Assembly: GCA_025774935.1 (NCBI GenBank)
Contig: JALGZK010000010.1
Span: 3,640 to 67,639, forward strand
From: a bacterium
Lineage (GTDB): Bacteria > Joyebacterota > Joyebacteria > Joyebacterales > Joyebacteraceae
DNA: 64,000 bases
Direction of reading: 5' to 3'
Shown: piece by piece, positions 1 through 64,000 of the stretch
Layout of the letters: each line of letters opens with the position of its first letter
Numbering within the stretch: the first letter of the stretch is position 1
Position numbers and translations under genes: made by a program
Notes under the pieces: generated by a model
Seen by the model: the letters and a program-made list of their open reading frames with translations, nothing else
Databases searched by the model: none
What the model was told of the DNA's origin: nothing

Positions 1-661
1 CGCTCGTCCTCGCCCCGCGGAGTCCGACCTCCTCCTGCACGGTCCCGACCCCGTAGAGCGTGTTGGGATGGGTCTTCCCTACCTTGTTCAGGACGTCGAT
101 GACCGCGGCGCACCCGATGCGATCGTCCCACGCCTTCGCGAGGTAGGCCTTCGGGTTCCCGAGGATCGTGAAGTCGGAGATCGGAACGATCGGATCTCCG
201 AGGCGCACGCCGAGCTTCTTCTGGATGTCGAACTTGCCGGCGGCTCCGACATCGATGTACATGTCCTTGAGGTCCATGACCTTCTTGCGCTCTTCGGGCG
301 TGATGATGTGCGGCGCCTTCGCCCCGGTCACGCCGACGATGTCGCCCTTGCGCGTCCGGACGAGCACGCGCTGCGCGAGCGCGGTGTGTCCCCACCAGCC
401 GCCGAGAGGCAGGAACCGGATGAACCCGTCCTTCGTGATCGACTTCACCATGAAGCCGACCTCGTCCATGTGCCCCGCGATCATGATCTTGGGAGCGTCG
501 GCCTTCCCCTGCTTCCTGGCGACCATGCTGCCGAGGCGGTCGTAGGAGATGTCGGCGACGCCCTCGAGGTGCCCCGCCATGATGTCGGCCACCTCGTCCT
601 CGAACCCGGGGACGCCGTTGGCTTCGGTCAGCTCCTTCAACAGCAGTTCCGTCTGGTCCAC
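1..661 (-). CDS. M42 family metallopeptidase (FrvX/YsdC-like aminopeptidase), C-terminus beyond window start
   Basis: Reverse-strand translation from GTG at 659-661 gives VDQTELLLKELTEANGVPGFEDEV...IMIAGHMDEVGFMV...WDDRIGCAAV, typical of M42 peptidases; AAGGAG Shine-Dalgarno just upstream on the minus strand. Absent from the ORF track because the stop lies outside the window. Confidence 0.8.
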   Translation of the reverse strand, partial: MDQTELLLKELTEANGVPGFEDEVADIMAGHLEGVADISYDRLGSMVARKQGKADAPKIMIAGHMDEVGFMVKSITKDGFIRFLPLGGWWGHTALAQRVLVRTRKGDIVGVTGAKAPHIITPEERKKVMDLKDMYIDVGAAGKFDIQKKLGVRLGDPIVPISDFTILGNPKAYLAKAWDDRIGCAAVIDVLNKVGKTHPNTLYGVGTVQEEVGLRGARTS

Positions 662-1195
662 TCGAGTCTCTCCTTGATGAGCGCGCCCGACTGCGCTTCT
701 CGCGACCCGTCCGTGAGAGGGCCCCCGAAGCCGCCGCCCGACGGCCGCGGACCTCCTGGAGCCCCGGACCGGGAAGCCCGGCGGGGCCCGCCGTGTTGTG
801 TTTCTGGCGAATTGGAGCGAGTTTAGCGGGCGGGGACCCCGGAGTCAAGGACGCGGCGGGTGAACGAGGGGCGGGAGGGTCGGGAGGGCGCGCTGGTGCG
901 CGCCGGAGTGGCCCGCAGGGGCCCGCAGGGCGTCTCGCCCCGCCTCCCCGACACGAGATCCCGGCATCCGCCCCCGGAAGTCCGGGGACCGAGCCGGGCG
1001 GGGCCTCTGGCCCGAGGCGCTGGTACGCTCCTTGCAAAACGATAATGCTTGCGGTCGGCGCGGGGAGGGGGTACAGTTAAGTGAAAGTTTACAGAATGGC
1101 CAGCGATTCCACAGAACCTGGGGTGACATCGAGTGCTTCCTATTGCGAATACTGGAGCGCCCTCGCAAGCGCGAGAGCTTGTCGGGAGCAGCGGA

Positions 1196-2212
1196 GTGGA
1201 TAGGGTCGTCAAACTCGGGCTGATAGGGGCCGGCGCCTGGGGGAAGAACCTCCTCCGGACCTTCGCGACCGCTGAGCGCGGCAGGCTCCTCGCATGCTGC
1301 GACTCCAACTGCGGCTTCCTCGAGACGCAGCTCAAGGGCTATGACGGCATCGAGGCGATGGAAGACCCTGAGGGCATCTTCTCCTCCCGTGAGATCGAGG
1401 CGGTCGTCATCGCGACGCCGGCCGTGTCCCACTTCGAGCTCGCCCGCCGCGCGCTCCTCTCGGGCAAGGACGTCTTCGTCGAGAAGCCGATGACGCTCTC
1501 GCTCGACGACGCGAAGGAGCTGGTGGCGCTGGCGGAGGCCGAGAAGCGCATCATCATGGTCGGTCACCTGCTCGTATACCACCCCGGCGTCGTCATGATG
1601 AAGGACCTCCTCGACCGGGGCGAGCTGGGCGATCCGTACTACCTCTACTCCGAGCGCGTCAACCTCGGCAAGATCCGCGAGGACGAGAACGCACTCTGGA
1701 GTTTCGCACCCCACGACATTTCGATTATCCTCTACCTCTTGGACGAGGAGCCGCTCGAGGTCGCCGCGTACGGCGCGGCGTACATCCGGGAGAAGATCGA
1801 GGACGTCGCGTTCCTCTGGATGCGGTTCGCGGGCAACAGGATGGCCCAGGTACACGTCTCCTGGCTCGACCCCCACAAGATCCGCCGCACGACGCTCGTC
1901 GGGAGCAAGAAGATGGTCGTCTTCGACGACATGGCGCCGTCGGAGAAGATCCGGATCTACGACAAGGGAGTCGAGCCGAACGGGCGAACCGTCGGCTACG
2001 CGGAGTCGTTCACGTTGAGGTTCGGCGAGGTGACGGTGCCGGCCCTCAAGATGAGCGAGCCGCTCAGACTGGAGTGCGACCACTTCATCGAGTGCGTGCT
2101 GACCCGCGAGAACCCTCGGTCCGACGGACACGACGGGCTCAGGGTGGTGAAGGTGCTCGACGCCGCCCAGAAGTCCCTCGAGTCGGGCGGCACCCCCGTA
2201 GCGCTGCGCTAG
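1196..2212 (+). CDS. Gfo/Idh/MocA family NAD-dependent sugar oxidoreductase (WbpB-like UDP-sugar 3-dehydrogenase)
   Basis: ORF 1133..2212; N-terminal Rossmann motif KLGLIGAGAWG and the EKPMTLSLDDAKEL motif of the Gfo/Idh/MocA family. Start placed at GTG 1196 (GGGAG upstream); ATG 1133 is the alternative. Confidence 0.8.
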   Translation: MDRVVKLGLIGAGAWGKNLLRTFATAERGRLLACCDSNCGFLETQLKGYDGIEAMEDPEGIFSSREIEAVVIATPAVSHFELARRALLSGKDVFVEKPMTLSLDDAKELVALAEAEKRIIMVGHLLVYHPGVVMMKDLLDRGELGDPYYLYSERVNLGKIREDENALWSFAPHDISIILYLLDEEPLEVAAYGAAYIREKIEDVAFLWMRFAGNRMAQVHVSWLDPHKIRRTTLVGSKKMVVFDDMAPSEKIRIYDKGVEPNGRTVGYAESFTLRFGEVTVPALKMSEPLRLECDHFIECVLTRENPRSDGHDGLRVVKVLDAAQKSLESGGTPVALR

Positions 2213-2283
2213 CTTCCACGACGAACGACTTGCACGAGACGCGCGGGGCCGCGAGGCCCCGCGAACGGAAAGGACGACCTTCG

Positions 2284-3039
2284 ATGGAGAGGTACATCGA
2301 CCCCACGGCGACCGTAGGTGACGGGACGAGCCTGGGCTACTTCACGGTGGTCGGCGCCGACGCGCGGATCGGAGAGGGCTGCACGATCGGGCACAACGTC
2401 GTGATCCACGCGGGGACGGTGATCGGGAAGAACGTCCGGATCGACGACAACTCGGTCGTCGGGAAACTCCCGATGAAGGCCGCGCTCTCCGCGACGACCG
2501 ACGGGTCGGAGGTGGCGGGCGCGCTCATCGGCGACGGCTGTCTCATCGGCGCGTGCGTCGTCGTCTACGCGGGCTGCGTTCTCGGCGACAGGGTCCTCGT
2601 GGCCGACCTCGCGTCGGTCCGCGAGAACGTCACGATCGGCGAGTTCACGATCGTGGGGAGGGGCGTGACGGTCGAGAACCACTGCACCATCGGGCGGCGC
2701 GTGAAGCTCGAGAGCGAAGCCTACATCACCGCGTACTCGACGGTCGGCGACCGCGTCTTCGTGGCGCCGGGCGTCCTCACCTCGAACGACAACTTCATCG
2801 GGCGCACGGAGGAGCGATTCAAGCACTTCAAGGGGGTCACGGTCGAGAAGGGCGGCAGGCTCGGCGTCGGGGCGGTCATCCTGCCCGGCAAGACGGTCGG
2901 GGCGGACGCCGTCGTGGCTGCGGGGTCGGTCCTCACGTCGGACGCCCCCGCCCGGAAGATCGTCGTGGGCTCCCCGGCCAGACCGCTCAGGGACGTGCCC
3001 GACGAGCAGCTTCTCGAGAACCAGGGCTGGGACGACTAG
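2284..3039 (+). CDS. Left-handed beta-helix (hexapeptide-repeat) sugar N-acetyltransferase (WbpD-like)
   Basis: ORF 2074..3039; repeated hexapeptide units (IGEGCTIGHNVVIHAGTVIGKNVRIDDNSVVG...). Start at internal ATG 2284 (MERYIDPTATVGD) preceded by AAAGGA; the upstream 70 codons are Arg-rich and judged spurious. Confidence 0.8.
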   Translation: MERYIDPTATVGDGTSLGYFTVVGADARIGEGCTIGHNVVIHAGTVIGKNVRIDDNSVVGKLPMKAALSATTDGSEVAGALIGDGCLIGACVVVYAGCVLGDRVLVADLASVRENVTIGEFTIVGRGVTVENHCTIGRRVKLESEAYITAYSTVGDRVFVAPGVLTSNDNFIGRTEERFKHFKGVTVEKGGRLGVGAVILPGKTVGADAVVAAGSVLTSDAPARKIVVGSPARPLRDVPDEQLLENQGWDD

Positions 3040-3097
3040 AGCGCGGGACGGGGCCCAGGGGTCCGGGTCGCGCGAGCACACGTCCGCAAGAAGCGAA

Positions 3098-3132
3098 GGA
3101 GCAGGGGCGCGCCGCCCCTGCTCCTCTGTTTT
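3098..3132. terminator. Bidirectional intrinsic terminator between the convergent acetyltransferase and PEP-CTERM genes
   Basis: Perfect 12-bp stem GGAGCAGGGGCG / CGCCCCTGCTCC with a 3-nt loop, followed by TCTGTTTT on the plus strand and by TTCGCTTCTT on the minus strand. Confidence 0.7.
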
Positions 3133-3153
3133 CCACCGGATCCTGCCCCGTCT

Positions 3154-3933
3154 CTACTTCCTGCGCCTCCTCACCACGCCGACCATGCCGACGATGCCGC
3201 TCCCCAGGAGGATGAGCGTTCCGGGCTCCGGAACGACTCCAGCGCCGTCGATGCCATCGAACGTGCCGTTGAGACTGACGAGGTCGTTGCGGCACCCGAG
3301 CGTCCACTCGAGGCCAATCCCCTCGCCGATCCCGGGGTTCATGAGCAGGCTCTTCGAGATCGTCACTTCGAACACGTACGTTCCGAAGCCGTTCTCCATG
3401 AGGCCGTAGTCGTAGTAGTCGACAGTGGCCGTGCCGAGATCGACGCCGCCCGCGAAGTTCGACGGCCCGGTCTCAGCCACGAAGTGCGTGTTCGCCTGGA
3501 ACCAGTCGGTCTCTTCCGTATCGGCCACCTGTCCGGTCCCACCGTCGATGTCGACACCGAGGTCGTAGGTTCCCCCCCCCAGATCGATGGCCAGGTCACC
3601 CGGGACTACCTGCTCCCCGAGGAACTGGACTCCGTCGGGAATCGGCAGGGACGTCACGACCGCGATGTAGGCGTTGGTTGCGTCGTCATCGAAGTACATA
3701 GCCTCGATGTCGAACTGCTCACCGCCGTACGGACGTCTGCCCAGGTGTGTGCTCCAGTTGTCGTCGGCGAAGTACTCGGCCGTCTCCGATGTCGGCGTCC
3801 AGTCGTGGGTGAAGTCGCCGAATCTGTCGACGGCCAGCTCCACTCCGAACCAATCGGAGAGGAGCGCCGCCCCGGCGGGAACCGCCGAGAGCAGCAAGAG
3901 CACGCCGACGCCGAGGATCAGAAGTCGTCTCAT
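3154..3933 (-). CDS. PEP-CTERM sorting-domain protein (putative exosortase substrate)
   Basis: ORF 3154..4032; start at internal ATG (MRRLLILGVGVLLLLSAVPAGAA signal peptide) with AGGAGG about 7 nt upstream. C-terminus VPEPGTLILLGSGIVGMVGVVRRRRK is VPEP + hydrophobic helix + Arg/Lys tail; Gly/Asp/Thr-rich body. Confidence 0.85.
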   Translation of the reverse strand: MRRLLILGVGVLLLLSAVPAGAALLSDWFGVELAVDRFGDFTHDWTPTSETAEYFADDNWSTHLGRRPYGGEQFDIEAMYFDDDATNAYIAVVTSLPIPDGVQFLGEQVVPGDLAIDLGGGTYDLGVDIDGGTGQVADTEETDWFQANTHFVAETGPSNFAGGVDLGTATVDYYDYGLMENGFGTYVFEVTISKSLLMNPGIGEGIGLEWTLGCRNDLVSLNGTFDGIDGAGVVPEPGTLILLGSGIVGMVGVVRRRRK

Positions 3934-4332
3934 GGCATGCCTCCTGTGAGGAAGGACAATGGAATCATGATCATGAACGCAAAGAACACCAACGCCGCTA
4001 CTGCCACTGCTATGCCCGCTCTCATGCGTCACCTCTGGTTGCCAGCTCTTGGTGTCGGTGCACGAGGTGTTTTCCTTGACAACTTCAATAGTATCACAAG
4101 TAGCCAGCCCTTGACAAGTGCTTTTGTTGGTGCATTTGTCATTTGATGGCTAACTTGTTATCTCATGGTCTTTTACGGGGTCGTTCGGTCGTGAGGGGCT
4201 CAAGGGGCGGGGCTGGGAACCCTCAGCGGGCGGCCCCTGGGGCCCCATTCACGGTCCCCCCGGGCCCCTAACGACGTCGCCCGCGGCCGGAGGGGCGGCC
4301 GCGGGCGGGTAGCGTAGGGGTGGCTGTGCCGG

Positions 4333-6357
4333 CTACCTCAGCACCGTGATCTTCCTGGTTGCGACGGCCTCGGGCGTACGGAGCTCCGCGAGGTAGACCC
4401 CGGCGGACACCCGGTGCCCCGACTCGTCACATGCGTCCCAGGCGACCGTGTGATCGCCCGGCTGCAGGCGTCCGTAGGCCAGCTCGCGGACGACCCGCCC
4501 CGAGGTCGCGAGGATCCTGATCGCCACCCGGTCTACGCCCCCCGGCAGCGAGAACGCGAGGGTGGCCGGTCCCGGCGCCGGATTCGGGTAAGCGCTCAGG
4601 GCGAGCGTCGGCGCCGTGGCGCTCGCCATGACGATCTCCATGCTGTCGGACGGCCCGCTCTCGTTCCCGGCCGCGTCCGCGGCGGTGACCCAGTACCTGT
4701 AGGAGTACCCCTCCTCGACGCTCTCGTCGAGGAAGCTGGGTCCCGAAACCGGAGGGTCGGTGAGACAGACCGTCCGGCAAGGCGTGTCGTCCTGGGCCCG
4801 TGAACTCCTGTAGACGTAGTACCCGACCAGATCGTCCTCCTGGTTCGGCTCCCACGTGATCCGGATCCCGTTCCCCTCCTCCCACGCCAGAAGGCCCGAG
4901 GGAGCGGACGGCGGGACCAGATCGGGCCCCAGAAGCGTTACGAACTCCTGGTCCCCACCGATGTTGAGACCTCCCACCCGGTCCCAGGCGAGGACCCGGT
5001 AGTGGTACGTCGTCCCGGGCATCAGGTCCACGAGGTCCGCGCCGAACACGCAGTCGCCGGCACCGGCAGGAACGCCCGTCCGTGAAGAGCCGTACGTGGT
5101 GGTGAGCCCGTACTCGATCCAGGTCGTGCAGGGACGAGACGTGACCCAGTTCAGCCGCGCAGTCTCCTCTCCGACGGCACCGACGCCCGCTCGGATGATC
5201 CCGGGGGGATGCGTGTACGTCATCTGTCCCGTCGGAGCGATCGTCCTGAACGCGCCGACGTCTCCGCAGGTGGTGTCGCTCCCGCAGGCCGACAGGGTCA
5301 TGAACGAGTACTCCGCGTACGGGGCGACTGGCGCCACCACGACCGCGTGGTTCGTGACGAGCGTCGTGTCGATATCGGTCGAGCAGTCGAGCACCCCACC
5401 CGTGCCGTACCGGACGAGCGACGACGCCGCGCGGTCGGTGCTCCACGTGATGAGAACCGACGTTGCCGAGAGCTCTTCCACGTCGACCCCCCACATCATC
5501 GGCGGTCCGGTCGGACCCAGCTCGAGCGTCTCGAACGTCGCGTCCACGGAGCCCGCCTGCGAACCGTACGCGTCCTCAGACAGGACGCGGAAGTGGTAGA
5601 GCTCACCGTCCACGAGCCCGCTCAACGTGACCGAGTGCTCCGACACGAGCTCCTCGTCGACGGGCGTCTCCAGGCCGTACGCGCTCGTCAGGCCGTAGAG
5701 CACCTGGGAGGTGGCGGGGCGGGACGTCCGCCATGCGACCGCGGCCGTCGTCGGCGTGATGTCGGTCACCTGGACGTCAGTGATCTCGAGGGGCGCGAGC
5801 AACGTCTGGAACTCGTGGTCGCCGGACTGCGCGCTCCCGCCCTCCGCGTCCTCGGAGACGACGCGGAAGTGGTAAACGCTGCCGGACGTGAGGCCGGTCA
5901 GCTCGACGGCGTGGTCGGTCACGAGAGGCGTCCCGTGGGGAGACCAGAGCCCGTAGGACTCGGTGGGCCCGTACTCGACGCGGGAGTCGGCGGGGTGGTT
6001 CGTCTGCCACGTGACGAGGACCGAGGTCCCCGTGATCTCGGAGACCGCGACGTCGTGGATCACGAGCGAGCCGTCGAGGGTGAAGCAGATGGAGAGATCG
6101 CCGGGCGGGTAACCGGAGTCGTCGACCACGAAGCTCATGATCCCGGACTCGTCAGAGACGACCGGGCTCCCGTTGAACTCGTCGCCGTCGACCGTCACCT
6201 CGAACCCTGAGGAGGGCGCGACGCCGATCACGATCTGCGCGAGTTCCGCCCTGGAGCCGGGCTCCGCCTGGGCGGCTCCGGCCAGGAGCCCCCAGACGAG
6301 AAGGGCCGTGACCGCCGCACATGTGCCGGTCTTTTCCGCAGTAGCAGTTAGCGTCAT
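4333..6357 (-). CDS. Secreted multi-FN3-repeat protein with T9SS-type (Por/FlgD-Ig-like) C-terminal sorting domain
   Basis: 674 aa; N-terminal signal peptide ending AQA; repeated ~90-aa units containing WxT...R(V/L)xYG...Y(H/Y)FRV(L/V)SxD (purple-acid-phosphatase-N/FN3-like); last ~85 aa LSAYPNPAPGPATLAFSLP...VAIRILATSGRVVREL...GDHTVAWDACDESGHRVSAGVYLAEL...RKITVLR resembles the Por secretion tail (TIGR04183-like). Confidence 0.8.
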   Translation of the reverse strand: MTLTATAEKTGTCAAVTALLVWGLLAGAAQAEPGSRAELAQIVIGVAPSSGFEVTVDGDEFNGSPVVSDESGIMSFVVDDSGYPPGDLSICFTLDGSLVIHDVAVSEITGTSVLVTWQTNHPADSRVEYGPTESYGLWSPHGTPLVTDHAVELTGLTSGSVYHFRVVSEDAEGGSAQSGDHEFQTLLAPLEITDVQVTDITPTTAAVAWRTSRPATSQVLYGLTSAYGLETPVDEELVSEHSVTLSGLVDGELYHFRVLSEDAYGSQAGSVDATFETLELGPTGPPMMWGVDVEELSATSVLITWSTDRAASSLVRYGTGGVLDCSTDIDTTLVTNHAVVVAPVAPYAEYSFMTLSACGSDTTCGDVGAFRTIAPTGQMTYTHPPGIIRAGVGAVGEETARLNWVTSRPCTTWIEYGLTTTYGSSRTGVPAGAGDCVFGADLVDLMPGTTYHYRVLAWDRVGGLNIGGDQEFVTLLGPDLVPPSAPSGLLAWEEGNGIRITWEPNQEDDLVGYYVYRSSRAQDDTPCRTVCLTDPPVSGPSFLDESVEEGYSYRYWVTAADAAGNESGPSDSMEIVMASATAPTLALSAYPNPAPGPATLAFSLPGGVDRVAIRILATSGRVVRELAYGRLQPGDHTVAWDACDESGHRVSAGVYLAELRTPEAVATRKITVLR

Positions 6358-6751
6358 CCGATTGGGTCCCCGCCGCCGTTGGGAGTTTCACCTTCACGTC
6401 GAGATCCGCGGGGCCGGAGGCGGGTGCATAGGGGGTTGCCTGTTCGGTGGAAAACCCGGGGGCCGGCTTCGTGGGGGGGTACGTTACCGGCCCGGCGCGA
6501 CCGAGGCTTCTCGAGTGCCTCACGGTCCCCGCAGGATCTCGGCGAATCCGTAATCGCTCCTCATGTTGCACGGGATTCGCTCCCACACACCCACGACAGA
6601 TTGCACAATCTATGCCAGTTAGGAAGTAACAATGCAGGCAGGGTACCGAAAAGGGCAGGGAATGAGTGCTCCGAGGGGGCCTTGCGGGCTCGCCGGCCGA
6701 GAGGGCCGGCCCTCTCATTAATAGAGGAGCCTCGCCTGGGCACGCGCGGGG

Positions 6752-6787
6752 GCAAAGAGCGAGGGGCCCACAGCGTTCGGGCCCCTC
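6752..6787 (-). terminator. Putative intrinsic terminator downstream of the FN3 lipoprotein gene
   Basis: 9-bp stem GAGGGGCCC / GGGCCCCTC with a 9-nt loop; on the minus strand it is followed by GCTCTTTGCC, about 70 nt after the stop codon of the 6860..8473 gene. Confidence 0.45.
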
Positions 6788-6859
6788 GAATTCCTCATTC
6801 CGCCTGTCGCCTCCCCCGCTACCCGGGGGAGCTTCGTCCCGCGTGTCGGCGGCGTACCT

Positions 6860-8473
6860 CTACGGCGCCGCCGGGCGCGGCGAGCCCGAGACGGTGTTCG
6901 AGACCGCCGTCCCTCCGAACGAGTCGACGACAGCAACCTCGTACCAGTAGACGAACGAATCGACCAGGCTCTCGTGCGTGAAGAAGGTCTCCGTCCGGTC
7001 GGTCAGGCGTGCGATCACACGCTTGGTGCCCAGGTCCGGCGGGTTCGGGGGATCCTGGTCCCAGCAGAAGAGCTCGTACGCGAGGAAGTCGTCGTCCGTG
7101 TTCACCGACCATGAGAGCTCGAGGCTCGCCGAGTCAGGCGCCCACGGCTCCGCGAGCTCCACCGGCGTGGGGAGCTCGTTCTCCATCGTCGTCCCGACGA
7201 CCTCGTTGCTGATGGCCGAGAGGCCGATGTCGTCGAAGACGTAGACCGCGTAGTAGTACGTCGAGTCGGGCTCGAGACCGGTGTCCGTGAAATCGGTCAG
7301 CGTCTGGTTCGTGATGTCCGCGATGAGCTCGCGCTCGGACGACGTGTCGACCCCCGGGATGTACGACCGGTAGAGCCTGTAGCTGTCGAAGTCGCTGTCG
7401 TTGTTCCTCGTCCACGACAGCCCGATCCGCCGCTCGGAGATCGGCACAGGCGGGTTCAGGGTCACGGACGTCGGCGGGTCGAGGATCGTGACGAGTGTCT
7501 GCGCCACGACCGGCTCCGCCTGGTTTCCGACGTCGTCCGTGAAGAAGCCGCTGACCGTTCCGTCGAGAATCTCCACTCCGATCTCGATGACGTAGTCGCG
7601 CTCGTAGACTCCGTCGTTCGGAACCGTGTCCCCTCCTACGCCGTCGTCGTAGAGGGCGATGGCAATCACGACGTTCCCGATGTCGACCTCCGCCTGACCG
7701 TACAGCTCCTGCGCGTCGAGCGTGAAGTGGATCGTCTCCCCCGCGACCATGGACGCGCCCTGAGTGTCTTCCGTCACCGACTCGATCACGGCCCGGGTGT
7801 CGAGGATGATGCCGTCGCTCGCGATCGTGGAGTCGTTGTCCTCGCCGTCGCGGAATCGGGCGTAGACGTTCTTCACCCCGTCGCCTCCCTCAAGCTCCCA
7901 CGCGGACGTCGTGCGGAACGGCTGCCACTGGGCGCCGACGAGATTCTCGTTGTTCGAGAGCTGCATCAGCTGCGTGCCGGCGGCGGCGGACATCGTGAGC
8001 GTTACGTTTCGGCTGGGCGTCTTCATCTGGCCGTTGTCGATCGTCACGCCGTAGATCGCGGGCGTCGCCGTGATGGTCGACGACAGCAGGCCCTCGAGCC
8101 CGTGCGTGTTCACGGCCGAGACCGCGTATGCGTACTCCGTGCCGTTCCTCACTTCTTCGTCCGCGTAGTACGAGGTCGTCGCCGTGTTCAGGAGCTCGAG
8201 GTCCTCGGTCTCGTCCTCGATCACCTCCCACCGGTACACCATGTACTCCTCGATGTCGGTCGTGTCGCTCATCGACCAGTTCAGAGCGACGACGCGGTCC
8301 GCGATGATCGCGCCGAGATTCGAGGGCTTCCCCGGCTCCTCGGAGCCCGTGTTCGGGTTCTCGGGGTCGGCCGAGTTGTCGCGCGTTGGCGACGTGAGTT
8401 CGCCGCCGCAGCCGGCGAGGCCCACGACGAGGATGAGGGCCAGTCCGGCAGTAAGGAACCCGTGTAGTTTCAT
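6860..8473 (-). CDS. FN3-repeat lipoprotein (cell-surface protein)
   Basis: 537 aa; lipoprotein signal MKLHGFLTAGLALILVVGLAGC (lipobox LAGC); several FN3-like segments (YxYRWE, YRLYRS, YxYAV motifs); GGAGGTGA Shine-Dalgarno upstream. Confidence 0.8.
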   Translation of the reverse strand: MKLHGFLTAGLALILVVGLAGCGGELTSPTRDNSADPENPNTGSEEPGKPSNLGAIIADRVVALNWSMSDTTDIEEYMVYRWEVIEDETEDLELLNTATTSYYADEEVRNGTEYAYAVSAVNTHGLEGLLSSTITATPAIYGVTIDNGQMKTPSRNVTLTMSAAAGTQLMQLSNNENLVGAQWQPFRTTSAWELEGGDGVKNVYARFRDGEDNDSTIASDGIILDTRAVIESVTEDTQGASMVAGETIHFTLDAQELYGQAEVDIGNVVIAIALYDDGVGGDTVPNDGVYERDYVIEIGVEILDGTVSGFFTDDVGNQAEPVVAQTLVTILDPPTSVTLNPPVPISERRIGLSWTRNNDSDFDSYRLYRSYIPGVDTSSERELIADITNQTLTDFTDTGLEPDSTYYYAVYVFDDIGLSAISNEVVGTTMENELPTPVELAEPWAPDSASLELSWSVNTDDDFLAYELFCWDQDPPNPPDLGTKRVIARLTDRTETFFTHESLVDSFVYWYEVAVVDSFGGTAVSNTVSGSPRPAAP

Positions 8474-8518
8474 GCGTCACCTCCGGGCGGTTCCAGCCGC
8501 CCACGTCCAGCTCAGCGG

Positions 8519-9283
8519 CTAGAACTTGATGGCGAACCCGACCGTTGATCCGTCCGGCGTGAGTGCGGCGTAGAACCCGGACGGCTCAGCGCCGAGCTGG
8601 CTCACCGTGGGAGCCTCGCTGGTCGGCGGCGAGATCATGAAGGCGTCGACCACGTTGATCGCCCAGATTCCGATGGCCGCATACATCCAGACGTCGCGCT
8701 TCTGCTGCCAGTCCTCGGCGTCGCTGTATGTCGATTCCACCTCTTCCCACGCGAGCTCGATCTCCTCGATCTGGGTCGCGTCCAGGTAGTCGTCGTACGC
8801 CTCTTCGTACGTGTCCTTCGCGTCCACGTAGTTCGACTGCGTCCAGACGAGCCCGCCGAGCGCCACCGCCTCCGCGATGAAGAAGAAGGCTCCCTTCGCT
8901 GCCTGGTCGGCGTAGACCTGTCCCCATCCAGGGATGATGACCGAGCGGAATCCGGCCCCGGACGCGGTCTTCCGCGTGAGACGGATCTCGATCTCCTCCA
9001 CCGTGGTCGCCGACAGCACAGTGACCCCCGTCCACTCCTCGTACCCGGTCATGCGTGCTCGGATCTCGTACGTCCCGGAGAGACCGCGCTCGAGCCGCCA
9101 GGGAGTCACGCCCCGAAGGGCATGGTCTCCGAGGAGCTCGACCACGGCTCCCGAGGGAACCGAGGTGATGACTACGCCTCCCCCGGTCGCGTTCGCGGCC
9201 GGCTGCGCCGTGGAGTCCCCGACGAGGGGAAGCGCGAGCAGGAGGATCGCGAGGACTGGGAGACCCAGTGGTCTGAGAGACAT
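8519..9283 (-). CDS. PEGA-domain protein with DUF5683-like C-terminal region
   Basis: ORF 8519..9502; start at internal ATG (MSLRPLGLPVLAILLLALPLVG signal peptide) with AAGGAG about 6 nt upstream; PEGA-like VVITSVPSGAVVELLGDHALRGVTPW...GTYEIRARMTGYEEW, then IIPGWGQVYADQAAKGAFFF. Confidence 0.7.
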   Translation of the reverse strand: MSLRPLGLPVLAILLLALPLVGDSTAQPAANATGGGVVITSVPSGAVVELLGDHALRGVTPWRLERGLSGTYEIRARMTGYEEWTGVTVLSATTVEEIEIRLTRKTASGAGFRSVIIPGWGQVYADQAAKGAFFFIAEAVALGGLVWTQSNYVDAKDTYEEAYDDYLDATQIEEIELAWEEVESTYSDAEDWQQKRDVWMYAAIGIWAINVVDAFMISPPTSEAPTVSQLGAEPSGFYAALTPDGSTVGFAIKF

Positions 9284-9371
9284 GTGCGACTCCTTCTGGT
9301 CTGTCTGTCGGCCTCGTCCGCCGCTCTCGACCGGGACAACCGGCCAAAGGCGGGCCGCGGCGATTCTATGG

Positions 9372-10853
9372 TCACCCTTCGGTGCTGTCAAGGTCACCCG
9401 GACCGCGAGCGGCGCGCGGGCGGCTGTCGCTCGGGTCGAATCCCTCGGAACGCCCCGCTTCCCGCGGTTTTCTTCTTGCGAGTGACTTGAATCCTGTGAC
9501 ATCGATTTCGTATTTTCGAATGAGATCGTAGACGGTCGACCGGCTCACGCCGATCGAACGGGCCGCACGAGAGACGTTGCCGGCGGCCCGCCTGAGCGCG
9601 TCGACGACGATCTCGTGTTCCAGTGCGTCCTTCGCTTCACCGAGTGTCTGCGCGCGCCGTTCAGTCTCGGAGTCGAGCCCGAGGTCGGCCGCCGTGAGCC
9701 TGTGACCGGATGACATGACGACCGCGCGCTTGACCCGGTTCTCCAGCTCGGGGATGTTCCCGGGCCACTCGTGCGCCATCATCGCCCGCACCGCCGACCG
9801 GGTGAACCCCGACAACCTCCGCCCGTGCTCGGAGGCGCAGCGCTCGAGGAGGTCCTCCGCGAGAAGGGCGATGTCCTCGCCCCGCTCTCTGAGCGGGGGC
9901 AGCGTGACCGTCACCACGCTCAACTGATAGTAGAGGTCCTCCCGGAACCCGCCTTCCGCGACGACCTCTTCCAGATCGTCATCGGCGGCAGCTATGATCC
10001 TGACGTCCGCCTTGATCGGATCGTGCGGGCCTTTCCGCTCGATCTCTCCCGACTGAAGGAACGCGGAGAGCCGAGCCTGAAGATGCTGCGACAGCTCGTC
10101 GACTCCTACGACGAACAGCGTCCCGCCGTCGGCCTGTTCGATTCGGCCCGGCATCTTCTCCGCGCCGTTGAACGTCCCGTTCCCGTTGCCGTTTCCGAAG
10201 ACCTCGGCCTCGAGGTACTCGGACGGCGTCGCGCGCAGGTCGACAGCGACGAAGGGCCCTCGCGAGCGGCGACTCAGGTGGTGGATTCCTCGGGCGATGA
10301 GCTCCCTTCCGGTTCCTCGTTCGCCCACGAGAAGCACGCCGACTTCGGTCGCGGCGACCTTCCTGGCGGAGGAGAACACGTCCTGCATGGCCTCACAGGT
10401 CCCCGCCAGGCTGTCGAGGCGCTCGACGCCCGAGAGACGGTCCGGAACGGCGTCCGCGGCCGCCTCCAGCTCCTGGATCCTGAGCGCGCGCTTCACGAGG
10501 ACCCCGAACTCGTCGATGTCGAAGGGCTTCACGCAACAGTCGCACGCTCCGAGCTCGATGGCGCGGACGGCGAGGTCGCGGTCCCCGCTCGGGGCGACCA
10601 CGATGATCTTGAGCCTGAGCCTGGCCTTCCGCGCCAGCCGGAGGAGCTCGAGCTCCTCGCCGGAGCCCTCTTCGCCGCGCTCCAGCGTGCCGTCGAGCGT
10701 CATCACGTCCGGGCGGAACCGGCGGACGGCCTCGATGGCACCGGCGATCGTGTCGGAGGCGCACACGTCGTAGTCGCGCGCGAGACCTTCCCGGAGCAGC
10801 CTCCGGGTGACCTCGTCGCCTTCCACGATCAGGACTCTCTTGCGCTCGGACAC
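9372..10853 (-). CDS. prsR: Sigma-54-dependent response regulator (NtrC/AtoC family; PrsR-like PEP-CTERM-box regulator)
   Basis: 493 aa, GTG start with GGAGG upstream; receiver domain (VLIVEGDE...DVMTLDG), AAA+ sigma-54 interaction domain (LLVGERGTGRELIARGIH, GAFxGA-like FNGAEKMPG, EWPGNIPELEN), C-terminal Fis-type HTH (GNVSRAARSIGVSRSTVYDLIRK). Confidence 0.85.
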   Translation of the reverse strand: MSERKRVLIVEGDEVTRRLLREGLARDYDVCASDTIAGAIEAVRRFRPDVMTLDGTLERGEEGSGEELELLRLARKARLRLKIIVVAPSGDRDLAVRAIELGACDCCVKPFDIDEFGVLVKRALRIQELEAAADAVPDRLSGVERLDSLAGTCEAMQDVFSSARKVAATEVGVLLVGERGTGRELIARGIHHLSRRSRGPFVAVDLRATPSEYLEAEVFGNGNGNGTFNGAEKMPGRIEQADGGTLFVVGVDELSQHLQARLSAFLQSGEIERKGPHDPIKADVRIIAAADDDLEEVVAEGGFREDLYYQLSVVTVTLPPLRERGEDIALLAEDLLERCASEHGRRLSGFTRSAVRAMMAHEWPGNIPELENRVKRAVVMSSGHRLTAADLGLDSETERRAQTLGEAKDALEHEIVVDALRRAAGNVSRAARSIGVSRSTVYDLIRKYEIDVTGFKSLARRKPREAGRSEGFDPSDSRPRAARGPGDLDSTEG

Positions 10854-10956
10854 GATCCTCGGTTCCTCCAGCTACGGACCGGGCGTCGGGCGGGTCTTCC
10901 GCCCCGCGGCGCCCACACGACCCCTCCGGCTTCCCTGCGGTGCCCTGCCGGTGCTC

Positions 10957-12486
10957 CTACTCGGGCAGGGCCTCCAGCTGCCGGGCCGCCTCTTCCGCCC
11001 ACGGCTCTCCGGCGTACGTGCTCGCGATGTCCTCGAGCACCTCGCGCGCACTGGCGAAGTCCTCGAGCTGCCTCGTGTACAGATCGGCGGCCTGCAGCTT
11101 CATGATCGGCGCGTCCTCCGAGTCGGGCAGAAGCTCCGACGTCTCTAGGAGGATCCGCGCCGCCGCCTCCCACTTCTCCTGTCGGATCCGCGCGTCGACG
11201 AGGTACCCGCGGGCGGCAATCTCGGCCGACGTCCCGGCGTACTCCCTGATCACGCGCGTGTACTGCTCCACGGCCCGCTCGAGCGTGCTGGCCCCGACCT
11301 CCTCGTCACCGCTCTGGACGTACCGGTCGGACACGTGGATGAGTGCGCGGAGGCCGTACAGCGTGGTCGGGTACTCGCGCGCGAGAACGCTGTACTGCGC
11401 CGCCGCGCGATCCCAGTTCCCGGTCGCCTCGAAGCTCATCGCCAGGTACTGCATCGCCGTGGCGCTCACGACCTGCTCGGTCGTAAACTCGTCGATGACT
11501 CGTGAGAGGCGCCGCCGCGCGTCGTCGTGGCGCCCCGCGGCGAGGTCCTGTCTCGCGAGCGAGACGGCCGCCGTCGCGCCCGACACGTCGTCCCCGTACT
11601 CGCTCTCGACCCTCTCGTAGTACTCGCGCGCGAGACCGTTGCGCCCGAGTCTCGTCTCGTAGATCTCGGCCAGTCCGAGCCAGAGGGGCGCGCGGTTCTC
11701 GGGCGTTCCGAAGTCGCGGTCGAGCTCCTCGTACACCCTGGCCGCTTCCTCCCAGCGGTCCTCGAGCCCGTAGCTCTCCGCCGTGAGCGACGTCGCGAGC
11801 TCCGCGGTGGGCGATTCCGGCCACTCCGCGATCCAACGGGCGTAGTACTCCCTGGCACGGTCGGACCACGCCGCCGCCTCGGCCGCATCTCCCCGAGCGC
11901 GGTAGACCGCCGCGACCGACAGGGGCGCGCGGAGGATCCGCGTGTCGGGACTCGACTCCGGGTCGCGGGCGGGCTGCCAGTCCTCAATGAGCCCCGCGTA
12001 GACCGCCACGGCCTCGGGCCACCTGTCCTCGCGCCGCTCGACGGCGCCGAGCGCGAGCGTCGCATCGATCGCAAGGCCCCTCTCGAGCGCGTAGCTGTCT
12101 CGCACGGACGAGTAGAGGCGCCGCGCCTCGTCGAAGTCCCCGCGGTCCATCGCGAGCTGCCCGAGCGCGAGCCTGCTGTGCCCGGAGATGCGGGCGATCT
12201 GCCTGGCGACCTCGGAGACGCCCTCCGAATCCCCCTCGGGTGGCGGGAACGCCCGCGTGATGTTCCGGTACTCGTCCTCGACGCGGGCGCGCATCTCGTC
12301 GGTGTTCATACCGGGGTTGACGCTCACCGCGCGCATGAGGCTGCTCGCGCGCCAGGCCATTCTCTCGGCCTCGTACCTGTCCCTGATCTCCCTCGATGAT
12401 TCGCATCCGACGCACACGGCCACGACCACGATCAGGAGGACCGCCGCGAGCCGCCTTGCTGCGCGAGTGTCTCTCAGTGTCATCAT
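10957..12486 (-). CDS. TPR-repeat lipoprotein (PrsT-like)
   Basis: ORF 10957..13209; start at ATGATG 12481-12486 (MMTLRDTRAARRLAAVLLIVVVAVCVGC, lipobox) with GGAGGG upstream; TPR-like helical repeats throughout. The longer N-terminal extension in the track is Arg-rich and rejected. Confidence 0.75.
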   Translation of the reverse strand: MMTLRDTRAARRLAAVLLIVVVAVCVGCESSREIRDRYEAERMAWRASSLMRAVSVNPGMNTDEMRARVEDEYRNITRAFPPPEGDSEGVSEVARQIARISGHSRLALGQLAMDRGDFDEARRLYSSVRDSYALERGLAIDATLALGAVERREDRWPEAVAVYAGLIEDWQPARDPESSPDTRILRAPLSVAAVYRARGDAAEAAAWSDRAREYYARWIAEWPESPTAELATSLTAESYGLEDRWEEAARVYEELDRDFGTPENRAPLWLGLAEIYETRLGRNGLAREYYERVESEYGDDVSGATAAVSLARQDLAAGRHDDARRRLSRVIDEFTTEQVVSATAMQYLAMSFEATGNWDRAAAQYSVLAREYPTTLYGLRALIHVSDRYVQSGDEEVGASTLERAVEQYTRVIREYAGTSAEIAARGYLVDARIRQEKWEAAARILLETSELLPDSEDAPIMKLQAADLYTRQLEDFASAREVLEDIASTYAGEPWAEEAARQLEALPE

Positions 12487-13367
12487 GGCCGTCCCTCCCC
12501 TCCGGCGCCGGGAACGGCTGCGCCCGGCGCTTCGTCCTGCGTCAGGTGGAGGAAGAGCCGCGTGATGCCGCCGAGCGTCACGTAGGTCGCGAAGAAGAGG
12601 ACGACGACCCAGATCACCATGAGGAGCGGCACGAGCACCGGGGAGAACGTGTGCGCGATCGTGGCGCTCTGCCTCCACAGCCAGAGCGGCAGGATCTCGA
12701 GCGCGGCCGGCATGGCCACGAGCAGGAACGTGGCGACCGGGGTCCTCCCGAAGAGCACCAGGCTGCCTCCGACCGCCGCGCGCACGCTCCTTCCCGCGAG
12801 CACGATGTAGGGTGCCGTGTAGACGAGGACGGCCTGGACGAAGAGGACGACGAGGATCGTCGATCCCCTCACCACCCGGAACGTCCTCGGGCTCTCCTCC
12901 GCGAGATACCCGAAGAACGCGTAGGACGTCCTCGTCACGATCTGAGCGAGACCGACGGCGATCACCGCCGCGACCACGAGCGACCAGTACCTCGACGACG
13001 CCCGGCTCCACGCCTCCCCGAACCCCACCCGCCTCCGCTGATAGAAGGTGCCGAAGAGCACGATCCCCGTCGCCGCGGTCACCGCTCCCAGGAAGACGGC
13101 CAGGAACGGGTCGAGCTCGCCCAGCCCGGCCCTGAGCACGAGGAAGTTGTTCGGGTAGTGCAGCACGGACTCCCCGAACCGCCACCTCAGGAGCGGCACC
13201 ATGAACCACGAGACGACCGGGTACGCGAACCCGCCGATCGCGGCCAGGATCGCGGCCTGCCCCGCGGCGTAGATGGCGAACGGGAGGAGCGCCACGCGCC
13301 GCGAAAACGCCCTGAACGTCTCCACCCAGCCCCAGATGAGAGCATTGATCTGATCGATGAGGCCCAT
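12483..13367 (-). CDS. Uncharacterised polytopic membrane protein embedded in the exosortase operon
   Basis: 294 aa with about 7-8 hydrophobic helices; stop TGA overlaps the TPR-lipoprotein ATG (ATGA); no recognisable family motif. Confidence 0.65.
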   Translation of the reverse strand: MGLIDQINALIWGWVETFRAFSRRVALLPFAIYAAGQAAILAAIGGFAYPVVSWFMVPLLRWRFGESVLHYPNNFLVLRAGLGELDPFLAVFLGAVTAATGIVLFGTFYQRRRVGFGEAWSRASSRYWSLVVAAVIAVGLAQIVTRTSYAFFGYLAEESPRTFRVVRGSTILVVLFVQAVLVYTAPYIVLAGRSVRAAVGGSLVLFGRTPVATFLLVAMPAALEILPLWLWRQSATIAHTFSPVLVPLLMVIWVVVLFFATYVTLGGITRLFLHLTQDEAPGAAVPGAGGEGRP

Positions 13368-13463
13368 CAGAGTCCTTTCGAGAATCCCCTACGACGCGGC
13401 CCGCCCGGCGTCACGCCGCAGGCGGTCCCGCCGGTTCCCGGCGGTTCACGGCGCCCGGCCCCG

Positions 13464-14108
13464 TCAGCCCTCCCCGGCGAACACGAAGAGCTCCGGAAGG
13501 CGCACGAGCGCGGCCTCCGAGAAGTCCTTCAGCACCTCCATGGCGCCGTCGAAGTCACCGTCCCTCACGACGGTCGACACTCTAACGAACGCTCCGTAGG
13601 TCACGTTCGACACGATCCCCGACGCTGCCATCCGCGTCATGAACTTGTCGCGGTCGGCCGTCGCCAGATCCCCCGCCGTGTACCACCAGTAGACCGCGAG
13701 CCGGCGGACGCCCTGCTGCTCGACGAGCACCCAGTTGGCGTCGAAGCCGCCGTCTTTCCTCCAGAGGGGCTCGAGCCCCGAGTCGACGTCCGTCCATCCC
13801 TGGGACCGGTAGCATACGAGCGGCTCGTGCGCGCCGTACCGGTCGTTCTGATGGAAGATGATGACGAACCATATCCAGTCGCCCACGTCGTTCGTGTACC
13901 GCCGCGCCAGCGTGTCCGTCGCCTCGAGTTCCTCGTAGACGACGTCTTCGAACGACAGATCGACGCTGCGCCATCCTCCGAGCTGCGCCGGGAACGCTCC
14001 GAGCGAGCCCGCCTCGAGCTCCATCCTGTCGGGCGGGTTCAGGTGCACGTAGAAGGCGCCCGCCCCGAGGAGCGCGACCACGACGATCGTTCCGAATGAG
14101 GTCCTCAC
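13464..14108 (-). CDS. epsI: EpsI-family exosortase-associated protein
   Basis: 214 aa; N-terminal membrane anchor (IVVVALLGAGAFYV) then periplasmic domain; immediately downstream of exosortase with ATGA start/stop overlap at 14105-14108. Confidence 0.7.
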   Translation of the reverse strand: MRTSFGTIVVVALLGAGAFYVHLNPPDRMELEAGSLGAFPAQLGGWRSVDLSFEDVVYEELEATDTLARRYTNDVGDWIWFVIIFHQNDRYGAHEPLVCYRSQGWTDVDSGLEPLWRKDGGFDANWVLVEQQGVRRLAVYWWYTAGDLATADRDKFMTRMAASGIVSNVTYGAFVRVSTVVRDGDFDGAMEVLKDFSEAALVRLPELFVFAGEG

Positions 14109-15043
14109 GCGCCCCTCCCCTCAGGGGCGGTCTCTTCCCCCTCGCACGTCTCACATCTCAGGAGCTTCCGCACCACCACGAGTCCGACGAACGCGAACAT
14201 GAACAGCAGGAACCCTGAGAAGTCGTGGAAGAACCCGAGCGCGGCGTCGATGCCCCAGACGTGGGCGACGAGACAGAGCGCGGTGATCCTGAGCATGTTC
14301 CCGGCGATCGCGAGCGGCACGCTGACCGCGACGATGACGAGCCGCTTCCACGCGGCGCCCGCCGTCAGATACGCGAAGAGCGTTCCGAGGGCCACGAGCG
14401 CGATGAGCGACCTGAGCCCGCTGCAGGGGTCCGCGATCCGAAGCGACCCGGCCGGGACGTGGATCGTCATGCCCGAGCGGACGAGTGGCACGCCGAGCTT
14501 CGCGGCGAGTGCACTCCCTGAGCGCGCCGCGAAGACCTTGAGGTTGAAACTCAGCACGTTCATGAGGAACGGCGGCCACGGCAGCATGAACACGAGGAAC
14601 GCGAGCGGGAACCAGATCACCCTCGTCGCCCGACCCCCGAAGAAGAAGAGCGACAGGCCGAAGAGCATGAGGACGAACGAGTAGCCCTGCGTCATGAAGA
14701 TGCCCGCACGGATCGACACCACGTTCCCTACGAGCGCGAGAGCGATGATCGCGATGCCCCAAGCCGTCCCCGCCCTCACCGCATCCACGAACCTCTTCCG
14801 CTCGCGCCACAGGAGGAAGAGGACGATCGGCGGGATCAGGAACCCGTGCGAGTAGTTCGGCGAGGACATCCAGGTCCGCCAGAGCGTCGGGAAGACCGGG
14901 TAGTACACGATCGCAACGAGGACGGCCGCCACCGCGAAGCGCGCGAGCTGCCGCGCGGCGAGCGTCCCCCGAGGGGTCGCGCCCCCGCTACCGGTCGCGT
15001 TCCGGAGCTCCGCCCCGTCTCGTCTGTCGTTCCCGGTCGTCAA
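14105..15043 (-). CDS. xrtA: Exosortase (XrtA/EpsH family)
   Basis: ORF 14105..15388; polytopic membrane protein with exosortase-like motifs (ADPCSGLRSL, GNMLRITALCLV). Start assigned to TTG 15041-15043 with GGAGG about 5 nt upstream, overlapping the upstream TGA (TTGA); the Arg-rich 115 codons before it are rejected. Confidence 0.8.
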   Translation of the reverse strand: MTTGNDRRDGAELRNATGSGGATPRGTLAARQLARFAVAAVLVAIVYYPVFPTLWRTWMSSPNYSHGFLIPPIVLFLLWRERKRFVDAVRAGTAWGIAIIALALVGNVVSIRAGIFMTQGYSFVLMLFGLSLFFFGGRATRVIWFPLAFLVFMLPWPPFLMNVLSFNLKVFAARSGSALAAKLGVPLVRSGMTIHVPAGSLRIADPCSGLRSLIALVALGTLFAYLTAGAAWKRLVIVAVSVPLAIAGNMLRITALCLVAHVWGIDAALGFFHDFSGFLLFMFAFVGLVVVRKLLRCETCEGEETAPEGRGA

Positions 15044-16896
15044 CGCTGCTCCTCCGTGCTCAGGCGGGGCCCGCTCTCCTCCCCTCGGGACCTCCTGAGG
15101 GCTCCGAACGTCCCCAGGAGGATCCTGAGATCGAGGAGGAGCGAGCAGTTCTCGACGTAGAACCTGTCGAGCCTGACCTTCTCCTCGAGGTCGATCTCGT
15201 CCCTCCCATTGATCTGCGCCCAGCCGGTGAGGCCGGGCCGGACCAGGTCGACCCCGACCTGGCGCCTGAGTTCGATCAGCTCGTACTGGTTGTAGAGGGC
15301 GGGCCGCGGCCCGACCACGCTCATCTCGCCGCGGAGCACGTTCACGAGGTTCGGGTACTCGTCGGCGCTCGTCCTCCTCAGGAACCACCCGAACTTCGTC
15401 ACGCAGCCGTCCTTCATCTGGCTGTGGTTCATCAGGTCTGTCGCGAGATCCGGCGTCTCGCGGTGCATCGTTCGGAGCTTCAGGATCGTGAACTCCTGTG
15501 AGTAGACGCCGATCCGCCTCTGCGTGAAGTGCGCGTGCCCCGGCGAGTCGAGCCTGACGGCGATCGCCAGGAGCGCGTGGAGGGGCGCTCCCACGATCAG
15601 GATGCCGAATGCCGTGAGGACGTCTAGCAAGTACTTGACCCCGAGGTAGTAGCGGAACTTGAGGTGGCTTCCGCAGAGCGCGCGCTCTGATGCGAGGATC
15701 TCCTCGAGAAGCTCCTCGAGCTTGCCGGCGAGGGCGGTCCTCGAGTACGCGTCCTCGACGAAGACCCGACCGCTCCTCCCGAGCGTGTGGCGCATCTCGG
15801 CGTCACCAAGGAGCGTCTTCACGGCCTCGGCGAGGCCTCGCCCGTCACCCGGCTTCGTCACGATGCCGCTGCCGGCACGTTCGACGATCTCCCGCGCGTC
15901 GCCCTCCACCGCGGCGACTACTGGCTTCCCGCACGCCATGTAGTCGAAGAGCTTCACCGGGATCGTGCTCGCCGAGAACTCCCCGCTCCTCGTCGTCGCG
16001 AGGCAGAGAGCTGAGCGGTGCACGAGCTCGCTGAGCTCGTCCGGCTGCTTGCTCGGAAGGAACTCGACGTTCCTGAGACCCCGCCCGTCGACCTGGCGGA
16101 CGAGGTCCTGCTTCGCGACGCCGTCGCCCACCAGGACGAACCTCGCGTCGCTCTCGTCCCTCAGGATCTCGGCGGCTTCGAGGATCACGTCCATCCCGTG
16201 AACGAGCCCGTGCGTCCCCGAGTAGATGACCGTCCGGCCGTCTCCGCCGTTGCCAGCGGGTCCTCCGGCGGCCGGAGCGAAAAGCTCCGTGTCCGCCCCG
16301 TTCGTGATGAGCGAGATCCTGTGCCGCGGGATGCCACGCTCGAGCATCAGTCGCTCCATACCGGGCGTGACGGCCACGAGCCTCGCTGCCCGGCGGTAGA
16401 GGAACTGCTCGAGGCTCTCCGCGGCGCGGATGGCCCGCCGGCTCCTCAGCTCGCCGAGCTCGACGGCCGCGTGTGGCCAGTAGTCCCTGAGATCGAGCAC
16501 GAACGGGACGCCACGGACGAGTCCGAGGAACCACGCCGTCAGTCCGAGGAAGAGCGGCGGAGAACTCACGAGGACCAGATCGCACTTCCCCGCGGCGCAC
16601 CCGCCGACCGCGGCGGTGATCATGAACGAGAGCTGGTTCGCAACGCGGGTGAAGAACGTCTTCCTGGGCGTCGCGAAGAGGTAGCACCTCAGGATGCGGA
16701 CGCCGTCTACCTCCTCGCGGCAAGCGAGCTTCCTCCGGTAGCGGGGCTGCTTCACGCCGCTCGGGTGGTTGGGCATGCCCGTCACGACCGTCACGGCGTG
16801 GCCCCGCTTCGCGAGATTCGTCGCGAAGTGATAGGCCCGAAGCGGCGCCGCGCCGGTCTCCGGCGGGTAGTACTGTGTCAGGAAGAGGATCCTCAT
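15040..16896 (-). CDS. Bifunctional GT4 glycosyltransferase / PglC-like phosphoglycosyltransferase (Bac_transf) fusion
   Basis: 618 aa; N-terminal GT4 ([35 protein letters not shown]...), C-terminal ~190 aa sugar-transferase domain (KYLLDVLTAFGILIVGAPL...SVVGPRPALYNQYELI...RPGLTGWAQINGR). Confidence 0.85.
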   Translation of the reverse strand: MRILFLTQYYPPETGAAPLRAYHFATNLAKRGHAVTVVTGMPNHPSGVKQPRYRRKLACREEVDGVRILRCYLFATPRKTFFTRVANQLSFMITAAVGGCAAGKCDLVLVSSPPLFLGLTAWFLGLVRGVPFVLDLRDYWPHAAVELGELRSRRAIRAAESLEQFLYRRAARLVAVTPGMERLMLERGIPRHRISLITNGADTELFAPAAGGPAGNGGDGRTVIYSGTHGLVHGMDVILEAAEILRDESDARFVLVGDGVAKQDLVRQVDGRGLRNVEFLPSKQPDELSELVHRSALCLATTRSGEFSASTIPVKLFDYMACGKPVVAAVEGDAREIVERAGSGIVTKPGDGRGLAEAVKTLLGDAEMRHTLGRSGRVFVEDAYSRTALAGKLEELLEEILASERALCGSHLKFRYYLGVKYLLDVLTAFGILIVGAPLHALLAIAVRLDSPGHAHFTQRRIGVYSQEFTILKLRTMHRETPDLATDLMNHSQMKDGCVTKFGWFLRRTSADEYPNLVNVLRGEMSVVGPRPALYNQYELIELRRQVGVDLVRPGLTGWAQINGRDEIDLEEKVRLDRFYVENCSLLLDLRILLGTFGALRRSRGEESGPRLSTEEQR

Positions 16897-18155
16897 GGCT
16901 TCCTTCCGGCCTCTCCTGCCTGCCCAAGCCTCAGTTCCGATGACGTCCGATCCGCGCCCGTGCGGGATCCGCCCGCCGCGCGCAGGAGCGCCGCGAACGT
17001 GTCCTCGACCTTAGTCACGACTGCGGCGATGTCGTGACTCTCGCGCGCGAGCGTCCGGCCGCGCTCACCCATAGAGCACGCGCGCGCGGGGTCGCTCAGG
17101 ATCTCGAGGAGCGCCCTGCCCATCGCGGGACCGTCGCCCGCCGGGACCAGGAGGCCCGACGAGCCGCGCTCGACCACCTCGGGCACCCCGCCGACGTCCG
17201 TCGCCACGACCGGAAGGCCCGCGGCCATCGCCTCCATCAGGACGTTCGGCGTGCCCTCGGAGGTCGACGAGAGCGCGAAGGCGTCCATGAGCCCGAGCAC
17301 CCGGGGCACGTCCTCCCGGACGCCCGCGAAGATCACGGCGTCCGCGATCCCGAGCTCGTCGGCAACGCGGCCGAGTTCCTGTCTCCTCGCGCCGTCGCCG
17401 ACTATGAGGAAGCGCGCGTCCGGCAACGACCTCGCGACCACCGCCGCCGCCGCGAGGAAGTGCTCGTGTCCCTTTACGTCCGAGAGTTTGCCGACGATCC
17501 CGACCACGGGGTGCCCGTCCGTGCCCAGCTCCCGCGCGAGGTTCCCGTCCCGGAGGACGTGCCGGCTTCCGGCTCCGCCCTCCGTGTCGCCGGGTGCATC
17601 CACCGCCGCTCCCCTGACCGCGCTCCCGACCGAGTAGGGCGTCAGGTCTATGCCGACGCCCACGTTGACGATCTTCCGTTCCGGGACGCGGAACCGCTCG
17701 ACGAGCTCCCTGGCCGCCGCCGCGCTGTTCACGAGGACCGCGTCGACGACCCGACGGTTCGCGTACCCGTAGACCTTCTCCTTCGTTCCGCCCGTGAGCC
17801 AGTACGAGAGGTTCCTCTGGTTGTTCACGACGACCGGCACCCGAGCGGCGCGTCCGACGAACGGCCCGACGATGGTCGTGAGGCCGAGCATGCATGAGAG
17901 AATCTCCACCCGCTCGCGCCTCAGGAACGACGCCGCCCGCGGAAGACCGCGGACGGTCCCCGCCGAGAGAGCGCTCGCCCCGGTCCCGAACTCGTGGACC
18001 GGGACTCCCAAGGACTCGATCACCGGGAGCAGCTCGCCGCGCTTCGCCGTCGACATGACGACCGGGTCGAAGCGCTCCCGGTCGATTCTCGAGAGGAGCT
18101 CGACGAGGAAGCGCTGCGTGCCGGCCCGCTCGAACGACCCGGCCCAGAACGCCAC
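16893..18155 (-). CDS. GT4 family glycosyltransferase
   Basis: 420 aa, GTG start; GT4 C-terminal motifs ([36 protein letters not shown]); stop overlaps the downstream ATG (ATGA). Confidence 0.85.
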
Positions 18156-18224
18156 CTTGATGGGTCCGCCCCTCGCTTCTCTGACGGTCCTTCCCAGAAT
18201 CGACCTCCGCGTGCTCGGCGTCCG

Positions 18225-19499
18225 TCACGACGCCGCCTCCTGACGTTCGCCCGTCGGCCCCGCGACGTCACGGCCGCCGCCGCGCGTCGGCCGCGATCGG
18301 GACGATGCGGTCACCTCCCGGAGCGACGAGTGGTTCGGGCGCGAGAGCCGCGCGTACTGGATGTCCGCCGCGAGCCATCGGACGTCCGCGTCGTGCGGGA
18401 CGATCCCGAGCCGGGGCAGGCAGTGCACGGGGTACCGCCTTGAGACGGGCCCGGCGATCGAGGTCACGCCGGATCTGAACCCGGCGTCGGCGACGACCGC
18501 GGCCGTCGTCGCGTCGAAGTGACGGTTCGTCCTTCCGTTCGGGTAGGCGAAGTGCTCGACCTCGCACCCTAGGAGCTCCTCGAGGGCGCGCTTCGACTCC
18601 CCCACCTCGCCGACGAGCGCGTCGGTCGAGACGCTCGGGAGGTTGTAGTGCGTCACCGAGTGCGCGCCGATCGTCATCCCGCCCTCGTGCATCTCCCGGA
18701 TCTCGTCCGGGTTCATCATGATCCTCGAGTCGTACGTGTCCCGCGAGTTCCCGCATGCCTCCCGGACCTCGTTCACGATCTCGAGGGCCTCGCGTTCGCC
18801 CGATCGCTTCACGACCGCGGTAATGAACGCGATCGCCTTCTCCTTCGCGCGCGGGGTCGAGAGGTCTATCGAGCAGGCGCCGAAGGTCCCGCACTTGAGC
18901 CCTTGAGACTCGGTCCTGCGGATCGCGTGGCGAAGGGCGACGGTCCAGAGGATCGATTCGTCCGAGATCGCTCCCGTCGTCACGTAGAACGTCGCGGTCG
19001 CCCCGTGCTTCCTGAGAATCGGGAACGCACAGCGGTAGTTGTCCTCGTACCCGTCGTCGAACGTGATCGCGACGGTTCTCGGGTCGACCCGTCTGCCCGA
19101 AGCGATGGCGTCCGCAAGTTCGGGCACGCCGACGACGCGGTGCCGCTCCACGAGGTAGGCAACCTGCCTGTCGAAGACGTCCGTCGAGACGACCAGGCTC
19201 CGCTGGACGTAGTCTCCCGCCCAGCCGGGGTCGTCGTTGACCGAATGGTAGCGGAGGATCGTCGCACCGCCCCACGGTAGGAGGCTCATGGCCCTCACGA
19301 GAGGCGCGCAGTTCCGGAACGCGCGGCCGAACCCCCACAGGCCGTCGACGGAGATGGCGCCGTTCTCGTCGATGTACGGGACGTCGCCACGCCCCGGGCC
19401 GAGTCCGGCCCTGTCCGCGTCGCCCCACAGGCAGCGGCTCTCCTCGCCGGTGAGACCACGGCCCCTCCCGCGCTCCCTCATGTCGGGGTCCTTCCTCAT
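18225..19499 (-). CDS. Polysaccharide deacetylase (NodB-homology, PEP-CTERM-locus type)
   Basis: ORF 18225..19538; NodB motifs ILRYHSV and VAITFDDGYEDNY. Start placed at ATG 19497-19499, which overlaps the stop of the upstream tandem GT4 gene (ATGA) with GAGGGAG about 11 nt upstream; ATG 19289 is an alternative. Confidence 0.75.
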   Translation of the reverse strand: MRKDPDMRERGRGRGLTGEESRCLWGDADRAGLGPGRGDVPYIDENGAISVDGLWGFGRAFRNCAPLVRAMSLLPWGGATILRYHSVNDDPGWAGDYVQRSLVVSTDVFDRQVAYLVERHRVVGVPELADAIASGRRVDPRTVAITFDDGYEDNYRCAFPILRKHGATATFYVTTGAISDESILWTVALRHAIRRTESQGLKCGTFGACSIDLSTPRAKEKAIAFITAVVKRSGEREALEIVNEVREACGNSRDTYDSRIMMNPDEIREMHEGGMTIGAHSVTHYNLPSVSTDALVGEVGESKRALEELLGCEVEHFAYPNGRTNRHFDATTAAVVADAGFRSGVTSIAGPVSRRYPVHCLPRLGIVPHDADVRWLAADIQYARLSRPNHSSLREVTASSRSRPTRGGGRDVAGPTGERQEAAS

Positions 19500-21832
19500 A
19501 CCGTGTCGAACTCCCTCGCGCGCAGCGCGTCGACCCAACCCACGAGCCCGGACACCCGCTCGTCGAGCAGTTCCAGGTAGTAGTCGATCGTGTCCTCGAC
19601 CATGTGCTCCGTCGAGAACCTGGCGAGGACGCGTTCCCTCCCGGCCCTCCCCATGCGGCGCCGCAGCTCCTCGTCGCCGAGAAGCTCGAGCACGCGACGG
19701 GCGACCCCTTCGGCGTCGCCCGCGGGAAGCAGGAAGCCGGTCTCTCCCTCCTCGATCAGCTCGGGGTTTCCTCCGACGGCGGTCGCCACGACGGGCCTCC
19801 CGGCCGCCATCGCCTCGAGGACCACGTTCGAGCAGCCCTCCTTGATCGAGGTGAGCACGGACACGTCCGTGCTCGCGAGGACGGCGCCGATCCGGTCGGT
19901 CATGCCGGCGAACGTCACTGCCTCCCCGAGCCCGAGCTTCCGCGCGTGCTCGGTGAGCTCCGCCCTGAGCTGTCCGTCTCCGACAATGAGGAACCGCGCG
20001 TCGGGTCTCTCCCTCGCGATCAGAGCGGCGGCCTCGAGGAACGTCGCGTGGTCTTTCTTCGGGGTCAGGCTCGCGATGACGGTGATCGTGGGGCCGCTGC
20101 CCGCGCCGCTCCCGGGGAACGGCTCCGGAGGAGGCGAGCCGGTCCTCGACGGGACGTTTCCGTCGGCGGGCGCCGCGTCGACGTGGCCGCTGACCCGGCG
20201 GACCGAGATCCCGTTGTAGATCACGCGGATCTTCTCCGGGTCGACCCAGTGCATCTCCGCCACGTAGTCCTTGACCGCGCCGGCGTTCACGATCACGCGG
20301 TCCGTGATGCCAGAGAGGATCCTCTCGATGGCGTTTCCGCGAAACCTCGTGTGAACGTCGACGTTCCGCACCGACGTGAGGACGATCGGGACGCGAAGGA
20401 ACCGTCCGACGATGAGCCCCCTCCAGTTCGCCGACGACAGGAACGCGTGCAGGATCACCGGCCGCTCCGTCCTCACCAGACGCGCGAGCTTGCGGGACGC
20501 GCCGGAGAAGTTACCGAGGCGCTTCGCGAGCACGACCAGACGGACCCCGGCCTCCTCGATCTCGCGGCCGAGCGGCCCCAGCTGGCCGAGGCAGCAGACG
20601 ATCGGCTCGAACCGGTCCCTCGGGAGCCGGGTCGCGAGCTCCATGAGCTGGCGCTCGGCCCCACCGCGTTCGAGCTGTCCGATCACGTAGAGGACCTTGA
20701 TCTTCCCGGCCGGGGCGCGGTCCGCGTGCCCCGAGAGCGCAAGGTCGTAGAGCGCCTCCGTCTGCCCGACCATGTGCTTAGCGGTGAAGGCCTTCTCGTA
20801 GGACCGGCGGGCCGCGGCCGCAAGACGCGACCTCCGCCCGGCGTCCCTCGAAAGGAGAGCTATCTTGTCCGCGAGCGCTTCGTGGTCCCGCGGCGGAACC
20901 ACGTACCCGTTCACGCCGTCCCTGATCACCTCTGGGACGCCCCCGACGGCCGTCGAGACGCACGGGACCCCGGCCGCCATCGCCTCGAGCACCGTGATCG
21001 GCAGCCCCTCCCACGCCGAGGAGAGGACGAAGAGGTCCGATCCCCTGAGGAGCCTCGGCACGTCGTCGCGCGACCCGAGGAACGACACGCGATCGCCGAC
21101 GCCGAGCTCGGCCGCGTGGTCGCTCAGGTGCTGGAGGATCGGGCCGCCGCCGGCGACGGCGAAGTACACGGGCGGGACCAGGTCGGAGACTGCCGCGGCC
21201 GCCCGGATGAGGTTCTCGTGGTCCTTCTGTGGACTGAGGTTGCCGACGGTCAGGCAGAGGACGGCGTCGTCGGGCACGCCCAGCTCGCGTCGCACCTCTG
21301 CGCGGTCGCCGGCGACCGGGCGAAGTGTGTCGTCGATGCCGTTCCGGATGGTCACGAGGCGCGCCGGGGAGAACCTCCCCTCGGCGAGCCGGGACCGGGC
21401 GACGGCCTCCGACACGGCGATCTGCGCGTTCTCGCGCATGCTCGCGAGCCTGCTCAACGCGAGCCTGAATGGGAAGCGAGCCGCGGCGACGTTGTGCTCG
21501 GTGCGGAGCACGGCGGTGGCCCCGCCGAGGATGGCGGCGGGGATTCCGACGGTCATCGCAGTGAAGTTGTGGTCGTGGACGACATCGACGCCGCGTCGCC
21601 TGATTAGACCGGCGAGTCTGAGGACGGCGCGGAAGTCGAGACGCGACCTTCGTTCCAGGGCGTGGACGGGGACGCCGCGTTCGTCGAGGACGGCAGCCAG
21701 GGGACCCGCGTCCCCCACGCAGCACACCTCGGGCTCGTAGCGCGAGCGGTCGTGGGAGGTCGCGTACTCGACCACCACGCGCTCGGCCCCACCGAGCCCC
21801 AACGAACCAACGACGTGGAAGACCTTCTTCAT
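19496..21832 (-). CDS. Tandem GT4-GT4 glycosyltransferase (two complete GT4 modules in one polypeptide)
   Basis: Start at ATG 21832 (MKKVFHVVGSLGLGGAERVV); first module ends ...EALYDLALSGH, second begins KIKVLYVIGQLERGGAERQ; each has an EGxP...EAMAAG C-terminal signature. The 525 codons upstream in the same track ORF are Arg-rich and overlap the CoA-ligase-like gene, so they are rejected. Confidence 0.8.
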   Translation of the reverse strand: MKKVFHVVGSLGLGGAERVVVEYATSHDRSRYEPEVCCVGDAGPLAAVLDERGVPVHALERRSRLDFRAVLRLAGLIRRRGVDVVHDHNFTAMTVGIPAAILGGATAVLRTEHNVAAARFPFRLALSRLASMRENAQIAVSEAVARSRLAEGRFSPARLVTIRNGIDDTLRPVAGDRAEVRRELGVPDDAVLCLTVGNLSPQKDHENLIRAAAAVSDLVPPVYFAVAGGGPILQHLSDHAAELGVGDRVSFLGSRDDVPRLLRGSDLFVLSSAWEGLPITVLEAMAAGVPCVSTAVGGVPEVIRDGVNGYVVPPRDHEALADKIALLSRDAGRRSRLAAAARRSYEKAFTAKHMVGQTEALYDLALSGHADRAPAGKIKVLYVIGQLERGGAERQLMELATRLPRDRFEPIVCCLGQLGPLGREIEEAGVRLVVLAKRLGNFSGASRKLARLVRTERPVILHAFLSSANWRGLIVGRFLRVPIVLTSVRNVDVHTRFRGNAIERILSGITDRVIVNAGAVKDYVAEMHWVDPEKIRVIYNGISVRRVSGHVDAAPADGNVPSRTGSPPPEPFPGSGAGSGPTITVIASLTPKKDHATFLEAAALIARERPDARFLIVGDGQLRAELTEHARKLGLGEAVTFAGMTDRIGAVLASTDVSVLTSIKEGCSNVVLEAMAAGRPVVATAVGGNPELIEEGETGFLLPAGDAEGVARRVLELLGDEELRRRMGRAGRERVLARFSTEHMVEDTIDYYLELLDERVSGLVGWVDALRAREFDTV

Positions 21833-21930
21833 CTCGACAACCCCGTGCACCCTTCCCGGCACTCGAGACGCCGGGTCCTTCGTTTCGCCTCGCTGTCTGC
21901 GCCGAGTCTCGCCCTTCGCGTCGCCCGCCC

Positions 21931-23439
21931 CTACGACGAGGCGCGGGAGGCGCCGGCGCGTTCCTCCTCTGACTCCTCCGTGCTCTCCACCCCGACCTCT
22001 CCCCCGCCTCCCTCCTGGTAGAGGTTCGCCGTGGTCGTCTTCCCCCACACGAGCGGCACCGTGGAGATGACCCGGCGGTACTTGCCTCGGCCGACGAGGG
22101 GAATGTCGTCGACGTACTCGATGGCGACCCGGACGTCGGGACCGAGCCTCTCGGCGATGTTCCTCCTGAGATCGTCCTCGTCGTGCGCCGCGAGCGGCTG
22201 CTTCACCACGAGCCGTGTGGTGATTTCCGCGGGGTCGTGCTGGACGATCTGCGACCTGACGATGCCCGGAAGAAGCTTGAACGCGCGCGCGACCATGAGA
22301 GGCGGCACGAGCCGGCCGTCCGGCGTCACCAGGATGTCCTCCGCCCGCATCGCCACGTCCCTCATGAGCGGCAGCTTCCTGCCGCAAGGGCAGTCGGTCC
22401 CCGCCATGGAGGCGGTGTCGCCGACCTCGTAGCGGATGAGCGGCATCCCGAAGTTGTGCAGGCCGGTCGCGACGACTCGTCCGACCGTACCGTCCGGAAC
22501 GGGGTCTCCGTCGTCGTCGAGGAGCTCCGTGATGCCGAACTCCATGTAGAGGTGGTGCCCCGTGTGCCGGTCGCACTCGCTCGAGTACATCACGCGCTCG
22601 GACTGACTGTAGCCGTCGAAGACCCGGCACTGGAACCGCTCCTCTATCACCTCGCGCTCGACGTCGAGGAGGGGCTCGGACGTCGTGAAGACGCACCTGA
22701 GCGGCAGGTACTCGTCGCGCTCCTCCATGAACCGGGCCAGGACGTACGCCGCGGTCGGGTGCGCGTCGAGCGCCACGACGCCGACCTCCCGCATCGCCTC
22801 GATGTAGAGCGGAGCGGACTCGTCGGTCATGTGGAGCGGAGACAGCATGAGGTAGTTCCACGGCCGGTTGTGGCGCCAGTAGGGAGGTCCCTTCTGGTCG
22901 AGAGGAACGACCGGGCGTCCGAGACACGTGGCGATCGGCTCGCCGAACTCGACCCCGGCCCAGTTCCGCTCGCGCCAGAGGCACGCGTTGTTCATGTAGC
23001 CGATCTCCCGGTCCCAGTACATGTAGAGGGACGAACCTGTCGTTCCGGCGCTGTGCGTCTTCTTGAGTGACTTCCTCGGGGCGGCGTCGGACACCAGCTG
23101 CTCGATGCTCCGGTCGACGTCCGCGCGCGTGAGCACGGGCAGCTTCGGCAGGTCGGAGAGACGAGTGATGTCGCCGGGGACGAGCTTGAGGCCGCTCATG
23201 AGGTCGCGGTAGTAGGGCACCGTCTCGTACGCGTGCCTCACGACCAGGCGGAGTCGCTCCTCCTGGTACGCCTCGAGCTCCTCGAGCGACAGCCACTGTG
23301 ACCGGTCGAGCAGCTCGCTCGCGCGGTCGAAACCCTGCCCGAAGCGCTCGCGGCGCAGCTTCCAGCCGTAGGCCGACATGATCACATTCTGGATCGGCAC
23401 GGGGCACCGGCTGTAGAGTCTCTCTCCGACGTACTCCAT
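21931..23439 (-). CDS. Adenylate-forming enzyme, phenylacetate-CoA ligase (PaaK)/CapK-like
   Basis: ORF 21931..23484; start at ATG 23439 (MEYVGERLY) with GAGGT upstream; motifs SAGTTGSS (P-loop-like A3), YRDL, FKLLPGIVRSQIV; acidic low-complexity C-terminal tail (ESTEESEEE). Confidence 0.7.
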   Translation of the reverse strand: MEYVGERLYSRCPVPIQNVIMSAYGWKLRRERFGQGFDRASELLDRSQWLSLEELEAYQEERLRLVVRHAYETVPYYRDLMSGLKLVPGDITRLSDLPKLPVLTRADVDRSIEQLVSDAAPRKSLKKTHSAGTTGSSLYMYWDREIGYMNNACLWRERNWAGVEFGEPIATCLGRPVVPLDQKGPPYWRHNRPWNYLMLSPLHMTDESAPLYIEAMREVGVVALDAHPTAAYVLARFMEERDEYLPLRCVFTTSEPLLDVEREVIEERFQCRVFDGYSQSERVMYSSECDRHTGHHLYMEFGITELLDDDGDPVPDGTVGRVVATGLHNFGMPLIRYEVGDTASMAGTDCPCGRKLPLMRDVAMRAEDILVTPDGRLVPPLMVARAFKLLPGIVRSQIVQHDPAEITTRLVVKQPLAAHDEDDLRRNIAERLGPDVRVAIEYVDDIPLVGRGKYRRVISTVPLVWGKTTTANLYQEGGGGEVGVESTEESEEERAGASRASS

Positions 23440-23446
23440 CCTCACC

Positions 23447-24550
23447 TCACGAGCGGCGGACCGACCGCGCCGCGCTCGACTCAACGAGCTTCAGGTAGGC
23501 CGTCTCGATCGTCCTCATGTTCTTCGAGAGGTCGCCCCTCTCCTCCACGATCGCCCTGTTGATCTCCGAGGCGCGCGCCCTCAGCTCGCGATCCGAGAGG
23601 GCGGCGGTAATCGCCTCTGCGTACGCCTCCGGGCCTTTGTCTGCGACCAGGAAGCCGTTTCGTCCGTGCTCTATCCAGTGGCGGTTCGCTGCGTTGTCCC
23701 AGACGATCGGGAAGCAGCCGCGCGCCATCGCTTCAAGGAGCGAGGCCGACACGCCGTCGACCCTGACGGCAGCCACGTAGACGCTCGAACTCCCGAGGAG
23801 CTTCGGGAGCTCGTCGTACGCCACTCCCCCCGCGAACCACACGCGGTCGTCAATCCCGAGGTCGCGCGTGAGCCCCTCGAGCTCCGCCGCGCAGTTCCCG
23901 GTCCCGGCGACCGCGCCCGTGATGGCGGGGACGTCCTTCCTGGCGAGCGCGAGCGCCTGGAGCACGACGTCGAGCCTGTAGTGGCGCTGGAGCGACCTCG
24001 TCGTGATCACCGAGTACTCTTCGTCGGCCCCGTCGTCCCGGGGCGCGAACCGCGCGAGGTCGATCCCGCGGGGGCACTCGAAGATCTTCTCCCGGTCCGC
24101 TCCGAGTTCGACCAGGCGATCCGACATGTGGGGCGCCCACGAGTGGATGAGGTCGGCCCGCCGGAGCGTCATCCGTACGGGTATCCTCTTCTGGGCGCGG
24201 AACGGCAGACCGACGATGATCTGGCTCTGCGCGACCACGACCAGCGGGTGGAACCCGGACATCGCGGCCACGAAGCCGTAGCTCGGGACCCGGTACCCGA
24301 CCACGAGGTCGGGCTCTATCTCGGCGATGATCTTCCTCACGCGCGGGATCTTCCCCAGATTCGCTACCCTTCCCGCGAAGCCCGGCTCGCCCTCCACGAC
24401 CGACAGGTCCCGCACGTCGATCGACGGGTCGAGCTCGGCCGGGGGACTCATGGACAGCACGTGCACGTCGTGGCCGAGCACCTTCGAGAAGTGCTCGACC
24501 CAGCTTCGCGTGTTCACGCTGCTGCCGTCTGCGAGAAAGCAGACCCGCAC
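23447..24550 (-). CDS. GT4 family glycosyltransferase
   Basis: ORF 23447..24607; start at GTG 24550 (VRVCFLADGSSVNT) with AGGAGG about 6 nt upstream; C-terminal SLLEAMARGCFPIV...GRNGFLV GT4 motif. Confidence 0.8.
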   Translation of the reverse strand: MRVCFLADGSSVNTRSWVEHFSKVLGHDVHVLSMSPPAELDPSIDVRDLSVVEGEPGFAGRVANLGKIPRVRKIIAEIEPDLVVGYRVPSYGFVAAMSGFHPLVVVAQSQIIVGLPFRAQKRIPVRMTLRRADLIHSWAPHMSDRLVELGADREKIFECPRGIDLARFAPRDDGADEEYSVITTRSLQRHYRLDVVLQALALARKDVPAITGAVAGTGNCAAELEGLTRDLGIDDRVWFAGGVAYDELPKLLGSSSVYVAAVRVDGVSASLLEAMARGCFPIVWDNAANRHWIEHGRNGFLVADKGPEAYAEAITAALSDRELRARASEINRAIVEERGDLSKNMRTIETAYLKLVESSAARSVRRS

Positions 24551-24575
24551 GCCTTGCCTCCTGTGAAACCGTCTC

Positions 24576-26600
24576 CTAGCCGCCGGACACCCAGCAGGCG
24601 TCCTCACCCGGCTGCCCGCTCTTCGTGAACAGGACCGTCTGTCCCGCCACGTTCGCCCCGATGAAGTCCCCCGTGTCGATGAACGTCACGTTCGGCATCG
24701 ACGAGACGCCCGACGAGGTCGCGTAGAGGACGTGCAGGAACATGTGCTCGTTTGCCGCGGTCGACGGTGACACCTCCACGCGCCACGACCCGCTCTCCGA
24801 CCCTCCGCCTCCGGCGGGCGGGTAGTTGACACCGTTCACCTCGAACTGCCGGCCGCTTCCGCCGACCGGCGTGATCTGGTGCTGCGTCGGGAGGAGCGTC
24901 TTCACGAACAGCCTCGAGTCTCCCTGCGTGACCGAGAACGTGTCGCCGGACACCTGGGGCTGGTTGATCGAGTGGAGGAGCCACTTCTTGGTGAACGACG
25001 GGGACGTGGCAGTGACCCTGTCCAGCACGACGAAGAAGTCCGGCTTGAGCCACACGAACTCCCTGGTGAAGTTCGAGAGCTTGTGCGACGAGTAGGCCTT
25101 CGTGGCGTCGCCCTTGACGTAGGTGAACGTCTCGGTGTCCCTGTACGGCGTGACGATGCTCCCGCGGTCGAACTCCGGGCCCGACATGTCGCCGCAGACG
25201 ACGGCGTCCGGATAGCTCCAGACCGGGATCTGACCTCCGTCGTTCGCGTACGGATAGAACGTCGACTCGCCGGGGTCGTAGACCGTGATCGTGTTGTGGG
25301 CGATGGTGCGGCAAAAGTAGTTCTGATGATGGGAGCTGATCGACGAGTCGTAGTCGCCCGAGTCGATCGCCAGGAGGTCGTTCCCCCTCGCAATCAGGAA
25401 GTGACCCTGATGGGAGTGGGTGTGGTACGACGGGACGGCCTCGCAGCGGAAGACGGCGTAGATGTCCGTGCTGTTCACGGAGAGGTCCCAGCCGGACCTC
25501 ATGTACACCATGCCCACGTCGTTGAAGAGGGCGGCGCTGTTGTCGCCGTAGACGGCGGACGGGTGGACGGGCGTGACCGACGGGTCCCGCCACACGATCT
25601 GCTTCCAGCGGTCGAACGAGTTGATGTACCCGGATCCCTGCTCGAGGACCTCGTCCGCCACCCACTGGGCCACCCCGTCGTTGTAGACGGCGGCCAGGTT
25701 GTAGAGCGCCATTCGGACGGCCCCCGACCCGCCGCTGTGCCAGTGGGAGTCGCCCTGCTTCGAACCGAGCGACGTCCCGCTCCCCTTCGCGGCGCCCGTG
25801 TCGTAGACGAGGTAGCGGGCCATGTTCTGGTAGTTGGTCGACCACGAGAACGGGTCGTCGGTGGTTCCGACGTCGTAGGCCGTCATGCCCATCCTGTTAC
25901 CCGTGCAGAGGATCGACATGTTGTAGTCGCCCTCGAAGTAGCCTCCGTCGCTCGCGATCTCGTCGAGACAGCAGAGGATGGTCGAGGAGCCGAACTGGTG
26001 GGCCGAGTACGTGTCGAGGCACGCGGTCGCGACCTGGTTGTTGATGCCCTCTCCGTACAGCGCGATGCCCGGGTACGACAGGAGCGCGATCCTCCCGAGC
26101 TTGGAGTGGTAGTTGTTCAGGCTGCTCCACTGCGTCCCGATGCCGCTGCCGCTCTGATACCAGTCGGCACCGTCTGCGAGCGCGCTGCCGTAGGTGCTGC
26201 GCTCGGACGCGGTGAGCCCGTCGTAGCACCAGTCGAAGAACACGCTCCCCCCGAAGATCCAGTCGGTCGAGTGGGTCTGGTTGTGGCTGATCACGTACGA
26301 CGCGACCGCCTTGGCCCGGTTGAGGTAGCTGGTGTCCTGGCTGACGAGGTAGACGAAGCTGTACGACGAGAGCGCCCAGCTCACGTTCACCGGCAGCGGG
26401 TCGTTGATGTGGCTGTCGCACCAGGTCTTGATCTTGTTGTAGTCCGCGGAGTAGGAACCCAGGGCTCTCGAGCGGATGCCGGAGACCTGGCTCGCCGTGA
26501 AGAAGAGCCGCGGGTGTCCCTGGATGACCTGGTACCCCTCCGCCGGGACCACCATGGCCACGACGACGAGAAAGAGCACAGCTAGGGTAGTGAGTCTCAT
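24576..26600 (-). CDS. Secreted heparinase II/III-like polysaccharide lyase family protein
   Basis: ORF 24576..26657; start at ATG 26600 (MRLTTLAVLFLVVVAMVVPAEG signal peptide) with GAGGAG upstream; large Trp/Tyr/His-rich carbohydrate-active fold; start overlaps the upstream stop (ATGA). Confidence 0.65.
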   Translation of the reverse strand: MRLTTLAVLFLVVVAMVVPAEGYQVIQGHPRLFFTASQVSGIRSRALGSYSADYNKIKTWCDSHINDPLPVNVSWALSSYSFVYLVSQDTSYLNRAKAVASYVISHNQTHSTDWIFGGSVFFDWCYDGLTASERSTYGSALADGADWYQSGSGIGTQWSSLNNYHSKLGRIALLSYPGIALYGEGINNQVATACLDTYSAHQFGSSTILCCLDEIASDGGYFEGDYNMSILCTGNRMGMTAYDVGTTDDPFSWSTNYQNMARYLVYDTGAAKGSGTSLGSKQGDSHWHSGGSGAVRMALYNLAAVYNDGVAQWVADEVLEQGSGYINSFDRWKQIVWRDPSVTPVHPSAVYGDNSAALFNDVGMVYMRSGWDLSVNSTDIYAVFRCEAVPSYHTHSHQGHFLIARGNDLLAIDSGDYDSSISSHHQNYFCRTIAHNTITVYDPGESTFYPYANDGGQIPVWSYPDAVVCGDMSGPEFDRGSIVTPYRDTETFTYVKGDATKAYSSHKLSNFTREFVWLKPDFFVVLDRVTATSPSFTKKWLLHSINQPQVSGDTFSVTQGDSRLFVKTLLPTQHQITPVGGSGRQFEVNGVNYPPAGGGGSESGSWRVEVSPSTAANEHMFLHVLYATSSGVSSMPNVTFIDTGDFIGANVAGQTVLFTKSGQPGEDACWVSGG

Positions 26601-28141
26601 GATGTCATCTCCTCTGCTGTCCGGGGAGCTTTGTCGGTTGCTGCGAAACGGACGCATCTATCTACAAGACCGGCGAGGAAGAAATAGGTCCCCGCGATCG
26701 ACATGTTCAGGAATCTCTCTCCGAAGACGTTCGCCGCAAGGAGCGCCGCGGTGGCGCTCAGGAAGCCGAGGGCGATGCCTCTGTCCAGCCTGCGGGATGC
26801 TGCGCGCAGGAGCTCTATGCCGCTCTTCACGCACGACACGAGGAGCCACGCGAGCGCGACTATTCCGATGAGACCCGCCTCTCCGAAGATCGCGACGTAG
26901 AGGTTGTGGGACGAGAACGACCGGCCGATCTCCTTGTAGGTCAGGAACGGGATGGTCGAGTACCCCATCCCCCAGATTGGCGAGCTGCGCATCGTCTCGC
27001 GGAAGACGATCCCCCAGATCTTGAGCCTCACCCCGGCGGACGGGTCGAGTTTGTCCGTCGGGTCTCCCATGAGCTCGGCCTCGACCGTGTCGACCCGAGT
27101 CTCCGCCACTCGGTCCTTCACGAAGTCGGGAGCCCAGATCGGGCTCAGCGCCAGCACGATCAGGAAGAGCACGAAGACGCGCTTGCTCACGCTCAGCGTC
27201 AGGAGCCCGAGCCCGCACGCGAATCCCACCAACGCCCCTCGGGAGTTCGGGAGGAAGACGCCGATCGCGGCGAATGCGGACGACACCCAGATCGTGAGTC
27301 GCTTCATCATCGGGAAGATCCTCGATGACACGAGGACGATCCCGATGATCATCGTGGCGCACATCGCGAAGTACGCGCCGAGGTCGTTCACGTCGCCGAG
27401 CGCACCTGAGACGCGCTGGTGCGAGGCGAGCCCGCCGTACTGGTCGAGCGCGATGAGGGCGCCGACCGTCAGACCGACGCCGAAGGTCACGAGGAGGTTC
27501 TTCATCTGCTCGCGGTTCTCGACCGTGTTCACGACGACGAAGTAGACCGCGATCCCGAGGACGCTGTTCCAGAGGTTCTTGACGAGCACCATCGCCGGGT
27601 AGCTCCCCGTCGACGGTGGGAAGACAACGACCTTGAGGAGCGACATGAAGAGCACGCCGATGAACAGGGCGATCGGCACGGTGAGCCTCGCCCTCACGAA
27701 GATCTGCTGTCTCGCGAAGATCCTGGGGACGATCCAGCTCACCAGGAGGATGATGAAGATGAGGTTGGGCGCGTTGATCCCGGGAATGCCCGTCGCGGGG
27801 AGGTACTCGCCGAGCGGGAGAGCGAGGAGCCAGGCGTGCAGCGCGACGTGGGGCCGGAAGAACGCGACTGTGAAGATGGTCACGCCCACGAGGATCTTGA
27901 TGATCCGGTGCGGAGCCTGCCCGTACGCGTAGTGGAGCTGGAAGATCGCGTAGGCCATGCCGAGAGCGACGACCGCGGCCACGACGTACAGCAGCCAGGC
28001 GTAGCTGTACTGCGGCACCTGGCTCGGCAGCGGGGGCGGCGCCGGGGTCTGTCTCGGCGTTCCGGGATCAGCCACCGCTCTCCTCCTCCGCGTGCTCCGT
28101 CGCGTCCGTCGTCCCGGCGTCCATGACCTCCGCCGCGTCAC
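26597..28141 (-). CDS. O-antigen ligase / Wzy-like polymerase family membrane protein
   Basis: About 12 TM helices; Wzy_C-like motifs RGALVGFACGLGLL and SSHNLYVAIFGEAGLIGIVAL. Start uncertain: ATG 28141 overlaps the upstream gene by 74 nt and gives an Arg-rich N-terminus; GTG near 28018 (VPQYSYAWLLYVV) is the alternative. Confidence 0.75.
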   Translation of the reverse strand: MTRRRSWTPGRRTRRSTRRRRAVADPGTPRQTPAPPPLPSQVPQYSYAWLLYVVAAVVALGMAYAIFQLHYAYGQAPHRIIKILVGVTIFTVAFFRPHVALHAWLLALPLGEYLPATGIPGINAPNLIFIILLVSWIVPRIFARQQIFVRARLTVPIALFIGVLFMSLLKVVVFPPSTGSYPAMVLVKNLWNSVLGIAVYFVVVNTVENREQMKNLLVTFGVGLTVGALIALDQYGGLASHQRVSGALGDVNDLGAYFAMCATMIIGIVLVSSRIFPMMKRLTIWVSSAFAAIGVFLPNSRGALVGFACGLGLLTLSVSKRVFVLFLIVLALSPIWAPDFVKDRVAETRVDTVEAELMGDPTDKLDPSAGVRLKIWGIVFRETMRSSPIWGMGYSTIPFLTYKEIGRSFSSHNLYVAIFGEAGLIGIVALAWLLVSCVKSGIELLRAASRRLDRGIALGFLSATAALLAANVFGERFLNMSIAGTYFFLAGLVDRCVRFAATDKAPRTAEEMTS

Positions 28142-29957
28142 CGAGCGTGAGTTCGTAGATCTCGACCACCGGGTTGTGGAACGAACGGCCGGGCCCGCGA
28201 TCGATCGACGGCATCGGGAACGTCTCGGCGAACCGCGCGACGCGGACGCCGTTCTCCCCGATCCAGTCGAGGAGCGTGCTCGGGCTGGGCGTGCCGGGCG
28301 GCTCCGCGCCCTCCATGGGCCGCCTCTGGTCCGCCTTGCTGGTGATCACGAGGTAGTCGGGGCGGATCTCCTCGATCGCCGCGATCATCGCGGCCTGGTC
28401 GTCGCCGGCCTCGGGGATCCGGAAGAGCTCCTGCCCCCAGCCGGAGCCGAAGATCCGGTACTGCGGGTGCCTCGCCCGACCGATGTCGAGCTCGAGCTCG
28501 TTGATGCGCCGCTTCGACGCGCTCCACGAGGAGACGCCCGTTTTGTCGGCTTCGATCGCGTGCTCGAGCTGCGCTGTCGCGCGGTTGAGCTCCGGCCCGT
28601 AGGACTCGACCACCACCGTGCTCCCCGCCTCGATGTTCTCCTCCACCCACTGCTTCGCCTGCGTGCGCGTGTCGGTCGCGTCGAGCGCGCGGACGAATCG
28701 GAGCGATGGCCACGCGGCGAACGCCAGCACGACGATCGCGACGGTCGTTGCCGCGGCCACCGCCGACGGGGCGCGCGACGTACCGCGTCCGCCGGGTGTC
28801 CGATCGAACGTCCCGAGCCCGAGCAGGAGGACGATCCCCGCGCCCGCCATGGCGGCGATCGCCGGGATCGCCGGCGTCACGTACGTCGAGCGCTTCACGG
28901 TGATCGCGATCAGGAACAGGAGGACGCAGACGACGTAGACGAGCGAGATGAGCGCGCCCGCGAGCCTGAGCTCGGGATGACCCGGTTCGAGCTTGTCGCC
29001 GGCCCTGCCGCGGCGCGCCCCCCGACCCTCGGCCACGCCGCGGCTGAGAGCGAGCACGAACCCGAGGACCGCGAGCAGGAGCACGGGGTAACCGACGCCC
29101 CGGCCGAGGCTCTTCCCGAACACTTCCCCGAGGCCTCGCCAGATCGAGCTCGCCTCCTGGGCGACGCCCGACTCGGACACCATCGTGAACTGCATGAGGA
29201 CGTCTCTCGAGAACTCGCCCGCGCTCACGACCGAGTACGGGGTTCCGATCACGAATCCGACGACGCACGCGACGATCGCGGCCGGGAGCACCCACGCCGC
29301 GATCGCCCGTCTCGAGACGAGGAAGACGAACGCCGTGAGGGTCCCCGCGAAGACGATCACTCCGGGGTACTTGGTGGACGCGGCCAGTCCGGCCAGGAGA
29401 CCCGAGAGAACGAGCTGGCTCGCCCGCCCGGAACGGACCGCGTAGAGAGCGAACAGGAGCGAGACCGACGCGAGGAAGGTCGTCGCCACGTCCGGAGTCG
29501 CGTAGTGCGAGTCGCGGACGTGAAGGAAGCCCACCGCGACCAGGGCCGCCGCGATGAGCCCGGCCGCCCTCCCGAAGGCCGTTCGGCCGAAGAGATACGT
29601 CGTCCAGACGGTGGCGACCCCGGCCGCCACCGAGACGTATCGTCCGATGAGCCAGAACGGCGTTAGGTCGGTGAGGTACGCGCGCGCGAGGTCGAGCGGC
29701 CCGCCGAACGTGCCGGCCGCCTTCCCGATGAGGTAGAAGACGGCGTAGAGGCCGAACACGAAGTACATCATCAGGGACGGCCACCTGAACCAGTGAGGGT
29801 TCATGTCGCCGGTGCCGAATCCGAGCGAGTGGATGAGGATCGAGCCCTCGTCGGGATGGTATGCGTGCGGGAGCCCCCACCCGATCCCCCAGATGCGGAT
29901 CCAGAGGGCGACCCCGATGATGACGATGAGGATGATCGTAGCGTTGCGTCGGCTCAT
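28068..29957 (-). CDS. GT39/ArnT-like (GT-C fold) membrane glycosyltransferase
   Basis: 629 aa; N-terminal polytopic domain with the HPDEG motif (AYHPDEGSILIH) typical of ArnT/PMT-type undecaprenyl/dolichyl-phosphate-sugar-dependent transferases; C-terminal soluble domain. Confidence 0.8.
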   Translation of the reverse strand: MSRRNATIILIVIIGVALWIRIWGIGWGLPHAYHPDEGSILIHSLGFGTGDMNPHWFRWPSLMMYFVFGLYAVFYLIGKAAGTFGGPLDLARAYLTDLTPFWLIGRYVSVAAGVATVWTTYLFGRTAFGRAAGLIAAALVAVGFLHVRDSHYATPDVATTFLASVSLLFALYAVRSGRASQLVLSGLLAGLAASTKYPGVIVFAGTLTAFVFLVSRRAIAAWVLPAAIVACVVGFVIGTPYSVVSAGEFSRDVLMQFTMVSESGVAQEASSIWRGLGEVFGKSLGRGVGYPVLLLAVLGFVLALSRGVAEGRGARRGRAGDKLEPGHPELRLAGALISLVYVVCVLLFLIAITVKRSTYVTPAIPAIAAMAGAGIVLLLGLGTFDRTPGGRGTSRAPSAVAAATTVAIVVLAFAAWPSLRFVRALDATDTRTQAKQWVEENIEAGSTVVVESYGPELNRATAQLEHAIEADKTGVSSWSASKRRINELELDIGRARHPQYRIFGSGWGQELFRIPEAGDDQAAMIAAIEEIRPDYLVITSKADQRRPMEGAEPPGTPSPSTLLDWIGENGVRVARFAETFPMPSIDRGPGRSFHNPVVEIYELTLGDAAEVMDAGTTDATEHAEEESGG

Positions 29958-30011
29958 GCGCTCCTCTCCGGACGCGGTCCCGCGGCTCTGCGCCGCGCGG
30001 CCCGGCGCCCG

Positions 30012-30371
30012 CTAGCTCCGCGAGATGACGAACACGCCGAGACAGATGATGACGAGACCTATGGTCCTCACGGCCGTGATGTGCTCCCCCAGAAAGAGCC
30101 AGGACGCCACGAAGACGAGCACGTACGCGAGGCTCACCATCGGGTACGCGAGGCTCAGGTCCACGTTTGACACCACCGCGATCCACAGGACGGCGGAGAG
30201 CCCGTAGCAGACGAAGCCGATCGCCACCTGCGGGACCTTGAGGATCGGGACGAGCTGACCCCACACGCTTCCTGCCGACACCTCGCCGTAGATCATCATC
30301 CCCTTCTTCATGATGACCTGGCCGGTGGCTCCCAGCAGGACCGCCGCGAGGATGAGCGGGATTCCCTTCAT
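30012..30371 (-). CDS. Small 4-TM DMT/SMR-like membrane protein (ArnE/ArnF- or GtrA-like flippase subunit)
   Basis: 119 aa, four hydrophobic helices, MKGIPLILAAVLLGATGQVIMKKG N-terminus typical of EamA/SMR-like Und-P-sugar flippase subunits; sits between the GT2 and GT39 genes. Confidence 0.65.
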   Translation of the reverse strand: MKGIPLILAAVLLGATGQVIMKKGMMIYGEVSAGSVWGQLVPILKVPQVAIGFVCYGLSAVLWIAVVSNVDLSLAYPMVSLAYVLVFVASWLFLGEHITAVRTIGLVIICLGVFVISRS

Positions 30372-30426
30372 CGAGCGCCTCCTCCACGAACCCGGACCGG
30401 CCGCGCGCCGCGGCCCCGGGCACGGA

Positions 30427-31179
30427 CTACGATGGTCTCCTGATGGCCTGACGTCCTGCGGCGACCATCACGAGGTATCGCCTGATGGTGTCCAGGATGT
30501 TCATCTTGCTCGCGCCGCCCTTCCTGTCGTACCTGAGGACGAGCGGCACCTCTGTCACGCGCGACGGGAGCTGCGCGAGCTTGAGAAGCACCTCGGCGGA
30601 CGAGACGAACCCGGACTCCGTGATGAGGTCGTCTCCGAAGACCCGGAATCCCGCCGCGAGGGTCGAACCCCTGTAGGCCCTGTATCCGCACGAGTAGTCC
30701 CGCACCCCGGGCACTCGCAGGAACGTCCTCAGGAGCATGCTCGCACCCTTGCTCAGGAAGCTCCTGAGAGGCGACAGCCCGACCTCCCTTCCGCCCTTCG
30801 CGTACCTGGAGGCGATGACGATGTCGTAGCCGTCATCGATCCGCTCGAGCATGTCCGGTATGATCGACGGATCGTGCGTGTCGTCGGTGTCCATGCCTAC
30901 GAGCACGCCGTCCTCGCCCGCGATGTCCTTGCCGCGAGCGAACCCGGTCCTGAGCGCCTCCCCGAGGCCGCGGTTGGTCTCGTGCGTCTCGACCGTCAGC
31001 TCGAGCCCGAGCTCCCGGGCGCGCTCCCTGGCCTTCTCCGCGGTCCCGTCTGAGCTCCCGTCGTCGACGAGGAGCACGCCCGCGGGACGGTCGACCCGGC
31101 CGAAGACGGCCGCGATCTTCTCCAGCAGGGGCCCGATCGCTCCGGACTCGTTGTATGCCGGCAGCATCACTACGAGCAT
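30427..31179 (-). CDS. GT2 polyprenyl-phosphate glycosyltransferase (ArnC/GtrB/DPM1-like)
   Basis: 250 aa; MLVVMLPAYNE start, VLLVDDGSSDGT (DxD-type), VGMDTDDTHDP; GAGGA Shine-Dalgarno upstream. Confidence 0.85.
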   Translation of the reverse strand: MLVVMLPAYNESGAIGPLLEKIAAVFGRVDRPAGVLLVDDGSSDGTAEKARERARELGLELTVETHETNRGLGEALRTGFARGKDIAGEDGVLVGMDTDDTHDPSIIPDMLERIDDGYDIVIASRYAKGGREVGLSPLRSFLSKGASMLLRTFLRVPGVRDYSCGYRAYRGSTLAAGFRVFGDDLITESGFVSSAEVLLKLAQLPSRVTEVPLVLRYDRKGGASKMNILDTIRRYLVMVAAGRQAIRRPS

Positions 31180-32333
31180 CGGTTCACGTTCCTCACTTTC
31201 GGCACGAAGTCCGCGGGGCGCGACGTCTTGCCGACGCCGAACGCGTGTTCGATGCCGTCGACGATCCTGACGGCAGCCCGCCCGTCGCCGTAGGGGTTCA
31301 CGGCGTTCGCCATCTCCGAATAGAGCCCGTCGTCGGTCAGGAGCGCGGAGATCCCCTCGGCGACAGACCTCTCGTCCGTCCCGACGATCCGCACGGTTCC
31401 GGCCTCGACCGCCTCCGGCCGCTCCGTCTCGTTCCTGAGCACGAGCACCGGCTTCCCGAGGGCCGGGGCCTCCTCCTGGAGGCCGCCCGAATCGGTCACG
31501 ACGATCGCGGCCTTCTTCATGAGGTCGACGAACGGCGCGTAGGGCATCGGATCGACGAGGTGGATCCGCGCGTGGCCCGAGAGGACCGCGCGCGCCGTCT
31601 CCTGAACGCGGGGGTTCAGGTGGACGGGATAGACGACCTCGATGTCACTCAGGTCGTCGGCCACGGTCCGGAGAGCGCGACAGATGTTCTCGAGCGGCTC
31701 CCCGAAGTTCTCCCGCCGGTGCGCCGTCACGAGGACGAAGCGTCCGCCCACCGGGACGCCGTGGGGCGGCGCCTTCGGGTCGCCGGCGACCTCGAGGAGG
31801 GCGTCTATGACCGTGTTGCCCGTGACGTAGATCGAGTCCGCGGATACGCCTTCGTCCAGGAGGTTCCGCCTGGCCTGCGCGGTCGGGGCGAAGTGGTAGA
31901 CCGACAGCGAGTCTGCGACCCTGCGGTTCATCTCCTCAGGAAACGGCGTGTAGAAGGAGTGCGTACGGAGTCCGGCCTCCACGTGTCCGACCGGGATCCG
32001 TCTGTAGAAGGCGGAGAGGGACGCCGCCATCGTGGTGGTCGTGTCCCCGTGCACCAGCACGAGGTCGGGGCTCTCGGAGGCGATGACCTCGTCCATGCCC
32101 TCGAGCACCGCTGAAGCCACGCGCCACGGGGGCTGGTTGTCGGTCATCACGCGCAGGTCGACGTCGGGAGCGATCGCGAAGAGATCGAGCACCTGGTCGA
32201 GCATCTCGCGGTGCTGGCCCGTCACGCAGATGCGCGACTCGACGCGCCCCTCGCGGGAGGCCAGCTCCTCGATGACGGGTGCCATCTTGATGGCTTCGGG
32301 ACGGGTCCCGAAAACCGAGAGCACTCGGACCAT
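31170..32333 (-). CDS. wecB: UDP-N-acetylglucosamine 2-epimerase (non-hydrolysing)
   Basis: ORF 31170..32693; start at ATG 32333 (MVRVLSVFGTRPEAIKMAPV) with GAGGAG upstream; conserved VTGQHREMLDQVL and HVEAGLRT motifs; the upstream 120 codons are Arg-rich and rejected. Confidence 0.9.
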   Translation of the reverse strand: MVRVLSVFGTRPEAIKMAPVIEELASREGRVESRICVTGQHREMLDQVLDLFAIAPDVDLRVMTDNQPPWRVASAVLEGMDEVIASESPDLVLVHGDTTTTMAASLSAFYRRIPVGHVEAGLRTHSFYTPFPEEMNRRVADSLSVYHFAPTAQARRNLLDEGVSADSIYVTGNTVIDALLEVAGDPKAPPHGVPVGGRFVLVTAHRRENFGEPLENICRALRTVADDLSDIEVVYPVHLNPRVQETARAVLSGHARIHLVDPMPYAPFVDLMKKAAIVVTDSGGLQEEAPALGKPVLVLRNETERPEAVEAGTVRIVGTDERSVAEGISALLTDDGLYSEMANAVNPYGDGRAAVRIVDGIEHAFGVGKTSRPADFVPKVRNVNRCS

Positions 32334-32338
32334 GCGTG

Positions 32339-34591
32339 CTACTCCTCTTCCTCCTCGAGCTCGCTGCTGTCGGACGTGTAGCCGTAGTAGCGGTAGTCGT
32401 AGTAGTACGGCAGCACGCGCTCGAGGTTGTTGACGACCACACCGAGCACGTTCTCCTTCTCGTCCCGCTGCAACTGAACGCCGCGTGTGACGACCTCTCT
32501 TGGAGTCACGCCGGCTCTGAGAACGATCACGACGCCGTCCACCTCGCCGCCCAGGATCATCGCGTCGGGCACGGGCAGGTTGGGCGCAGTGTCGAGGATC
32601 ACGGTGTCGAAGCTCGCGAGGAGCTCCGCCATGACGCGCGACCCGGGCATCGACTCGAGCAACCACGTCGGCTGATCTCGCCGGGTCCCGCACGGCAGGA
32701 CGAAGAGGTTCGGCAGCTTCGTCGGCTTGATGTCCGTGCCGAGGAGGTTTCCCCTCTCGAGAGCGTCGGAGAGCCCGGGCTTGGACGCCACGGCCATGAG
32801 GCGGTGCGCGCGGGGCTTCCTGAGGTCGCAGTCGACGAGGACGGTCCTGTGCCCGTAGTGCTTCGCGAGCGTGATGGCGAGCGAGGCCGCCGCGGTCGAC
32901 TTCCCCTCCCCCCTGTTCGCGCTCGTGACCAGGATCGACTTGGGGATGTCGCGCCCCACGCCGCGCGCGATCCTCCTCGCCATCCTCCTGAACTCGAAGC
33001 TGACCGCGGTCTCCCGCACCATGTGCCGGAGGAGCTCCGAGTCCCCGTTGGATGGCCCCGCACCCTTCTTCCTTACCTTCTTCGCGGCCTTCTTCTCCCT
33101 CGCCGAGATGCCTCGCAGAACGTCGCTGCTCGGGATGGTCGCCAGCACGGGAACGCCTACCGCGGCCTCGATCTCGTCGATGTTCTTGAAGGACGTGTCT
33201 CCCTGCTCCGAGACGAGGATGGCGGCGAGTCCGACGACGGCGCCTCCGAAGACCGACATCACGAGGATCATCAGCTTGTCGGGAGCGACGGGCGAGGTCG
33301 GGCGGACCGGGGGCTCGATGATCTCGAACCGCCCGCCGGCTCGCGCGGCCTCGAGAGCCTCCGTGATCTGGCCGGCTGCGGTCTGCTGTAGAAACGCCTC
33401 GTAAAGGGCCCGCGTCGACTCGACCTCCTGCTCGAGCCTCGTGATCTCGAGCTGGCTTCCCGCGGCCGACGCGCGGCCGCGCGTGTAGTCCCGCATGAAC
33501 CTGCCGAGCACCGACGCCCGCTCCGAGATCATCTGCTCCTCCACCTGAGCGATTCGGTACTGAGCGAACGCCTCCAGGATGTCCGGCGCGGCTCCCGGCA
33601 CGGCCGCCGCGGCCAGTCTCCTCGCCTCCTGGCGGTACTGGTCCTTCTTCTCGGCCTCGCTGACGTAGAGCGTCGTGATCTCGGGACCCTCCTGCGCCGA
33701 GAGTACGAGCACGGAGGCGACCTCCCGCTCGAGCTCGACGAGCTGCTCGGAGTACGACGTGAGGAGGTCGGACTCGAGCACCGAGAGCCTGTTGTACGAG
33801 TTCCCGGCGAGGCCCATCAGGTCATTTCGCTTCTCGTTGACCCGCTCGCCGGCGCGGTCGCGCTCGACGGTCGCCTGACTTATGAGGATGTCGACGCGCC
33901 CGACGTTCGTCGAGTTGACGGGGTTGGCCATCGAGTAGCCGACCGCCTGGCTCTCGCGGTAGTCCTTCAGGCGCAGTTCGGCGTCGTCGAGCTTCTGCCG
34001 GTAGATGACGAGCTGCTCGATGCTGAAGTCGTAGACCGCCCTGATCTCCTCGAGCTGCTCGCGGTTCGACGCACTCACGAAGGCGTTGGTGATGTGCTGC
34101 GCGAGGAGGGTCGCCCGGTCGGGATCGGTGTCCCGTATCACGACCTGGAACCCGTCGGTCGACGAACGGTGGACGCTGATCCGTCGACGGAGCCCCTCCA
34201 CGGCCGCCCCCTCCGCCAGATCCTGGACCGGGATCGCCGGATCCTCCGCGTACGTCTCCTCAGCCCACGCCTTGATCCCCGGATCCTCCGCGAGGTCGAG
34301 CGAGCGGACGAGTTCGACGAGGAACGCCCTGCTCTTCAGCTTCTCCTGAACTCGCGAGAGTTGCTCCTCCGCCGGCGACCGTCCGATGATCTGCGCGAGC
34401 CCCTCCGAGAACCTCTCCTGCACCTTGACGACTATCGTGCTCCTGGCCTCGTAGACCGGCGCGAGCGTCTGCGCGACCCCGAAGCCTGCGCCCCCGGCCA
34501 CGACGATCGGGACGATGAGTAGCCACTTCCGCCTCCACACGGCCCTCAGGAGCGCCATAACGTCGATAGTCTGTACCGGCTGGTCAGGCAT
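32339..34591 (-). CDS. Polysaccharide co-polymerase / tyrosine autokinase (Wzc/EpsG-like, chain-length determinant fused to BY-kinase)
   Basis: 750 aa; N-terminal TM (WLLIVPIVVAGGAGFGV), long coiled-coil periplasmic region, second TM, Walker A (SANRGEGKST), DTAP motif, C-terminal Tyr cluster YYYDYRYYGY. Confidence 0.85.
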   Translation of the reverse strand: MPDQPVQTIDVMALLRAVWRRKWLLIVPIVVAGGAGFGVAQTLAPVYEARSTIVVKVQERFSEGLAQIIGRSPAEEQLSRVQEKLKSRAFLVELVRSLDLAEDPGIKAWAEETYAEDPAIPVQDLAEGAAVEGLRRRISVHRSSTDGFQVVIRDTDPDRATLLAQHITNAFVSASNREQLEEIRAVYDFSIEQLVIYRQKLDDAELRLKDYRESQAVGYSMANPVNSTNVGRVDILISQATVERDRAGERVNEKRNDLMGLAGNSYNRLSVLESDLLTSYSEQLVELEREVASVLVLSAQEGPEITTLYVSEAEKKDQYRQEARRLAAAAVPGAAPDILEAFAQYRIAQVEEQMISERASVLGRFMRDYTRGRASAAGSQLEITRLEQEVESTRALYEAFLQQTAAGQITEALEAARAGGRFEIIEPPVRPTSPVAPDKLMILVMSVFGGAVVGLAAILVSEQGDTSFKNIDEIEAAVGVPVLATIPSSDVLRGISAREKKAAKKVRKKGAGPSNGDSELLRHMVRETAVSFEFRRMARRIARGVGRDIPKSILVTSANRGEGKSTAAASLAITLAKHYGHRTVLVDCDLRKPRAHRLMAVASKPGLSDALERGNLLGTDIKPTKLPNLFVLPCGTRRDQPTWLLESMPGSRVMAELLASFDTVILDTAPNLPVPDAMILGGEVDGVVIVLRAGVTPREVVTRGVQLQRDEKENVLGVVVNNLERVLPYYYDYRYYGYTSDSSELEEEEE

Positions 34592-34657
34592 GTACCCCCC
34601 GTGAGTTCGGATGTGCTCGTGGCATCGATGCCGTCCCGCTCGCTGCTCGAGAGCCGC

Positions 34658-35695
34658 CTACGGTGTCGTTGTGGTTGTCTGCTGCTGCTGCGCCGTCGCG
34701 ATCGCCGCGTTCCTGAACCTGCGGTCGTCGATCTCCCGCTCGATGCTGAGGTAGAGGAGGTAGGCGGTGAGCACCTGGGTCGTCGCGGTGAGAAGCGCGC
34801 CCGCGGCGTTCCAGAACTGGCCGCCGAACGTGTCCTGCGTCGATCCGATGACCACCCTGTCTCCCGCCCTCAGGAAGAACGGCTTCGGCGTGCCGCGTGT
34901 GAGCACGCTCTTGAGGTCCACCTTCGCGACGGCGTGCCCCTCGCCCGCGTCCATCACCACCGAGACCTCGTCCAGTCGCGCGTCGACCGTCGTGCCTCCC
35001 GCGATCGCGATGAGCTGGAAGAGGTCGATCCTGTCCGACGTCGCGTACGCCCCGGGCGTGTTCACCTCGCCGAAGATGTAGACCATGCCCGGGCCCGCGA
35101 GGCCTCCCCCGCCAATGATCGACGGGATCTCGATCGTGTCGCCGGGCATGAGCGCGGGGAGCGGCTGCGCCGTCTCGCCTCTCATGTACGCGCCGAGATC
35201 GACGTTGATGAGCTCGGGTCCGCCGATCGAGGGTCTCAGGATCGAGACGTTGGAGAGGTCGGCGCTCGGGAGCGCCCCTCCGGCGGAACTGAGGAGCTGC
35301 AGGATGTCGGGGATGGCCTCGAAGCTGTAGCGCCCGGGCGCGGTGACCTGTCCGGTCAGATAGACGGCTCTGCTGTTGAACTGCTCGACCGACACCGTTA
35401 CCTGGGTGGTCTCCCTCGTGTAGTCTCTCAGGCGCTGGACGATCTCCCTCGAAAGCTCGGACGGAGTGAGTCCGGCCGCCGTGAGCTCGCCGATCGGGGG
35501 GAGCGTGATCGTCCCGTTCGATTTGACGGTGACGTCCTGGTTCAGGTCGGAGTGACGCCAGACCGCGACCCTGAGCACATCGCCCGGGCCGATGACGTAC
35601 TCGATTCCCTGCTGCTGCGCCGGCGCCTCGACCGCAACGAGCGGCAGGATCATGGTAACGAGCAGGATCGATGACACGAGCTTTCTGCTGGACAT
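34658..35695 (-). CDS. Polysaccharide export protein (Wza/EpsE-like, Poly_export + SLBB domains)
   Basis: ORF 34658..35845; start at internal ATG (MSSRKLVSSILLVTMILPLVAVEAPAQ signal peptide); motif YVIGPGDVLRVAVW typical of Wza-like proteins; C-terminal helix AGALLTATTQVLTAYLLYL. Confidence 0.85.
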   Translation of the reverse strand: MSSRKLVSSILLVTMILPLVAVEAPAQQQGIEYVIGPGDVLRVAVWRHSDLNQDVTVKSNGTITLPPIGELTAAGLTPSELSREIVQRLRDYTRETTQVTVSVEQFNSRAVYLTGQVTAPGRYSFEAIPDILQLLSSAGGALPSADLSNVSILRPSIGGPELINVDLGAYMRGETAQPLPALMPGDTIEIPSIIGGGGLAGPGMVYIFGEVNTPGAYATSDRIDLFQLIAIAGGTTVDARLDEVSVVMDAGEGHAVAKVDLKSVLTRGTPKPFFLRAGDRVVIGSTQDTFGGQFWNAAGALLTATTQVLTAYLLYLSIEREIDDRRFRNAAIATAQQQQTTTTTP

Positions 35696-36079
35696 CGTTC
35701 GTCCCCCCGAGTCAGAACTGCGTGGAAGTCGCCGGTCGTGCCGGCGGCGTCCCGTCTGTTCCACGTTCTCGCTGAGTTCCCAGAGTTGTGCGGCACACGA
35801 CGGGCGGCCCGGGACGCGAGTCCCGCAGTCGCCCGGCGCACACATGGTTACCGGCTACGGACACAGCGGTCAACAGGAAACAGTCAGAACTGTTGCCTTT
35901 TCCGACACCCCCACTCCAGCCACTCGCACGGGTCATCTCTAATACCTTGCGGTTCAACAAGTTACGGATATCCACAAGGGGGGCTCCGCGTGCCGGGAGC
36001 GAACGCAGGGACCCCCCGGAAAGCACACAATGAAGCAGTTCCGGGGGGTCCTTTTGCATCACCTGTGCCAGAGAGAACC

Positions 36080-37132
36080 CTATTTGAGGGCCATTCTGAC
36101 GATTCTGTCCACCAACTCGCCAAATCCGATCCCCGCCGCGGCGGCCGCCATCGGGACAAGACTCACGTCCGTCATGCCGGGGACCGTGTTGATCTCGAGG
36201 CAGAAGACGCCGTTGTTGGGAGCGACGCGGTAGTCGGCGCGCGCGTACCCGCGGCAGCCGAGCGCGCGGAACGCGTGGAGCGCCGTCGCCTCGAGGACGT
36301 CAGCGAGCCGCTTCGGAACGTCCGCCGGGCACGTGTACTCGCTCATGCCCTTCGTGTACTTGCTCTCGTAGTCGTAGAGCCCGCCCTTCGGCGCGATCTC
36401 CACCACGGGGAGCGCTTCCCCGCCGAGGATCGCGACCGTCATCTCGCGCCCCGGGATGTATGTCTCGAGCAGCACGTGGCGCGAGTACTCGGCCGCCGAC
36501 CTGATCGCCCCGACGAGCTCCTCCTCGCCCTCGACGACGGTGAGTCCGACCGTCGATCCCTGGTCGTTCGGCTTGACGACGAGCGGGTAGCCGCCGACAC
36601 GCTCCGCCGCCTCGAGAGAGTCCGAGACGGAGAGGTCGTCGGGCAGCCACGGCGAGCCGCCCCGCTCGTCCGCCGCGAAGCTGCCCTCGAGCGAGACCAC
36701 GGCCCACGCCGGTGTCGGCACCCGCGATTCCCTGAAGATGATCTTGGACGCCCGCTTGTCCATCGCGAGCGCGCACGCGAGTACGCCCGAACCCGTGTAC
36801 CGTTTCCCGGCGAGCTCGAGAAGCCCCTGGACCGTGCCGTCCTCGCCCGACCCGCCGTGGAGCGCGACGAAGACGACGTCGGCGCCCTGCACGGCTTCGC
36901 CCGTGACCGCGCGGAGCGCCGCCCCGGCCTCCTTGAGGATCGGCGGCGGCGCGGCGCCGATCTCGGCGGCGGCCGCGGCCTCCCTCGCCCCCACTGCGGA
37001 GTCGCCGACGGCCGGATCGATCAGGAGCACGTCGTGTCCCGCGTCCGCGAGCGCCAGCCCGACGGCCCGGCCCGTGACGAGGGAGATCTCGCGCTCCGCG
37101 GACGTTCCACCGTAGAGAACTGCGATCCTCAC
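36080..37132 (-). CDS. ddl: D-alanine--D-alanine ligase
   Basis: 350 aa; MRIAVLYGGTSAEREISLVTG...ALHGGSGEDGTVQGLLE...ATP-grasp motifs. Confidence 0.9.
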   Translation of the reverse strand: MRIAVLYGGTSAEREISLVTGRAVGLALADAGHDVLLIDPAVGDSAVGAREAAAAAEIGAAPPPILKEAGAALRAVTGEAVQGADVVFVALHGGSGEDGTVQGLLELAGKRYTGSGVLACALAMDKRASKIIFRESRVPTPAWAVVSLEGSFAADERGGSPWLPDDLSVSDSLEAAERVGGYPLVVKPNDQGSTVGLTVVEGEEELVGAIRSAAEYSRHVLLETYIPGREMTVAILGGEALPVVEIAPKGGLYDYESKYTKGMSEYTCPADVPKRLADVLEATALHAFRALGCRGYARADYRVAPNNGVFCLEINTVPGMTDVSLVPMAAAAAGIGFGELVDRIVRMALK

Positions 37133-38580
37133 CGCCGGGCCTCCTTCCCCGCCGCGCTCGAGAGGCGGGCGAGCGCAAGCTCCCGCCCGAGTGTCGCCGC
37201 GACGTCGCCGAGCGCCGGGCCGTGCGTCCGTCCCGTCAGAGCGGCGCGCGCCGGCATGAAGAGGTCCTTCCCCTTGACGCCGAGTTCCTTCCCGACGCCC
37301 TTCAGAATCGACTTGAAGGTCTCGGGAGCGAGCGCGGCCGTCTCGCGCTCCACCGCGGAGTGGAGCGCCTGGACCACGCGGGCCCCGACCTCACCTTCGA
37401 CCCAGTCCCGCGCCTCGGTCTCGAACTCCAGTCCGTCTTCGAAGAAGATCGCGATCTCGTCGGGAATGTCGCTCAGGCGCTCGATGCCGTCTCGCACCAG
37501 GTCGACCATCTGCGCGAACCGCGCCGCATCGGCCTCGACGAACCCCGCTCCCTCCGCGAACGGACGCGCGAGATCGGCGACGCGCTCGAGAGGCTCCTCC
37601 CGGATGTGGTGGGCGTTGACCCACGAGAGCTTGTCCTCGTCGAACGCGGCCGGCGACGGGGAGACCCGGTCGAGCTCGAACGCCCCGACGAGTTGCTCGC
37701 GCGTCAGGATCTCCGCGGCCTCGGGGTGGGACCAGCCGAGGAGCGCCAGGTAGTTCACGATGCCCCCGGGAAGGAAGCCCTGCTCCCTGAACTCCGCGAC
37801 CGACGTCGCGCCGCGCCGCTTCGAGAGCTTGCTCCTGTCCTTGTCGACGATGAGCGAGACGTGCACGAAGGTCGGCGGCTCGAACCCGAGCGCCCGGTAG
37901 ACGAGGATCTGGCGCATGGTGTTCGAGAGGTGCTCCTCCGCGCGGATGACGTGCGAGATGTCCATGAGAGCGTCGTCCACGACGACCGCGAAGTTGTAGG
38001 TCGGCCTTCCGTCGCTCCTCATGATGACGAAGTCCCCGAGCATGTCCTTCCCGAACTCCACGGCTCCCCTAACGAGGTCCTCGAACGCGATGTCTTCCGT
38101 CGGTCCGTAGAGTCGGACGACCGGAGGCCTGCCTTCACTTCGCAGCCTCTCCTCGTCTTCCGGGGAGATGCCCCGGCAGGTGCCGTCATACTGCGGTACG
38201 AGCCCCCTCGCGAGCGCGTCCTTTCGCTTCGCCTCGAGCTCCCCGTCCGTGCAGTAGCAGCGGAACGCCTTCCCCTCCTCGAGGAGCCTCTCGGCCTGCT
38301 CCCGGTAGATCTCGCGCCTCTCCGATTGGCGGTAGGGTCCCCTGTCGCCACCCGCCCCGGGACCCTCGTCCCAGGAGAGCCCCAGCCACTCGAGGTCTTG
38401 GAGCACGGCCTTCTCGGATTCGGCGGTCGACCTCGCCGTGTCCGTGTCCTCGATCCGGAGGATGAACGTGCCGCCCGTGTGCCTGGCGAACAGCCAGTTG
38501 AAGAGCGCCGTCCTGGCGCCGCCTATGTGAAGGTGTCCCGTCGGGCTGGGCGCGAACCTCACTCGTGTGGAACCGGTCAT
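37129..38580 (-). CDS. gltX: Glutamate--tRNA ligase
   Basis: 483 aa; class I aaRS HIGH motif (PSPTGHLHIGGARTA) and KMSKS-like KLSKR; stop overlaps ddl start. Confidence 0.9.
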   Translation of the reverse strand: MTGSTRVRFAPSPTGHLHIGGARTALFNWLFARHTGGTFILRIEDTDTARSTAESEKAVLQDLEWLGLSWDEGPGAGGDRGPYRQSERREIYREQAERLLEEGKAFRCYCTDGELEAKRKDALARGLVPQYDGTCRGISPEDEERLRSEGRPPVVRLYGPTEDIAFEDLVRGAVEFGKDMLGDFVIMRSDGRPTYNFAVVVDDALMDISHVIRAEEHLSNTMRQILVYRALGFEPPTFVHVSLIVDKDRSKLSKRRGATSVAEFREQGFLPGGIVNYLALLGWSHPEAAEILTREQLVGAFELDRVSPSPAAFDEDKLSWVNAHHIREEPLERVADLARPFAEGAGFVEADAARFAQMVDLVRDGIERLSDIPDEIAIFFEDGLEFETEARDWVEGEVGARVVQALHSAVERETAALAPETFKSILKGVGKELGVKGKDLFMPARAALTGRTHGPALGDVAATLGRELALARLSSAAGKEARR

Positions 38581-38682
38581 GATCTCTCCGTTCGGGCTTC
38601 CAGTGATCCCGTCGTGGCCGGGCCGGCGTTGCGCCGGTGCTCCCGCCCCTCCAGCCGGCCGTGCGCCGACCCTACACCACGC

Positions 38683-39429
38683 TCATCTCCGGCGCGACAG
38701 GCGCATCACCTTCTGGCGCGCGGGGACCCGCGGCGGCCGCCCGATGGCCATGAGGAAGATGAGCACCACGCCGGCCGCGAAGCCGCCGATGTGCGCCATG
38801 TAGGCGACGCCCGTCGACGCGCCGAGCCCGACGGTCACCTGCGAGATGAGCTGGAGCACGATCCAGAACCCGAGGACGACGAACGCCGGCATGACCACGA
38901 TCGCCCGCACGACGAGCACTCGCACCGGGTTCCGGGGGTACTTGACGAGATACGCTCCTAGGACGCCGGCGATTGCGCCCGAGGCGCCGAGTGAAGGGAT
39001 GACCGAGTTCGAGGCAAACGCGACGTGCGCCAGACTCGCCCCGATCCCGCAGAGGAGGTAGAAGAGGATGAAGCGCCCGTGTCCGAGGATGTCCTCGATC
39101 TGGTCGCCGAAGATGGCGAGGTAGAGCATGTTCCCGATGATGTGCATCCAGGACCCGTGCATGAACATCGCGGTCAGGAGCGTGATGTGGATGGGAACCG
39201 GGCCCGGAGCCTGCGGGATCTCGAGCGTCTGCCCCGCGAACTCGACCATCTGCGCGTGGACGAGGTCGACGTTCCTGGTGATCTCGAACGGGATCGCGGC
39301 CCAGCCGTAGGTGAACGACTCGCCGATCCCGAGCTGCGCGAGCCAGAAGAGTACGTTGACCCCGATTAGCGTCCAGACCACGTACGGGGTCGTCTCCCTC
39401 TGTGAGTTGTCGTCGCCGAGCGGGAACAT
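38683..39429 (-). CDS. Rhomboid family intramembrane serine protease
   Basis: 248 aa; 6 TM; catalytic GASGAIAGVLGAY (GxSG) and downstream AHIGGFAAGV (His) motifs. Confidence 0.85.
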   Translation of the reverse strand: MFPLGDDNSQRETTPYVVWTLIGVNVLFWLAQLGIGESFTYGWAAIPFEITRNVDLVHAQMVEFAGQTLEIPQAPGPVPIHITLLTAMFMHGSWMHIIGNMLYLAIFGDQIEDILGHGRFILFYLLCGIGASLAHVAFASNSVIPSLGASGAIAGVLGAYLVKYPRNPVRVLVVRAIVVMPAFVVLGFWIVLQLISQVTVGLGASTGVAYMAHIGGFAAGVVLIFLMAIGRPPRVPARQKVMRLSRRR

Positions 39430-39524
39430 CGTTCACTCCGGTGTGCCGGCGGGCGTCGCCGGCCTGAGCTGGATCGGGGCCCCCGCCACCCACGTCGGTG
39501 AGGGCGCGTCGACCCCTCCGCCGC

Positions 39525-39926
39525 CTAGTCACCCGTTCCCGACGCGGCCTTCTGCTCCACTCCGAGCCAGTCCTCGGCCTCCCTCATCTCCCTGAAGACG
39601 CTCAGCTCGATCGACACGTCCCCGAGGTGCGCCTGGAGCATCCGGATGAGCCCGAAGCTCGCATCCGTCGGAGCCACAACTGCCACCTTGAGTGGCCCGA
39701 TCTCCTCGACGTGGCTCTTGACGTACGCCGCCACCCTGGCGACGTCGGCCTTGTGCGCGGTCGTGGTGACGCCACGCATGTCCGTGAGCATGTGCATCCC
39801 TGGACGGTAGTCGGGATCGCGGAGCGCCTCGTCAAAGCTCTCGAGGAGCTCGTCGGTCGTCACGACGCCGGTCAGGGTGCGGTAGAGGATCCCCGCTTCC
39901 TTGTCGATGACATAGATGGTAGGCAT
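39525..39926 (-). CDS. Hypothetical protein (small soluble, possible STAS-like fold)
   Basis: 133-aa ORF with plausible composition; no confident family assignment. Confidence 0.45.
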   Translation of the reverse strand: MPTIYVIDKEAGILYRTLTGVVTTDELLESFDEALRDPDYRPGMHMLTDMRGVTTTAHKADVARVAAYVKSHVEEIGPLKVAVVAPTDASFGLIRMLQAHLGDVSIELSVFREMREAEDWLGVEQKAASGTGD

Positions 39927-39977
39927 GCACTCACCCCTTCGAGTTGCGGTCGACGCTTGCCGGACGTCGCCCCGCCG

Positions 39978-40517
39978 CTACTCCACCAGGAGGATGGCGT
40001 AGCGGTTCATGGTCTGGTCGCGGCTCGTCAGGACCTCGATGGGGTAGCCGCACGCGCGCACCGTCGAGAACACGTCGACTCCGAGACCCTCGGCGCTCGG
40101 TCTCGCAGACTCGGGGTGCAGGCAGGTCTCGGGCGTTCCCGGACACTCGTCGCAGATATGGCAGGAGCTCGTGCCCATGACGAAGGCCTTCTCGGACCCC
40201 GCCAGGAACGCTCCTCGTTCGATCTCCAGGAGCGTCGCATTCAGCTCGGCCGTCCAGACGTGACGCTTCTCGGGGTCGTCGAGCCGCTTCTCAAATCGGA
40301 AGACGACGGCGGACGTGTATTCGCCAATGAACTCCCTGCACTCGTCCACCGGCGGGTTGTGCGGAGGACACGCGGCGGTCCGGCCGTAGTCCTCGCATCC
40401 GAACCGGCACTTCATCCGGACCCACTGGGCCACCACGATGCTTGCCGCGTCGATCCACCTGTAATCCTCGCAGCCCTTCTCCCGAAAGAGCGCCTCCAGC
40501 GCTGCTCGATCTGCCAT
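39978..40517 (-). CDS. DUF2284-like Cys-rich predicted metal-binding protein
   Basis: ORF 39978..41021; start at internal ATG (MADRAALEALFREKGCEDYRW); multiple Cys clusters (KCRFGCEDYG, CHICDECPGTPETC); the upstream ORF portion is Arg-rich. Confidence 0.6.
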   Translation of the reverse strand: MADRAALEALFREKGCEDYRWIDAASIVVAQWVRMKCRFGCEDYGRTAACPPHNPPVDECREFIGEYTSAVVFRFEKRLDDPEKRHVWTAELNATLLEIERGAFLAGSEKAFVMGTSSCHICDECPGTPETCLHPESARPSAEGLGVDVFSTVRACGYPIEVLTSRDQTMNRYAILLVE

Positions 40518-40540
40518 CTTCACCCCGCTTGTACGTCGGT

Positions 40541-40861
40541 TCAGAGATCGACTGGCTCGAAGTTCGCGAACCGCTCGGCCGACTCCGGTAGCTCGGACAG
40601 GCTCGGGAACTCGGCGCACTCGATGAGCCGCTCCCACAGCTCCCGCACCGCCTCGTGCTCGTGTGCCTTCGTCTTCGCCTCGGGCGACGCCCACTCGATG
40701 ACCTCGACGATGGTGCCGTCGCGCGAGCGCATGACGACCCGCGGCCGGTCGGTCACGAAACCGTGCGCGCGCAGTGTGGGGTCGTGCTGTCTGACCGTGT
40801 CGAGCAGATCGACGTCTCTGCCCGGCTTCGGACGATAACACGCTACGGCGATTCCCGCCAT
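40541..40861 (-). CDS. Small ABM (antibiotic-biosynthesis-monooxygenase)-like / Dabb-fold protein
   Basis: ORF 40541..41272; start at internal ATG (MAGIAVACYRPKPGRD) with GGAGA upstream; ~106 aa, composition typical of ferredoxin-like ABM proteins; assignment tentative. Confidence 0.45.
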   Translation of the reverse strand: MAGIAVACYRPKPGRDVDLLDTVRQHDPTLRAHGFVTDRPRVVMRSRDGTIVEVIEWASPEAKTKAHEHEAVRELWERLIECAEFPSLSELPESAERFANFEPVDL

Positions 40862-40911
40862 GCTCTCGTTCTCCTGTGATGGCCCGCGAGGAAACGTCCC
40901 ATGCCCGAGGG

Positions 40912-42261
40912 TCACTCGACCGCGGGGTCGATCCGCACGTACGCGCGCTCGCCCGACTTCTCGACGGTCGCGCCCTCGATGTCGAGCTTGAACGCGGGCA
41001 GCTCCAGCGCCACGTGCCCACCCGAGACCTCGAGCGCCGGCTCGCCGGCGAGCCCGGTAAGGACCACCCGGGTGACGCCGTTGTAGAGCGGATGCGGACC
41101 GGGACCTTCGGTGAGCACGGTGTCTCCCATGACGTCGATCGTGCCGGCGTCGTTCCCCAGAGACAGGTAGCGCCTGTGGATGAGTCCCCCCTCGATCCGG
41201 TCCACGTTCATGGGATCGAACCCTCTGAGCCAGAGCCTCTGGCTCAGGGGCGCCTCCACGATGAGGCGCCACCCCGGGGCCGACTCGAACTCCTGCTTGC
41301 GCCGGTCGCGCTCGGCCATGAGCGCTTCGACGTCCTCGCCCGCGATGCGCGCGAACTCGTCCTTCTCCTCGGCAGTAAACGCCCGGCGCACGGTCTCCGG
41401 GATCTCCGGGAGCGCCCGCGCCAGATCGACGTCGGGGAATCGTTCCTCGTCGTCACCGAACCCGTCGCGCCACCCTGGGTCGTAGCGATCCAGGAGGAAC
41501 GCGAACGCGACGCCCGTCTGGTAGGAACGGGCACGGACGTTCGTCGCATCGAACCCGCCCTCGGGGAGCTCCGGGTCGGTCCGTCCGGTGGCGCGGTACT
41601 CGACGTACGTCGGCGTCCCTTCGCCCACCTCGGTCCCCCGTTCGTAGGCCGGGAACTCGGCCTCCATCTGCCCGAACCGATCGCCCCTCACGTCGAGCGC
41701 GAGGCGCGCCCAACCGGCGACCTCGTCGTCCTCGTCCGCGAGAAACGCGCGCCGGAGCGCCTCGGTCTCCATGCGTCGGAGCGCGAGGAGGTCTGCGCGC
41801 TCGACCGGGAACAGGAAGAGCGACGCCTCGTTCGCGCCCCACCTCCGGTCCGTGTCCCGCTGAAACACGTGGAAGGCCTCGTGGACCGCCACGCCGGCCA
41901 TGCCCGTCACGTCGTGCCTCTCCCGCATGGACTCGATCATGAGCGTCGCCGTCGCGACCTCCCCGATCATCGCCGACGAGTTCGCGACGATGGCCGGGTG
42001 GCGCCCGGCGAACACCTGCGCCCCGTTCCGCTCGACGAACCCCTCGGGCGGGGCGGGGTGCCGGAAAAGCCACGTGTCGGTGCCGTCGTAGACGGCGAGC
42101 GGTATGGCGAGGGGGTCGTAGTCCGGCCAGAGCGTACCGGCGGACGCGATCCGCGCCATCTCCGCTTCGATCTCCAGGGCGGAGATCGGTTCCTCCTCCC
42201 GAGCGCATCCGGCGAGAGCGAGGCATCCGATGAGGAAGAGCGTCAACACCTTCGAGCGCAT
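40912..42261 (-). CDS. Lipoprotein with HExxH zinc-metallopeptidase motif (uncharacterised family)
   Basis: 449 aa; lipoprotein signal MRSKVLTLFLIGCLALAGC; HEAFH motif (AVHEAFHVF). Confidence 0.65.
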   Translation of the reverse strand: MRSKVLTLFLIGCLALAGCAREEEPISALEIEAEMARIASAGTLWPDYDPLAIPLAVYDGTDTWLFRHPAPPEGFVERNGAQVFAGRHPAIVANSSAMIGEVATATLMIESMRERHDVTGMAGVAVHEAFHVFQRDTDRRWGANEASLFLFPVERADLLALRRMETEALRRAFLADEDDEVAGWARLALDVRGDRFGQMEAEFPAYERGTEVGEGTPTYVEYRATGRTDPELPEGGFDATNVRARSYQTGVAFAFLLDRYDPGWRDGFGDDEERFPDVDLARALPEIPETVRRAFTAEEKDEFARIAGEDVEALMAERDRRKQEFESAPGWRLIVEAPLSQRLWLRGFDPMNVDRIEGGLIHRRYLSLGNDAGTIDVMGDTVLTEGPGPHPLYNGVTRVVLTGLAGEPALEVSGGHVALELPAFKLDIEGATVEKSGERAYVRIDPAVE

Positions 42262-42360
42262 GGGAACCTCCGGGATGGAGACGGATCCTGTCGCCTCGGA
42301 GCCGCCCGCTCACGCGTCGGCGACATCGGCTGTTCGCCGCTCGCGATCGCGTCGCGGGCC

Positions 42361-43800
42361 TTACCGCGTGCGTTCTGTCGAGTCGATGGCCAGCAGCGTG
42401 AACTGCGGGTTCCGGTGCGCCACCTCGAGCCTGTCCTCCGATCTATCGATGAACGCACGGTAGTCGTCCGTGTCTTCCGGCCCCGACACGAGGTAGTCCG
42501 CCCCGATCCGCTCGAGGTACGCCCACAGGTCGGCGTCCGATGCTCGATGGTAGACGGACGCGGCGCGGTCCGTGTAGAGGCTGAGCACACGGGGGCGCCT
42601 CGCCACGAACACGTCGGTCTCGTCGGTCGCCTCCCGGACGAACCGGAAGAGGTCCTCCGCGTGTGCGGTCCTGCCGGGGCTCCCGAGCGGTCCGAACTCC
42701 AGAGATGTGTACCGCGCTCCGTACGCGGCCAGGACGACGCACAGGAGGACGGCAAGCGCGCGTCCCCTCGTGCGCTGCGGGAGCGAGGAGGTCACCCTCT
42801 CGAAGGCGAGCATGGTGTGGAACACGTACAGCGGGATCAGTGGGAAGAGGTAGCGCGCCGCGCTCCAGGGCGAGACGAGCAGGACGGCGGCGTAGGCAAG
42901 GGTGAAAGTCTCCACGATCGTCGCCCGTCTGCGGACTCTCCTCGTGAAGCTCCAGACCGCGGCGGCCCCGGTCAGTCCGAAGAGCGCGAGGCGCAGCGGG
43001 GGGAAGTACCCGTTGCTCCAGACGGCGGTCGCGGCCCTCGTGAGCTTGGCGGTGTTGTACCACACGGCCGCCGGGTCCACGGGCCAGAGCCCCGCGACGC
43101 TGCTCCCCGAACCCGGGAACAGCACTCCCTGAAGGAGCACGAGCGCTCCCGTGGCGACCGTGACGAGGACGGCGAACCCCGAGATCTTCCGGTGTCTGAG
43201 AATGTCGAGCAGGATGAGCGCCGGGACGACCGCGAGCCCGACCGCTCTCACGGCCGCGGCGAACCACACGACCACCGAGACCACGAGGGCGTAGAGCGGC
43301 CACGGGAGACGGCGCGCCTCGCCGCGGTAGTACCGCTCGATCAGAAGAAGGCCCGCGAAGAGGAACGGCAGGAACGCGAAGTCGGAACTGATGTGCTCCT
43401 TGTGCAGCCAGAAGACGGGACAGAGACCCGTGATGAGGAGCGCGGCGACCGCGGACGGGCGGGAGAGCTCCTTCGAGACCAGGGTGAAGTAGAGCGGCAG
43501 GAACACCAGGAACAGGAGGATCGTCAGGACCTGCATCACCTCGAGATCCATCCCCCGAAGGCGATAGACCGGGGCGAGAAGGAGTGGGTATCCGGGAGGG
43601 TACGACTGCGGCCCGAGCACCGGGTACTGCGGGTTCACTATGTACCCCGTCTCGGCGTAAGGGACGCCGGTGGCGAGGTTCTTCGCGTGGTGGATGTACA
43701 TCGCGTAGTCGCCGCCGCCTCCGGAACCGTCGCGGACGGTCCCGAAGTAGAAGAACGCGATGACGACGATGATGGCCGCTACGCCGAGGTTCCTCGTCAA
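42361..43800 (-). CDS. Polytopic membrane protein, possible GT-C-type glycosyltransferase (uncharacterised)
   Basis: 479 aa with more than 10 hydrophobic helices and a soluble C-terminal domain; no definitive motif. Confidence 0.55.
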   Translation of the reverse strand: MTRNLGVAAIIVVIAFFYFGTVRDGSGGGGDYAMYIHHAKNLATGVPYAETGYIVNPQYPVLGPQSYPPGYPLLLAPVYRLRGMDLEVMQVLTILLFLVFLPLYFTLVSKELSRPSAVAALLITGLCPVFWLHKEHISSDFAFLPFLFAGLLLIERYYRGEARRLPWPLYALVVSVVVWFAAAVRAVGLAVVPALILLDILRHRKISGFAVLVTVATGALVLLQGVLFPGSGSSVAGLWPVDPAAVWYNTAKLTRAATAVWSNGYFPPLRLALFGLTGAAAVWSFTRRVRRRATIVETFTLAYAAVLLVSPWSAARYLFPLIPLYVFHTMLAFERVTSSLPQRTRGRALAVLLCVVLAAYGARYTSLEFGPLGSPGRTAHAEDLFRFVREATDETDVFVARRPRVLSLYTDRAASVYHRASDADLWAYLERIGADYLVSGPEDTDDYRAFIDRSEDRLEVAHRNPQFTLLAIDSTERTR

Positions 43801-43836
43801 GCTCCCGTCTCCCTCTGGTGCCTCCCGGGCCGAAGG

Positions 43837-45081
43837 TCAGGGCCGTGCGCGGACGACCGCCACGGCGTAGGCCGAGATCGCGAGCCCCTCGCCTTCCGGC
43901 CCGGTCCCCTCGGTCGTCGTGGCCTTGACGGAGACCGCCGCCTCGTCGACACCGAGCGCGCCCGCGAGCGCCCGTCTCATGTCCGGGACGTGAGGCGCGA
44001 GCTTCGGCGCCTCGGCGACGATGGTCACGTCGACGCTCGCGGGATCATGGCCCCGTTCGCGAACGATCGCGACCACCCGCTCCAGGAGGCCGAGACTCGA
44101 GACGTCCCTGAACGCGGGATCGCCCGGAGGGAAGTACCCGCCGATGTCGCCGGCCGCGACGGCGCCCAGGAGCGCGTCCATGACGGCGTGCGCGGCGACG
44201 TCTGCGTCCGACCACCCGTCGAGCCCCTTCCCGAACGGGATGTCGACTCCCGCGAGGACGAGCTTCCGTCCCTCGACCAGGCGGTGGGTGTCGCTCCCCG
44301 TTCCCACGCGCGCTCCCGCCTCGAGGCCCAGCTCGCGGCCCACTCGTGCGACGGCGGTCTCCAGATCGAGCGCCGTCGTCACCTTGACGTTCCCCGCGTC
44401 GCCTTCCACCACGGTCACGCGCCGTCCCACCATCTCGACCGCCTGGGCGTCGTCGGTCACGGCGGCGTCCCCGAGCACGCGGTACGCTTCGTCCAGCACC
44501 GCGCGCCTGAATCCCTGAGGCGTCTGCGAAAGGCCGAGGACCGCGCGGTCGAGCGTCGCGACGACGTCCCTCCCTTCCACGCGCTTCACGGTGTCCGGGA
44601 CCGGCGCGACCGGAACCGCCGCGCCGCACGCGACGGCCGCGTCCACGACCCGGTCGACGAGCTCGCGCGACACGAAGGGCCTCGCTGCGTCGTGGACGAG
44701 GACGACCTCGACCTCTTCGGAGAGCGCGGCGAGACCGCGGACCACCGAGTCCTGCCGGCGCTCCCCCCCCTCGACGACCGCGACACGCGTCCCCTCGAAC
44801 CTGTCCCCGCCAGGCCAACCGGCCTCGCGAAGGAGTCCCTCCGCGGTCGAGACACGGTCCGCCGCGGCGACGATGATCACCTCGGCCGACACCTCGAGCA
44901 GGGGCCGGAGCGCGCGGACGAACATCGGTTCGAGACCGAGAAGGCAGAACTGCTTCGGGGTCGGGTCGCCGACCCTCCTCGACGCGCCGGCCGCGACGAG
45001 GACGGTGCCGATCCGTGGGCCGTTCGTGTCGTCGTTCACTGGGGTCATCTCCTCGGAACGCGTGGAGAACTTAGTCGGCAC
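43837..45081 (-). CDS. ispDF: Bifunctional 2-C-methyl-D-erythritol 4-phosphate cytidylyltransferase / 2-C-methyl-D-erythritol 2,4-cyclodiphosphate synthase
   Basis: IspD N-terminal region (IGTVLVAAGASRRVG...) fused to IspF (GSDTHRLVEGRKLVLAGVDIPFGKGLDGWSDADVAAHAVMDALLGA). Start ambiguous: GTG 45081 or ATG 45048. Confidence 0.9.
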   Translation of the reverse strand: MPTKFSTRSEEMTPVNDDTNGPRIGTVLVAAGASRRVGDPTPKQFCLLGLEPMFVRALRPLLEVSAEVIIVAAADRVSTAEGLLREAGWPGGDRFEGTRVAVVEGGERRQDSVVRGLAALSEEVEVVLVHDAARPFVSRELVDRVVDAAVACGAAVPVAPVPDTVKRVEGRDVVATLDRAVLGLSQTPQGFRRAVLDEAYRVLGDAAVTDDAQAVEMVGRRVTVVEGDAGNVKVTTALDLETAVARVGRELGLEAGARVGTGSDTHRLVEGRKLVLAGVDIPFGKGLDGWSDADVAAHAVMDALLGAVAAGDIGGYFPPGDPAFRDVSSLGLLERVVAIVRERGHDPASVDVTIVAEAPKLAPHVPDMRRALAGALGVDEAAVSVKATTTEGTGPEGEGLAISAYAVAVVRARP

Positions 45082-46024
45082 CCGCCGCGCTCGCGCGTTC
45101 CTCGAACCACGATGCGAGAGGGTCCGCCGCTGCGAGACCGTTCAGGGACCCGGGGAACCGGAACGTCCCCTCGTAGACCGGGCAGACGAGCTCGTCGAGC
45201 GCCGCCGCCCTTCGGTCCTCGGGCACGCGGTCGTGGAAGTGGAGCGGGTAGCTGTACTCGGGCGGAAGCTCTCGCAGGCGGTCCGCGGCGAGAGTGTCGG
45301 TGAGGAGCGCGCTCAGGATCGCCTGGTGCAGGAAGATCCGGTGCTCCTCGTCGGCGTACGGCCCCGACATGAACTCCTCGTCGGAGACAGCGATCTTCCA
45401 GAACTCGAGCCACCGCCGGAGCAGTCCCCTTGACGGGTTCACGGAGAACAGGTGCGTGTTGAAGTAGGGACGAATGGCCTCGCGGTCGACGAACGACTCG
45501 AGCGCTCTCTCGGGCGCGACGACGCCGGCCAGCTGGTAGACTCTCTCCCAGAACCCGTCGACGGGCGAGCCCGCCGGGGAGCCGACGTTCCTCACGTGCA
45601 CCACCCGGAACGCAGCGTCGAGCGACGGCTCGAGGTCGAGAAGGACCGGCGGACCCGTGACGAGACACCCCGGATTCATCCAGACGAGCGTTCCGGCGTC
45701 GTCCCAGGCCATCGTCTCGGCCTCGGACGCCGCGTACACCTTCGCAGCGAAGTGGTGTTCGCGCCACGGCGGCGGGACCAGGAGGGGGATGCCGTAGACG
45801 TTGTCGAGGTCCGCGTGGACCCGGAGGGGAGCGCCGGGATCGGACTGGAAGACGAGCACGGTGGAATCCGCGAGCGTTCCACCGAAGGCCCTCAGGCTCT
45901 CGATCAGTAGCCGGACGCCGCTCTCGTCCTCGGCGGAGCGGGTCAGCGTGAAGACGACGGCGCGCGCGGAGACGGGCGACTCGGCCATGCCGTCGATGCG
46001 AGCGTCTTCAATGGGTTCGGCCAC
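45071..46024 (-). CDS. Hypothetical protein
   Basis: 317-aa ORF with non-repetitive, protein-like composition in the gap between radA and ispDF; no recognised motif. Confidence 0.5.
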   Translation of the reverse strand: MAEPIEDARIDGMAESPVSARAVVFTLTRSAEDESGVRLLIESLRAFGGTLADSTVLVFQSDPGAPLRVHADLDNVYGIPLLVPPPWREHHFAAKVYAASEAETMAWDDAGTLVWMNPGCLVTGPPVLLDLEPSLDAAFRVVHVRNVGSPAGSPVDGFWERVYQLAGVVAPERALESFVDREAIRPYFNTHLFSVNPSRGLLRRWLEFWKIAVSDEEFMSGPYADEEHRIFLHQAILSALLTDTLAADRLRELPPEYSYPLHFHDRVPEDRRAAALDELVCPVYEGTFRFPGSLNGLAAADPLASWFEERASAAGAD

Positions 46025-46060
46025 GGTGCGCCGACTCCTTCGCGTGGGGGACGTTCTCTC

Positions 46061-47488
46061 TCAGATCTCGGGGACCTGGGCGGTGGAGGTCTCCTTCTTC
46101 CTGCCGCCCGGCCGCTCACCCCCAATCAGGGCGCCGATCGCTTCCCGCACCGTGCCCACTTCCACGATCCTGATGTCCTTCGGACGCTCCTCTCGCGGAA
46201 TCGCTCCCTTCGGCACGACGAGCCGCGTGTACCCGAGACGTTCGGCTTCCTGCGCGCGCTTCGCGGCGAGCGTCACGCGGCGCACCTCGCCGCCGAGCCC
46301 GATCTCGCCGAAGACGGCGGTGCGCTCGTCGATCTCCGCGTCCCAGTAACTCGACGCGACGGCGAGCGCGATGCCGAGGTCCGCGGCCGGCTCCTCGACG
46401 CGCACGCCCCCGGCGACACTCACGAAGACGTCGCGGTTCCCGAGCGAGAGACCTCCCCGCCGCTCTAGGACCGCGAGAAGGAGCGGCAGCCTCCGGCGAT
46501 CGATGCCGGTGCTCGAGCGCTGCGGCGTCGCGTAGTTCGTGAGACCCGTCAGCGCCTGGATCTCGACCATGAGCGCGCGCGTTCCCTCGATGGTCCCGAT
46601 CACCGCGGACCCGGACGTCGGGCCGCGCTCGCGGGAGACGAAGAGACCCGACGGGTCGTCGACCTCGACGAGCCCCCTGCCGGTCATCTCGAAGACCCCG
46701 ATCTCGTCGGTCGAGCCGTAGCGGTTCTTGACCGCCCGGAGGATCCGGTACGAGAGATGCTTGTCCCCCTCGAAGTAGAGGACCGTGTCGACCATGTGCT
46801 CGAGGATGCGCGGGCCCGCGATCGCGCCCTGCTTCGTGACGTGACCGATGAGGAAAACGGGCGTGCCGGTCTCCTTCGCCAGACGGACGAGCGCTGCCGC
46901 CGACTCGCGCACCTGGGAGACGCTGCCGGGGGATCCTGCGATCTCGGGAACAAAGACGGTCTGAATGGAGTCGAGGATGACCGCGCCCGGAGAGAGCGAA
47001 CCGGCTACCTCGATCACGCGCGAGACGTCGGTCTCGGTGAGGACCTGGATCGTGCTCGACTCGACCCCGAGCCTCCTGGCCCTCATGCGGAGCTGCGAGC
47101 GGGACTCCTCGCCGGACACGTAGAGCACGGCCTCGCCCGTCCGGGCGAGCGCGTCGCTCACCTGCAGGAGGAGCGTCGACTTGCCGATGCCGGGGTCTCC
47201 GCCCACGAGCACCACGCCGCCGGGAACGACTCCCCCGCCGAGCGCCCGGTCGAGCTCGCCGATCCCGGTCACGAGACGCTCGGTCTCGTCGGCCCTTATC
47301 TCCGTGAGCGGCACCGGGTCCTGACGCACGCCGGCGCCCCGCGACCCTCGCGACCCGCCCGCCGGCGCCCGCGACACCTCCTGCTCGACGAAGGTGTTCC
47401 ACTCTCCGCAGGCCGGGCAGCGCCCGAGCCACTTCGGCGACTCGTGCCCGCAGTCCTTGCAGAAGAAGATGCTGCGCTTCTTCGCCAC
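46061..47488 (-). CDS. radA: DNA repair protein RadA (Sms)
   Basis: ORF 46061..47548; start at GTG (VAKKRSIFFCKDCGHESPKWLGRCPACGEWNTF zinc ribbon) with AGGAGG 5 nt upstream; Walker A GDPGIGKST; KNRYG motif; Lon-like C-terminal domain. Confidence 0.9.
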   Translation of the reverse strand: MAKKRSIFFCKDCGHESPKWLGRCPACGEWNTFVEQEVSRAPAGGSRGSRGAGVRQDPVPLTEIRADETERLVTGIGELDRALGGGVVPGGVVLVGGDPGIGKSTLLLQVSDALARTGEAVLYVSGEESRSQLRMRARRLGVESSTIQVLTETDVSRVIEVAGSLSPGAVILDSIQTVFVPEIAGSPGSVSQVRESAAALVRLAKETGTPVFLIGHVTKQGAIAGPRILEHMVDTVLYFEGDKHLSYRILRAVKNRYGSTDEIGVFEMTGRGLVEVDDPSGLFVSRERGPTSGSAVIGTIEGTRALMVEIQALTGLTNYATPQRSSTGIDRRRLPLLLAVLERRGGLSLGNRDVFVSVAGGVRVEEPAADLGIALAVASSYWDAEIDERTAVFGEIGLGGEVRRVTLAAKRAQEAERLGYTRLVVPKGAIPREERPKDIRIVEVGTVREAIGALIGGERPGGRKKETSTAQVPEI

Positions 47489-47572
47489 GCCCCCTCCTTC
47501 ACGTCCCCTCGGCACCGTCCGGGCCACTCTCGGGACGACGCCCGTCACCGTCCACCGCCCGACGTCGGACCG

Positions 47573-48946
47573 CTACGCGTCCTCTTCCAGCCATCGCTCG
47601 GCGTAGTCGGGCTCGAGCCGCACGAGATCGAAGAGCGTCGCGATCAGCTCACCCTCTTTCCCCGCGCGCTGCGGGTTTATGAACTCCCAGACGATCTCGC
47701 CGTCGGGCGCCGCCTCGAACGCCCTGCCGCTCCCGGACTCGACGATGAGCGTGTTGCCGTTCGGGAGCCTCTGGCACGAGCCGGCCTTCCGCGAGTAGAA
47801 CGGGATCTCGTCGCTTCCCCGGTACGACCAGAGCTTCCGCTGCGTCAGAGGGTCGAACTCGAGCACCTCGGACACCTGGAAGTCCGCGACGTTGTTGAAG
47901 ACGAGCACGCTCCCTTCCGGAAGGAGCACCGGCTCGTGCTGCTGGATCCACCGTCCGGACATCGCCCAGACGAACAGCTCCTTCTCGAGGTCGAGCACGG
48001 CTATCGTGTCGAGGTTCCGGAGCGACGTCAGGATATTCCCCTCCGCGAACGCCGGAACCACGTCGGCGAACTTGCCGTCGAGCACCTGGATCGTGTTCCC
48101 GTGCATGATGTCGCCGGACTCCCGCCCTCCCCGGAAGAGCGGCGCGAACTCGGAGCGCAAGAGGGCGTCGAGCATCGAGACCCTCCTCCGCTCCGCGCCG
48201 TCGGTGTCGAGGATCACGATGAAGTTCTCGAAGACCTGGTCCCTCTCGTTCAGCTCGGGGACTAGCCTCGTCTCGTTCTCGAGGACGTAGACCATCCCGT
48301 CGTCGGTGACCCAGAGGTCGTTGAAGCAGCTCCCGGGGTAGGCCCACAGCAGGTTCGAGTCCCGGTCGAGCTTGACGAGACCGTGCCACTGGAAGATCGC
48401 GTAGATGTTGCCGTCCGCATCGACGTGCGCGCGCCGCCAGCACTTGGTGTTCGGATCGTCGTCGGGAAGATCGTTGTCGGGCCAGACGGTGTCGTACTCG
48501 ATCGACCACCGGTGGAGCACCTGACCGTCCATGTCCATCAGAGTGGCCTCGGGCGCGTGGCCGGAGACAACGAGGTTGAATCCCGCGTTCGCTCTCGCCG
48601 GGTCGTGAGCCGTGACGCCCGCGTACACGCCCGCAAGCTTCGAGCCCTGGAGATACGGGAGCGACATGAGCTGGTCGATCTCCGCCTTCTGCTCCTCGGT
48701 GAGCCTGAGCTCTCCCCACGGCGTCCTGCTCTGACCCGAGCTCGTGTCCGCCGCGTTGCACGCGCGCTGCACCGCGACGTGACGGACCGACCTGTAGGCC
48801 CGCCTCACCAGTTCGTACGGGAAGACCTGATACGTCGCGGCCGCAAATCCCCAGACGAATGCGCCACCCACGAGCACGACGGTGACGATCAGGCGGAGCG
48901 CGTTCACACGCTTCCCGCCCCTCGCGTTGATACCCTCACGTACCAT
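47573..48946 (-). CDS. Arylsulfotransferase (ASST)-like beta-propeller protein, signal-anchored
   Basis: 457 aa; N-terminal TM (LRLIVTVVLVGGAFVWGFAAA); body resembles ASST-family propeller proteins; family assignment tentative. Confidence 0.5.
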   Translation of the reverse strand: MVREGINARGGKRVNALRLIVTVVLVGGAFVWGFAAATYQVFPYELVRRAYRSVRHVAVQRACNAADTSSGQSRTPWGELRLTEEQKAEIDQLMSLPYLQGSKLAGVYAGVTAHDPARANAGFNLVVSGHAPEATLMDMDGQVLHRWSIEYDTVWPDNDLPDDDPNTKCWRRAHVDADGNIYAIFQWHGLVKLDRDSNLLWAYPGSCFNDLWVTDDGMVYVLENETRLVPELNERDQVFENFIVILDTDGAERRRVSMLDALLRSEFAPLFRGGRESGDIMHGNTIQVLDGKFADVVPAFAEGNILTSLRNLDTIAVLDLEKELFVWAMSGRWIQQHEPVLLPEGSVLVFNNVADFQVSEVLEFDPLTQRKLWSYRGSDEIPFYSRKAGSCQRLPNGNTLIVESGSGRAFEAAPDGEIVWEFINPQRAGKEGELIATLFDLVRLEPDYAERWLEEDA

Positions 48947-48997
48947 GGCAGCCTCCGTAAGCCGGCTGATGCAAGCGCAAGCTGTCGGACTACCCGG

Positions 48998-49861
48998 CTA
49001 CCATATGGAGAAACGGATGAAGTTCTTCGGGTTCGCGCGGATCTCCGCCACGAGGTCCCTGACCTCCTTGACGGCCGCCGTGAACTCGTTGTACGCAGTG
49101 TCGTCCGTGACGACCTTGCCCAGCGTTCCCTCCCCCGCCTCGATGCGGGTCACCAGTGAATCGAGCGTCGCCGAGATCGTTGCGAGTTCGGCGGAGACCT
49201 CCGCGAATCTCTCCGAGGCCTCCCCGACCGAGTCGATCGCGTCGCCCGCGTCGTCTGTCTTCGCCTCGACGAACGCACGGAGGTCGGCGGCCATCGCCCT
49301 GATGTCGGCGACCGCTACCTTGAGGTCGATCGTGGCGTCCCGCGCGTTCGTGATGGTCTCCTTGATCTGATCGCGCCCCTCCATGTCGGAGAGGACCTCG
49401 TCCGCCGCCCTCATGACGCCGCGGATCTCCGTGAGAGCCTCGCCCATCTCGCTCACGACGTCGCCGAGCGCCTTTTCGTACTCGCCGTCCACCCTCGAGC
49501 CCGCCTCGATGTAGGCGTCACTCGTGCCTGGCCTGACGGCGATGATCTTCGCCCCGATGAGGCCGTAGCTCGCCACGCTGATTCGGGAGTCGTCGGGGAT
49601 CCTGATGTCCGGGTCGATCTCCACCGCGACGACGACCTCGTTGCCCTCCAGGTCGAGCGAGATGACCTCGCCCGCGGCGAGTCCCGCCACCGTGACCTTG
49701 TCGCCCGGAACGAGCCCGGCGACCTCGGGAAAGACGATGCTCAGCTCGTACCGCTCGTCCCCGAACTGGACATCGCTCAGCCAGAGGATGCCGAAGACGA
49801 GCGCCGCACCCGCGATGGTGAGTGTGATCCCGACCCTCAGCTCGCTCCCGTGCTCGGTCAT
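48998..49861 (-). CDS. mlaD: MCE-family protein MlaD (ABC transporter periplasmic component)
   Basis: 287 aa; N-terminal TM then MCE domain (YELSIVFPEVAGLVPGDKVTVAGLAAGEV). Confidence 0.8.
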   Translation of the reverse strand: MTEHGSELRVGITLTIAGAALVFGILWLSDVQFGDERYELSIVFPEVAGLVPGDKVTVAGLAAGEVISLDLEGNEVVVAVEIDPDIRIPDDSRISVASYGLIGAKIIAVRPGTSDAYIEAGSRVDGEYEKALGDVVSEMGEALTEIRGVMRAADEVLSDMEGRDQIKETITNARDATIDLKVAVADIRAMAADLRAFVEAKTDDAGDAIDSVGEASERFAEVSAELATISATLDSLVTRIEAGEGTLGKVVTDDTAYNEFTAAVKEVRDLVAEIRANPKNFIRFSIW

Positions 49862-49915
49862 CGCGTTCTCCCTTTCGTCGTCGTGTCAGGCGCGGACGGG
49901 CAGGCCGTCCTCGTG

Positions 49916-50713
49916 CTAGAAGAGCCCGTACCGGTCGCAGCTCGGATCCGCTTCACGTTCTCCGGGAAGCGGCCGTCGTCCTCTCGCGATGAACGTCCTC
50001 ACTGCCTCGTTCTCGGTCTTCGTGAGCTCGTCGGTCGTCCCCTCGAATGCGATCCTGCCTTCGTCCATGAGCGCGACCCTGTCGCCCGTGAAGCAGGCGC
50101 TGTGGAGGTCGTGAGTCACCACGATCGAGGTCGCGTTGAGCTTCCCCTGAGTGCTCCGGATGAGCTCGTTGATCTGCTCGGCCATGACGGGATCGAGCCC
50201 CGTCGTCGGCTCGTCGTAGAGGATGACATCCGGGTCGAGCGCGATCGCACGGGCCAGCGCGACCCGCTTCTTCATGCCGCCCGAGAGCTCAGACGGCCAG
50301 AGGTGCGCGGTCCCGGCGAGGCCGACCATCTCGAGCTTCTCCTCCACGAGCCGGTCGAGCTCGGAGCCACCGGTGCGGTGGTGCTCCACGAGCGGTAGGC
50401 CGACGTTCGCGCCGACCGTCATCGAGTCGAAGAGCGCGGCGCCCTGGAAGACCATCCCGAAGCGCATCCGGAGCTCGTTGAGCTCGCCGCGATCGAGGCC
50501 CGTGACCTCTCTGCCCTCGACGACGATCGAGCCGCCGTCCGGCTTCATCAGCCCGATGATGTGCTTGAGGAGCACGCTCTTCCCGCATCCGGAAGGCCCG
50601 AGGACGACCATCGTCTCGCCGTCCCTGACCGCGAGGTCGACCCCGCGGAGGACCTCGTTGTCCCCGAACGCCTTGAAGAGCCCCCTTATGTCGATGATCG
50701 CTCTGCCGGTCAC
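49916..50713 (-). CDS. mlaF: ABC transporter ATP-binding protein MlaF
   Basis: Walker A GPSGCGKS, signature LSGGMKKRVALARA, Walker B ILYDEPTTGLD. Confidence 0.85.
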   Translation of the reverse strand: MTGRAIIDIRGLFKAFGDNEVLRGVDLAVRDGETMVVLGPSGCGKSVLLKHIIGLMKPDGGSIVVEGREVTGLDRGELNELRMRFGMVFQGAALFDSMTVGANVGLPLVEHHRTGGSELDRLVEEKLEMVGLAGTAHLWPSELSGGMKKRVALARAIALDPDVILYDEPTTGLDPVMAEQINELIRSTQGKLNATSIVVTHDLHSACFTGDRVALMDEGRIAFEGTTDELTKTENEAVRTFIARGRRPLPGEREADPSCDRYGLF

Positions 50714-50770
50714 TCGGTCTTCCTTCCCGGGAGCGCGTCCCCGGGCCGCGGACCGAAGGCCCGCGCGTGC

Positions 50771-51607
50771 TCACGCCTCTCCGAAGATCACCTTGAAGAG
50801 GAGGGTCGCGAGCACGTAGTCGCCTATGAGAATGAGGACGCAGCTCGCAACTACGGCCCGCGTCGCTGCGCGGCCGACGCCGACGGCGCCTCCGTGCGTC
50901 CTGAGCCCCGCCGTGCATCCCATGATCGCGATGATCCCGCCGAACACGAACGCCTTGAACAGGCCGCCGAGGACGTCGTGGGGGAAGAAGAAGAGCTTCA
51001 TCCCCTCGACGAACGTCTTCGCCGACACGTCGAGCGAGAGGTTCGAGACGATGAACCCGCCGCTGATGGCGAGCACGTCCGCGAAAATCGTGAGGACCGG
51101 GAGCATGATGAGCGCCGCCACGACCCTCGGCATCACCAGGTAGCGGACCGGATCGATCGCCATCGCGTCCATCGCGTCGATTTGCTCGGTGACCCTCATC
51201 GTCCCGAGCTCCGCCGCGATCGACGCGCTGACCCTGCCACCGACGACGAGCGCCGTCAGTACCGGACCGAGCTCGATCGAGACCGACTTGTAGATCGCGA
51301 CCCCGAGGTAGATCTTCGGAACGAACTCCTTGAGCTGGTACGCCGCCTGGACGGCCGTGACCGCGCCGGTGAAGATCGACGTGATCATCACCAGGGGCAG
51401 CGACTCGACACCGATCCGCCGCATCTGCACTACGATCAGATGGAACGATCGGCCGAGCTTCCGGAGCGACAGGAAGGCACGCCACAGGAGGAGTCCGGCA
51501 GCTCCGACCTCGGTCACCAGATCGAGCGCGCCTCCTCCGAAGGTGCGGAGCAGACCGCTCCCGAACCCGCCCTGGTTCCGTCGCGAGGTGACGCTAGAGC
51601 TCGTCAA
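50771..51607 (-). CDS. mlaE: ABC transporter permease MlaE
   Basis: 278 aa polytopic permease with MlaE-type conserved region (SLPLVMITSIFTGAVTAVQAAYQL). Confidence 0.85.
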   Translation of the reverse strand: MTSSSVTSRRNQGGFGSGLLRTFGGGALDLVTEVGAAGLLLWRAFLSLRKLGRSFHLIVVQMRRIGVESLPLVMITSIFTGAVTAVQAAYQLKEFVPKIYLGVAIYKSVSIELGPVLTALVVGGRVSASIAAELGTMRVTEQIDAMDAMAIDPVRYLVMPRVVAALIMLPVLTIFADVLAISGGFIVSNLSLDVSAKTFVEGMKLFFFPHDVLGGLFKAFVFGGIIAIMGCTAGLRTHGGAVGVGRAATRAVVASCVLILIGDYVLATLLFKVIFGEA

Positions 51608-52988
51608 CGAAACTCTCCTCGGGCCTGTGAGAGAGGTTCTCGAACCTCGTGCACTCCGAGAGGAACGCGAGCTTCACCGTTCCCGTGGGACCGTTCCGCT
51701 GCTTCCCGACGATGACCTCCGCGAGTCCCATGTTCTCCGGCGAGCGTTCGTAGACCTCCTGACGATAGATGAACGCGACGACGTCGGCGTCCTGCTCGAT
51801 AGCGCCCGACTCACGGAGGTCTGAGAGGATCGGACGCCTGTCTCCGCCGCGCGACTCGACGGCCCGCGAGAGCTGTGAGAGCGCCATGACCGGAACCTCG
51901 AGCTCCTTCGCCAGGGCCTTGAGCGAACGCGAGATCTCCGAGATCTCCTGCTGCCGGTTCTCCTGTCGCCCCAGTCCGTGCATGAGCTGGAGATAGTCGA
52001 CGATGACGAGCCCGATGTCCGACTCGGCCTTGAGCCTCCGGGCCTTCGAGCGCATCTCCAGGACGGTCATGGCGGGCGTGTCGTCGATGTAGATCGAGGA
52101 CTCCGAGAGGAGCCCGGCCGCCGTCGTCAGGCTCGACCAGTGCTTGTCCGCGAGATACCCGGTCCTCAGCTTGTGCGCGTCGACGCGCGCCTCCGAACAG
52201 AGCATCCTCTGGACGAGCTGCTCCTTCCCCATCTCGAGGCTGAAGATCGCGACCGGCAGCCCCGCCTTGATCGACGCGTGCGACGCGACATTCAGCGCGA
52301 AGGCCGTCTTCCCCATCGAGGGCCGGCCGGCAATGATGACGAGGTCCGACTTCTGGAACCCGGACGTCATCTGGTCTAGCTCGTTGAACCCGGTCGGTAC
52401 GCCGGTGATGTGCTGCTTCTTGTCGTAGAGCTCCTGGATGACCTCGAAGCTGTGCTTGAGGATCTCGCGCATCGGGACGAAGTCGCGTCTGACCCTCGAC
52501 TGCGCGATCTCGAAGATCATGTGCTCCGCGCGGTCCAGGATGTCGCTCGCCTCGCCGCCGGCGTCGAAGGCCTCCTGCACGACCTCGGTCGCGACGTTGA
52601 TGAGTCTCCTGAGCACGGACTTCTCAAGGACGATCTTCGCATGGTGGCGGACGTTCGCGGTCGTCGCCACGCTCCCGAGAACCTGCGAGAGGTAGGCCGC
52701 CCCGCCGACGTCGTCGAGCTCCTTCCGCTTCTTGAGCTCCTGCGTCACGGTGACCAGATCGACCGCCTCGTCCCGCGCGAAGAGCGTCATGATCGCGCTG
52801 AAGATCTTCCGGTGCGCGCCCCTGTAGAACGAGCTCTCGTCGAGGACCTCCGTCACCACCCCGCACGCGCCCTTGTCGAGGAGCATCGCCCCGAGCACCG
52901 CGACCTCCGCGTCGACCGCCTGCGGCGGAACGCGGTCGACGGCGGTCGCCGTCCTCTCCGTCGTTGCTGTCTTCTCCAGTGTTGCCAT
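51594..52988 (-). CDS. dnaB: Replicative DNA helicase DnaB
   Basis: ORF 51594..53024; start at ATG 52988 (MATLEKT) with GGAGG upstream; DnaB N-terminal domain (PQAVDAEVAVLGAMLL), Walker A GRPSMGKTAF, Walker B VIVDYLQLM. Confidence 0.9.
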   Translation of the reverse strand: MATLEKTATTERTATAVDRVPPQAVDAEVAVLGAMLLDKGACGVVTEVLDESSFYRGAHRKIFSAIMTLFARDEAVDLVTVTQELKKRKELDDVGGAAYLSQVLGSVATTANVRHHAKIVLEKSVLRRLINVATEVVQEAFDAGGEASDILDRAEHMIFEIAQSRVRRDFVPMREILKHSFEVIQELYDKKQHITGVPTGFNELDQMTSGFQKSDLVIIAGRPSMGKTAFALNVASHASIKAGLPVAIFSLEMGKEQLVQRMLCSEARVDAHKLRTGYLADKHWSSLTTAAGLLSESSIYIDDTPAMTVLEMRSKARRLKAESDIGLVIVDYLQLMHGLGRQENRQQEISEISRSLKALAKELEVPVMALSQLSRAVESRGGDRRPILSDLRESGAIEQDADVVAFIYRQEVYERSPENMGLAEVIVGKQRNGPTGTVKLAFLSECTRFENLSHRPEESFVDEL

Positions 52989-53049
52989 TCTGTCCTCCAC
53001 GTCGCACACCTCCCCGCCCCTCACCGATGTAATGGCGTCTCAGACGCCG

Positions 53050-53277
53050 CTAGCCCCCGTCGTCCGATCCCCGATCGTCCGTTCCTTCTTCCTCTCTGCG
53101 CTTCCTCTTCGACCCCTCGAAGGCCGCGCCGAGGCACAGGCCCACTCCGATCCCGATGGCGAGCCACGCGGGGTTGTCGGTCGCGGCCATGAGCGATATC
53201 CCAACGGCCGGGCCGAAGATGAGCCCGAACGCGATCCCGTTGACCTCCCGCTTCCTCTTGTCGCCGGATGCAGACAT
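53050..53277 (-). CDS. Small membrane protein (hypothetical)
   Basis: ORF 53050..53304; internal ATG with GGAGAGG upstream; two hydrophobic helices flanked by Lys/Arg-rich ends. Confidence 0.4.
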   Translation of the reverse strand: MSASGDKRKREVNGIAFGLIFGPAVGISLMAATDNPAWLAIGIGVGLCLGAAFEGSKRKRREEEGTDDRGSDDGG

Positions 53278-53356
53278 GCGATCCCTCTCCGTCGCGGCCG
53301 TCACTCATGTCGCCGTGCGCGCCCGCCACGAGCCCGGCACGGATCGCCCTTGCCGC

Positions 53357-53824
53357 CTACGCCATCGTCGCGAGATCGTCGAGGAGCATCTTCTTCGAGT
53401 CCGCGTCGTCGACGGACTCCGCCGCCTTCCTCGCTTCCTCGAGGTACTCCTGCTTCTTCTCCGCGTTCCCGGCGATCCACTCAGCGCGCGCCAGCGCCTC
53501 GTATGCGTAGCCGACGAAGAACGGGCCGACGTCGTCGGCATCGCTCGCTTCCAGGCAGAGCCTCCCGTAGTGCCGGGCGGGGTCGGCGAGTCCGAGCGCC
53601 GCGTAGACGCGCGAGACCTGCCAGTACCCGACCGACATCTGCTGTGCGCCGCAGTCGTCGCGCTGCGTCCAGTGCCACATCGACGCCAGCGCGGTCCGGA
53701 TCATGTCCTGATCCTCCTCGGGCGTCCGGTCGGCCTTGTCGAGAAGCTCCCACGTCTTGTTGAAGCACTGCGCCGAGAAGTACTTGTGAGCTGCACTGAG
53801 GTCGAACTCAGGTCCCTGTGCCAT
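53357..53824 (-). CDS. Hypothetical protein
   Basis: 155-aa ORF with balanced, protein-like composition; no recognised motif. Confidence 0.5.
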   Translation of the reverse strand: MAQGPEFDLSAAHKYFSAQCFNKTWELLDKADRTPEEDQDMIRTALASMWHWTQRDDCGAQQMSVGYWQVSRVYAALGLADPARHYGRLCLEASDADDVGPFFVGYAYEALARAEWIAGNAEKKQEYLEEARKAAESVDDADSKKMLLDDLATMA

Positions 53825-53869
53825 CGTGCTGTCCTCCGCGCGCCGGCGCGGGGTCGTCCAGGTGTCTGC

Positions 53870-54943
53870 CTACTTCCGCTCGTACTCCCTCTTGATGAGG
53901 AGGAAGTCGTCCCATATCGGCCGCTTGTACTTCGGGTCGCGGAGCGCGGCCGCAGGGTGGTATGTGGGGATCACCCTGAGGTCTCGCGACCGGTAGAGCT
54001 TGCCGCGCATGCTTCCCATCGACCCGCGGATGCCGAGGAGCGTCTGAGTCGCCGGAAGACCGAGCGTACAGATGATCCTCGGCTTGATGAACCCGACCTG
54101 CTTCGCGAGGTACGGGATGCACGCTTCGATCTCGCTGGTCAGGGGCGTCCGGTTGTTCGGTGGCCTGCACTTGATGATGTTCGCGATGTAGACGTCGTCC
54201 CGCCCGATGCCTGCCGCGTCGAGGATCTTGTTGAGGAGCTGCCCGGCCCTGCCTACGAACGGAATGCCCTGGATGTCCTCGTCGCGCCCTGGCGCCTCGC
54301 CGATGAACATGAGCTTCGCCGAGACGTCCCCGACGCCGAAGACGACGCTGTTGCGGCCGGCCGCGAGCTCGCAGTTCTCGCACTTCGACGCGACCTTCTC
54401 GACGTCGTCCAGGCTCGCGCACGTCTCGAGAGGCGACGCTCCCTTGAACATGTCGGGCGCCCCGCCCGCCGTGGTGAACGCGAGCGTCACGTCGACGATC
54501 TCCGGCGCTGGCACGTCGTCCGCGGGCGGCTGCTTCGCGGTCTTGCGCGCGGCCGTCTGGGTGGCGGTCGCACCGGCCGCGGTCTTCCGGGGCCCCGCGT
54601 TCCCGGCCCCGGTGCTGCGGGGTCCCGCGTTTCGGGGCGCGGCCTTTCGGGGCTCGGCCGCACGCGGCTTCCCGGAACCGCCCGGCCGATCGGGGCTCAC
54701 TGCGCGGAGCCCTTCCTTGAGGGCCGCTCCGCGTTCACGCCGTGACGGCACCCCTGCGGGCGGTGAGACCGCTTCGGCCCCCGCTTCCGCGGCGACGCCG
54801 TCGTCTGCGGCGCCGAGTCCGTCTCGCAGCGCGCGGGCGGCCTCCTCGGAGACGTAAATCTCCCGCTCGCCTCTCTCGGCGAGCTGCCCGAGGTAGCGCG
54901 CCAGGAGGAGGCGCGCTCTGTCCCTGGCGTCACTCCGTCCCAT
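53870..54943 (-). CDS. Uracil-DNA glycosylase, family 4 (with low-complexity N-terminal extension)
   Basis: C-terminal ~200 aa carry family-4 UDG motifs (LMFIGEAPGRDEDIQGIPFVGRAGQLL, IANIIKCRPPNNRTP, HPAAALR); possible Fe-S Cys (CENCELAAGR). Confidence 0.8.
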   Translation of the reverse strand: MGRSDARDRARLLLARYLGQLAERGEREIYVSEEAARALRDGLGAADDGVAAEAGAEAVSPPAGVPSRRERGAALKEGLRAVSPDRPGGSGKPRAAEPRKAAPRNAGPRSTGAGNAGPRKTAAGATATQTAARKTAKQPPADDVPAPEIVDVTLAFTTAGGAPDMFKGASPLETCASLDDVEKVASKCENCELAAGRNSVVFGVGDVSAKLMFIGEAPGRDEDIQGIPFVGRAGQLLNKILDAAGIGRDDVYIANIIKCRPPNNRTPLTSEIEACIPYLAKQVGFIKPRIICTLGLPATQTLLGIRGSMGSMRGKLYRSRDLRVIPTYHPAAALRDPKYKRPIWDDFLLIKREYERK

Positions 54944-56195
54944 CGCCGCCCCACTCGAGCTCGGCGATGGTCCTCGTGAGGACGAGGTCCGCGAGCTCTC
55001 TCTTCGGGACTTTCCCGACGCTCTCCTCGAACCCCGAGCGCCCGATGATCGTCGCCACGTTCGTGTCCGACTCGAACGCGGCGCCGTCGACCGTCGGGTC
55101 GTTCGCCACGATGAGGTCCAGTTCCTTCTTCGCGAGCTTGTCCTTCGCGTTCGCGATGAGGTCCTCGGTCTCGACGGCGAACCCGACGACCCCCTGACCC
55201 TCGCGCCTGTGCTCCTTGACGCCCATCAGGATGTCGTCGGTGCGAACGAGCTCGATCGTCAGCCGGTCCCACGACTTCTTGATCTTCTTGTCGGCGACCT
55301 CAGCAGGTCGGTAGTCCGCGGGGGCGGCGGCCATGACGAGGAGGTCGAGCTCCGGGAGCTCGGCCATGACCGCGTCCTTCATCTCTTCGGTCGTCACCAC
55401 TGGAACGAGTCGTACGCCCGCGGGCGCCTCGAGGGACGTCCGTCCCGAGACCAGCACGACGTCGGCCCCCCGTCTCGCAGCTCGCTCGGCGACGGCGTAC
55501 CCCATCTTCCCGCTCGACCGGTTCCCGATGTGCCGGATCGGGTCGAGCGGCTCCTCCGTCGGACCCGCAGTCACGACGACGCGCCTTCCGGCGAGGTCCT
55601 GCGAAGGGAGGAGAAGCCTCTTCACCTCTTCCACGATCTGGTCGGGGTCGGCCAGCCTGCCGCGGCCAACCGCGCCGCTCGCCAGGCGCCCGACCTCCGG
55701 CTCGATGACGATGACGCCCCGGGTCTTGAGCTTCTCGACGTTCTCGCCGACGGCGTCGGACTCCATCATGTTGACGTTCATCGCGGGCGCGACGATGACG
55801 GGACACGTCATCGCCATGAGCTCGGTCGACAGGAAGTCGTCCGCGATCCCTCCCGCCATCTTCCCGATCACGTTCGCGGTCGCGGGAGCGACGAGCGCCA
55901 GGTCGGCCGCCTCGGCGAGGTGGACGTGCTGGAGGTGATCGTCCCGGGCGAGCGCCTCCTCGGGGCTCGAGACGCCCTCCTTGCCCTCCGACCACATGTC
56001 GACAATGACCTCGGTGCCCGTCAGCGTCTCGAATGTGAGCGGCGTGACGAAACGCGTCGCGTTCTCGGTCATGACAACGACGACGTCGGCGCCCATCGCA
56101 ACGAGGCGCGTCACGATCGACGGCGCCTTGAACGCTGCGATGCTGCCGGTCACGCCCAGCACGATCTTCCTGTCAGCGAGCGGCCTCGACATCAC
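54930..56195 (-). CDS. coaBC: Bifunctional phosphopantothenoylcysteine decarboxylase / phosphopantothenate--cysteine ligase
   Basis: 421 aa; flavoprotein N-terminal domain (KIVLGVTGSIAAFKA) and CoaB C-terminal domain (VVVTAGPTEEPLDPIRHIGNRSSGKMG). Confidence 0.9.
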   Translation of the reverse strand: MMSRPLADRKIVLGVTGSIAAFKAPSIVTRLVAMGADVVVVMTENATRFVTPLTFETLTGTEVIVDMWSEGKEGVSSPEEALARDDHLQHVHLAEAADLALVAPATANVIGKMAGGIADDFLSTELMAMTCPVIVAPAMNVNMMESDAVGENVEKLKTRGVIVIEPEVGRLASGAVGRGRLADPDQIVEEVKRLLLPSQDLAGRRVVVTAGPTEEPLDPIRHIGNRSSGKMGYAVAERAARRGADVVLVSGRTSLEAPAGVRLVPVVTTEEMKDAVMAELPELDLLVMAAAPADYRPAEVADKKIKKSWDRLTIELVRTDDILMGVKEHRREGQGVVGFAVETEDLIANAKDKLAKKELDLIVANDPTVDGAAFESDTNVATIIGRSGFEESVGKVPKRELADLVLTRTIAELEWGGDGTE

Positions 56196-56226
56196 TCCCG
56201 TCCTGCTCCCGCCGGTCCGTTCCCTG

Positions 56227-56457
56227 CTACTCCTCCGCCGCTTCCTCTTCCTCTTCTTCCTCGACTTCCTCGATCTCGTAGTCGACCTTGCCCTGCGTGA
56301 TGAGCTTGAGGGCGAGCGAGGTCACCTTCGCCTTCGGGTCCTCGCGGTCGACCGGCTCCATGCTGTGGAGCCGTCGGGCGACCTTCGCAGCGAGCATCGC
56401 CCCGAGGTACTCGTTCTTTGCGTGCTTCAGGAGCTTCCTCTTCTCCAGCTGTTCCAT
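56227..56457 (-). CDS. rpoZ: DNA-directed RNA polymerase subunit omega
   Basis: ORF 56227..56481; internal ATG (MEQLEKRKLLKHAKNEYLGAMLAAKVARRL) with GGAG upstream; acidic C-terminal tail; conserved position between gmk and coaBC. Confidence 0.75.
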   Translation of the reverse strand: MEQLEKRKLLKHAKNEYLGAMLAAKVARRLHSMEPVDREDPKAKVTSLALKLITQGKVDYEIEEVEEEEEEEAAEE

Positions 56458-56496
56458 GGATTCACTCCGTCCTGGGTTCACCGCTTCGGATGCTGA

Positions 56497-57084
56497 CTAG
56501 TCGAGCCTGACTCGTGACGTCCGCAGCCGCTCGGCGACTACGATCGCCTTCGCCTCGCGCACCGCCTCGTCGAGGACGTCGTTCACCACAACGTAGTCGT
56601 AGCGCTGCGCCCACTTCAGTTCGTCGAGGCTGTTCGTGAGCCTCGTCTGAATCGCCTCCTCGTCGTCGGTGGCCCTCCGGCGCAGCCGCTCTTCGAGCGC
56701 CGCGGGCGACGGTGGGAGCACGAAGATCAGGACGCTCTCAGGGTAGAGCTCCTTGATCGACATCCCTCCCTGGACGTCGACGTCCATCACGACGTCGCGT
56801 CCGCCGGCCACCGTCTCCTGAATGAACTTCTTCCTCGTTCCGTACCTGTGGCCGTGGACGACTGCCCATTCGGCGAGCTCGTTCATCATGACGAGCGCGT
56901 CGAACGTCACATCCTGCACGAACTCGTAGTCCCTCCGATCCTCCTCCCCCGGACGCACCGGCCTCGTCGTCACGGAGACGGAGTAGGCCGTCTCAGGGTC
57001 CTCGGCGAGGAGTCCCTGGCAGATCGACGTCTTCCCGACACCGGACGGCCCCGATATGACTATGGGGAATGCGGAACGCTCCAC
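56497..57084 (-). CDS. gmk: Guanylate kinase
   Basis: P-loop ISGPSGVGKTS; YSVSVTTRPVRPGEEDRRDYEFV matches the GMP-binding region. Confidence 0.9.
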   Translation of the reverse strand: MERSAFPIVISGPSGVGKTSICQGLLAEDPETAYSVSVTTRPVRPGEEDRRDYEFVQDVTFDALVMMNELAEWAVVHGHRYGTRKKFIQETVAGGRDVVMDVDVQGGMSIKELYPESVLIFVLPPSPAALEERLRRRATDDEEAIQTRLTNSLDELKWAQRYDYVVVNDVLDEAVREAKAIVVAERLRTSRVRLD

Positions 57085-57121
57085 GTTCTACTCCCGCGGC
57101 GCGGGTCCGAGTGCCGGCGCG

Positions 57122-57382
57122 CTAGGCGTCGGCGTGCTCGTCCCTGCCCTCGAGCCTCTGCGTGATGGTCTCGGCGGCGACGGCCGACAGGATCACGTGA
57201 TCGCTGTCGGTCACGATGACGGCGCGCGTCCGCCGCCCCTGCGTCGCGTCGACCAGCTTGCCGGCCTCTTTGGCGTTGTCCTTCAGGCGCTTGACGGGCG
57301 CCGATCCGGGCGTGACGATCGCGACGACGCGATGCGACGCGACGACGTTCCCGAATCCTATGTTGAGAAGGACGCCGTTCAT
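57122..57382 (-). CDS. DUF370 / RemA-like small regulatory protein
   Basis: 86 aa; [29 protein letters not shown]...[25 protein letters not shown] closely matches the RemA/YlzA (DUF370) family; conserved position between yicC and gmk. Confidence 0.75.
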
Positions 57383-57430
57383 CCCGGACCTCCCGTTTCG
57401 GACGCCGCGCCCTCGGGCGCGTGTCCGCGA

Positions 57431-58315
57431 TCACTCCACGTTCTGGACCTGCTCGCGGAGTTTCTCGACCTCTTCCTTGAGCGACACGACCGTGTTCGAC
57501 ACGCCGATGTCGACGCTCTTCGACCCGATCGTGTTCGCCTCCCTGTGCATCTCCTGAACGAGGAAGTTCAACCGCTTCCCGACGGGCCCGCCTTCCTCGA
57601 TAACCTCGTGCGCGTGCGAGAGGTGCGCACCGAGCCGCACGAGCTCCTCGGTGAAGTCGGACCGCTCCGCGGCCATCACGATCTCCTGCGCGATGCGCGT
57701 CTCGTCCACCGGGGGCGTGTCGTCCATGAGCGCCGTAAGCCTCTCGCGGAGACGCTGCTTCGAGGCCTCGAGCGCCTCGGGCGCCGACCGCTCGAGCCCG
57801 GTCACGATGGACTTGATCGCGACGATCCTCTCCATCAGATCGTCGCGGAGCTTCGCTCCCTCCGTCTCGCGCATCGCCACGAGTCCGGCGAGGGCCTCGG
57901 TGAACGCGGGCTCGAAGAGCTGCCACACCTCGTCGGCCGCCGGGGTCTCGCCGTTCGTCTCGAAGACCTGAGGGAACTGGGACAGAACGGAGAGATCGAT
58001 CTCACCAGGGAGCGCGAGCGTCTCCTTGATCTCGCGGAGTTCCCTCACGAGGCTCCACGCGACGTCGCGGTTGAGGACGGCTCCTCCCGCTCCCGATTCG
58101 TCGCGCCACTCGACGTAGACCGTCATGCGGCCGCGATTGAGGGACGACTCGATGGCCTTTCGGATCTTGTCCTCGACCTGAAGGAGCAGTCGCGGGGCCT
58201 TGATCTGAACGTCGAGGAATCGCTGGTTGACCGACTTGAGCTCGACCCGGATGCGTCGCCCGCCGTCGGCCCGCTCCGAGCTACCGTAACCGGTCATGCT
58301 CCTGAGCACGGGCAC
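57431..58315 (-). CDS. yicC: YicC family stress-induced protein
   Basis: 294 aa; RSMTGYG N-terminus, YicC-type C-terminal motifs (EEGGPVGKRLNFLVQEMHREANTIGSKS). Confidence 0.85.
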   Translation of the reverse strand: MPVLRSMTGYGSSERADGGRRIRVELKSVNQRFLDVQIKAPRLLLQVEDKIRKAIESSLNRGRMTVYVEWRDESGAGGAVLNRDVAWSLVRELREIKETLALPGEIDLSVLSQFPQVFETNGETPAADEVWQLFEPAFTEALAGLVAMRETEGAKLRDDLMERIVAIKSIVTGLERSAPEALEASKQRLRERLTALMDDTPPVDETRIAQEIVMAAERSDFTEELVRLGAHLSHAHEVIEEGGPVGKRLNFLVQEMHREANTIGSKSVDIGVSNTVVSLKEEVEKLREQVQNVE

Positions 58316-58473
58316 CCCCTTCCGGATTTGACGTGAACAGATACTATACTCCGCCCCTGACCGGGAGTCAACGAAATGCTGAGCTTTTCGCCGGATTCGG
58401 GCGTTCTACGGGCCTTATTGACGAGCGCTCCGGGACACGGCTATACTGCCGCCGACATGCAGTTCGGTCCCCG

Positions 58474-59964
58474 ATGCAGAGGGAGGTCCCGCTGGACACG
58501 ACGGTCATCAGGAAGCTCGCGGACGAGATCTCCCCTCGAATCGAGGGGGCGAAGATCGCGGGCTCGACGCTCGCCGCCAGAGACTGCCTCGTCCTCGAGC
58601 TCCTCGCGGGCGACCGGCTGTTCCTGGTCGCGAGCACCATGCGCGCGATGCCCCTCGTCTTCCTGACGGATTCCCCGGACGACGTCCCCCCTTCCCGCGC
58701 GGAGCTCGACCCTGGACCCGAGCGCGAGCTCCGGAACTCCCGCGTTTCGTCGCTCCGGTTAGCGGGGACGGGCGACGTGCTCGAACTCCCCGTCGCGCGC
58801 ACCGACACGGCCGGGCGAACGGTGGAGCGCGTGCTCGCCGTAGACCTCGGGAGGAAGCCGGGCATCTCCGTCCGCGACGTCGCGCGACCCAGGACGCCAC
58901 CCGAGTCCGACGGACCGGCGGACGGCTCGGACGGCGCCGGCGCCGATGCCGCAACCGGCTCCGGCGCCACCGTCGCGTGGAGACACGACCGGTCGGGGCG
59001 CCTTCACGTCAGGCTCCGGACGGACGACGAAAGGGCAGATGCCGACGACGCCGGCCGGTTCGAAGGCAGGAACGCGTTCGAGAGCGCGAACGAGGCCGCC
59101 CGTTTCGCGTTCGCCCGTTTCTGGGACGAGCTCGACCACGAGCGGCGCCGCGGGGACGTCCGCCGCGCGATCGCCGCCGCCGTCCGCAGGAAGCGCCGCG
59201 CTGTCGGCAAGGTCCAGCGAGAGGTCGACGACGCGCGCAAGGCCGAGGAGTACCGCGCGAAGGGGCAGCTCATTCTCGCGAGGAAGGACTCGATCCCGCG
59301 CGGGCGGACGCCGATCGAGGTCCTCGACTTCGACAACGAGACGAAGATCACCATCGACGTCGACCCCGCGCTCGACCCCCAGAGGAACGCGGAGACCCTC
59401 TTCCGCCGAGCGAAGAAGGCCGAGCGCCGGGGCGAGCGCGCCCCGGCGAGGCTCGACGAGATCGAGACGGAGATGCGGGAGCTCGAGGAGCTCGAGGCGT
59501 CGGTCGCCGAGGCGTCCGACGAGGAACTCGCGGCCCTCGAGGAGCGCTTCCTGCGCCCCGCGATCGGGCGCGCGCGAGTGAAGACGCAGGCCGCGCGAGC
59601 GCGGTACCGGACCTACACGGTGTCGGGCGGCTGGCAGGTCCTCGTGGGGAAGTCGAACCGCGACAACGACGTCCTCTCGCACCGCATCGCGCGTCCGGAC
59701 GACCTTTGGTTCCACGCGCATCAGTCGGCGGGATCCCACGTCGTCCTCAGACGCGCCGGACGGAAGGAACAGCCGGACAAGAGAGCGATCCTGGAGGCCG
59801 CGGCGATCGCGGCGTACCACAGCAAGGCGGGGAAGTCCTCGAAGGTCTCCGTCTGCTACACGGAGAAGCGCCACGTAAGAAAACCGCGAGGCGCCAGACC
59901 GGGCCTCGCGGTCGTGAGTCGTGAGAAGGTCGTCATGGTAGAGCCGAAGCTCCCCGAGACATAG
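58474..59964 (+). CDS. NFACT-family RNA-binding protein (RqcH/FbpA-like; DUF814)
   Basis: ORF 58333..59964; start taken at internal ATG (MQREVPLDTTVIRKLADEISPRIEG); C-terminal DUF814 motif (VLVGKSNRDNDVLSHRIARPDDLWFHAHQSAGSHVVL); central coiled coil. Confidence 0.7.
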   Translation: MQREVPLDTTVIRKLADEISPRIEGAKIAGSTLAARDCLVLELLAGDRLFLVASTMRAMPLVFLTDSPDDVPPSRAELDPGPERELRNSRVSSLRLAGTGDVLELPVARTDTAGRTVERVLAVDLGRKPGISVRDVARPRTPPESDGPADGSDGAGADAATGSGATVAWRHDRSGRLHVRLRTDDERADADDAGRFEGRNAFESANEAARFAFARFWDELDHERRRGDVRRAIAAAVRRKRRAVGKVQREVDDARKAEEYRAKGQLILARKDSIPRGRTPIEVLDFDNETKITIDVDPALDPQRNAETLFRRAKKAERRGERAPARLDEIETEMRELEELEASVAEASDEELAALEERFLRPAIGRARVKTQAARARYRTYTVSGGWQVLVGKSNRDNDVLSHRIARPDDLWFHAHQSAGSHVVLRRAGRKEQPDKRAILEAAAIAAYHSKAGKSSKVSVCYTEKRHVRKPRGARPGLAVVSREKVVMVEPKLPET

Positions 59965-60002
59965 TGCCGGGGGCGCGATCTACGGCGCCCCTCCGGTCCC
60001 TC

Positions 60003-60410
60003 CTAGGCGCACTCCTCGTCCGGAACGAACCCGAGCGCGACCGAGTTGATGCAGTAGCGGAGACCCGTCGGCTCCGGGCCGTCGTCGAACACGTGCCCCA
60101 GATGCCCGCCGCAGCGCGCGCAGAGGACCTCCGTCTTCATCTCCCCGTCGGAGTCGTCCGGCGCGGTCTCGAGCGCATCGTTCCGGACGACCTCCCAGAA
60201 GCTAGGCCATCCCGTTCCCGACTCGTACTTCTTGTCGGAACGGAAGAGCTCGCTCCCGCATCCCGCGCAGACGTAGACGCCCTTGTCGGTCAGGAGGTAG
60301 TACTCCCCCGACCCGGCCAGCTCGGTCCCCTTCTCACGGAGAACCTGATACTGCTCCGGCGTGAGGGTCTTCCTCCACTCCTCCTCCGTCTTCACGATCT
60401 TCTCGGACAT
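60003..60410 (-). CDS. msrB: Peptide-methionine (R)-S-oxide reductase
   Basis: ORF 60003..60539; start at internal ATG ([14 protein letters not shown]) with GGGGGAG upstream; two CxxC pairs ([25 protein letters not shown]) and RYCINS active-site motif. Confidence 0.9.
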
Positions 60411-60801
60411 CGTCTCCCCCCTGGACGAGCTCGTATTCGATGCCGAGGTCGGTGACGTCGTCGCGAGCCATGCCCGCGCTCCCCGCACCCTCCGCGTCCG
60501 TGCTCGCGTATGCGCTCTCGTCGTCCTCGCCGCCGTCAAGCAGACCTGCCGGTACCGGGCAGGAATACGGTCCTCAGCAGCCGGCGAGGAAGAAGCTCAC
60601 AATGAGCATCGAGAACAGCAGCAACTTGACAGCCATGGCCAACTCCTCTCACGGCAACCCCCGTCGCCTGAGAGCCTCGGCTGTATCTCGATGCACCAAT
60701 CGTGCCATTTGTCAATATGTTGCGGCTGAGTCCCCGTTCCGGCCATCTGGAGGCCGTATTCTGCCCCCGGGAACTCCTGAGTCACCACTCAGTATCCTAG
60801 T

Positions 60802-61563
60802 CTATGCGCTTCGGCTCGGAGTTTCAAGGGCCTCGTCGCCGTCCGTTCGCGGGGGGTCGGGCCTCCTCCCCACCCTGCGGTCGGCCTCCGCCGTCCACTC
60901 ATCGATGGCGCGGTCGAGCTCCTCGACGGTGAGCGTCCCCTCAGCCGACCCTGGAATCGGCGCCCCCCGGCCCACGAAGCAGCGCGTGAACGGGAGCGCG
61001 ATGAGGTACCTGTCCCACGTGCCGGGGGTCACGAACGCGCGCCGCGCGCTCGTCGCGACGGGCACGATCGGGTACCCGAGCTTCTTCGCGAGAAGGAGAA
61101 CGCCCGGCTTCGACCTTCGCTCGGGACCGCGCGGCCCGTCGAGCGCGAACGCGGGAGGGTGTCCGTCTTCCACCACTCGCTTCATGTTCGAAAGCACCCG
61201 GGCCGCGTTCCGCTTCGTGGACCCGCGGACCGTCAGGAACCCGAGACGTTCGACGGCGCGCGACTGCACCTCCCCCGCCCAGCTCAGCTCCAGAAGGACG
61301 ACGATGCCCCAGTCCCGGTAGTTGGGCATCATCAGGTAGTAGCGCCCGTGCCAGAACGCGTAGATCACGCGGTTCCGGTCGAGCGGTTCGGTGTCCGGGT
61401 GGGTGTAGCTGGTGACTCGGAGCGTCTTCCAGTGAAGAACGATGAATGCCTGGATCACTCGCGCCAGGAAGTCGATGAACGCTTCCGACCGGGTGACCCG
61501 GCGTCTCGTCGACTTGAGTCGCGAGCGGAGACTCTCGCGGGGTGCGTCGCCGGGATTCGCCAT
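60802..61563 (-). CDS. DUF374 / lysophospholipid-acyltransferase-like family protein
   Basis: 253 aa; VIYAFWHGRYYLM and FALDGPRGP motifs resemble DUF374 acyltransferase-like proteins; assignment moderately confident. Confidence 0.6.
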   Translation of the reverse strand: MANPGDAPRESLRSRLKSTRRRVTRSEAFIDFLARVIQAFIVLHWKTLRVTSYTHPDTEPLDRNRVIYAFWHGRYYLMMPNYRDWGIVVLLELSWAGEVQSRAVERLGFLTVRGSTKRNAARVLSNMKRVVEDGHPPAFALDGPRGPERRSKPGVLLLAKKLGYPIVPVATSARRAFVTPGTWDRYLIALPFTRCFVGRGAPIPGSAEGTLTVEELDRAIDEWTAEADRRVGRRPDPPRTDGDEALETPSRSA

Positions 61564-61566
61564 CGA

Positions 61567-63126
61567 CTACTCCGTCGTCTCCTTGATCCAGTCGACCACC
61601 ATTCCGAGAACGAGCGGCGACATGGTCTCGTCGATGGACGCGTACTCGGTGGGAAGCCCGGTTATCGCCGTCTGGAACAGGTGGTTCAGTCCCTCGAGCT
61701 TCCGAACGGTGTAATCCTCGGCGCACCCGTCGTCGAGCGCGTCCTCGATCGCGTCGAGGTTCTCCTCGGCGGGGACCTGCAGGTCCTTCTCCCCGATCAG
61801 CGCGAGCACTGGACAACACACCTCGCGGAGCGTCGGTTCCGGATCGTACGTCAGGAAGAACATGAACCACGGAGCGAGGACGCGATCGATCTGCTCCTCG
61901 ATCTGTTCGTCGGTCGCGGTGGCTATCGCTATCTGCTGCGCCTCCGTCGCCTCTTCCGGGAGCTCCCTCAGGACGGAGCGGAGCCTCTCCCGCCTGGCAT
62001 CTTCGTCGCCCTCTTCTTTCAGGACCTCGAAGACACGCTCCTGGATGGCGCGGCTGCCGGCAACGTCCGCCTCCGTCGCGCCCGCCGCCCGCGAGATGAG
62101 CTCGGCCTGCGAGTAGAGGACCTCCTCCCCCGGCAGGCCCGGCGCTGCGAGCAGGACGAGGAACGCGACGTCGTCGTTACCCGCCGCGACCATCGGTCCG
62201 ATGATGCCGCCCTCGCTGTGCCCGATGAGACCGACCTTCGCGGGGTCGATCTCGTCGCGCGCCATGAGGTAGCGGAACCCGGCCTCGACGTCTCCCGCGA
62301 GATCCTCGGACGTCGACTGTGCCACGCTTCCCGTCGACCCGCCGATGCCGCGGTCGTCGACGCGGAGCACGGCGATCCCGCGCCGCGTGAGGTAGTCGGC
62401 CATCACCAGGAACGGTCGGTGCCCGAAGACCGCCTCGTCGCGGTCCTGCGCGCCCGAACCCGAGATGAGGATCGCCGCGGGAACGCGTTCCTCCGAATGC
62501 GGGATCGTGATCGACCCCGTGAGCGTGACGCCGTCCTTCTCGTTCGCGTACGTGACCTCCTCGGAGGCGTACGGGTACGGCTCCCTCGGCTCCTGGGCCC
62601 TCCGGACCTCCGGGAACTCCTCCAGGCGCGTGAGCGTGAGCGGCATCTCGATCGCCGCCTGACGCCACGTCCCGTCCATCGCGGTCGCGTCGTCGGCCAT
62701 CACGCCTTCGAAGTAGGCACCCGCGAACGACATCTCGAACCGCACGGTGTCTCCCCTGACGACGATCCTGTCGACTGGGAGGTCGGCGGCGCCCTGGTCC
62801 GGGCTGTCCATGAGCGACGAGAGGGTCCCGTCGTCCTCACGCCACACGCGGAAGATGATCCGGAAGTCCGAACCGTTCGGGAGCGTCAGGATGCCCTGCC
62901 AGAACCCCTCGGCTGCGCCGGACGCCGCTTCCTCGACGCGGCCGGAATCCGCGGCCGCCGCGCCCTCGGGGGTCCCGGACGCATCGTCGGGAGCGTCCTG
63001 TGCGAGAGCGGCGGAGGCGAACGCGATCGCGGCCAGGGCGATAAGGAGCACGAGGGTCCGGGCGATCGACCGGGCCGGCTTCCCCGGCACGGGCGCAGCC
63101 GGCGGTGACTTCGCGGGGGCTCTCAC
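61567..63126 (-). CDS. Secreted alpha/beta hydrolase (S9/dienelactone-hydrolase-like)
   Basis: 519 aa; signal peptide (LVLLIALAAIAFASAALA); nucleophile elbow GHSEGG; alpha/beta hydrolase fold C-terminal half. Confidence 0.7.
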   Translation of the reverse strand: MRAPAKSPPAAPVPGKPARSIARTLVLLIALAAIAFASAALAQDAPDDASGTPEGAAAADSGRVEEAASGAAEGFWQGILTLPNGSDFRIIFRVWREDDGTLSSLMDSPDQGAADLPVDRIVVRGDTVRFEMSFAGAYFEGVMADDATAMDGTWRQAAIEMPLTLTRLEEFPEVRRAQEPREPYPYASEEVTYANEKDGVTLTGSITIPHSEERVPAAILISGSGAQDRDEAVFGHRPFLVMADYLTRRGIAVLRVDDRGIGGSTGSVAQSTSEDLAGDVEAGFRYLMARDEIDPAKVGLIGHSEGGIIGPMVAAGNDDVAFLVLLAAPGLPGEEVLYSQAELISRAAGATEADVAGSRAIQERVFEVLKEEGDEDARRERLRSVLRELPEEATEAQQIAIATATDEQIEEQIDRVLAPWFMFFLTYDPEPTLREVCCPVLALIGEKDLQVPAEENLDAIEDALDDGCAEDYTVRKLEGLNHLFQTAITGLPTEYASIDETMSPLVLGMVVDWIKETTE

Positions 63127-63166
63127 GTTCGTTCCTCCTGTCCGTCGCGGCGCTCGGCCGCGCTCC

Positions 63167-64000
63167 TCACCGGATCTCGTAGGAGAGACACCAGTAGTAC
63201 CGGAAGAGCGTCACGACCGCGTCGTCGGTCGCCTCGGCGACCGCGGCGCGCAGCTCCTCCTCCGTCGGGAAGTTCTTCACGAGGAGGTACTCCGTCCCGT
63301 CCTCGAGGCGGCGCACCTGATACGTGTTGCCGTGCTCGTCCTCGTGCGAGAGCGGAGTGCTCTCGCCCTCGACGTACCGGTTGTCGAAGAAGACCACGTG
63401 CCCGCCGGACCCGAGCCGCTCGTGAAGGCTCTCGAGGAAGACCGGCAGGTCCTGCCGGGGGACGTGCGACCACCAGAACGCGCCGAGGGCCGCGGTGAAC
63501 GAGCCTTCGAGGTGATGCATCTCGTAGGCGTCGGCGACCGCGAACCTGACGCCGTCGGCCCCCTTCACCCTTAGCTCGGCGACCTCGGTCAGGGCCGGCG
63601 ACAGATCCGTCGCGACCACGGAGCTCGCGACCGCGGCGGCGACGTCGGTCCAGTAGCCGGTCCCGCAGGCGATCTCCAGGACGTCCTGGCCCGCGAGCTT
63701 CTCGCGCACCAGCCTCCGGAGCGCGGCCAGGTCCTTCTGGCGCTCCGGGCGCTCGTAGATGCGGTCGTACTCCGGAAGTCGGCGCTCGTAGTACTCGACG
63801 ATGTCGTCCGGACCGCGGTCCGCGTCGACGGCGGCAGCGGCGTCCGCCTGGATGACCTCGAGCACGAGGCCGTCGGGATCCCTGATGAAGACGCTCTCGT
63901 CTCCCGGTCTCCACCGCGACTCGAAGTCGACGTCGTGCTCCGCGAGATGCCTCACGGCCTCCGCGATGTTCTCGACGACGACGTCGAACGAGATCGAGGG
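63167..64000 (-). CDS. VOC (glyoxalase-like) domain fused to class I SAM-dependent methyltransferase; N-terminus beyond window end
   Basis: The reading frame stays open upstream of the track M at 63955 to the window edge (IAEAVRHLAEHDVDFE...); methyltransferase motif I VLEIACGTGYWT. Confidence 0.6.
   Translation of the reverse strand, partial: PSISFDVVVENIAEAVRHLAEHDVDFESRWRPGDESVFIRDPDGLVLEVIQADAAAAVDADRGPDDIVEYYERRLPEYDRIYERPERQKDLAALRRLVREKLAGQDVLEIACGTGYWTDVAAAVASSVVATDLSPALTEVAELRVKGADGVRFAVADAYEMHHLEGSFTAALGAFWWSHVPRQDLPVFLESLHERLGSGGHVVFFDNRYVEGESTPLSHEDEHGNTYQVRRLEDGTEYLLVKNFPTEEELRAAVAEATDDAVVTLFRYYWCLSYEIR

Follow-up and report, generated by a model that had tools for sequence, protein, structure and literature searches.

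A GT4 glycosyltransferase fused to a PglC-like phosphoglycosyl transferase in an exosortase-linked polysaccharide locus

We analyzed a 64-kb stretch of DNA (the window; 67% GC) and focused on an uninterrupted ORF on its minus strand (positions 15040..16896), which starts with ATG, ends with TGA, and encodes a 618-aa protein combining a GT4 glycosyltransferase with a monotopic phosphoglycosyl transferase (PGT). Immediately upstream lies the gene of a stand-alone, stp2-like GT4 (16893..18155, minus strand; Pfam/NCBIfam profiles), the stop of which overlaps the start of the fusion in an ATGA (16893..16896, minus strand). The gene immediately downstream (14105..15043, minus strand) encodes an exosortase of the EpsH family (~312 aa; PF09721, E = 5e-67). 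As a preliminary description of this DNA had noted, the stop of the fusion overlaps the TTG start of the exosortase: the TGA (15042-15040) and the TTG (15043-15041), which is in frame with the exosortase ORF, are shared in a TTGA (15040..15043, minus strand). The exosortase stop in turn overlaps the GTG start of the gene for the exosortase-associated protein EpsI (13464..14108, minus strand; PF11984, TIGR02914) in a GTGA (14108-14105), and the upstream GT4, the fusion, the exosortase, and EpsI are thus four genes chained by stop/start overlaps. Neither the ATGA nor the GTGA had been mentioned in the preliminary description.

The fusion belongs to a PEP-CTERM/exosortase polysaccharide locus of the Wza/Wzc/Wzy type, in what is probably a genome of Candidatus Eisenbacteria. 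The same operon-like array contains a tandem GT4-GT4 fusion of ~800 aa (19499..21928, minus strand), in which every GT4 family matches two stretches, corresponding to two complete modules, and GC3 is ~0.9 throughout; a further GT4 module is present at 23450-24685. The other components for assembly and export extend over 26600..35854 and comprise, all on the minus strand, a Wzy_C polymerase-like protein (26600-28345), PMT_2 (28071-30011), EamA (30015-30467), and GT2 (30430-31179) proteins, a UDP-GlcNAc 2-epimerase (within 31173-32693), and Wzc-like (32342-34657) and Wza-like (34661-35854) proteins. A deacetylase and a PEP-CTERM protein (ORF 3157-4032, found with Pfam) also belong to the locus; inspection by eye of 23 other ORFs, a set to which ORF 3157-4032 did not belong, revealed no PEP-CTERM tail. 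We found the order fusion, exosortase, EpsI kept in five related loci (L001, L002, L004, L081, and L082), and, according to the called genes, the exosortase also starts inside the stop of the fusion in L081 (4-nt overlap) and L082 (1 nt). The tandem GT4-GT4 gene is likewise conserved, with a length of 794 aa in L081, and is present in L001 and L002 as well. The exosortase of the window scored 195 bits against the XrtA model, for which the cutoff is 208.

Genes in the window were called from codon-position GC, and by this measure the reading frame of the fused gene is a typical real gene, with a GC3 of 0.89 and a GC2 of 0.47. GC3 is uniform across the GT4/PGT junction, and neither a stop nor a frame change was found when the sequence was read through the junction. 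A homologue search also retrieved a database protein with 100% identity to the 618-aa fusion. The two domains are joined by a 14-residue linker, ALCGSHLKFRYYLG (aa 406 to 419; 15640..15681, minus strand). Among 72 aligned fused homologues, 70 have the same spacing of 28 residues between L397 and D425, and the sequence of the linker is conserved as well. The AlphaFold2 (AF2) model of the protein is confident (pLDDT 87, pTM 0.85) and depicts the linker region as a helix (386-405), a short loop, and a second helix (414-450). We also considered whether a separate PGT might arise from internal translation initiation. Reading of the sequence at the junction makes this unlikely, since the only in-frame start-type codons nearby are a TTG at L423 and a GTG at V434, both of which fall within the re-entrant helix described below and follow the conserved K421.

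We then analyzed the sequences of the two halves. The N-terminal half (aa 1 to 405; 15682..16896, minus strand) corresponds to a GT4 glycosyltransferase with a GT-B fold, of retaining type and WcaI/WbuB-like. Pfam identified the GT4 N-terminal domains PF13579/PF13439 at aa 20 to 204 and the GT1 C-terminal domains PF00534/PF13692 at aa 218 to 377, all well above their gathering cutoffs, in agreement with the complete GT4 that had been proposed for residues ~1 to 400. The AF2 model shows this half as a complete GT-B fold, the two Rossmann halves of which have high pLDDT values. The top hits of a Foldseek search with it were MshA, PglA, BshA, PimA, and WaaG, with TM-scores normalized to the target of up to 0.8. 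The NCBIfam WcaI family (NF007640) matched aa 1 to 400 with 178.1 bits, and the WcaI equivalog model (TIGR04007) scored 69 bits (cutoff, 800). As the NF007640 score is under the curated cutoff of 276, we label the GT4 half WcaI-like only, and a second-step function can be taken from WcaI, WbuB, and CapL only by analogy.

The canonical EX7E motif of GT4 enzymes is absent from the C-terminal GT4 domain, where the corresponding stretch reads GEFSASTIPVKLFDYMA and the first Glu is not conserved. Its place is occupied by a family-specific motif, P313-V314-K315-L-F-D318 (15943..15960, minus strand), in which P313, V314, K315, F317, and D318 show no variation across 72 fusions; G227-T-H-G230, G257, G259, and K262 are invariant in the same set. 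The PVKxxD motif also replaces EX7E in stand-alone GT4 relatives, and the catalytic residues of this GT4 subgroup are therefore assumed ones. With 114 stand-alone relatives as the reference, we took the positions that 90% or more of them share and followed these into the fused forms: D138, G227, G257, G259, K315, and G332 are kept at 100%, and G230 and P313 at 97%. K315 is present in 98% of the stand-alone relatives and in all fused forms. Judged by its residues, the GT4 half is not degenerate.

The C-terminal half (aa 420 to 605; 15082..15639, minus strand) contains the catalytic domain of a small, PglC-like monotopic PGT, in frame and at the position (from residue ~420) given in the preliminary description. 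Its match to Bac_transf (PF02397) covers aa 421 to 599 and profile positions 1 to 176 of 179, with an E value of 7e-50 and 169.5 bits (cutoff, 27). The best match among solved structures is PglC (PDB 8e37/8g1n; aa 420 to 609, E = 3e-28), and WbaP also matches (E = 9e-26). The segment KYLLDVLTAFGILIVGAPLHALLAIAVRLD (aa 421 to 450; 15547..15636, minus strand) contains the 19-residue stretch with the highest hydrophobicity in the protein and aligns to the N-terminal helix of PglC, and we predict that it is a re-entrant membrane helix. The helix-breaking Pro438 is conserved in at least 90% of 72 homologues and is preceded here by an Ala, at a position where most homologues have a Ser (Ser-Pro in PglC). 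The Asp512-Glu513 dyad (15358..15363, minus strand) aligns with the SLDELPQL stretch of PglC, as the equivalent of Asp93-Glu94, and the PRP motif is G529-P530-R531-P532 (15301..15312, minus strand). Both elements, which have been described as the catalytic dyad and the nucleotide-binding motif of these enzymes (PMC10186338), are invariant in the 72 homologues, as are K473, R475, and M477. Catalytic profile, Asp-Glu dyad, helix Pro, and PRP motif are all present, and these sequence features argue for membership of the monoPGT superfamily. The fusion lacks the traits of large monoPGTs of the WbaP/WcaJ type, in which a four-helix transmembrane bundle and a PF13727 domain precede the catalytic core: it has no match to PF13727, and its N-terminal part contains no hydrophobic segments. 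Of the WcaJ, WbaP, and EPS_sugtrans models, only the C-terminal cores (profile positions ~250 to 445) align with it, far below their cutoffs. A tblastn search of the window found no second Bac_transf domain, and no polytopic (WecA-type) PGT was detected among the ~45 window ORFs scanned with Pfam.

We then looked into the distribution of the fused architecture. Many orthologous fusions exist in independent assemblies. Both domains are found together in at least 120 cluster representatives, with 50 to 88% identity, that come from NCBI, JGI, ENA, and Logan assemblies and go by generic database names (sugar transferase or glycosyltransferase). The fused ORF also occurs in contigs of 0.76 and 2.1 Mb. 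The two parts exist as a split pair as well, in which a ~410-aa GT4 is directly followed by a ~205-aa small PGT, the genes often overlapping or abutting. We found this pair in ~24 genomes, covering Bacteroidota, Pseudomonadota, Chloroflexota, Acidobacteriota, Cloacimonadota, Elusimicrobiota, and others. In the genome scan, the ranking of which favored loci holding both parts, single-ORF fusions were present in 4/80 genome loci, and the other full-length matches were mostly two adjacent genes. It is the gene pair that is widespread and the fusion that is recurrent, rather than the fusion being widespread in genomes. GT4-PGT fusions accounted for 31, and PGT-GT4 fusions for 5, of the 150 best representatives obtained with clustering at 50% identity. 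The fused forms were spread over 13 clades of an unbootstrapped neighbor-joining GT4 tree. A GT4 and a small PGT have thus been fused repeatedly and in both orders. We also made a small check on the closest stand-alone relatives of the GT4, picked irrespective of the genes beside them, and found an adjacent PGT in 1/3 informative contigs; the pairing is frequent, not universal. Together, the split and fused forms suggest that the GT4 acts directly on the product of the PGT, the two enzymes performing steps 1 and 2.

Fusions of this kind have a place in the existing classification of monoPGTs. The initial view of the locus regarded Bac_transf PGTs as normally small stand-alone enzymes. This does not stand, as the most abundant monoPGT class is that of the large monoPGTs (PMC10942596), and bifunctional monoPGTs carrying N- or C-terminal acetyltransferase or glycosyltransferase fusions are a recognized class (PMC11626204, PMC10186338). 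Since such bifunctional enzymes were already recognized, the novelty of the fusion had been overstated. The class is the Bi-PGT class of O'Toole, Imperiali, and Allen (2021), as relayed by PMC11626204, PMC10186338, and PMC10942596, and glycosyltransferases are explicitly named among its fusion partners (PMC11626204). With a second, putatively catalytic domain (the GT4, aa 1 to 405) in frame with the PGT core, our protein appears to be a Bi-PGT, and an ordinary further case of the bifunctional initiating enzymes already described. It shares with them the fusion of a catalytic domain to a PglC-type core with the re-entrant helix, the Asp-Glu dyad, and the PRP motif. It differs in that the best-known characterized member, Neisseria PglB, carries an acetyltransferase instead of a glycosyltransferase, and in that its own clade is specifically linked to the exosortase/EpsI pair. 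In the literature searched, we found no published biochemical characterization of any GT4-PGT fusion.

Compared with Campylobacter PglC (8e37, 8g1n, 5W7L family), a stand-alone enzyme, the PGT half has the same length and motifs. The diNAcBac-specific features of PglC are a GLLLP loop, an aromatic box, and a C-terminal extension, motifs that flag only users of diNAcBac (PMC10186338). Since the loop aligned to GLLLP differs in the fusion, UDP-diNAcBac cannot be assigned as its substrate. The model for priming Bac_transf enzymes of exosortase-associated EPS loci, TIGR03013 (EpsB_2), describes proteins of the same role, which are, however, large PGTs of ~440 aa with an N-terminal membrane domain where the fusion has its GT4. 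This model matched only the core of the fusion (profile positions 254 to 434 of 443) with 132 bits against a cutoff of 393. Comparable in pathway position are two characterized pairs. In Staphylococcus aureus, the small PGT CapM makes lipid I-cap, to which the GT-B enzyme CapL adds L-FucNAc (PMC6441080), and in Flavobacterium psychrophilum, the PglC homologue WfpB initiates synthesis and the WbuB homologue WfpA has been assigned to glycosylate the first sugar (PMC6519341). The likeness concerns the two enzyme types and their position in the pathway and was drawn from published descriptions; the gene order of the pairs, GT4 and then PGT, is that of the ~24 genomes above. In contrast to our single polypeptide, CapL/CapM and WfpA/WfpB are separate polypeptides, and they handle FucNAc- or QuiNAc-type sugars made via a 4,6-dehydratase, for which we saw no gene at the fusion locus.

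We propose that the fusion is a Bi-PGT that starts the synthesis of the repeat unit of the exopolysaccharide made by the exosortase locus and that its GT4 half most probably adds the second sugar, a reading we consider likely. The PglC-like C-terminal domain would dip into the cytoplasmic leaflet via its re-entrant helix (aa 421 to 450), and the cytoplasmic N-terminal GT4 would be held beside the membrane-embedded PGT by the linker of fixed length. The GT4 would then add a sugar, most probably the second of the repeat unit, to the lipid-linked product of the PGT, such that one polypeptide would yield an Und-PP-disaccharide. GT4 enzymes are retaining, and the linkage is therefore predicted to be alpha. 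The unit would be extended by the other GT4 modules (16893-18155, 19499-21928, and 23450-24685), with the upstream GT4 as a candidate for the next glycosyl transfer, and the Wzy-like, Wzc-like, and Wza-like proteins would polymerize and export it. In this scheme, we infer the activity of both domains, the succession of their steps, and the topology. The earlier suggestion that the protein couples the first and a later sugar transfer can accordingly be kept as to the coupling and narrowed as to the step, which the gene pairs and the precedents of CapM/CapL and WfpB/WfpA indicate is probably the second.

Could both domains be active without acting in succession? The GT4 might add a third or later sugar or a side branch, the fusion only anchoring a soluble glycosyltransferase at the membrane near the assembly site. 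Such an arrangement would be compatible with the four further GT4 modules of the same operon, any of which could perform step 2, with the score of the GT4 half below the WcaI-family cutoff, and with the adjacency of a PGT in just one of the three informative contigs of the nearest stand-alone relatives. However, it is the GT4 subgroup of the fusion, unlike the other GT4s of the locus, that recurs directly beside small PGTs and has been joined to them in either order. The length of the linker between GT4 and PGT is fixed, and the characterized pairs CapM/CapL and WfpB/WfpA act in succession (PMC6441080, PMC6519341). On this evidence, we regard nonconsecutive steps as unlikely.

Far less probable still is a loss of catalysis in the GT4 half, which would then serve as an accessory or regulatory domain and modulate the PGT or dock it to partners, in analogy to the noncatalytic N-terminal domains of large PGTs. 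The missing EX7E motif would fit such a loss, yet stand-alone GT4 relatives carry the same motif variant, the positions most conserved among these relatives (K315 and the glycine-rich nucleotide-binding loops included) persist in 97 to 100% of the fused forms, and the predicted GT-B fold is complete. That the ORF arose by a sequencing, assembly, or frameshift error merging adjacent genes is scarcely credible. The parts are indeed separate, abutting genes in many genomes, and one lost stop could in principle yield such an ORF, but an error would not account for a fused architecture common to at least 120 independent clusters of database proteins, which stem from various samples and assemblers, with the same linker length in 70/72 and a conserved linker sequence, for its presence in contigs of 0.76 and 2.1 Mb, or for the unchanged GC3 across the junction. 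The fusion is not an assembly artefact, and positions 15040 to 16896 are confirmed to encode a genuine fusion of a GT4 and a Bac_transf domain. The tests that the preliminary description had proposed thus did not overturn it, as the C-terminal half does match Bac_transf and orthologous fusions do occur in related sequences.

A bolder reading would make the protein a dedicated Und-PP-disaccharide synthase, with direct hand-over of the product from the PGT to the GT4, and would place it in a distinct, untyped exosortase system of Candidatus Eisenbacteria, with translational coupling between polysaccharide initiation and the protein-sorting enzyme. The first part draws on the fixed 28-residue spacing and on the repeated independent fusion in both orders, and the second on the exosortase score below the XrtA cutoff. 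We put this combined reading forward tentatively, as a possible but doubtful one.

The fusion does not overturn current understanding. For annotation, the gene can be called a bifunctional GT4/phosphoglycosyl transferase, the priming enzyme of an exosortase-linked EPS locus. With its confident two-domain model, the family is a reasonable candidate for structural work on the hand-over of PGT products. Assigning the order of glycosyltransferases in glycan clusters is an acknowledged open problem (PMC11626204), and the split and fused GT4-PGT forms provide a Rosetta-stone link that could help nominate the second-step GT4 paralogue in hundreds of uncharacterized glycan clusters.

The open reading frame (ORF) at 15040-16896 on the minus strand starts with ATG and comprises 618 codons. 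At 67% GC, the window holds frequent long spurious ORFs, many of the ORFs listed overlapping, and the fusion ORF has the codon-position signature of the window's real genes (GC3 of 0.89 and GC2 of 0.47). A Pfam scan revealed a complete GT4 part (PF13579/PF13439, amino acids [aa] 20 to 204; PF00534/PF13692, aa 218 to 377) and a Bac_transf domain (PF02397, aa 421 to 599, E = 7e-50) covering profile positions 1 to 176 of 179, with a reading frame that runs across the junction without a stop or a change of frame. The single in-frame polypeptide of the preliminary description, a GT4 glycosyltransferase joined to a PglC-like phosphoglycosyl transferase (PGT), is thus borne out by the ORF and by the Pfam matches on both halves. 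The nearest NCBIfam model for aa 1 to 400 is the WcaI family (NF007640), below its cutoff (178 versus 276 bits), and the large-PGT models WcaJ, WbaP, EPS_sugtrans, and EpsB_2 match by their C-terminal catalytic cores only.

We then considered whether a stop or frameshift lost in a single assembly could account for the fusion. Orthologous fusions in related genomes, which the preliminary description proposed to look for, were found: a collection of 5.8 billion proteins contains one 100% identical protein and >120 cluster representatives at 50 to 88% identity, all with GT4 and Bac_transf Pfam domains, ∼600 to 640 aa long and with 96 to 100% query coverage. They originate from NCBI, JGI, ENA, and Logan assemblies, and those with a name belong mostly to Candidatus Eisenbacteria, with one Candidatus Limnocylindria. 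L397, where the GT4 part ends, and D425, where the PGT helix begins, lie exactly 28 residues apart in 70 of 72 aligned fusions, among which the linker sequence is also conserved, and two homologues were found on contigs 0.76 and 2.1 Mb long. The two-domain homologues, the constant linker, and the large contigs therefore rule out an error in a single assembly.

The PGT half aligns with the PglC structures 8e37/8g1n (E = 3e-28, aa 420 to 609) and also with WbaP. Using the published definitions of monotopic PGT (monoPGT) motifs (PMC10186338), we identified the N-terminal helix (aa 421 to 450), more hydrophobic than any other stretch of the sequence and with Pro438 as its helix breaker, a KxRxM motif (aa 473 to 477), an Asp512-Glu513 dyad that aligns with Asp93-Glu94 of PglC, and the nucleotide-binding motif G529-PRP532. 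The helix proline, KxRxM, the dyad, and GPRP are invariant or nearly so in 72 homologues. In the GT4 half, the textbook EX7E motif is absent, and an invariant P313-V-K315...D318 stands in its place in these 72 homologues. Comparing 30 fused forms with 114 stand-alone relatives, we found that residues shared by ≥90% of the stand-alone GT4s are kept in 100% (D138, G227, G257, G259, K315, and G332) or 97% (G230 and P313) of the fused forms, so that the GT4 half shows no sign of decay. With the 72-sequence alignment as input, AlphaFold2 gave a confident model (mean pLDDT 87, pTM 0.85), in which a GT-B fold with a terminal helix (386 to 405) is connected by a short loop to a long helix (414 to 450) running into the PGT core. 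Foldseek matched the N-terminal half to the retaining GT4s MshA, PglA, BshA, PimA, and WaaG of the PDB (target-normalized TM-score up to 0.8), and none of its matches was a PDB chain spanning both halves.

The fusion gene sits in one long minus-strand array which encodes, in the order of transcription, a Wza-like exporter (34661-35854), a Wzc-like co-polymerase/kinase (32342-34657), a UDP-GlcNAc 2-epimerase (within 31173-32693), a GT2 (30430-31179), a small EamA-type transporter (30015-30467), an ArnT-like membrane glycosyltransferase (PMT_2, 28071-30011), a Wzy_C protein (26600-28345), a heparinase II/III-like protein (24579-26657), a GT4 (23450-24685), a CapK-like protein named from its orthologue in the related locus L081 (21934-23484), a tandem GT4-GT4 fusion (19499-21928), a polysaccharide deacetylase (18225-19538), a GT4 (16893-18155), the GT4-PGT fusion, an exosortase (14105-15043), EpsI (13464-14108), a 294-aa membrane protein without a Pfam match (12483-13367), a TPR protein (10960-12420), and a sigma-54 response regulator (9375-10871). 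Since tblastn with the PGT domain found no second Bac_transf domain in the 64-kb window, the fusion is the sole priming candidate of this type there. No nucleotide-sugar gene other than that for the epimerase was seen in the locus, and no Wzx-type flippase was recognized among the window ORFs scanned. The GT2, EamA, and PMT_2 genes adjoin one another, a grouping that resembles the ArnC/ArnEF/ArnT or GtrA/B/C modules of periplasmic glycosylation via a polyprenyl-phosphate sugar. The tandem GT4-GT4 protein (∼800 aa) contains two complete modules (aa ∼20 to 386 and ∼422 to 780); its ORF has a GC3 of ∼0.9 along its whole length and is conserved in L081, where the gene encodes 794 aa, and in the related loci L001 and L002 (50 to 57% identity). 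This lineage seems prone to fusing its exopolysaccharide glycosyltransferases. Housekeeping genes (IspDF, RadA, DnaB, MlaDEF, CoaBC, GltX, and Ddl) fill the rest of the window, so the locus is chromosomal; among them, with housekeeping neighbors, is a bifunctional IspD-IspF (YgbB; 43840-45141, minus strand), a known fusion of two MEP-pathway enzymes.

The GT4, GT4-PGT, exosortase, and EpsI genes (13464-18155) form a chain with 4-nt overlaps: ATGA (16893-16896), where the start codon of the fusion shares bases with the stop codon of the GT4 gene upstream, TTGA (15040-15043), and GTGA (14105-14108), where the GTG start of the separate epsI gene overlaps the exosortase stop. At TTGA, the fusion stop (TGA, 15042-15040) lies over a TTG (15043-15041) in the exosortase frame, as originally described. 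These chained overlaps suggest that polysaccharide priming is translationally coupled to a protein-sorting enzyme. The order fusion, exosortase, EpsI is kept in all five related loci that reach far enough (L001, L002, L004, L081, and L082), with 43 to 75% exosortase identity, and a conserved membrane protein of ∼290 aa (12483-13367 in the window) follows EpsI in three of them (L001, L002, and L081). L081 and L082 also have a TPR protein further downstream. The exosortase scored 195 bits against the XrtA model (cutoff, 208) and about equally with the XrtD and XrtW models; it may represent an untyped subfamily, mostly from Candidatus Eisenbacteria, always preceded by the fusion and followed by EpsI. 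A 292-aa ORF (3157-4032, minus strand), ∼10 kb downstream of the exosortase, has a C-terminal PEP-CTERM motif (PF07589, 26.9 bits for a cutoff of 20.7) and is likely an exosortase substrate.

We then looked into the two parts in other genomes. In a GTDB scan with one genome for each species, many loci seemed to match residues 1 to 605, and an ORF-level check retained single-ORF fusions only in L001 to L004 (Eisenbacteria and unclassified metagenome-assembled genomes) and in Microbacterium marinilacus (L005, 35% identity). About 24 other genomes, from a ranking that favors loci with both parts, carry the two parts as individual genes in unchanged order: a GT4 (∼410 aa) and, directly after it, a small PGT (∼205 aa), with frames that often overlap or abut. 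They include Pedobacter, Emticicia, Pontibacter, Dokdonia, Chryseobacterium, Olivibacter, Myroides, Budvicia, Sphingopyxis, Halomonas, Hyphomicrobiales, Anaerolineae, Smithellaceae, Acidobacteriaceae, Cloacimonadales, Elusimicrobia, and Planctomycetota. Five of six such GT4 neighbors tested were WcaI-family-like, below cutoff, and the sixth (L009) matched the stp3 model only. Four Bacillota loci (L046, L048, L070, and L077) have separate genes in the order PGT then GT4. An exhaustive HMMER search covered 1.84 billion 50%-identity representatives, and its best 150 hits comprised 31 GT4-PGT fusions (32 to 63% identity, one from Armatimonadota), 5 reverse-order PGT-GT4 fusions (P0147, P0153, P0199, P0234, and P0239), and 115 proteins with a GT4 domain and without a PGT domain, mostly stand-alone GT4s, about ten being longer proteins with other N- or C-terminal extensions. 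In a rough neighbor-joining tree of the GT4 domains, without bootstrap support, the fused forms fell into 13 separate clades, requiring at least 11 state changes, and the window's fusion grouped with three representatives (P0023, P0077, and P0121). Repeated fusion, or splitting, of this kind is classic for two genes that are functionally coupled. As a caveat, in a small check on the five closest stand-alone GT4 representatives, selected regardless of their neighbors, a PGT lay next to the GT4 on only one of the three contigs that were informative. Beside one stand-alone GT4 relative (L083, 1496-4008), genes for a PglF/CapD-like 4,6-dehydratase (Polysacc_synt_2) and a UDP-GlcNAc 2-epimerase come after that of the small PGT. 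Glycans initiated with FucNAc, QuiNAc, or bacillosamine typically have this gene set, of which the window locus possesses the epimerase but lacks a dehydratase of this type.

GT-B GT4 enzymes work on NDP-sugars in the cytoplasm, and N-terminal fusion to a re-entrant-helix protein would leave both domains cytoplasmic. In monoPGT catalysis, the sugar-1-phosphate of an NDP-sugar is passed to polyprenyl phosphate on the cytoplasmic side of the membrane, a reaction for which the Asp-Glu dyad is essential (PMC10186338, PMC11626204). We propose that the C-terminal PGT domain makes Und-PP-sugar and that the tethered GT4 would glycosylate a lipid-linked intermediate. Within this overall explanation, we hold with moderate confidence that this intermediate is most likely the immediate PGT product, because the subgroup of this GT4, and not the operon's other four GT4 modules, recurrently neighbors and fuses with small PGTs, because the linker length is fixed, and because the GT-B enzyme uses the PGT product in both characterized systems that have such a pair. 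E. coli WbuB and WcaI, too, are enzymes to which the second pathway step is assigned. In Staphylococcus aureus, CapM produces lipid I-cap, from which CapL makes lipid II-cap, as reconstituted in vitro (PMC6441080), and in Flavobacterium psychrophilum, the PglC homologue WfpB is assigned to initiation and the WbuB homologue WfpA to the addition of L-FucNAc onto the first sugar (PMC6519341).

The preliminary description also took Bac_transf PGTs to be normally stand-alone. This is not correct, since the monoPGT superfamily comprises small, large, and bifunctional classes, of which large PGTs are the most abundant (PMC10942596), and bifunctional monoPGTs are now being purified for biochemistry (PMC12776464); a GT-PGT fusion is therefore an already known kind of protein. 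The observation of the fusion is confirmed and its interpretation supported, and its novelty had been overstated. No activity data for any GT4-PGT fusion were found in the literature searchable, the coverage of which is limited. What appears modestly new is the exosortase-linked clade, mostly from Candidatus Eisenbacteria, its documented derivation from a widespread adjacent gene pair, and the fixed linker between GT4 and PGT. A specialist would not find the fusion surprising; its value lies in annotation and in the lead it offers for placing glycosyltransferases in order within glycan pathways.

Follow-up and report, generated by a model that had tools for sequence, protein, structure and literature searches.

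Proteins with several GT4 glycosyltransferase modules are common among bacteria and have already been characterised in the case of WbdA, whose GT4 mannosyltransferase modules number two in the O9a/O3 enzymes and three in the O8/O5 enzymes, with one for each linkage type (PMC11231755, PMC7820976). WbdA of E. coli O9a/O8 and Klebsiella O3/O5 and the WbdA-like enzyme of the P. syringae CPA locus resemble the protein described here in carrying multiple complete retaining GT4 modules in one chain, a likeness judged from architecture. WbdA, a soluble protein located peripherally at the membrane, has a polyprenol-linked glycan as its substrate (PMC11231755, PMC7820976), and we propose the same for the present protein. 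However, WbdA is a processive polymerase that uses GDP-mannose and works in the Wzm/Wzt ABC-transporter pathway with the terminator WbdD, whereas the locus studied here contains Wzy_C, Wzz and Wza together with an exosortase, and the nearest solved relatives of the two modules are UDP-HexNAc enzymes. Tandem GT4 proteins were found to occur widely; among the 150 best representative clusters, 127 had a length of at least 700 aa. The GT4-GT4 gene is real and conserved, and since its architecture is common and already characterised, its finding is not unusual and does not open a new enzyme class or mechanism.

The best-scoring curated family for both modules was TIGR03088 ('stp2', PEP-CTERM/XrtA-system GT4), with full-length alignment. 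Its members have the exosortase/EpsI association in common with the protein studied here, but they are single-module proteins of ~374 aa. Membership was rejected for each module, because the scores (222.6 bits for the N module and 204 bits for the C module) were approximately half of the cut-off (409.05 bits). Specificity is therefore not assigned by any curated family. The whole protein reached 421.9 bits only by summing two stretches, and in annotation this pass should be regarded as an artefact of two half-strength matches.

When the predicted structure was compared with the PDB using Foldseek, each module matched BshA, HepE and MshA with target-normalised TM scores of 0.82-0.88. No tandem GT4 pair was found in this search; the sole multi-domain match (8qoy) had a low TM score. 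The closest solved relatives, BshA, MshA and PglA, are UDP-GlcNAc or UDP-GalNAc enzymes. These proteins and HepE share the fold and the EX7E and Lys motifs with the modules, but they consist of a single module, act on small-molecule or other lipid acceptors and are 20-25% identical to the modules.

In the BshA and MshA pathways transfer of GlcNAc is followed by the action of a dedicated de-N-acetylase, BshB or MshB. This order parallels the coupling of glycosyl transfer and subsequent deacetylation proposed here, although BshB and MshB, unlike the deacetylase of this locus, belong to a family other than PF01522. In the NodC/NodB/NodA system of Nod-factor synthesis, the cytoplasmic deacetylase NodB (PF01522) directly modifies what a cytoplasmic glycosyltransferase has made, before it is exported. 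The deacetylase described here is similar in that it is predicted to be cytoplasmic and is translationally coupled to the glycosyltransferase gene. NodC, a GT2 processive chitin-oligomer synthase, differs from the GT4-GT4 protein, and a NodA-like acyltransferase is absent here, a CapK-like ligase being a variable neighbour.

The exopolysaccharide locus

The GT4-GT4 gene is part of a syntenic, exosortase-linked, Wzy-type exopolysaccharide (EPS) locus in an uncultured bacterium of the Eisenbacteria type, and the genes of this locus are conserved in the order Wza, Wzz-kinase, Wzy_C, GT4, (CapK-like ligase), GT4-GT4, deacetylase, GT4, GT4::phosphoglycosyltransferase, exosortase, EpsI. (Coordinates are listed in Table 1 and refer to the window, i.e. 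the whole stretch of 64,000 nucleotides that was analysed.) The locus is classified as exosortase-associated because of the presence of the exosortase and EpsI, both encoded within ~5 kb of the GT4-GT4 gene. The exosortase scored 196.5 bits with the XrtA model, just under the cut-off of 208, and a PEP-CTERM-box response-regulator-like gene scored 414 bits (cut-off 503). A literature search for EPS or exosortase work on Eisenbacteria found nothing specific.

Table 1. Positions of the GT4-GT4 gene, of its domains and motifs, and of the neighbouring genes
Feature	Position	Strand	Details
Tandem GT4-GT4 glycosyltransferase gene	19496..21832	-	778 aa; ATG 21832..21830, TGA 19498..19496
N module, complete GT-B GT4 unit	20735..21832	-	residues 1-366; Glyco_transf_4 + Glycos_transf_1 (Pfam)
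N-terminal Gly-rich loop, N module	21782..21793	-	G14 G15 A16 E17; invariant columns
EX7E motif, N module	20984..21010	-	E275...E283; both Glu invariant in 43 orthologues
Inter-module linker SGHADRAPAGK	20702..20734	-	residues 367-377; 11 residues, stop-free
C module, second complete GT-B GT4 unit	19553..20701	-	residues 378-760 (Pfam)
N-terminal Gly-rich loop, C module	20651..20665	-	G390 G391 A392 E393 R394; invariant or nearly invariant
EX7E motif, C module	19814..19840	-	E665...E673; both Glu invariant in 43 orthologues
C-terminal tail, short helix	19499..19552	-	residues 761-778; L763, W766, R773 invariant
CapK/PaaK-like adenylate-forming ligase	21931..23484	-	directly upstream; NCBIfam PaaK-family matches below cut-off
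Polysaccharide deacetylase (PF01522/NodB type)	18225..19499	-	NCBIfam deacetylase matches
Single-module GT4 paralogue	16893..18155	-	pathway's next step(s); syntenic in every locus examined
Initiating enzyme, WcaI-like GT4 fused to Bac_transf polyprenyl-phosphate glycosylphosphotransferase	15040..16896	-	NCBIfam + Pfam
Exosortase	~14105..15040	-	PF09721, E 1.9e-67; TIGR02602, 200 bits (cut-off 105.6)
EpsI	13464..14108	-	TIGR02914

The ATG of the deacetylase gene (19499..19497) overlaps the TGA of the transferase gene (ATGA), and an equal 4-nt overlap was present in L001 and L004. Since hydropathy analysis revealed no hydrophobic segment in the deacetylase, this protein is predicted to be cytoplasmic. 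By the same method the GT4-GT4 protein has zero transmembrane segments, and the initiating enzyme has one hydrophobic segment (residues 417-450), located ahead of its catalytic domain. PF27533 (CapK_C) was matched in orthologous loci, of which the CapK-like ligase is a variable member.

The gene content bears on the possibility that the two GT4 modules alternate in the processive synthesis of a long polymer that grows on a lipid primer, as is the case for the polymannose O antigens of E. coli O9a and Klebsiella O3. The gross architecture, GT4 modules in one chain, is the same, and domain annotation of the locus genes did not reveal a Wzx/MOP flippase, which would fit such a mechanism. On the other hand, neither a Wzm/Wzt ABC transporter nor a WbdD-like terminator was found between 9.3 and 35.8 kb, where Wzy_C, a Wzz/GNVR tyrosine-kinase-type co-polymerase and Wza are encoded instead; the only ABC genes in the window, at ~50 kb, are of the MlaE/MlaF type. 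The locus also encodes four further glycosyltransferase modules and an initiating phosphoglycosyltransferase, an equipment typical of repeat-unit assembly, and some related loci have the N module alone (see below), which would abolish an alternating co-polymerase. We consider a WbdA-like polymerase unlikely.

Loci with the N module alone and the proposed function

In four loci (L086-L089) the N module was found as a stand-alone protein of 384-391 aa, with 58-59% identity and intact motifs. These loci contain neither the C module nor the deacetylase. A deacetylase gene was located downstream in all 26 fused loci with enough downstream DNA, as opposed to none of the four N-only loci. As the N-only loci fall into just three clusters at 90% identity, the co-variation reflects few independent events, perhaps one or two losses. 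In a neighbour-joining tree, constructed without support values, the N-only sequences were placed within the fused clade. They came from a protein search with the N half and from the representative search; the GTDB scan could not detect such loci because both of its peptide patterns were derived from the C module. Proteins in which a GT4 is fused to a deacetylase occur elsewhere (P0077, P0108).

Three other interpretations of the locus variation were tried. A strict cassette consisting of the CapK-like ligase, the C module and the deacetylase was partly rejected: the ligase is missing from four fused loci (L017, L024, L028 and L033), and thus only the deacetylase tracks the C module. An association of the UDP-GlcNAc 2-epimerase/GT2/PMT_2 trio with the C module was rejected, the trio being missing from the fused loci L001, L007 and L024. 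The N-only loci were also considered as chimeras that arose when the C module recombined with the single-module GT4 paralogue, but this found no support, the downstream gene of L086 being 57% identical to the paralogue over its full length.

We infer that the N module serves as a core transferase in making the repeat unit; the sugar added by the C module would be an accessory N-acetyl-amino sugar that afterwards loses its N-acetyl group. The loss of the C module together with the deacetylase in four natural loci suggests that the second sugar is dispensable and later modified, for example as a branch or terminal residue, rather than being an obligatory in-chain residue. Overall, the GT4-GT4 protein is probably a soluble two-module enzyme, competent in both modules, that takes part in assembly of the lipid-linked EPS repeat unit, with the sugar added by the C module being de-N-acetylated.

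For the lipid-linked acceptor, the donor, the sequence of the reactions, the identity of the sugars and the de-N-acetylation of the C-module product we infer the following scheme. One soluble, membrane-peripheral chain, whose two retaining GT4 (GT-B) modules are independent of each other and both competent in catalysis, would act on the cytoplasmic side of the membrane during synthesis of a polyprenyl-diphosphate-linked repeat unit, and the end product would be an exosortase-associated exopolysaccharide of the Wzy/Wzz/Wza type. Both modules would use nucleotide sugars as donors and transfer a single sugar each. The N module would perform a core pathway step, and the C module would add a further, dispensable residue, most likely a sugar of the N-acetyl-hexosamine type. 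The cytoplasmic NodB-type deacetylase, whose translationally coupled gene follows immediately downstream, would then remove the N-acetyl group from this residue. Fusion of the modules would ensure 1:1 stoichiometry and the proximity of the successive steps. The N-only variants, together with the strict pairing of C module and coupled cytoplasmic deacetylase, lead to a testable hypothesis on how an uncultured phylum makes its exosortase-linked exopolysaccharide, namely that the N module forms the core linkage and the C module adds an amino sugar that can be modified.

It is possible, rather than probable, that the C module belongs to an evolutionarily mobile 'decoration cassette', together with the ATGA-coupled cytoplasmic NodB-type deacetylase and, in most lineages, the CapK-like adenylate-forming ligase. 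Attached to a core transferase of the repeat unit, the cassette would install a free-amine or a re-acylated/amidated amino sugar on the lipid-linked EPS precursor before export. Owing to the covalent fusion, the intermediate would pass directly from the core reaction to the decorating ones. If true, this would be a hitherto uncharacterised way for the uncultured phylum Eisenbacteria to make exosortase-type EPS that is cationic or zwitterionic.

The two modules and their junction

The first-pass annotation had described two complete GT4 modules, each with an N-terminal GGAE(R) motif and a C-terminal signature, and had proposed that the enzyme is bifunctional. Consistent with this description, two full sets of PF13439 (Glyco_transf_4) and PF00534 (Glycos_transf_1) were detected by Pfam in the whole protein, and a complete set was found in each half when scanned alone (N half: PF00534, 156.8 bits, E 4.9e-46, and PF13439, 70.8 bits; C half: PF00534, 135.5 bits, E 1.7e-39, and PF13439, 84.4 bits; cut-offs 26-29 bits). 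PF20706 (conflict/defence GT4), which scored 38.1 and 20.7 bits with the two modules, was rejected in favour of the much higher PF00534 scores and in view of the EPS neighbourhood. Aligning the two halves with each other by BLASTP, as the annotation had proposed, yielded 33% identity over 378 columns (E 5e-49), far above chance. The C module is 37.5% identical to the single-module GT4 paralogue of the locus.

All the quoted motifs were present. The Gly-loop motifs read GLGGAERVV (residues 12-20) and ERGGAERQL (residues 388-396), and the C-terminal signatures WEGLPITVLEAMAAG (residues 274-288) and KEGCSNVVLEAMAAG (residues 664-678). In 43 orthologues G14/G15/E17, K203, E275, E283 and G297/G298 of the N module and G390/G391/E393, K592/K593, E665, E673 and G687/G688 of the C module are invariant. 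Each module has the Pfam match, the GT-B fold, the EX7E motif and the diphosphate-binding Lys characteristic of CAZy GT4 and the Glycos_transf_1 clan. The AF2 model of the protein had a pLDDT of 87.1 and a pTM of 0.84, with values mostly >90 in the N module and <50 for residues 550-568 of the C module. The latter segment lies in a loop (~541-580) of low model confidence, which is poorly conserved in the 43-orthologue profile. In the C-terminal tail a helix was modelled at residues 763-771.

The invariance of the Gly loop, the Lys and the EX7E motif in each of the modules suggests, at the level of sequence, that the two active sites are functional, which supports the proposed bifunctionality. 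Pseudo-glycosyltransferase modules exist in some multidomain enzymes, and with this precedent, and considering the disordered, unconserved insert of the C module, it could be envisaged that one module alone is catalytic and the other is a degenerate GT4 serving as a scaffold, acceptor-binding or regulatory unit. We regard this as very unlikely: the catalytic motifs, including the GG pair, have remained invariant in both modules among 43 orthologues of 49-86% identity, both modules match the Pfam GT4 models strongly and over the full length, and the insert is a loop between two Rossmann domains, outside the motifs. A protein with two competent modules remains our preferred reading.

The segment 19496-21832 of the minus strand translates into 778 codons with a sole, terminal stop, in agreement with the earlier claim of a short linker without a stop. 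The linker region reads '...SGHADRAPAGKIKVLYV...' at about residues 367-381. The length of the junction is near-constant, with a single-residue gap in one of the 43 aligned orthologues; A373 is at least 90% conserved, and pLDDT over the junction is ~87-94. A protein database search identified ~70 full-length orthologues (49-86% identity, ~99% coverage) in Eisenbacteria-type MAGs, and at 29 loci, assembled independently, the halves directly adjoin each other in one frame. Since the same in-frame junction occurs in ~70 orthologues and 29 independent loci, sequence comparison indicates that the fusion is not an assembly error. Merging of two adjacent GT4 genes by a sequencing or assembly error (a lost stop or frameshift near 20.7 kb), the event named in the first-pass annotation as refuting the fusion, was an a priori possibility only, neighbouring GT4 genes being common in loci of this type, and is effectively refuted by the recurrence of the same in-frame junction, with almost no variation in length, among 43 orthologous proteins, which derive from different samples and assemblers, and at 29 genomic loci, by the high-confidence model of the linker, and by the presence of the identical protein (P0001, 778 aa, 100% identity) on two contigs in public databases. 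In annotation the 778-aa ORF should stay one gene, unsplit, encoding two GT4 modules that appear active by their motifs.

The mechanically defined ORF of this frame extends upstream to 23407 (1303 aa), and was rejected because its upstream part overlaps the ligase gene in a different frame. The orthologues aligned (43 sequences) begin with MxKVLHVV, which favours the ATG at 21832 as the start. In one database entry the start is placed 6 codons upstream (784 aa), which by sequence corresponds to the GTG at 21850.

Reading frame, module architecture and integrity of the fusion

Translation of the tandem GT4-GT4 gene gave 778 residues, and the only stop codon was the terminal one. The same frame stays open upstream as far as 23407. 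This extension was rejected as part of the gene because it overlaps the CapK/PaaK-like ligase gene, which lies in another frame and has a strong third-position GC bias. The start at 21832 is right, since the orthologues begin with 'MxKVLHVV' (alignment of 43 orthologues). An alternative start six codons 5' of the ATG, which by sequence would be a GTG at 21850, is used by one database entry (P0122, 784 aa); the orthologue N-termini favour the ATG.

Pfam recognised two complete GT4 units, each consisting of Glyco_transf_4 and Glycos_transf_1. When run separately, each half gave a full-length match (PF00534, E 4.9e-46 and 1.7e-39), and the two halves aligned with 33% identity over 378 columns (E 5e-49). 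These results agree with the first-pass annotation, which had described two complete modules in one frame; all motifs that it quoted were found, including the linker ADRAPAGKIK.

In both modules the Gly-rich loop (G14, G15, E17 and G390, G391, E393 in the N and C module, respectively), the diphosphate-binding lysine (K203; K592, K593), the EX7E motif (E275, E283; E665, E673) and the GG pair (G297, G298; G687, G688) are invariant in the 43 orthologues. These are the motifs for nucleotide-sugar binding and catalysis that are canonical in GT4 enzymes, as known from PimA, WaaG and AceA. The AlphaFold2 model derived from the same alignment had a mean pLDDT of 87.1 and a pTM of 0.84, with a well-ordered linker and low confidence only at loop 550-568, the short stretch 490-495 and the last three residues. 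Each module could be superposed on BshA, HepE or MshA with a target-normalised TM of 0.82-0.88. The nearest solved proteins by sequence (BshA, MshA and PglA) are UDP-GlcNAc or UDP-GalNAc enzymes. No transmembrane segment was predicted in the tandem protein. That one module is a non-catalytic scaffold is disfavoured by the invariance of the catalytic motifs in both; together with the good model and fold matches of both modules, this favours two active sites. The earlier suggestion of a bifunctional enzyme is thus supported in silico.

A missed stop codon or frameshift between the modules, which the first-pass annotation had named as what would refute the fusion, was excluded independently of sequencing reads. 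With the halves used separately as tblastn queries against 85 fetched loci, the two matches adjoined each other and shared one frame in 29 of 29 Eisenbacteria-type fused loci, and the junction read 'TEALYDLALSGRADLAxxGRIKVLYVIGQL' in the alignment of 43 orthologues, only one of which had a single-residue gap. Public databases hold a 100% identical 778-aa protein (P0001) and about 70 full-length orthologues (750-830 aa, 49-86% identity, ~99% coverage), the named ones from Candidatus Eisenbacteria MAGs. KWZ89481.1, a 'hypothetical protein' of 55 aa assigned to Bifidobacterium longum, falls into the same 90%-identity cluster as P0001; it is probably a fragment from contamination or else a quirk of the clustering.

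Natural variants carrying the N module alone

The ATG of the deacetylase gene overlaps the TGA of the transferase gene (ATGA), and the 4-nt overlap is annotated also in two orthologous loci (L001 and L004). The deacetylase is predicted to be cytoplasmic, since it has no hydrophobic segment. N-module proteins that stand alone, three in number (P0136, P0265 and P0266; 384-391 aa), came to light when the representatives were searched exhaustively and when only the N half served as query; they have 58-59% identity to the N module and intact motifs. The four N-only loci (L086-L089) have the order HepII, GT4, N module, GT4, GT4::PGT, exosortase, EpsI; one is a 139-kb contig opening with the same GltX-Ddl-Wza-Wzz neighbourhood. 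In these loci the C module and the deacetylase were both absent, without remnants. The deacetylase follows the fused gene wherever there is enough downstream DNA (26/26), and the N-only gene in none of four cases.

Two other candidates for tracking the C module were rejected. The CapK-like ligase, present in most loci, is missing from four fused loci (L017, L024, L028, L033) as well as from all N-only loci. Three fused loci (L001, L007, L024) and L087 lack the epimerase/GT2/PMT_2 trio.

When the N modules were placed in a neighbour-joining tree, built without support values, the stand-alone ones nested within the fused clade; more distant tandem relatives also have an N-like module followed by a C-like one. 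This suggests that the N-only loci once had the C module and the deacetylase and lost them secondarily, in what may have been only one or two events.

The exopolysaccharide locus and the proposed role of the enzyme

All genes between ~9.3 and 35.8 kb are on the minus strand and together form an exopolysaccharide locus, and orthologous loci of unrelated samples repeat its gene order. In L087, too, GltX, Ddl and Wza are neighbours in the order seen in the window, which indicates a conserved chromosomal position of the locus.

Genes of the exopolysaccharide locus in their order, and other features (window coordinates)
Order	Feature	Position	Strand
1	Wza (Poly_export)		-
2	Wzz/GNVR/P-loop co-polymerase		-
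3	UDP-GlcNAc 2-epimerase		-
4	GT2, polyprenyl-phosphate hexose/HexNAc-synthase-like	30427..31179	-
5	Small EamA protein, ArnE/ArnF-like	30012..30467	-
6	PMT_2 GT-C protein	28068..29957	-
7	Wzy_C		-
8	Heparinase II/III-like protein	24576..26657	-
9	GT4		-
10	CapK/PaaK-like adenylate-forming ligase	21931..23484	-
11	Tandem GT4-GT4	19496..21832	-
12	PF01522 deacetylase	18225..19499	-
13	GT4		-
14	GT4 fused to Bac_transf phosphoglycosyltransferase	15040..16896	-
15	Exosortase		-
16	EpsI		-
17	6-TM protein, unknown family	12483..13367	-
18	TPR protein		-
19	PEP-CTERM-box-like sigma-54 response regulator		-
	Alternative start of tandem GT4-GT4	21833..21850	-
	Three-gene set GT2/EamA/PMT_2	28068..31179	-
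	Housekeeping genes outside the locus: Ddl, GltX, rhomboid protease, IspDF, RadA-like, MlaD/F/E, DnaB	36080..53039	-

Neither a Wzx/MOP flippase nor a Wzm/Wzt ABC exporter was found in the locus (~9300..35850); Wzy_C, Wzz-kinase and Wza are present. The small EamA/ArnEF-like protein is a candidate for flipping the lipid-linked unit.

Several GT4 modules per chain are also found in the characterised WbdA, in which each linkage has its own GT4 mannosyltransferase module, two or three in all (PMC11231755; PMC7820976). An alternating polymerase of the WbdA type is disfavoured, as the locus lacks Wzm/Wzt/WbdD and has Wzy_C/Wzz/Wza together with four further GT modules, and as loci with the N module alone are viable. 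On the best reading, the tandem GT4-GT4 would act in the cytoplasmic assembly of the repeat unit, as a bifunctional transferase that is not processive. Its N module would catalyse a core step, and the C module would attach a further sugar dispensable to the pathway, more easily pictured as a branch or terminal residue than in-chain. This sugar, probably an N-acetyl-hexosamine, would then be de-N-acetylated by the coupled NodB-type enzyme, and the fusion would fix the stoichiometry and proximity of the steps. The assignments of acceptor, donor and deacetylation target, and the order in which the steps occur, are all inferences.

Tandem GT4 architecture is already known and abundant. Among the 150 best-matching representatives of 50%-identity clusters, 127 have at least 700 aa, most of these with two to four matched stretches; the entire Eisenbacteria clade is covered by one full-length representative, P0018. 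Distant relatives have the module orders N-C, N-N and C-N, or are fused with GT2 or deacetylase domains. Membership in the closest curated family, TIGR03088, was rejected: each module reaches only about half the cut-off, and the full-length protein 'passes' only because the two matches are summed, which is an artefact. The fusion is therefore a correct but ordinary finding in an uncharacterised protein, and the co-variation of C module and deacetylase is its modest added value.

Neighbouring genes

The same operon contains a second fusion, GT4::Bac_transf, consisting of a WcaI-like GT4 (residues 1-400) and a polyprenyl-phosphate glycosylphosphotransferase domain (420-602), with a single hydrophobic segment (417-450) ahead of the catalytic domain. 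It is kept at 603-640 aa in every syntenic locus; here, too, one chain thus combines the initiating enzyme with the transferase of the next step. GT2/EamA/PMT_2 make up an ArnC/ArnEF/ArnT-like or Gtr-like set for glycosyl modification in the periplasm. All loci compared retain the small EamA protein, even those lacking GT2, PMT_2 and the adjacent 2-epimerase. Every NCBIfam PaaK-family match of the CapK-like ligase was below the cut-off, and PF27533 CapK_C is carried in orthologous loci; the enzyme may amidate or acylate a sugar. The heparinase II/III-like protein, encoded within the biosynthetic operon, has one N-terminal hydrophobic segment, and its orthologues also have a DSE-like (dermatan-sulfate-epimerase-like) N-terminal domain, hinting at a lyase or uronate C5-epimerase acting on the polymer. 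The conserved ~290-aa protein of gene 17, with about six hydrophobic segments, had no match in Pfam or NCBIfam and is encoded directly after EpsI in every syntenic locus.

Follow-up and report, generated by a model that had tools for sequence, protein, structure and literature searches.

A VpsH/CapK-type adenylate-forming ligase in an exosortase-type exopolysaccharide locus of Candidatus Eisenbacteria

What does a gene that its source annotates as 'phenylacetate-CoA ligase' do in the middle of an exopolysaccharide (EPS) operon? The gene lies in a 64-kb window, the whole stretch of DNA analysed here, from an organism known from metagenomes only. A sequence-only reading of this DNA had taken its product for a PaaK/CapK-like adenylate-forming enzyme within the glycosyltransferase block and, calling it acyl/aryl-CoA-ligase-like, had suggested that it activates a carboxylic or amino acid for attachment to the glycan.

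Family and catalytic motifs of the ligase

The gene, the motifs of its product and the adjoining spacer are as follows.

21931..23439, minus strand: coding sequence of the VpsH/CapK-type (PaaK-fold) adenylate-forming ligase (ORF, NCBIfam and PDB PaaK-type matches, PF27533, AF2/Foldseek, VpsH homology)
23029..23052, minus strand: P-loop or A3 motif, residues 130-137, SAGTTGSS, aligned to SSGTTG of PaaK (alignment A1)
22597..22611, minus strand: A5-type motif Y277-S-Q-S-E281 (alignments)
22336..22419, minus strand: A7 Asp341 (YEVGD), CxCGR element (C350, C352) and A8 hinge R365-A-E-D368 (alignments)
22081..22083, minus strand: A10 catalytic lysine K453 in GRGKYRRV (alignments)
21934..22014, minus strand: acidic C-terminal tail predicted to be disordered, residues 476-502, EGGGGEVGVESTEESEEERAGASRASS (pLDDT, GC3, homolog comparison)
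21833..21930, minus strand: featureless intergenic spacer before the double-GT4 gene (promoter/terminator scan, fold z-score, Rfam)

The open reading frame is intact and encodes 502 amino acids on the minus strand, from an ATG at 23437-23439 to a TAG stop at 21931-21933, and this ATG follows the TGA that ends the upstream GT4 gene after only 7 nt (GGTGAGG). The start agrees with the closest homologs, whose sequences open with MEY(V/L)(G/T)ER in an alignment of 24 homologs (A1). The coding frame is clean and high in GC3, which reaches 0.92 over the core and 0.85 over the tail, and hydropathy analysis revealed no hydrophobic segment in the protein, a signal peptide and transmembrane segments being absent. 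No paralog was found within the 64-kb window, and the database record for the identical protein (P0001) stems from the same contig and is the sole copy of this exact protein.

For P0001 a match to PF27533 (CapK_C) is on record as a precomputed Pfam assignment (E at most 1e-5). The sequence-only reading had named the absence of an adenylation-domain profile match as the outcome that would speak against it; NCBIfam models of the PaaK type match the ligase at E-values of 1e-25 to 5e-37, all with scores well under their cut-offs, while PF00501 reached 18.6 bits over residues 211-328 only, below its gathering score of 29.9. The refuting outcome is thereby averted by the PaaK-type models and not by PF00501, and the identification rested on these models, matches to PDB chains and the predicted fold. 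Falling short of PF00501 appears to be usual in the family, as PF27533 is the only assignment for about two thirds of the homologs listed, though some have PF00501 as well.

The highest NCBIfam scores were obtained with models of CoA ligases, namely the DVU_1553 family (127.8 bits) and haloarchaeal PaaK (124.7 bits). The CoA-ligase equivalogs were missed by wide margins (128 bits against a cut-off of 300, 125 against 700 and 90 against 646), as detailed for the PaaK equivalogs TIGR02155 (89.9 against 646.3) and NF041878 (124.7 against 700), and so was coenzyme F390 synthetase, TIGR03335 (53.6 against 458.7). The exosortase-associated ligase model, TIGR03098, which we take to describe the exosortase-A-associated AMP-forming acyl-CoA ligase, was not among the 12 NCBIfam families that matched the ligase with E up to 1. 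Chains of PaaK in the PDB matched with E-values of 3.5e-23 and 5.6e-20, the latter over the full length, and an AF2 model of the ligase (mean pLDDT 88, pTM 0.85) retrieved PaaK2 (2y4o), PaaK1 (2y27) and BT_0428 as its best Foldseek matches in the PDB (E 2e-27, probability 1.0).

Among individual proteins, VpsH of Vibrio cholerae (VC0924, 'capK protein, putative') aligned to residues 8-461 of the ligase with 32% identity over 460 amino acids (206 bits, E 1e-65), and this alignment includes two features that are absent from PaaK, the helices at the N-terminus and the segment (P)PFWR. A profile-profile comparison with hhalign gave a probability of 100% and an E-value of 4.4e-85 over 435 columns, and VpsH (P0212) itself belongs to PF27533. 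The comparison with E. coli PaaK (b1398) yielded 27% identity over 357 amino acids and only 77 bits, and in a rough neighbour-joining tree the clades of the ligase and VpsH fall in the same region of the family, distant from PaaK. With PaaK (b1398 and the Burkholderia cenocepacia enzymes PaaK1/2, 2y27 and 2y4o) the ligase shares the two-domain fold and the ANL core motifs; it differs in an additional N-terminal extension of about 45 amino acids, a PPFWRxNxxWNQ insertion, the lack of the P-loop lysine and the absence of paa catabolic genes nearby, no paa-type catabolic families being found among the Pfam matches across the window. Hence, the protein is a PaaK/CapK-like adenylate-forming enzyme of the CapK_C/VpsH family, as the sequence-only reading had held. 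Its identity as phenylacetate-CoA ligase was dropped, and with it the label of an acyl/aryl-CoA-ligase-like protein, since the PaaK and F390 equivalog cut-offs were missed widely and the score for VpsH (206 bits) exceeds that for PaaK (77 bits).

Judged by A1 and by a set of 91 distant homologs, all core ANL motifs (A3, A5, A7, A8 and A10) are intact, and each of them aligns with its PaaK equivalent. Within the P-loop, G132, T133, T134 and G135 are nearly invariant in A1; the family consensus is TSGTTGSPL, and the lysine of the PaaK motif TTGKP is missing. Y277 and E281 are invariant in A1 and conserved at 96-97% in the distant set. D341, C350, C352 and D368 are likewise invariant in A1; among the distant homologs D341, C350, C352 and R365 reach 96-98%, and D368 lies outside the columns conserved to at least 80%. 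The catalytic lysine K453, which aligns with GKaRRV of PaaK2, is invariant in A1 and present in 97% of the distant homologs. The strict motif PPFWRxNxxW was considered as a family-wide substrate marker and rejected, as it is limited to the Eisenbacteria-level clade.

The acidic tail and the gap of about 100 nt behind the gene had been singled out in the sequence-only reading, the tail as unusual. The stretch ESTEESEEE is indeed present at residues 485-493, inside the 27-residue segment 476-502, which contains 8 D/E and 2 K/R, has pLDDT values below 50 in the AF2 model and shows a GC3 of 0.85 in frame, where the two alternative frames have 0.74 and 0.63. Members of the family normally end in ...NLY(E/Q); most of the closest homologs carry variable G/S/A/D/E-rich tails of 10-40 amino acids, and those of close homologs are not mutually alignable. 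The tail is thus best described as a predicted disordered extension that differs among lineages, and it is unremarkable. Similarly, the gap is real, with 98 nt between the stop codon of the ligase and the next gene (ATG at 21832), and ordinary: a scan of the minus (coding) strand of this spacer detected no promoter or terminator, no stable RNA fold was predicted for it (folding z-score 0.35), Rfam gave no match over the spacer and the tail region, and the orthologous spacer measures 51 nt in locus L002 and 0 nt in L003.

The exosortase-type locus and its conservation

The ligase gene belongs to a block of genes on one strand, whose main members are listed from the head of the locus.

32339..35845, minus strand: Wzc-like chain-length determinant with tyrosine kinase, and Wza-like export protein; head of the locus (Pfam)
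31170..32333, minus strand: non-hydrolysing UDP-GlcNAc 2-epimerase, WecB/VpsA homolog (TIGR00236)
26597..28018, minus strand: Wzy_C (O-antigen polymerase/ligase-like) membrane protein (Pfam, gene call)
24576..26600, minus strand: secreted heparinase II-like (PL21-type) protein (Hepar_II_III_C; heparinase II 2fuq)
23447..24550, minus strand: upstream GT4 glycosyltransferase, 367 aa, with Glyco_trans_4_2 N-terminal domain (Pfam, gene call, sequence)
19496..21832, minus strand: downstream 778-aa protein of two fused GT4 modules (Pfam, NCBIfam)
18225..19499, minus strand: CE4 polysaccharide deacetylase, cytoplasmic by hydropathy, which shows no hydrophobic segment (PF01522; PDB 6dq3 and PgaB matches)
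15040..16896, minus strand: GT4 fused to an initiating polyprenyl-phosphate sugar-phosphate transferase, Bac_transf (Pfam, NCBIfam)
13464..15043, minus strand: XrtA-like exosortase (195 bits; cut-off 208) and EpsI (Pfam, NCBIfam, gene calls)

The ligase gene lies between GT4 genes, and the same strand block also encodes Wzy_C, Wzc, Wza and the initiating transferase. The order heparinase II/III-like protein, GT4, ligase, double GT4, CE4, GT4, initiating transferase and exosortase recurs in L001, L002, L003, L008 and L009, which come from different samples and MAGs and whose ligases are 52-72% identical. The ligase therefore holds a fixed position within an exosortase/PEP-CTERM-type EPS locus common to five Candidatus Eisenbacteria loci, and its placement among the glycosyltransferase genes of an EPS operon, as originally proposed, is borne out. 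The gene is probably co-transcribed and translationally coupled with the glycosyltransferases of this exosortase-type EPS locus.

The double-GT4 protein clears the cut-off of the stp2 model TIGR03088, and the same fusion occurs in L002 and L003. The epimerase scores 475.7 bits with TIGR00236 (cut-off 210) and is 52.5% identical to E. coli WecB and 54.8% to VpsA. The NCBIfam models of the XrtA system all remained below their cut-offs for the Wzc and Wza genes, and the CE4 deacetylase did not match the XrtA-locus-specific deacetylase model. Pfam identified no acyl carrier protein (ACP), acyltransferase or thioesterase in the conserved EPS locus, searches with Pfam and NCBIfam revealed no VimA/FemAB homolog in the window, and homologs of VpsJ, VpsK and VpsF were not found in the window locus.

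With 4,166 clusters (50% identity) matched at E up to 1e-30 and 14,329 at E up to 1e-10, the ligase is an ordinary member of a large and barely studied family of ATP-using ligases. We compared partner genes within 10 kb at 86 family-member loci, the counts referring to family loci only with no background set. GT4 genes occur at 45 of the 86 loci, a CE4 deacetylase at 18 and a UDP-sugar 6-dehydrogenase at 9; no locus has both of the latter (about 1.9 expected, not significant). The CE4-bearing loci include those of the closest relatives outside the Eisenbacteria (L011, L015, L018) and of distant Xanthomonadales (L071: deacetylase, Wzy_C, Wzx, ligase, GT4). A FemAB/VimA-like gene considered between deacetylase and ligase in the Xanthomonadales loci was rejected, the genes there being Wzy_C and Wzx. 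Paralogs of the ligase with 45-50% identity are placed away from any glycan locus (L004, L006), and no decisive partner gene emerged from the neighbourhood statistics of the 86 loci.

Candidate reactions

The only family member with functional evidence is VpsH, which is genetically required for the glycine on the uronic acid (GulNAcA) of the lipid-linked VPS repeat unit; this evidence, published in July 2026, is genetic and not biochemical (PMC13463779). Deletion of vpsH in a vpsI background leads to the build-up of a glycine-free BPP-Glc-GulNAcA disaccharide, and the authors propose an ATP-dependent activation of the carboxylate followed by amide formation (PMC13463779). VpsH and the ligase have in common the N-terminal helical extension, (P)PFWR, CxCGR and the A10 lysine; both are soluble and cytoplasmic, and both genes have a GT4 gene as direct neighbour, in EPS loci of the Wzy type that include a WecB/VpsA homolog. 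The two loci differ in that VpsB, VpsJ, VpsK and VpsF accompany VpsH and are missing from the window locus, which in turn harbors a CE4 deacetylase, a heparinase II-like protein and an exosortase. At 502 amino acids the ligase exceeds VpsH (446) by 56, chiefly through its disordered tail, and an identity of only 32% leaves room for a different substrate.

Since the glycine is amide-linked to GulNAcA, the VpsH precedent implies that the sugar carboxylate is activated and that the amino acid serves as the nucleophile, which is the reverse of the direction assumed in the sequence-only reading. We assign a probability of about 0.5 to the reading that the ligase is a cytoplasmic ATP-dependent enzyme that amidates a sugar carboxylate of a lipid-linked repeat unit with an amine or amino acid; that it helps to decorate the glycan, as first suggested, remains the best reading. 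We infer each of its three elements: a sugar carboxylate as the adenylated substrate, independence of CoA and a lipid-linked acceptor. The ligase would bind an undecaprenyl-diphosphate-linked repeat-unit intermediate at the inner membrane face and adenylate the carboxylate on one of its sugars, the likeliest candidate being a hexuronic or HexNAc-uronic acid. A small amine or amino acid would then attack the acyl-adenylate through its amino group and become an amide-linked substituent with no involvement of CoA, and the downstream GT4 enzymes would lengthen the unit prior to its flipping, polymerisation and export.

Amidation is favoured by the catalytic motifs, the AF2 fold, the homology to VpsH, the conserved order of the locus, the 7-nt spacer, the lack of a hydrophobic segment, a locus with no ACP, acyltransferase or thioesterase, and the heparinase II-like protein. 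Against it speak the lack of a linked UDP-sugar 6-dehydrogenase, the missing VpsJ, VpsK and VpsF and the paralogs outside glycan loci, and the VpsH precedent itself rests on genetics. Queried by tblastn and phmmer for relatives of Ugd and WecC from E. coli and of VpsB from V. cholerae, the 64-kb window yielded no UDP-sugar 6-dehydrogenase of these types, nor was such an enzyme encoded within 10 kb of the ligase in the five orthologous loci, so that the WecB/VpsA homolog stands in the window without its usual dehydrogenase partner. With a dehydrogenase at only 9 of the 86 family loci, the link to uronic acids is not general. The heparinase II-like protein, which matches 2fuq at E 8e-42, retains the HxH, D and H (metal/catalytic) positions, carries an N-terminal hydrophobic segment and is found in all five orthologous loci, is the sole hint within the locus that the polymer may hold a uronic acid. 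It bears no similarity to VpsJ, which the VPS paper ties to other folds (PMC13463779). A pair of GFO and LbH genes at 1.2-3.0 kb was considered as WbpB/WbpD and rejected, as WbpA/WbpE do not adjoin it and housekeeping genes lie next to it; among NCBIfam models, UDP-GlcNAc 3-dehydrogenase scored highest, with 160 bits for a cut-off of 450.

Enzymes with related folds or reactions offer further points of comparison. The PaaK-family AMP-ligases NatL2, AjiA1 and ClxA transfer the acyl group of an adenylate straight to an oxygen or nitrogen nucleophile, with no CoA step, and this precedent indicates that the PaaK fold is capable of the proposed CoA-free chemistry. They match the ligase structurally (6siw, 6wuq and 9s3l; E 1e-19 to 1e-20) and differ from it in their substrates, which are small aromatic acids of natural-product biosynthesis, with identities of 17-20%. 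ATP-grasp amidoligases, such as the C-terminal domain of Campylobacter jejuni Cj1438 and the serine-adding enzyme of E. coli K40, amidate glycan uronic acids in an ATP-dependent manner. Their net reaction is the one proposed for the ligase, but their fold is unrelated and they proceed via an acyl-phosphate and not an acyl-adenylate; the K40/K54 enzymes are mentioned in the VPS paper (PMC13463779). The similarity to CapK of Staphylococcus aureus serotype 1, a PaaK-like adenylate-forming protein in a capsule locus, is drawn by description and not by sequence. This protein owes its name to the cap1 locus of the type 1 capsule and is the namesake of CapK_C. In the type 1 capsule, taurine is amide-linked to GalNAcA (PMC12043029). 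CapK would by analogy catalyse the same type of reaction as the ligase. CapK may be the enzyme that adds the taurine, and no experiment is known to us that shows it.

A second reading, possible but on balance unlikely, involves the CE4 deacetylase, which would strip the N-acetyl group from a HexNAc, while the ligase would adenylate a free carboxylic or amino acid for transfer to the freed sugar amine, similar to VimE/VimA of the Wbp/Vim pathway in Bacteroidota; only here would the originally suggested activation of a carboxylic or amino acid stand. The CE4 gene lies two genes downstream of the ligase, its product has no signal or transmembrane segment, it is conserved in all five orthologous loci and recurs at the 18 family loci named above, and the locus offers no other candidate acylating enzyme. 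N-acylation of an amino sugar has, to our knowledge, been described for no enzyme with the PaaK fold, which counts against this reading. That deacetylase and dehydrogenase loci never overlap is in keeping with it, yet the non-overlap is not significant. As a precedent, the VimE deacetylase and VimA place Ser or Gly on N-2 of a linking sugar, and VimA-like genes adjoin deacetylase and exosortase genes in other bacteria (PMC7468200). The Wbp/Vim pair VimE/VimA and the deacetylase/FemAB-like pairs of XrtA loci resemble the window in grouping a CE4 deacetylase, an amino-acid-adding enzyme, glycosyltransferases and a sorting transpeptidase, but VimA is GNAT/FemAB-like and not adenylate-forming, unlike the ligase. 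Moreover, the VpsH locus has no deacetylase and the VpsH-dependent amide sits at the sugar carboxylate, the CE4 protein fails the deacetylase model specific to XrtA loci, and the freed amine may just remain free.

That the protein is after all a true acyl- or aryl-CoA ligase, whose activated acyl groups serve an acyltransferase from another locus to O- or N-acylate the polymer, is improbable. Its source annotation and its top-scoring NCBIfam models would suit such a role, as would an LbH acyltransferase at 2284-3039 of the window, but the latter gene is 19 kb off, on the opposite strand and paired with a GFO-type oxidoreductase, the protein is much nearer to VpsH than to PaaK, the equivalog cut-offs are far from reached, and the conserved locus contains none of the ACP, acyltransferase or thioesterase genes searched for. 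It is a long shot that the ligase and the CE4 deacetylase, in exosortase loci without VimA/FemAB, build an amino-acid-bearing linking sugar that accepts PEP-CTERM C-termini from the exosortase, its free amino group then being the long-sought acceptor for the cleaved C-terminus; one PEP-CTERM protein is encoded at 3154-4032 of the window. Hardly credible is that the gene is present as a passenger, or that its 3' end stems from a frameshift or an error of assembly, with tail and position devoid of meaning: the tail is of low complexity and the lone independent copy of the exact protein comes from the same contig, but the position is held in five loci from different samples at 52-72% identity, the in-frame GC3 persists through the tail, ortholog tails are similar in length and composition, and the catalytic motifs are all intact.

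Implications for the family and the polymer

For the ligase gene itself the outcome is mainly confirmatory and ordinary. It corrects an annotation, as ligases of the CapK_C/VpsH type are routinely mislabelled 'phenylacetate-CoA ligase'. Should the linking-sugar proposal prove true, the enzyme would represent an adenylate-forming counterpart to the Wbp/Vim pathway that serves type IX secretion. As a core member of the Eisenbacteria exosortase EPS locus, the ligase predicts an amide-decorated, charge-modified matrix polymer in an uncultured phylum, and it thereby bears on which small-molecule decorations exosortase-associated polysaccharides carry and on any tie these may have to protein anchoring.

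Kinship of the ligase to VpsH

The ligase gene runs on the minus strand from an ATG (23437-23439) to a TAG (21931-21933) and encodes 502 amino acids, exactly the interval in which the sequence-only reading had placed a PaaK/CapK-like adenylate-forming enzyme. Only 7 nt (GGTGAGG) separate its ATG from the TGA of the upstream GT4 gene, and its N-terminus agrees with those of the closest homologs, which start MEY(V/L)(G/T)ER. Because of this match, a longer TTG-started ORF of 517 aa was rejected as the ligase gene. A listed 1303-aa ORF (19496-23407, minus strand; GC3 0.73) is an artefact of high GC content, in which the frame of a double GT4 gene runs on upstream across the ligase gene, out of frame with it.

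Adenylation-domain profiles match the ligase, though Pfam AMP-binding reached only 18.6 bits (gathering score 29.9; residues 211-328). PaaK-type NCBIfam models matched at E 1e-25 to 5e-37, all far under their cut-offs (DVU_1553 family, 128 bits, cut-off 300; haloarchaeal PaaK, 125 and 700; TIGR02155, 90 and 646; F390 synthetase, 54 and 459). PaaK-type ligase sequences in the PDB matched at E 3.5e-23 and 5.6e-20, the latter being PaaK2 (2y4o) over ligase residues 45-458. An AlphaFold2 model calculated with 24 homologs (mean pLDDT 88, pTM 0.85; below 50 only at residues 476-502) retrieved PaaK2, PaaK1 and BT_0428 as top Foldseek matches in the PDB (E 2e-27, probability 1.0), followed by 2-hydroxyisobutyryl-CoA ligase and then the PaaK-family AMP-ligases NatL2, AjiA1 and ClxA. 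The ANL core motifs SAGTTGSS (130-137), YSQSE (277-281), D341, RAED (365-368) and K453 are invariant or nearly so among the close homologs, and Y277, E281, D341, R365 and K453 are retained in 96-98% of 91 distant homologs. Given this fold and the intact motifs, the ligase appears able to catalyse adenylate formation.

P0001, a protein identical to the ligase, is encoded on an 87.6-kb contig of JGI sample 3300041074, and a precomputed match to PF27533 (CapK_C) is present on it and on all of the at least 120 homologs listed. This very large family, whose namesake we take to be CapK of the S. aureus cap1 locus, is recognised in Pfam but widely mis-annotated as phenylacetate-CoA ligase. At E ≤ 1e-3 the ligase matched 23,788 representatives of 50%-identity clusters, at 1e-10 it matched 14,329 and at 1e-30 4,166, some of them fused double-length proteins; when one genome per GTDB species was scanned, relatives turned up in bacteria and archaea alike. 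Through a Vibrio relative in locus L083 we reached V. cholerae VpsH (P0212, 446 aa), annotated as 'capK protein, putative' or 'exopolysaccharide biosynthesis protein VpsH' and likewise carrying PF27533. Residues 8-461 of the ligase align with residues 6-442 of VpsH at 32% identity (460 aligned positions, 206 bits, E 1e-65), compared with 27% over 357 positions and 77 bits for the ligase and E. coli PaaK, and 55 bits for VpsH and PaaK. The alignment with VpsH includes an N-terminal helical extension and a VPLxQ(K)xPPFWR segment, both missing from PaaK. Profile-profile comparison of the Eisenbacteria and VpsH clades gave a probability of 100% (E 4.4e-85, 435 columns), and a rough NJ tree placed both clades in the same family region, remote from PaaK. 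We regard the ligase, with a probability of about 0.9, as an adenylate-forming enzyme of the CapK_C/VpsH type with a tailoring role in this exopolysaccharide (EPS) pathway; PaaK-type models, PDB matches, fold, ANL motifs and PF27533 all bear out the identity first proposed for it.

CapK_C genes frequently form tandem sets of paralogs, with about nine in a Chloroflexia MAG (L073) and three in Methanoculleus palmolei (L026), and are also found as fused double-length proteins of 830-980 aa; loci L018, L019, L037, L041, L042, L045, L046, L052 and L083 and proteins P0242-P0252 belong to the same observation. Eisenbacteria further possess ligase paralogs (45-50% identity) outside any glycan locus (L004, L006, L010, L012), and the L012 paralog shares its MAG with the EPS-locus copy of L009. 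Genes near these paralogs encode, among others, a signal peptidase, a DUF5683 protein and proteins ending in a FlgD_ig domain. Large secreted proteins with such an end are encoded at 4333-6357 (minus strand) of the window, in L004 (1-1030) and in L006 (12283-13719), combined with fn3 and purple-acid-phosphatase-N domains in the window and with peptidase C25 in L004; the FlgD_ig-like end may be a lineage-specific C-terminal sorting domain.

The exopolysaccharide locus

Features of the one-strand block, annotated from Pfam and NCBIfam matches and from the genes called on the source contig
34658-35845 (-), Wza-like export protein
32339-34591 (-), Wzc-like chain-length determinant with tyrosine kinase
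31170-32333 (-), WecB, above the TIGR00236 cut-off
30427-31179 (-), GT2, 250 aa, resembling polyprenyl-phosphate sugar synthases
30012-30371 (-), small EamA-like membrane protein, 119 aa
28068-29957 (-), PMT_2 GT-C glycosyltransferase
26597-28018 (-), Wzy_C
24576-26600 (-), secreted heparinase II/III-like protein (PL21-type)
23447-24550 (-), GT4
21931-23439 (-), ligase
19496-21832 (-), fused double GT4, 778 aa
18225-19499 (-), CE4 deacetylase
16893-18155 (-), GT4
15040-16896 (-), GT4 fused to initiating phosphoglycosyltransferase (Bac_transf), 618 aa
14105-15043 (-), exosortase
13464-14108 (-), EpsI
12483-13367 (-), polytopic membrane protein, 294 aa
10957-12480 (-), TPR protein
9372-10853 (-), sigma-54 response regulator

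GT4 genes flank the ligase gene on both sides, in keeping with its proposed location in a glycosyltransferase block. The gene order from Wzy_C to exosortase is identical in the orthologous loci L002 (72% ligase identity), L003 (53%), L008 and L009, which stem from further samples and further MAGs of Candidatus Eisenbacteria; WecB, GT2 and PMT_2 are variably present among the orthologous loci, and the ligase always is.

Several features of the block and its surroundings were noted alongside. The double GT4 comprises two complete modules in one ORF, the first above the TIGR03088 stp2 cut-off, and recurs in L002 (771 aa) and L003 (794 aa); the fusion of GT4 to the polyprenyl-phosphate sugar-phosphate transferase is kept in the orthologous loci. 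GT2, EamA-like protein and PMT_2 (28068-31179, minus strand) resemble an ArnC/ArnE/ArnT module; as L002 and L003 lack both GT2 and PMT_2, the module is accessory. The 294-aa membrane protein, with about 7-8 hydrophobic segments and no Pfam or NCBIfam match, is encoded directly after EpsI, as conserved in L001-L003. The EPS locus is directly preceded by a D-Ala-D-Ala ligase gene in the window (36080-37132, minus strand), in L002 and in L003. A PEP-CTERM protein is encoded at 3154-4032 (minus strand). Next to its gene, a GFO/IDH/MocA oxidoreductase and an LbH acyltransferase form a pair (1196-3039, plus strand) that resembles WbpB/WbpD, with no WbpA or WbpE adjoining; for the oxidoreductase, the best NCBIfam model is UDP-GlcNAc 3-dehydrogenase (160 bits, under cut-off).

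The acidic ESTEESEEE tail described as unusual is present (residues 485-493), within 27 C-terminal residues that hold 8 acidic and 2 basic ones and are predicted to be disordered in the AlphaFold2 model. The family usually ends in ...VPLxWGxxxxxNLY(E/Q), about 12 residues past the A10 region, and most homologs above about 52% identity carry 10-40 extra residues rich in G, S, A, D and E that cannot be aligned with one another. The tail is an ordinary example of these additions. Similarly, the gap of about 100 nt exists, with 98 nt from the ligase stop to the next ATG (21832), and is ordinary: it measures 51 nt in L002 and is missing altogether from L003, the coding strand held no promoter or terminator match in our scan, folding was no better than in shuffles (z 0.35), and an Rfam search returned no match. 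Neither tail nor gap is worth pursuing.

Direction of activation and alternative roles

Genetic evidence for function exists for one CapK_C member only, VpsH. A July 2026 paper profiled the lipid-linked intermediates of V. cholerae VPS: deletion of vpsH in a vpsI background traps a glycine-free bactoprenyl-diphosphate-linked Glc-GulNAcA disaccharide, and the authors describe VpsH as partially similar to CapK-like proteins and acyl-CoA ligases and propose that ATP-dependent activation of the carboxylate precedes formation of the amide (PMC13463779). Since the amino group of glycine is what binds to the uronic acid, at C-6, the activated carboxylate must be the sugar's own. Taurine is amide-linked to GalNAcA in the S. 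aureus serotype 1 capsule (PMC12043029). By analogy, the ligase would adenylate a carboxylate of the glycan on the lipid-linked repeat unit, which an amine or amino acid would then attack. The kinship to VpsH, the place between glycosyltransferases, the cytoplasmic location (no hydrophobic segment) and a conserved block devoid of ACP, acyltransferase or thioesterase speak for this VpsH-type step, to which we give about even odds. The initial proposal of an acid activated for attachment to the glycan thus stands as regards glycan decoration, while the direction of activation is, on the VpsH precedent, probably reversed.

The carboxylate is the weak point of this mechanism. E. coli Ugd and WecC and V. 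cholerae VpsB found no homolog in the 64-kb window, and a UDP-sugar 6-dehydrogenase gene lies within 10 kb of the ligase gene in none of the five orthologous loci. The window holds a VpsA/WecB homolog (54.8% identity to VpsA, 52.5% to WecB) and none of VpsJ, VpsK or VpsF. The heparinase II-like protein, which has an N-terminal hydrophobic segment and is encoded in all five orthologous loci, matches 2fuq (E 8e-42, residues 361-663) and keeps the His-x-His, Asp and His positions of heparinase II, presumably its metal and catalytic residues. Heparinase II-class lyases act on uronic-acid-containing polymers, and a self-directed lyase within an EPS operon would imply such a sugar; the protein, the only positive sign of this kind, hence suggests uronic acid in the polymer, though no dehydrogenase gene is nearby.

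As the main alternative, the CE4 deacetylase could free a sugar amine that the ligase, the only candidate in the locus, re-acylates. The deacetylase is encoded two genes downstream and, without a hydrophobic segment, is likewise cytoplasmic; a CE4 gene lies within 10 kb of a CapK_C gene in 18 of the 86 family loci (L001-L006 and L008-L087), among them L011, L015 and L018, the closest relatives beyond Eisenbacteria, and a distant clade of Xanthomonadales in which deacetylase, Wzy_C, Wzx, ligase and GT4 genes follow one another. Dehydrogenase loci (9/86) and deacetylase loci do not overlap within 10 kb (about 1.9 expected, not significant), which could reflect two functional classes. We nevertheless consider N-acylation doubtful, since VpsH, the one relative that has been studied, acts without a deacetylase, the CE4 protein does not match the XrtA-locus deacetylase model, and no enzyme with the PaaK fold is known to us to acylate amino sugars. 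A precedent exists in the Bacteroidota Wbp/Vim pathway, where the deacetylase VimE and VimA attach serine or glycine to the N-2 position of a linking sugar to which the type IX sortase afterwards couples protein C-termini; VimA-like genes beside deacetylase, glycosyltransferase, AsnB-like and exosortase genes were pointed out, and the authors speculated that an amino-acid-modified sugar is the exosortase acceptor (PMC7468200). Pfam and NCBIfam revealed no VimA/FemAB-type gene in the window locus, a role that the ligase could fill. A stronger form of this alternative, in which ligase and deacetylase would make an amino-acid-bearing linking sugar for exosortase-cleaved proteins, is quite improbable.

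A true CoA ligase supplying a distant acyltransferase is unlikely, as equivalog cut-offs were missed, kinship to VpsH is closer and partner genes are missing. A passenger gene or an artefactual 3' end is hardly credible given the fixed position in five loci, orthologs with comparable tails and in-frame GC3 (0.92 in the core, 0.85 over the last 27 codons, 0.74 and 0.63 in the other frames there).

Placing the ligase in the VpsH family corrects its annotation away from phenylacetate-CoA ligase, predicts an amide-type decoration on the exosortase-associated polymer of Eisenbacteria and provides a concrete, testable link between the ligase and VpsH.
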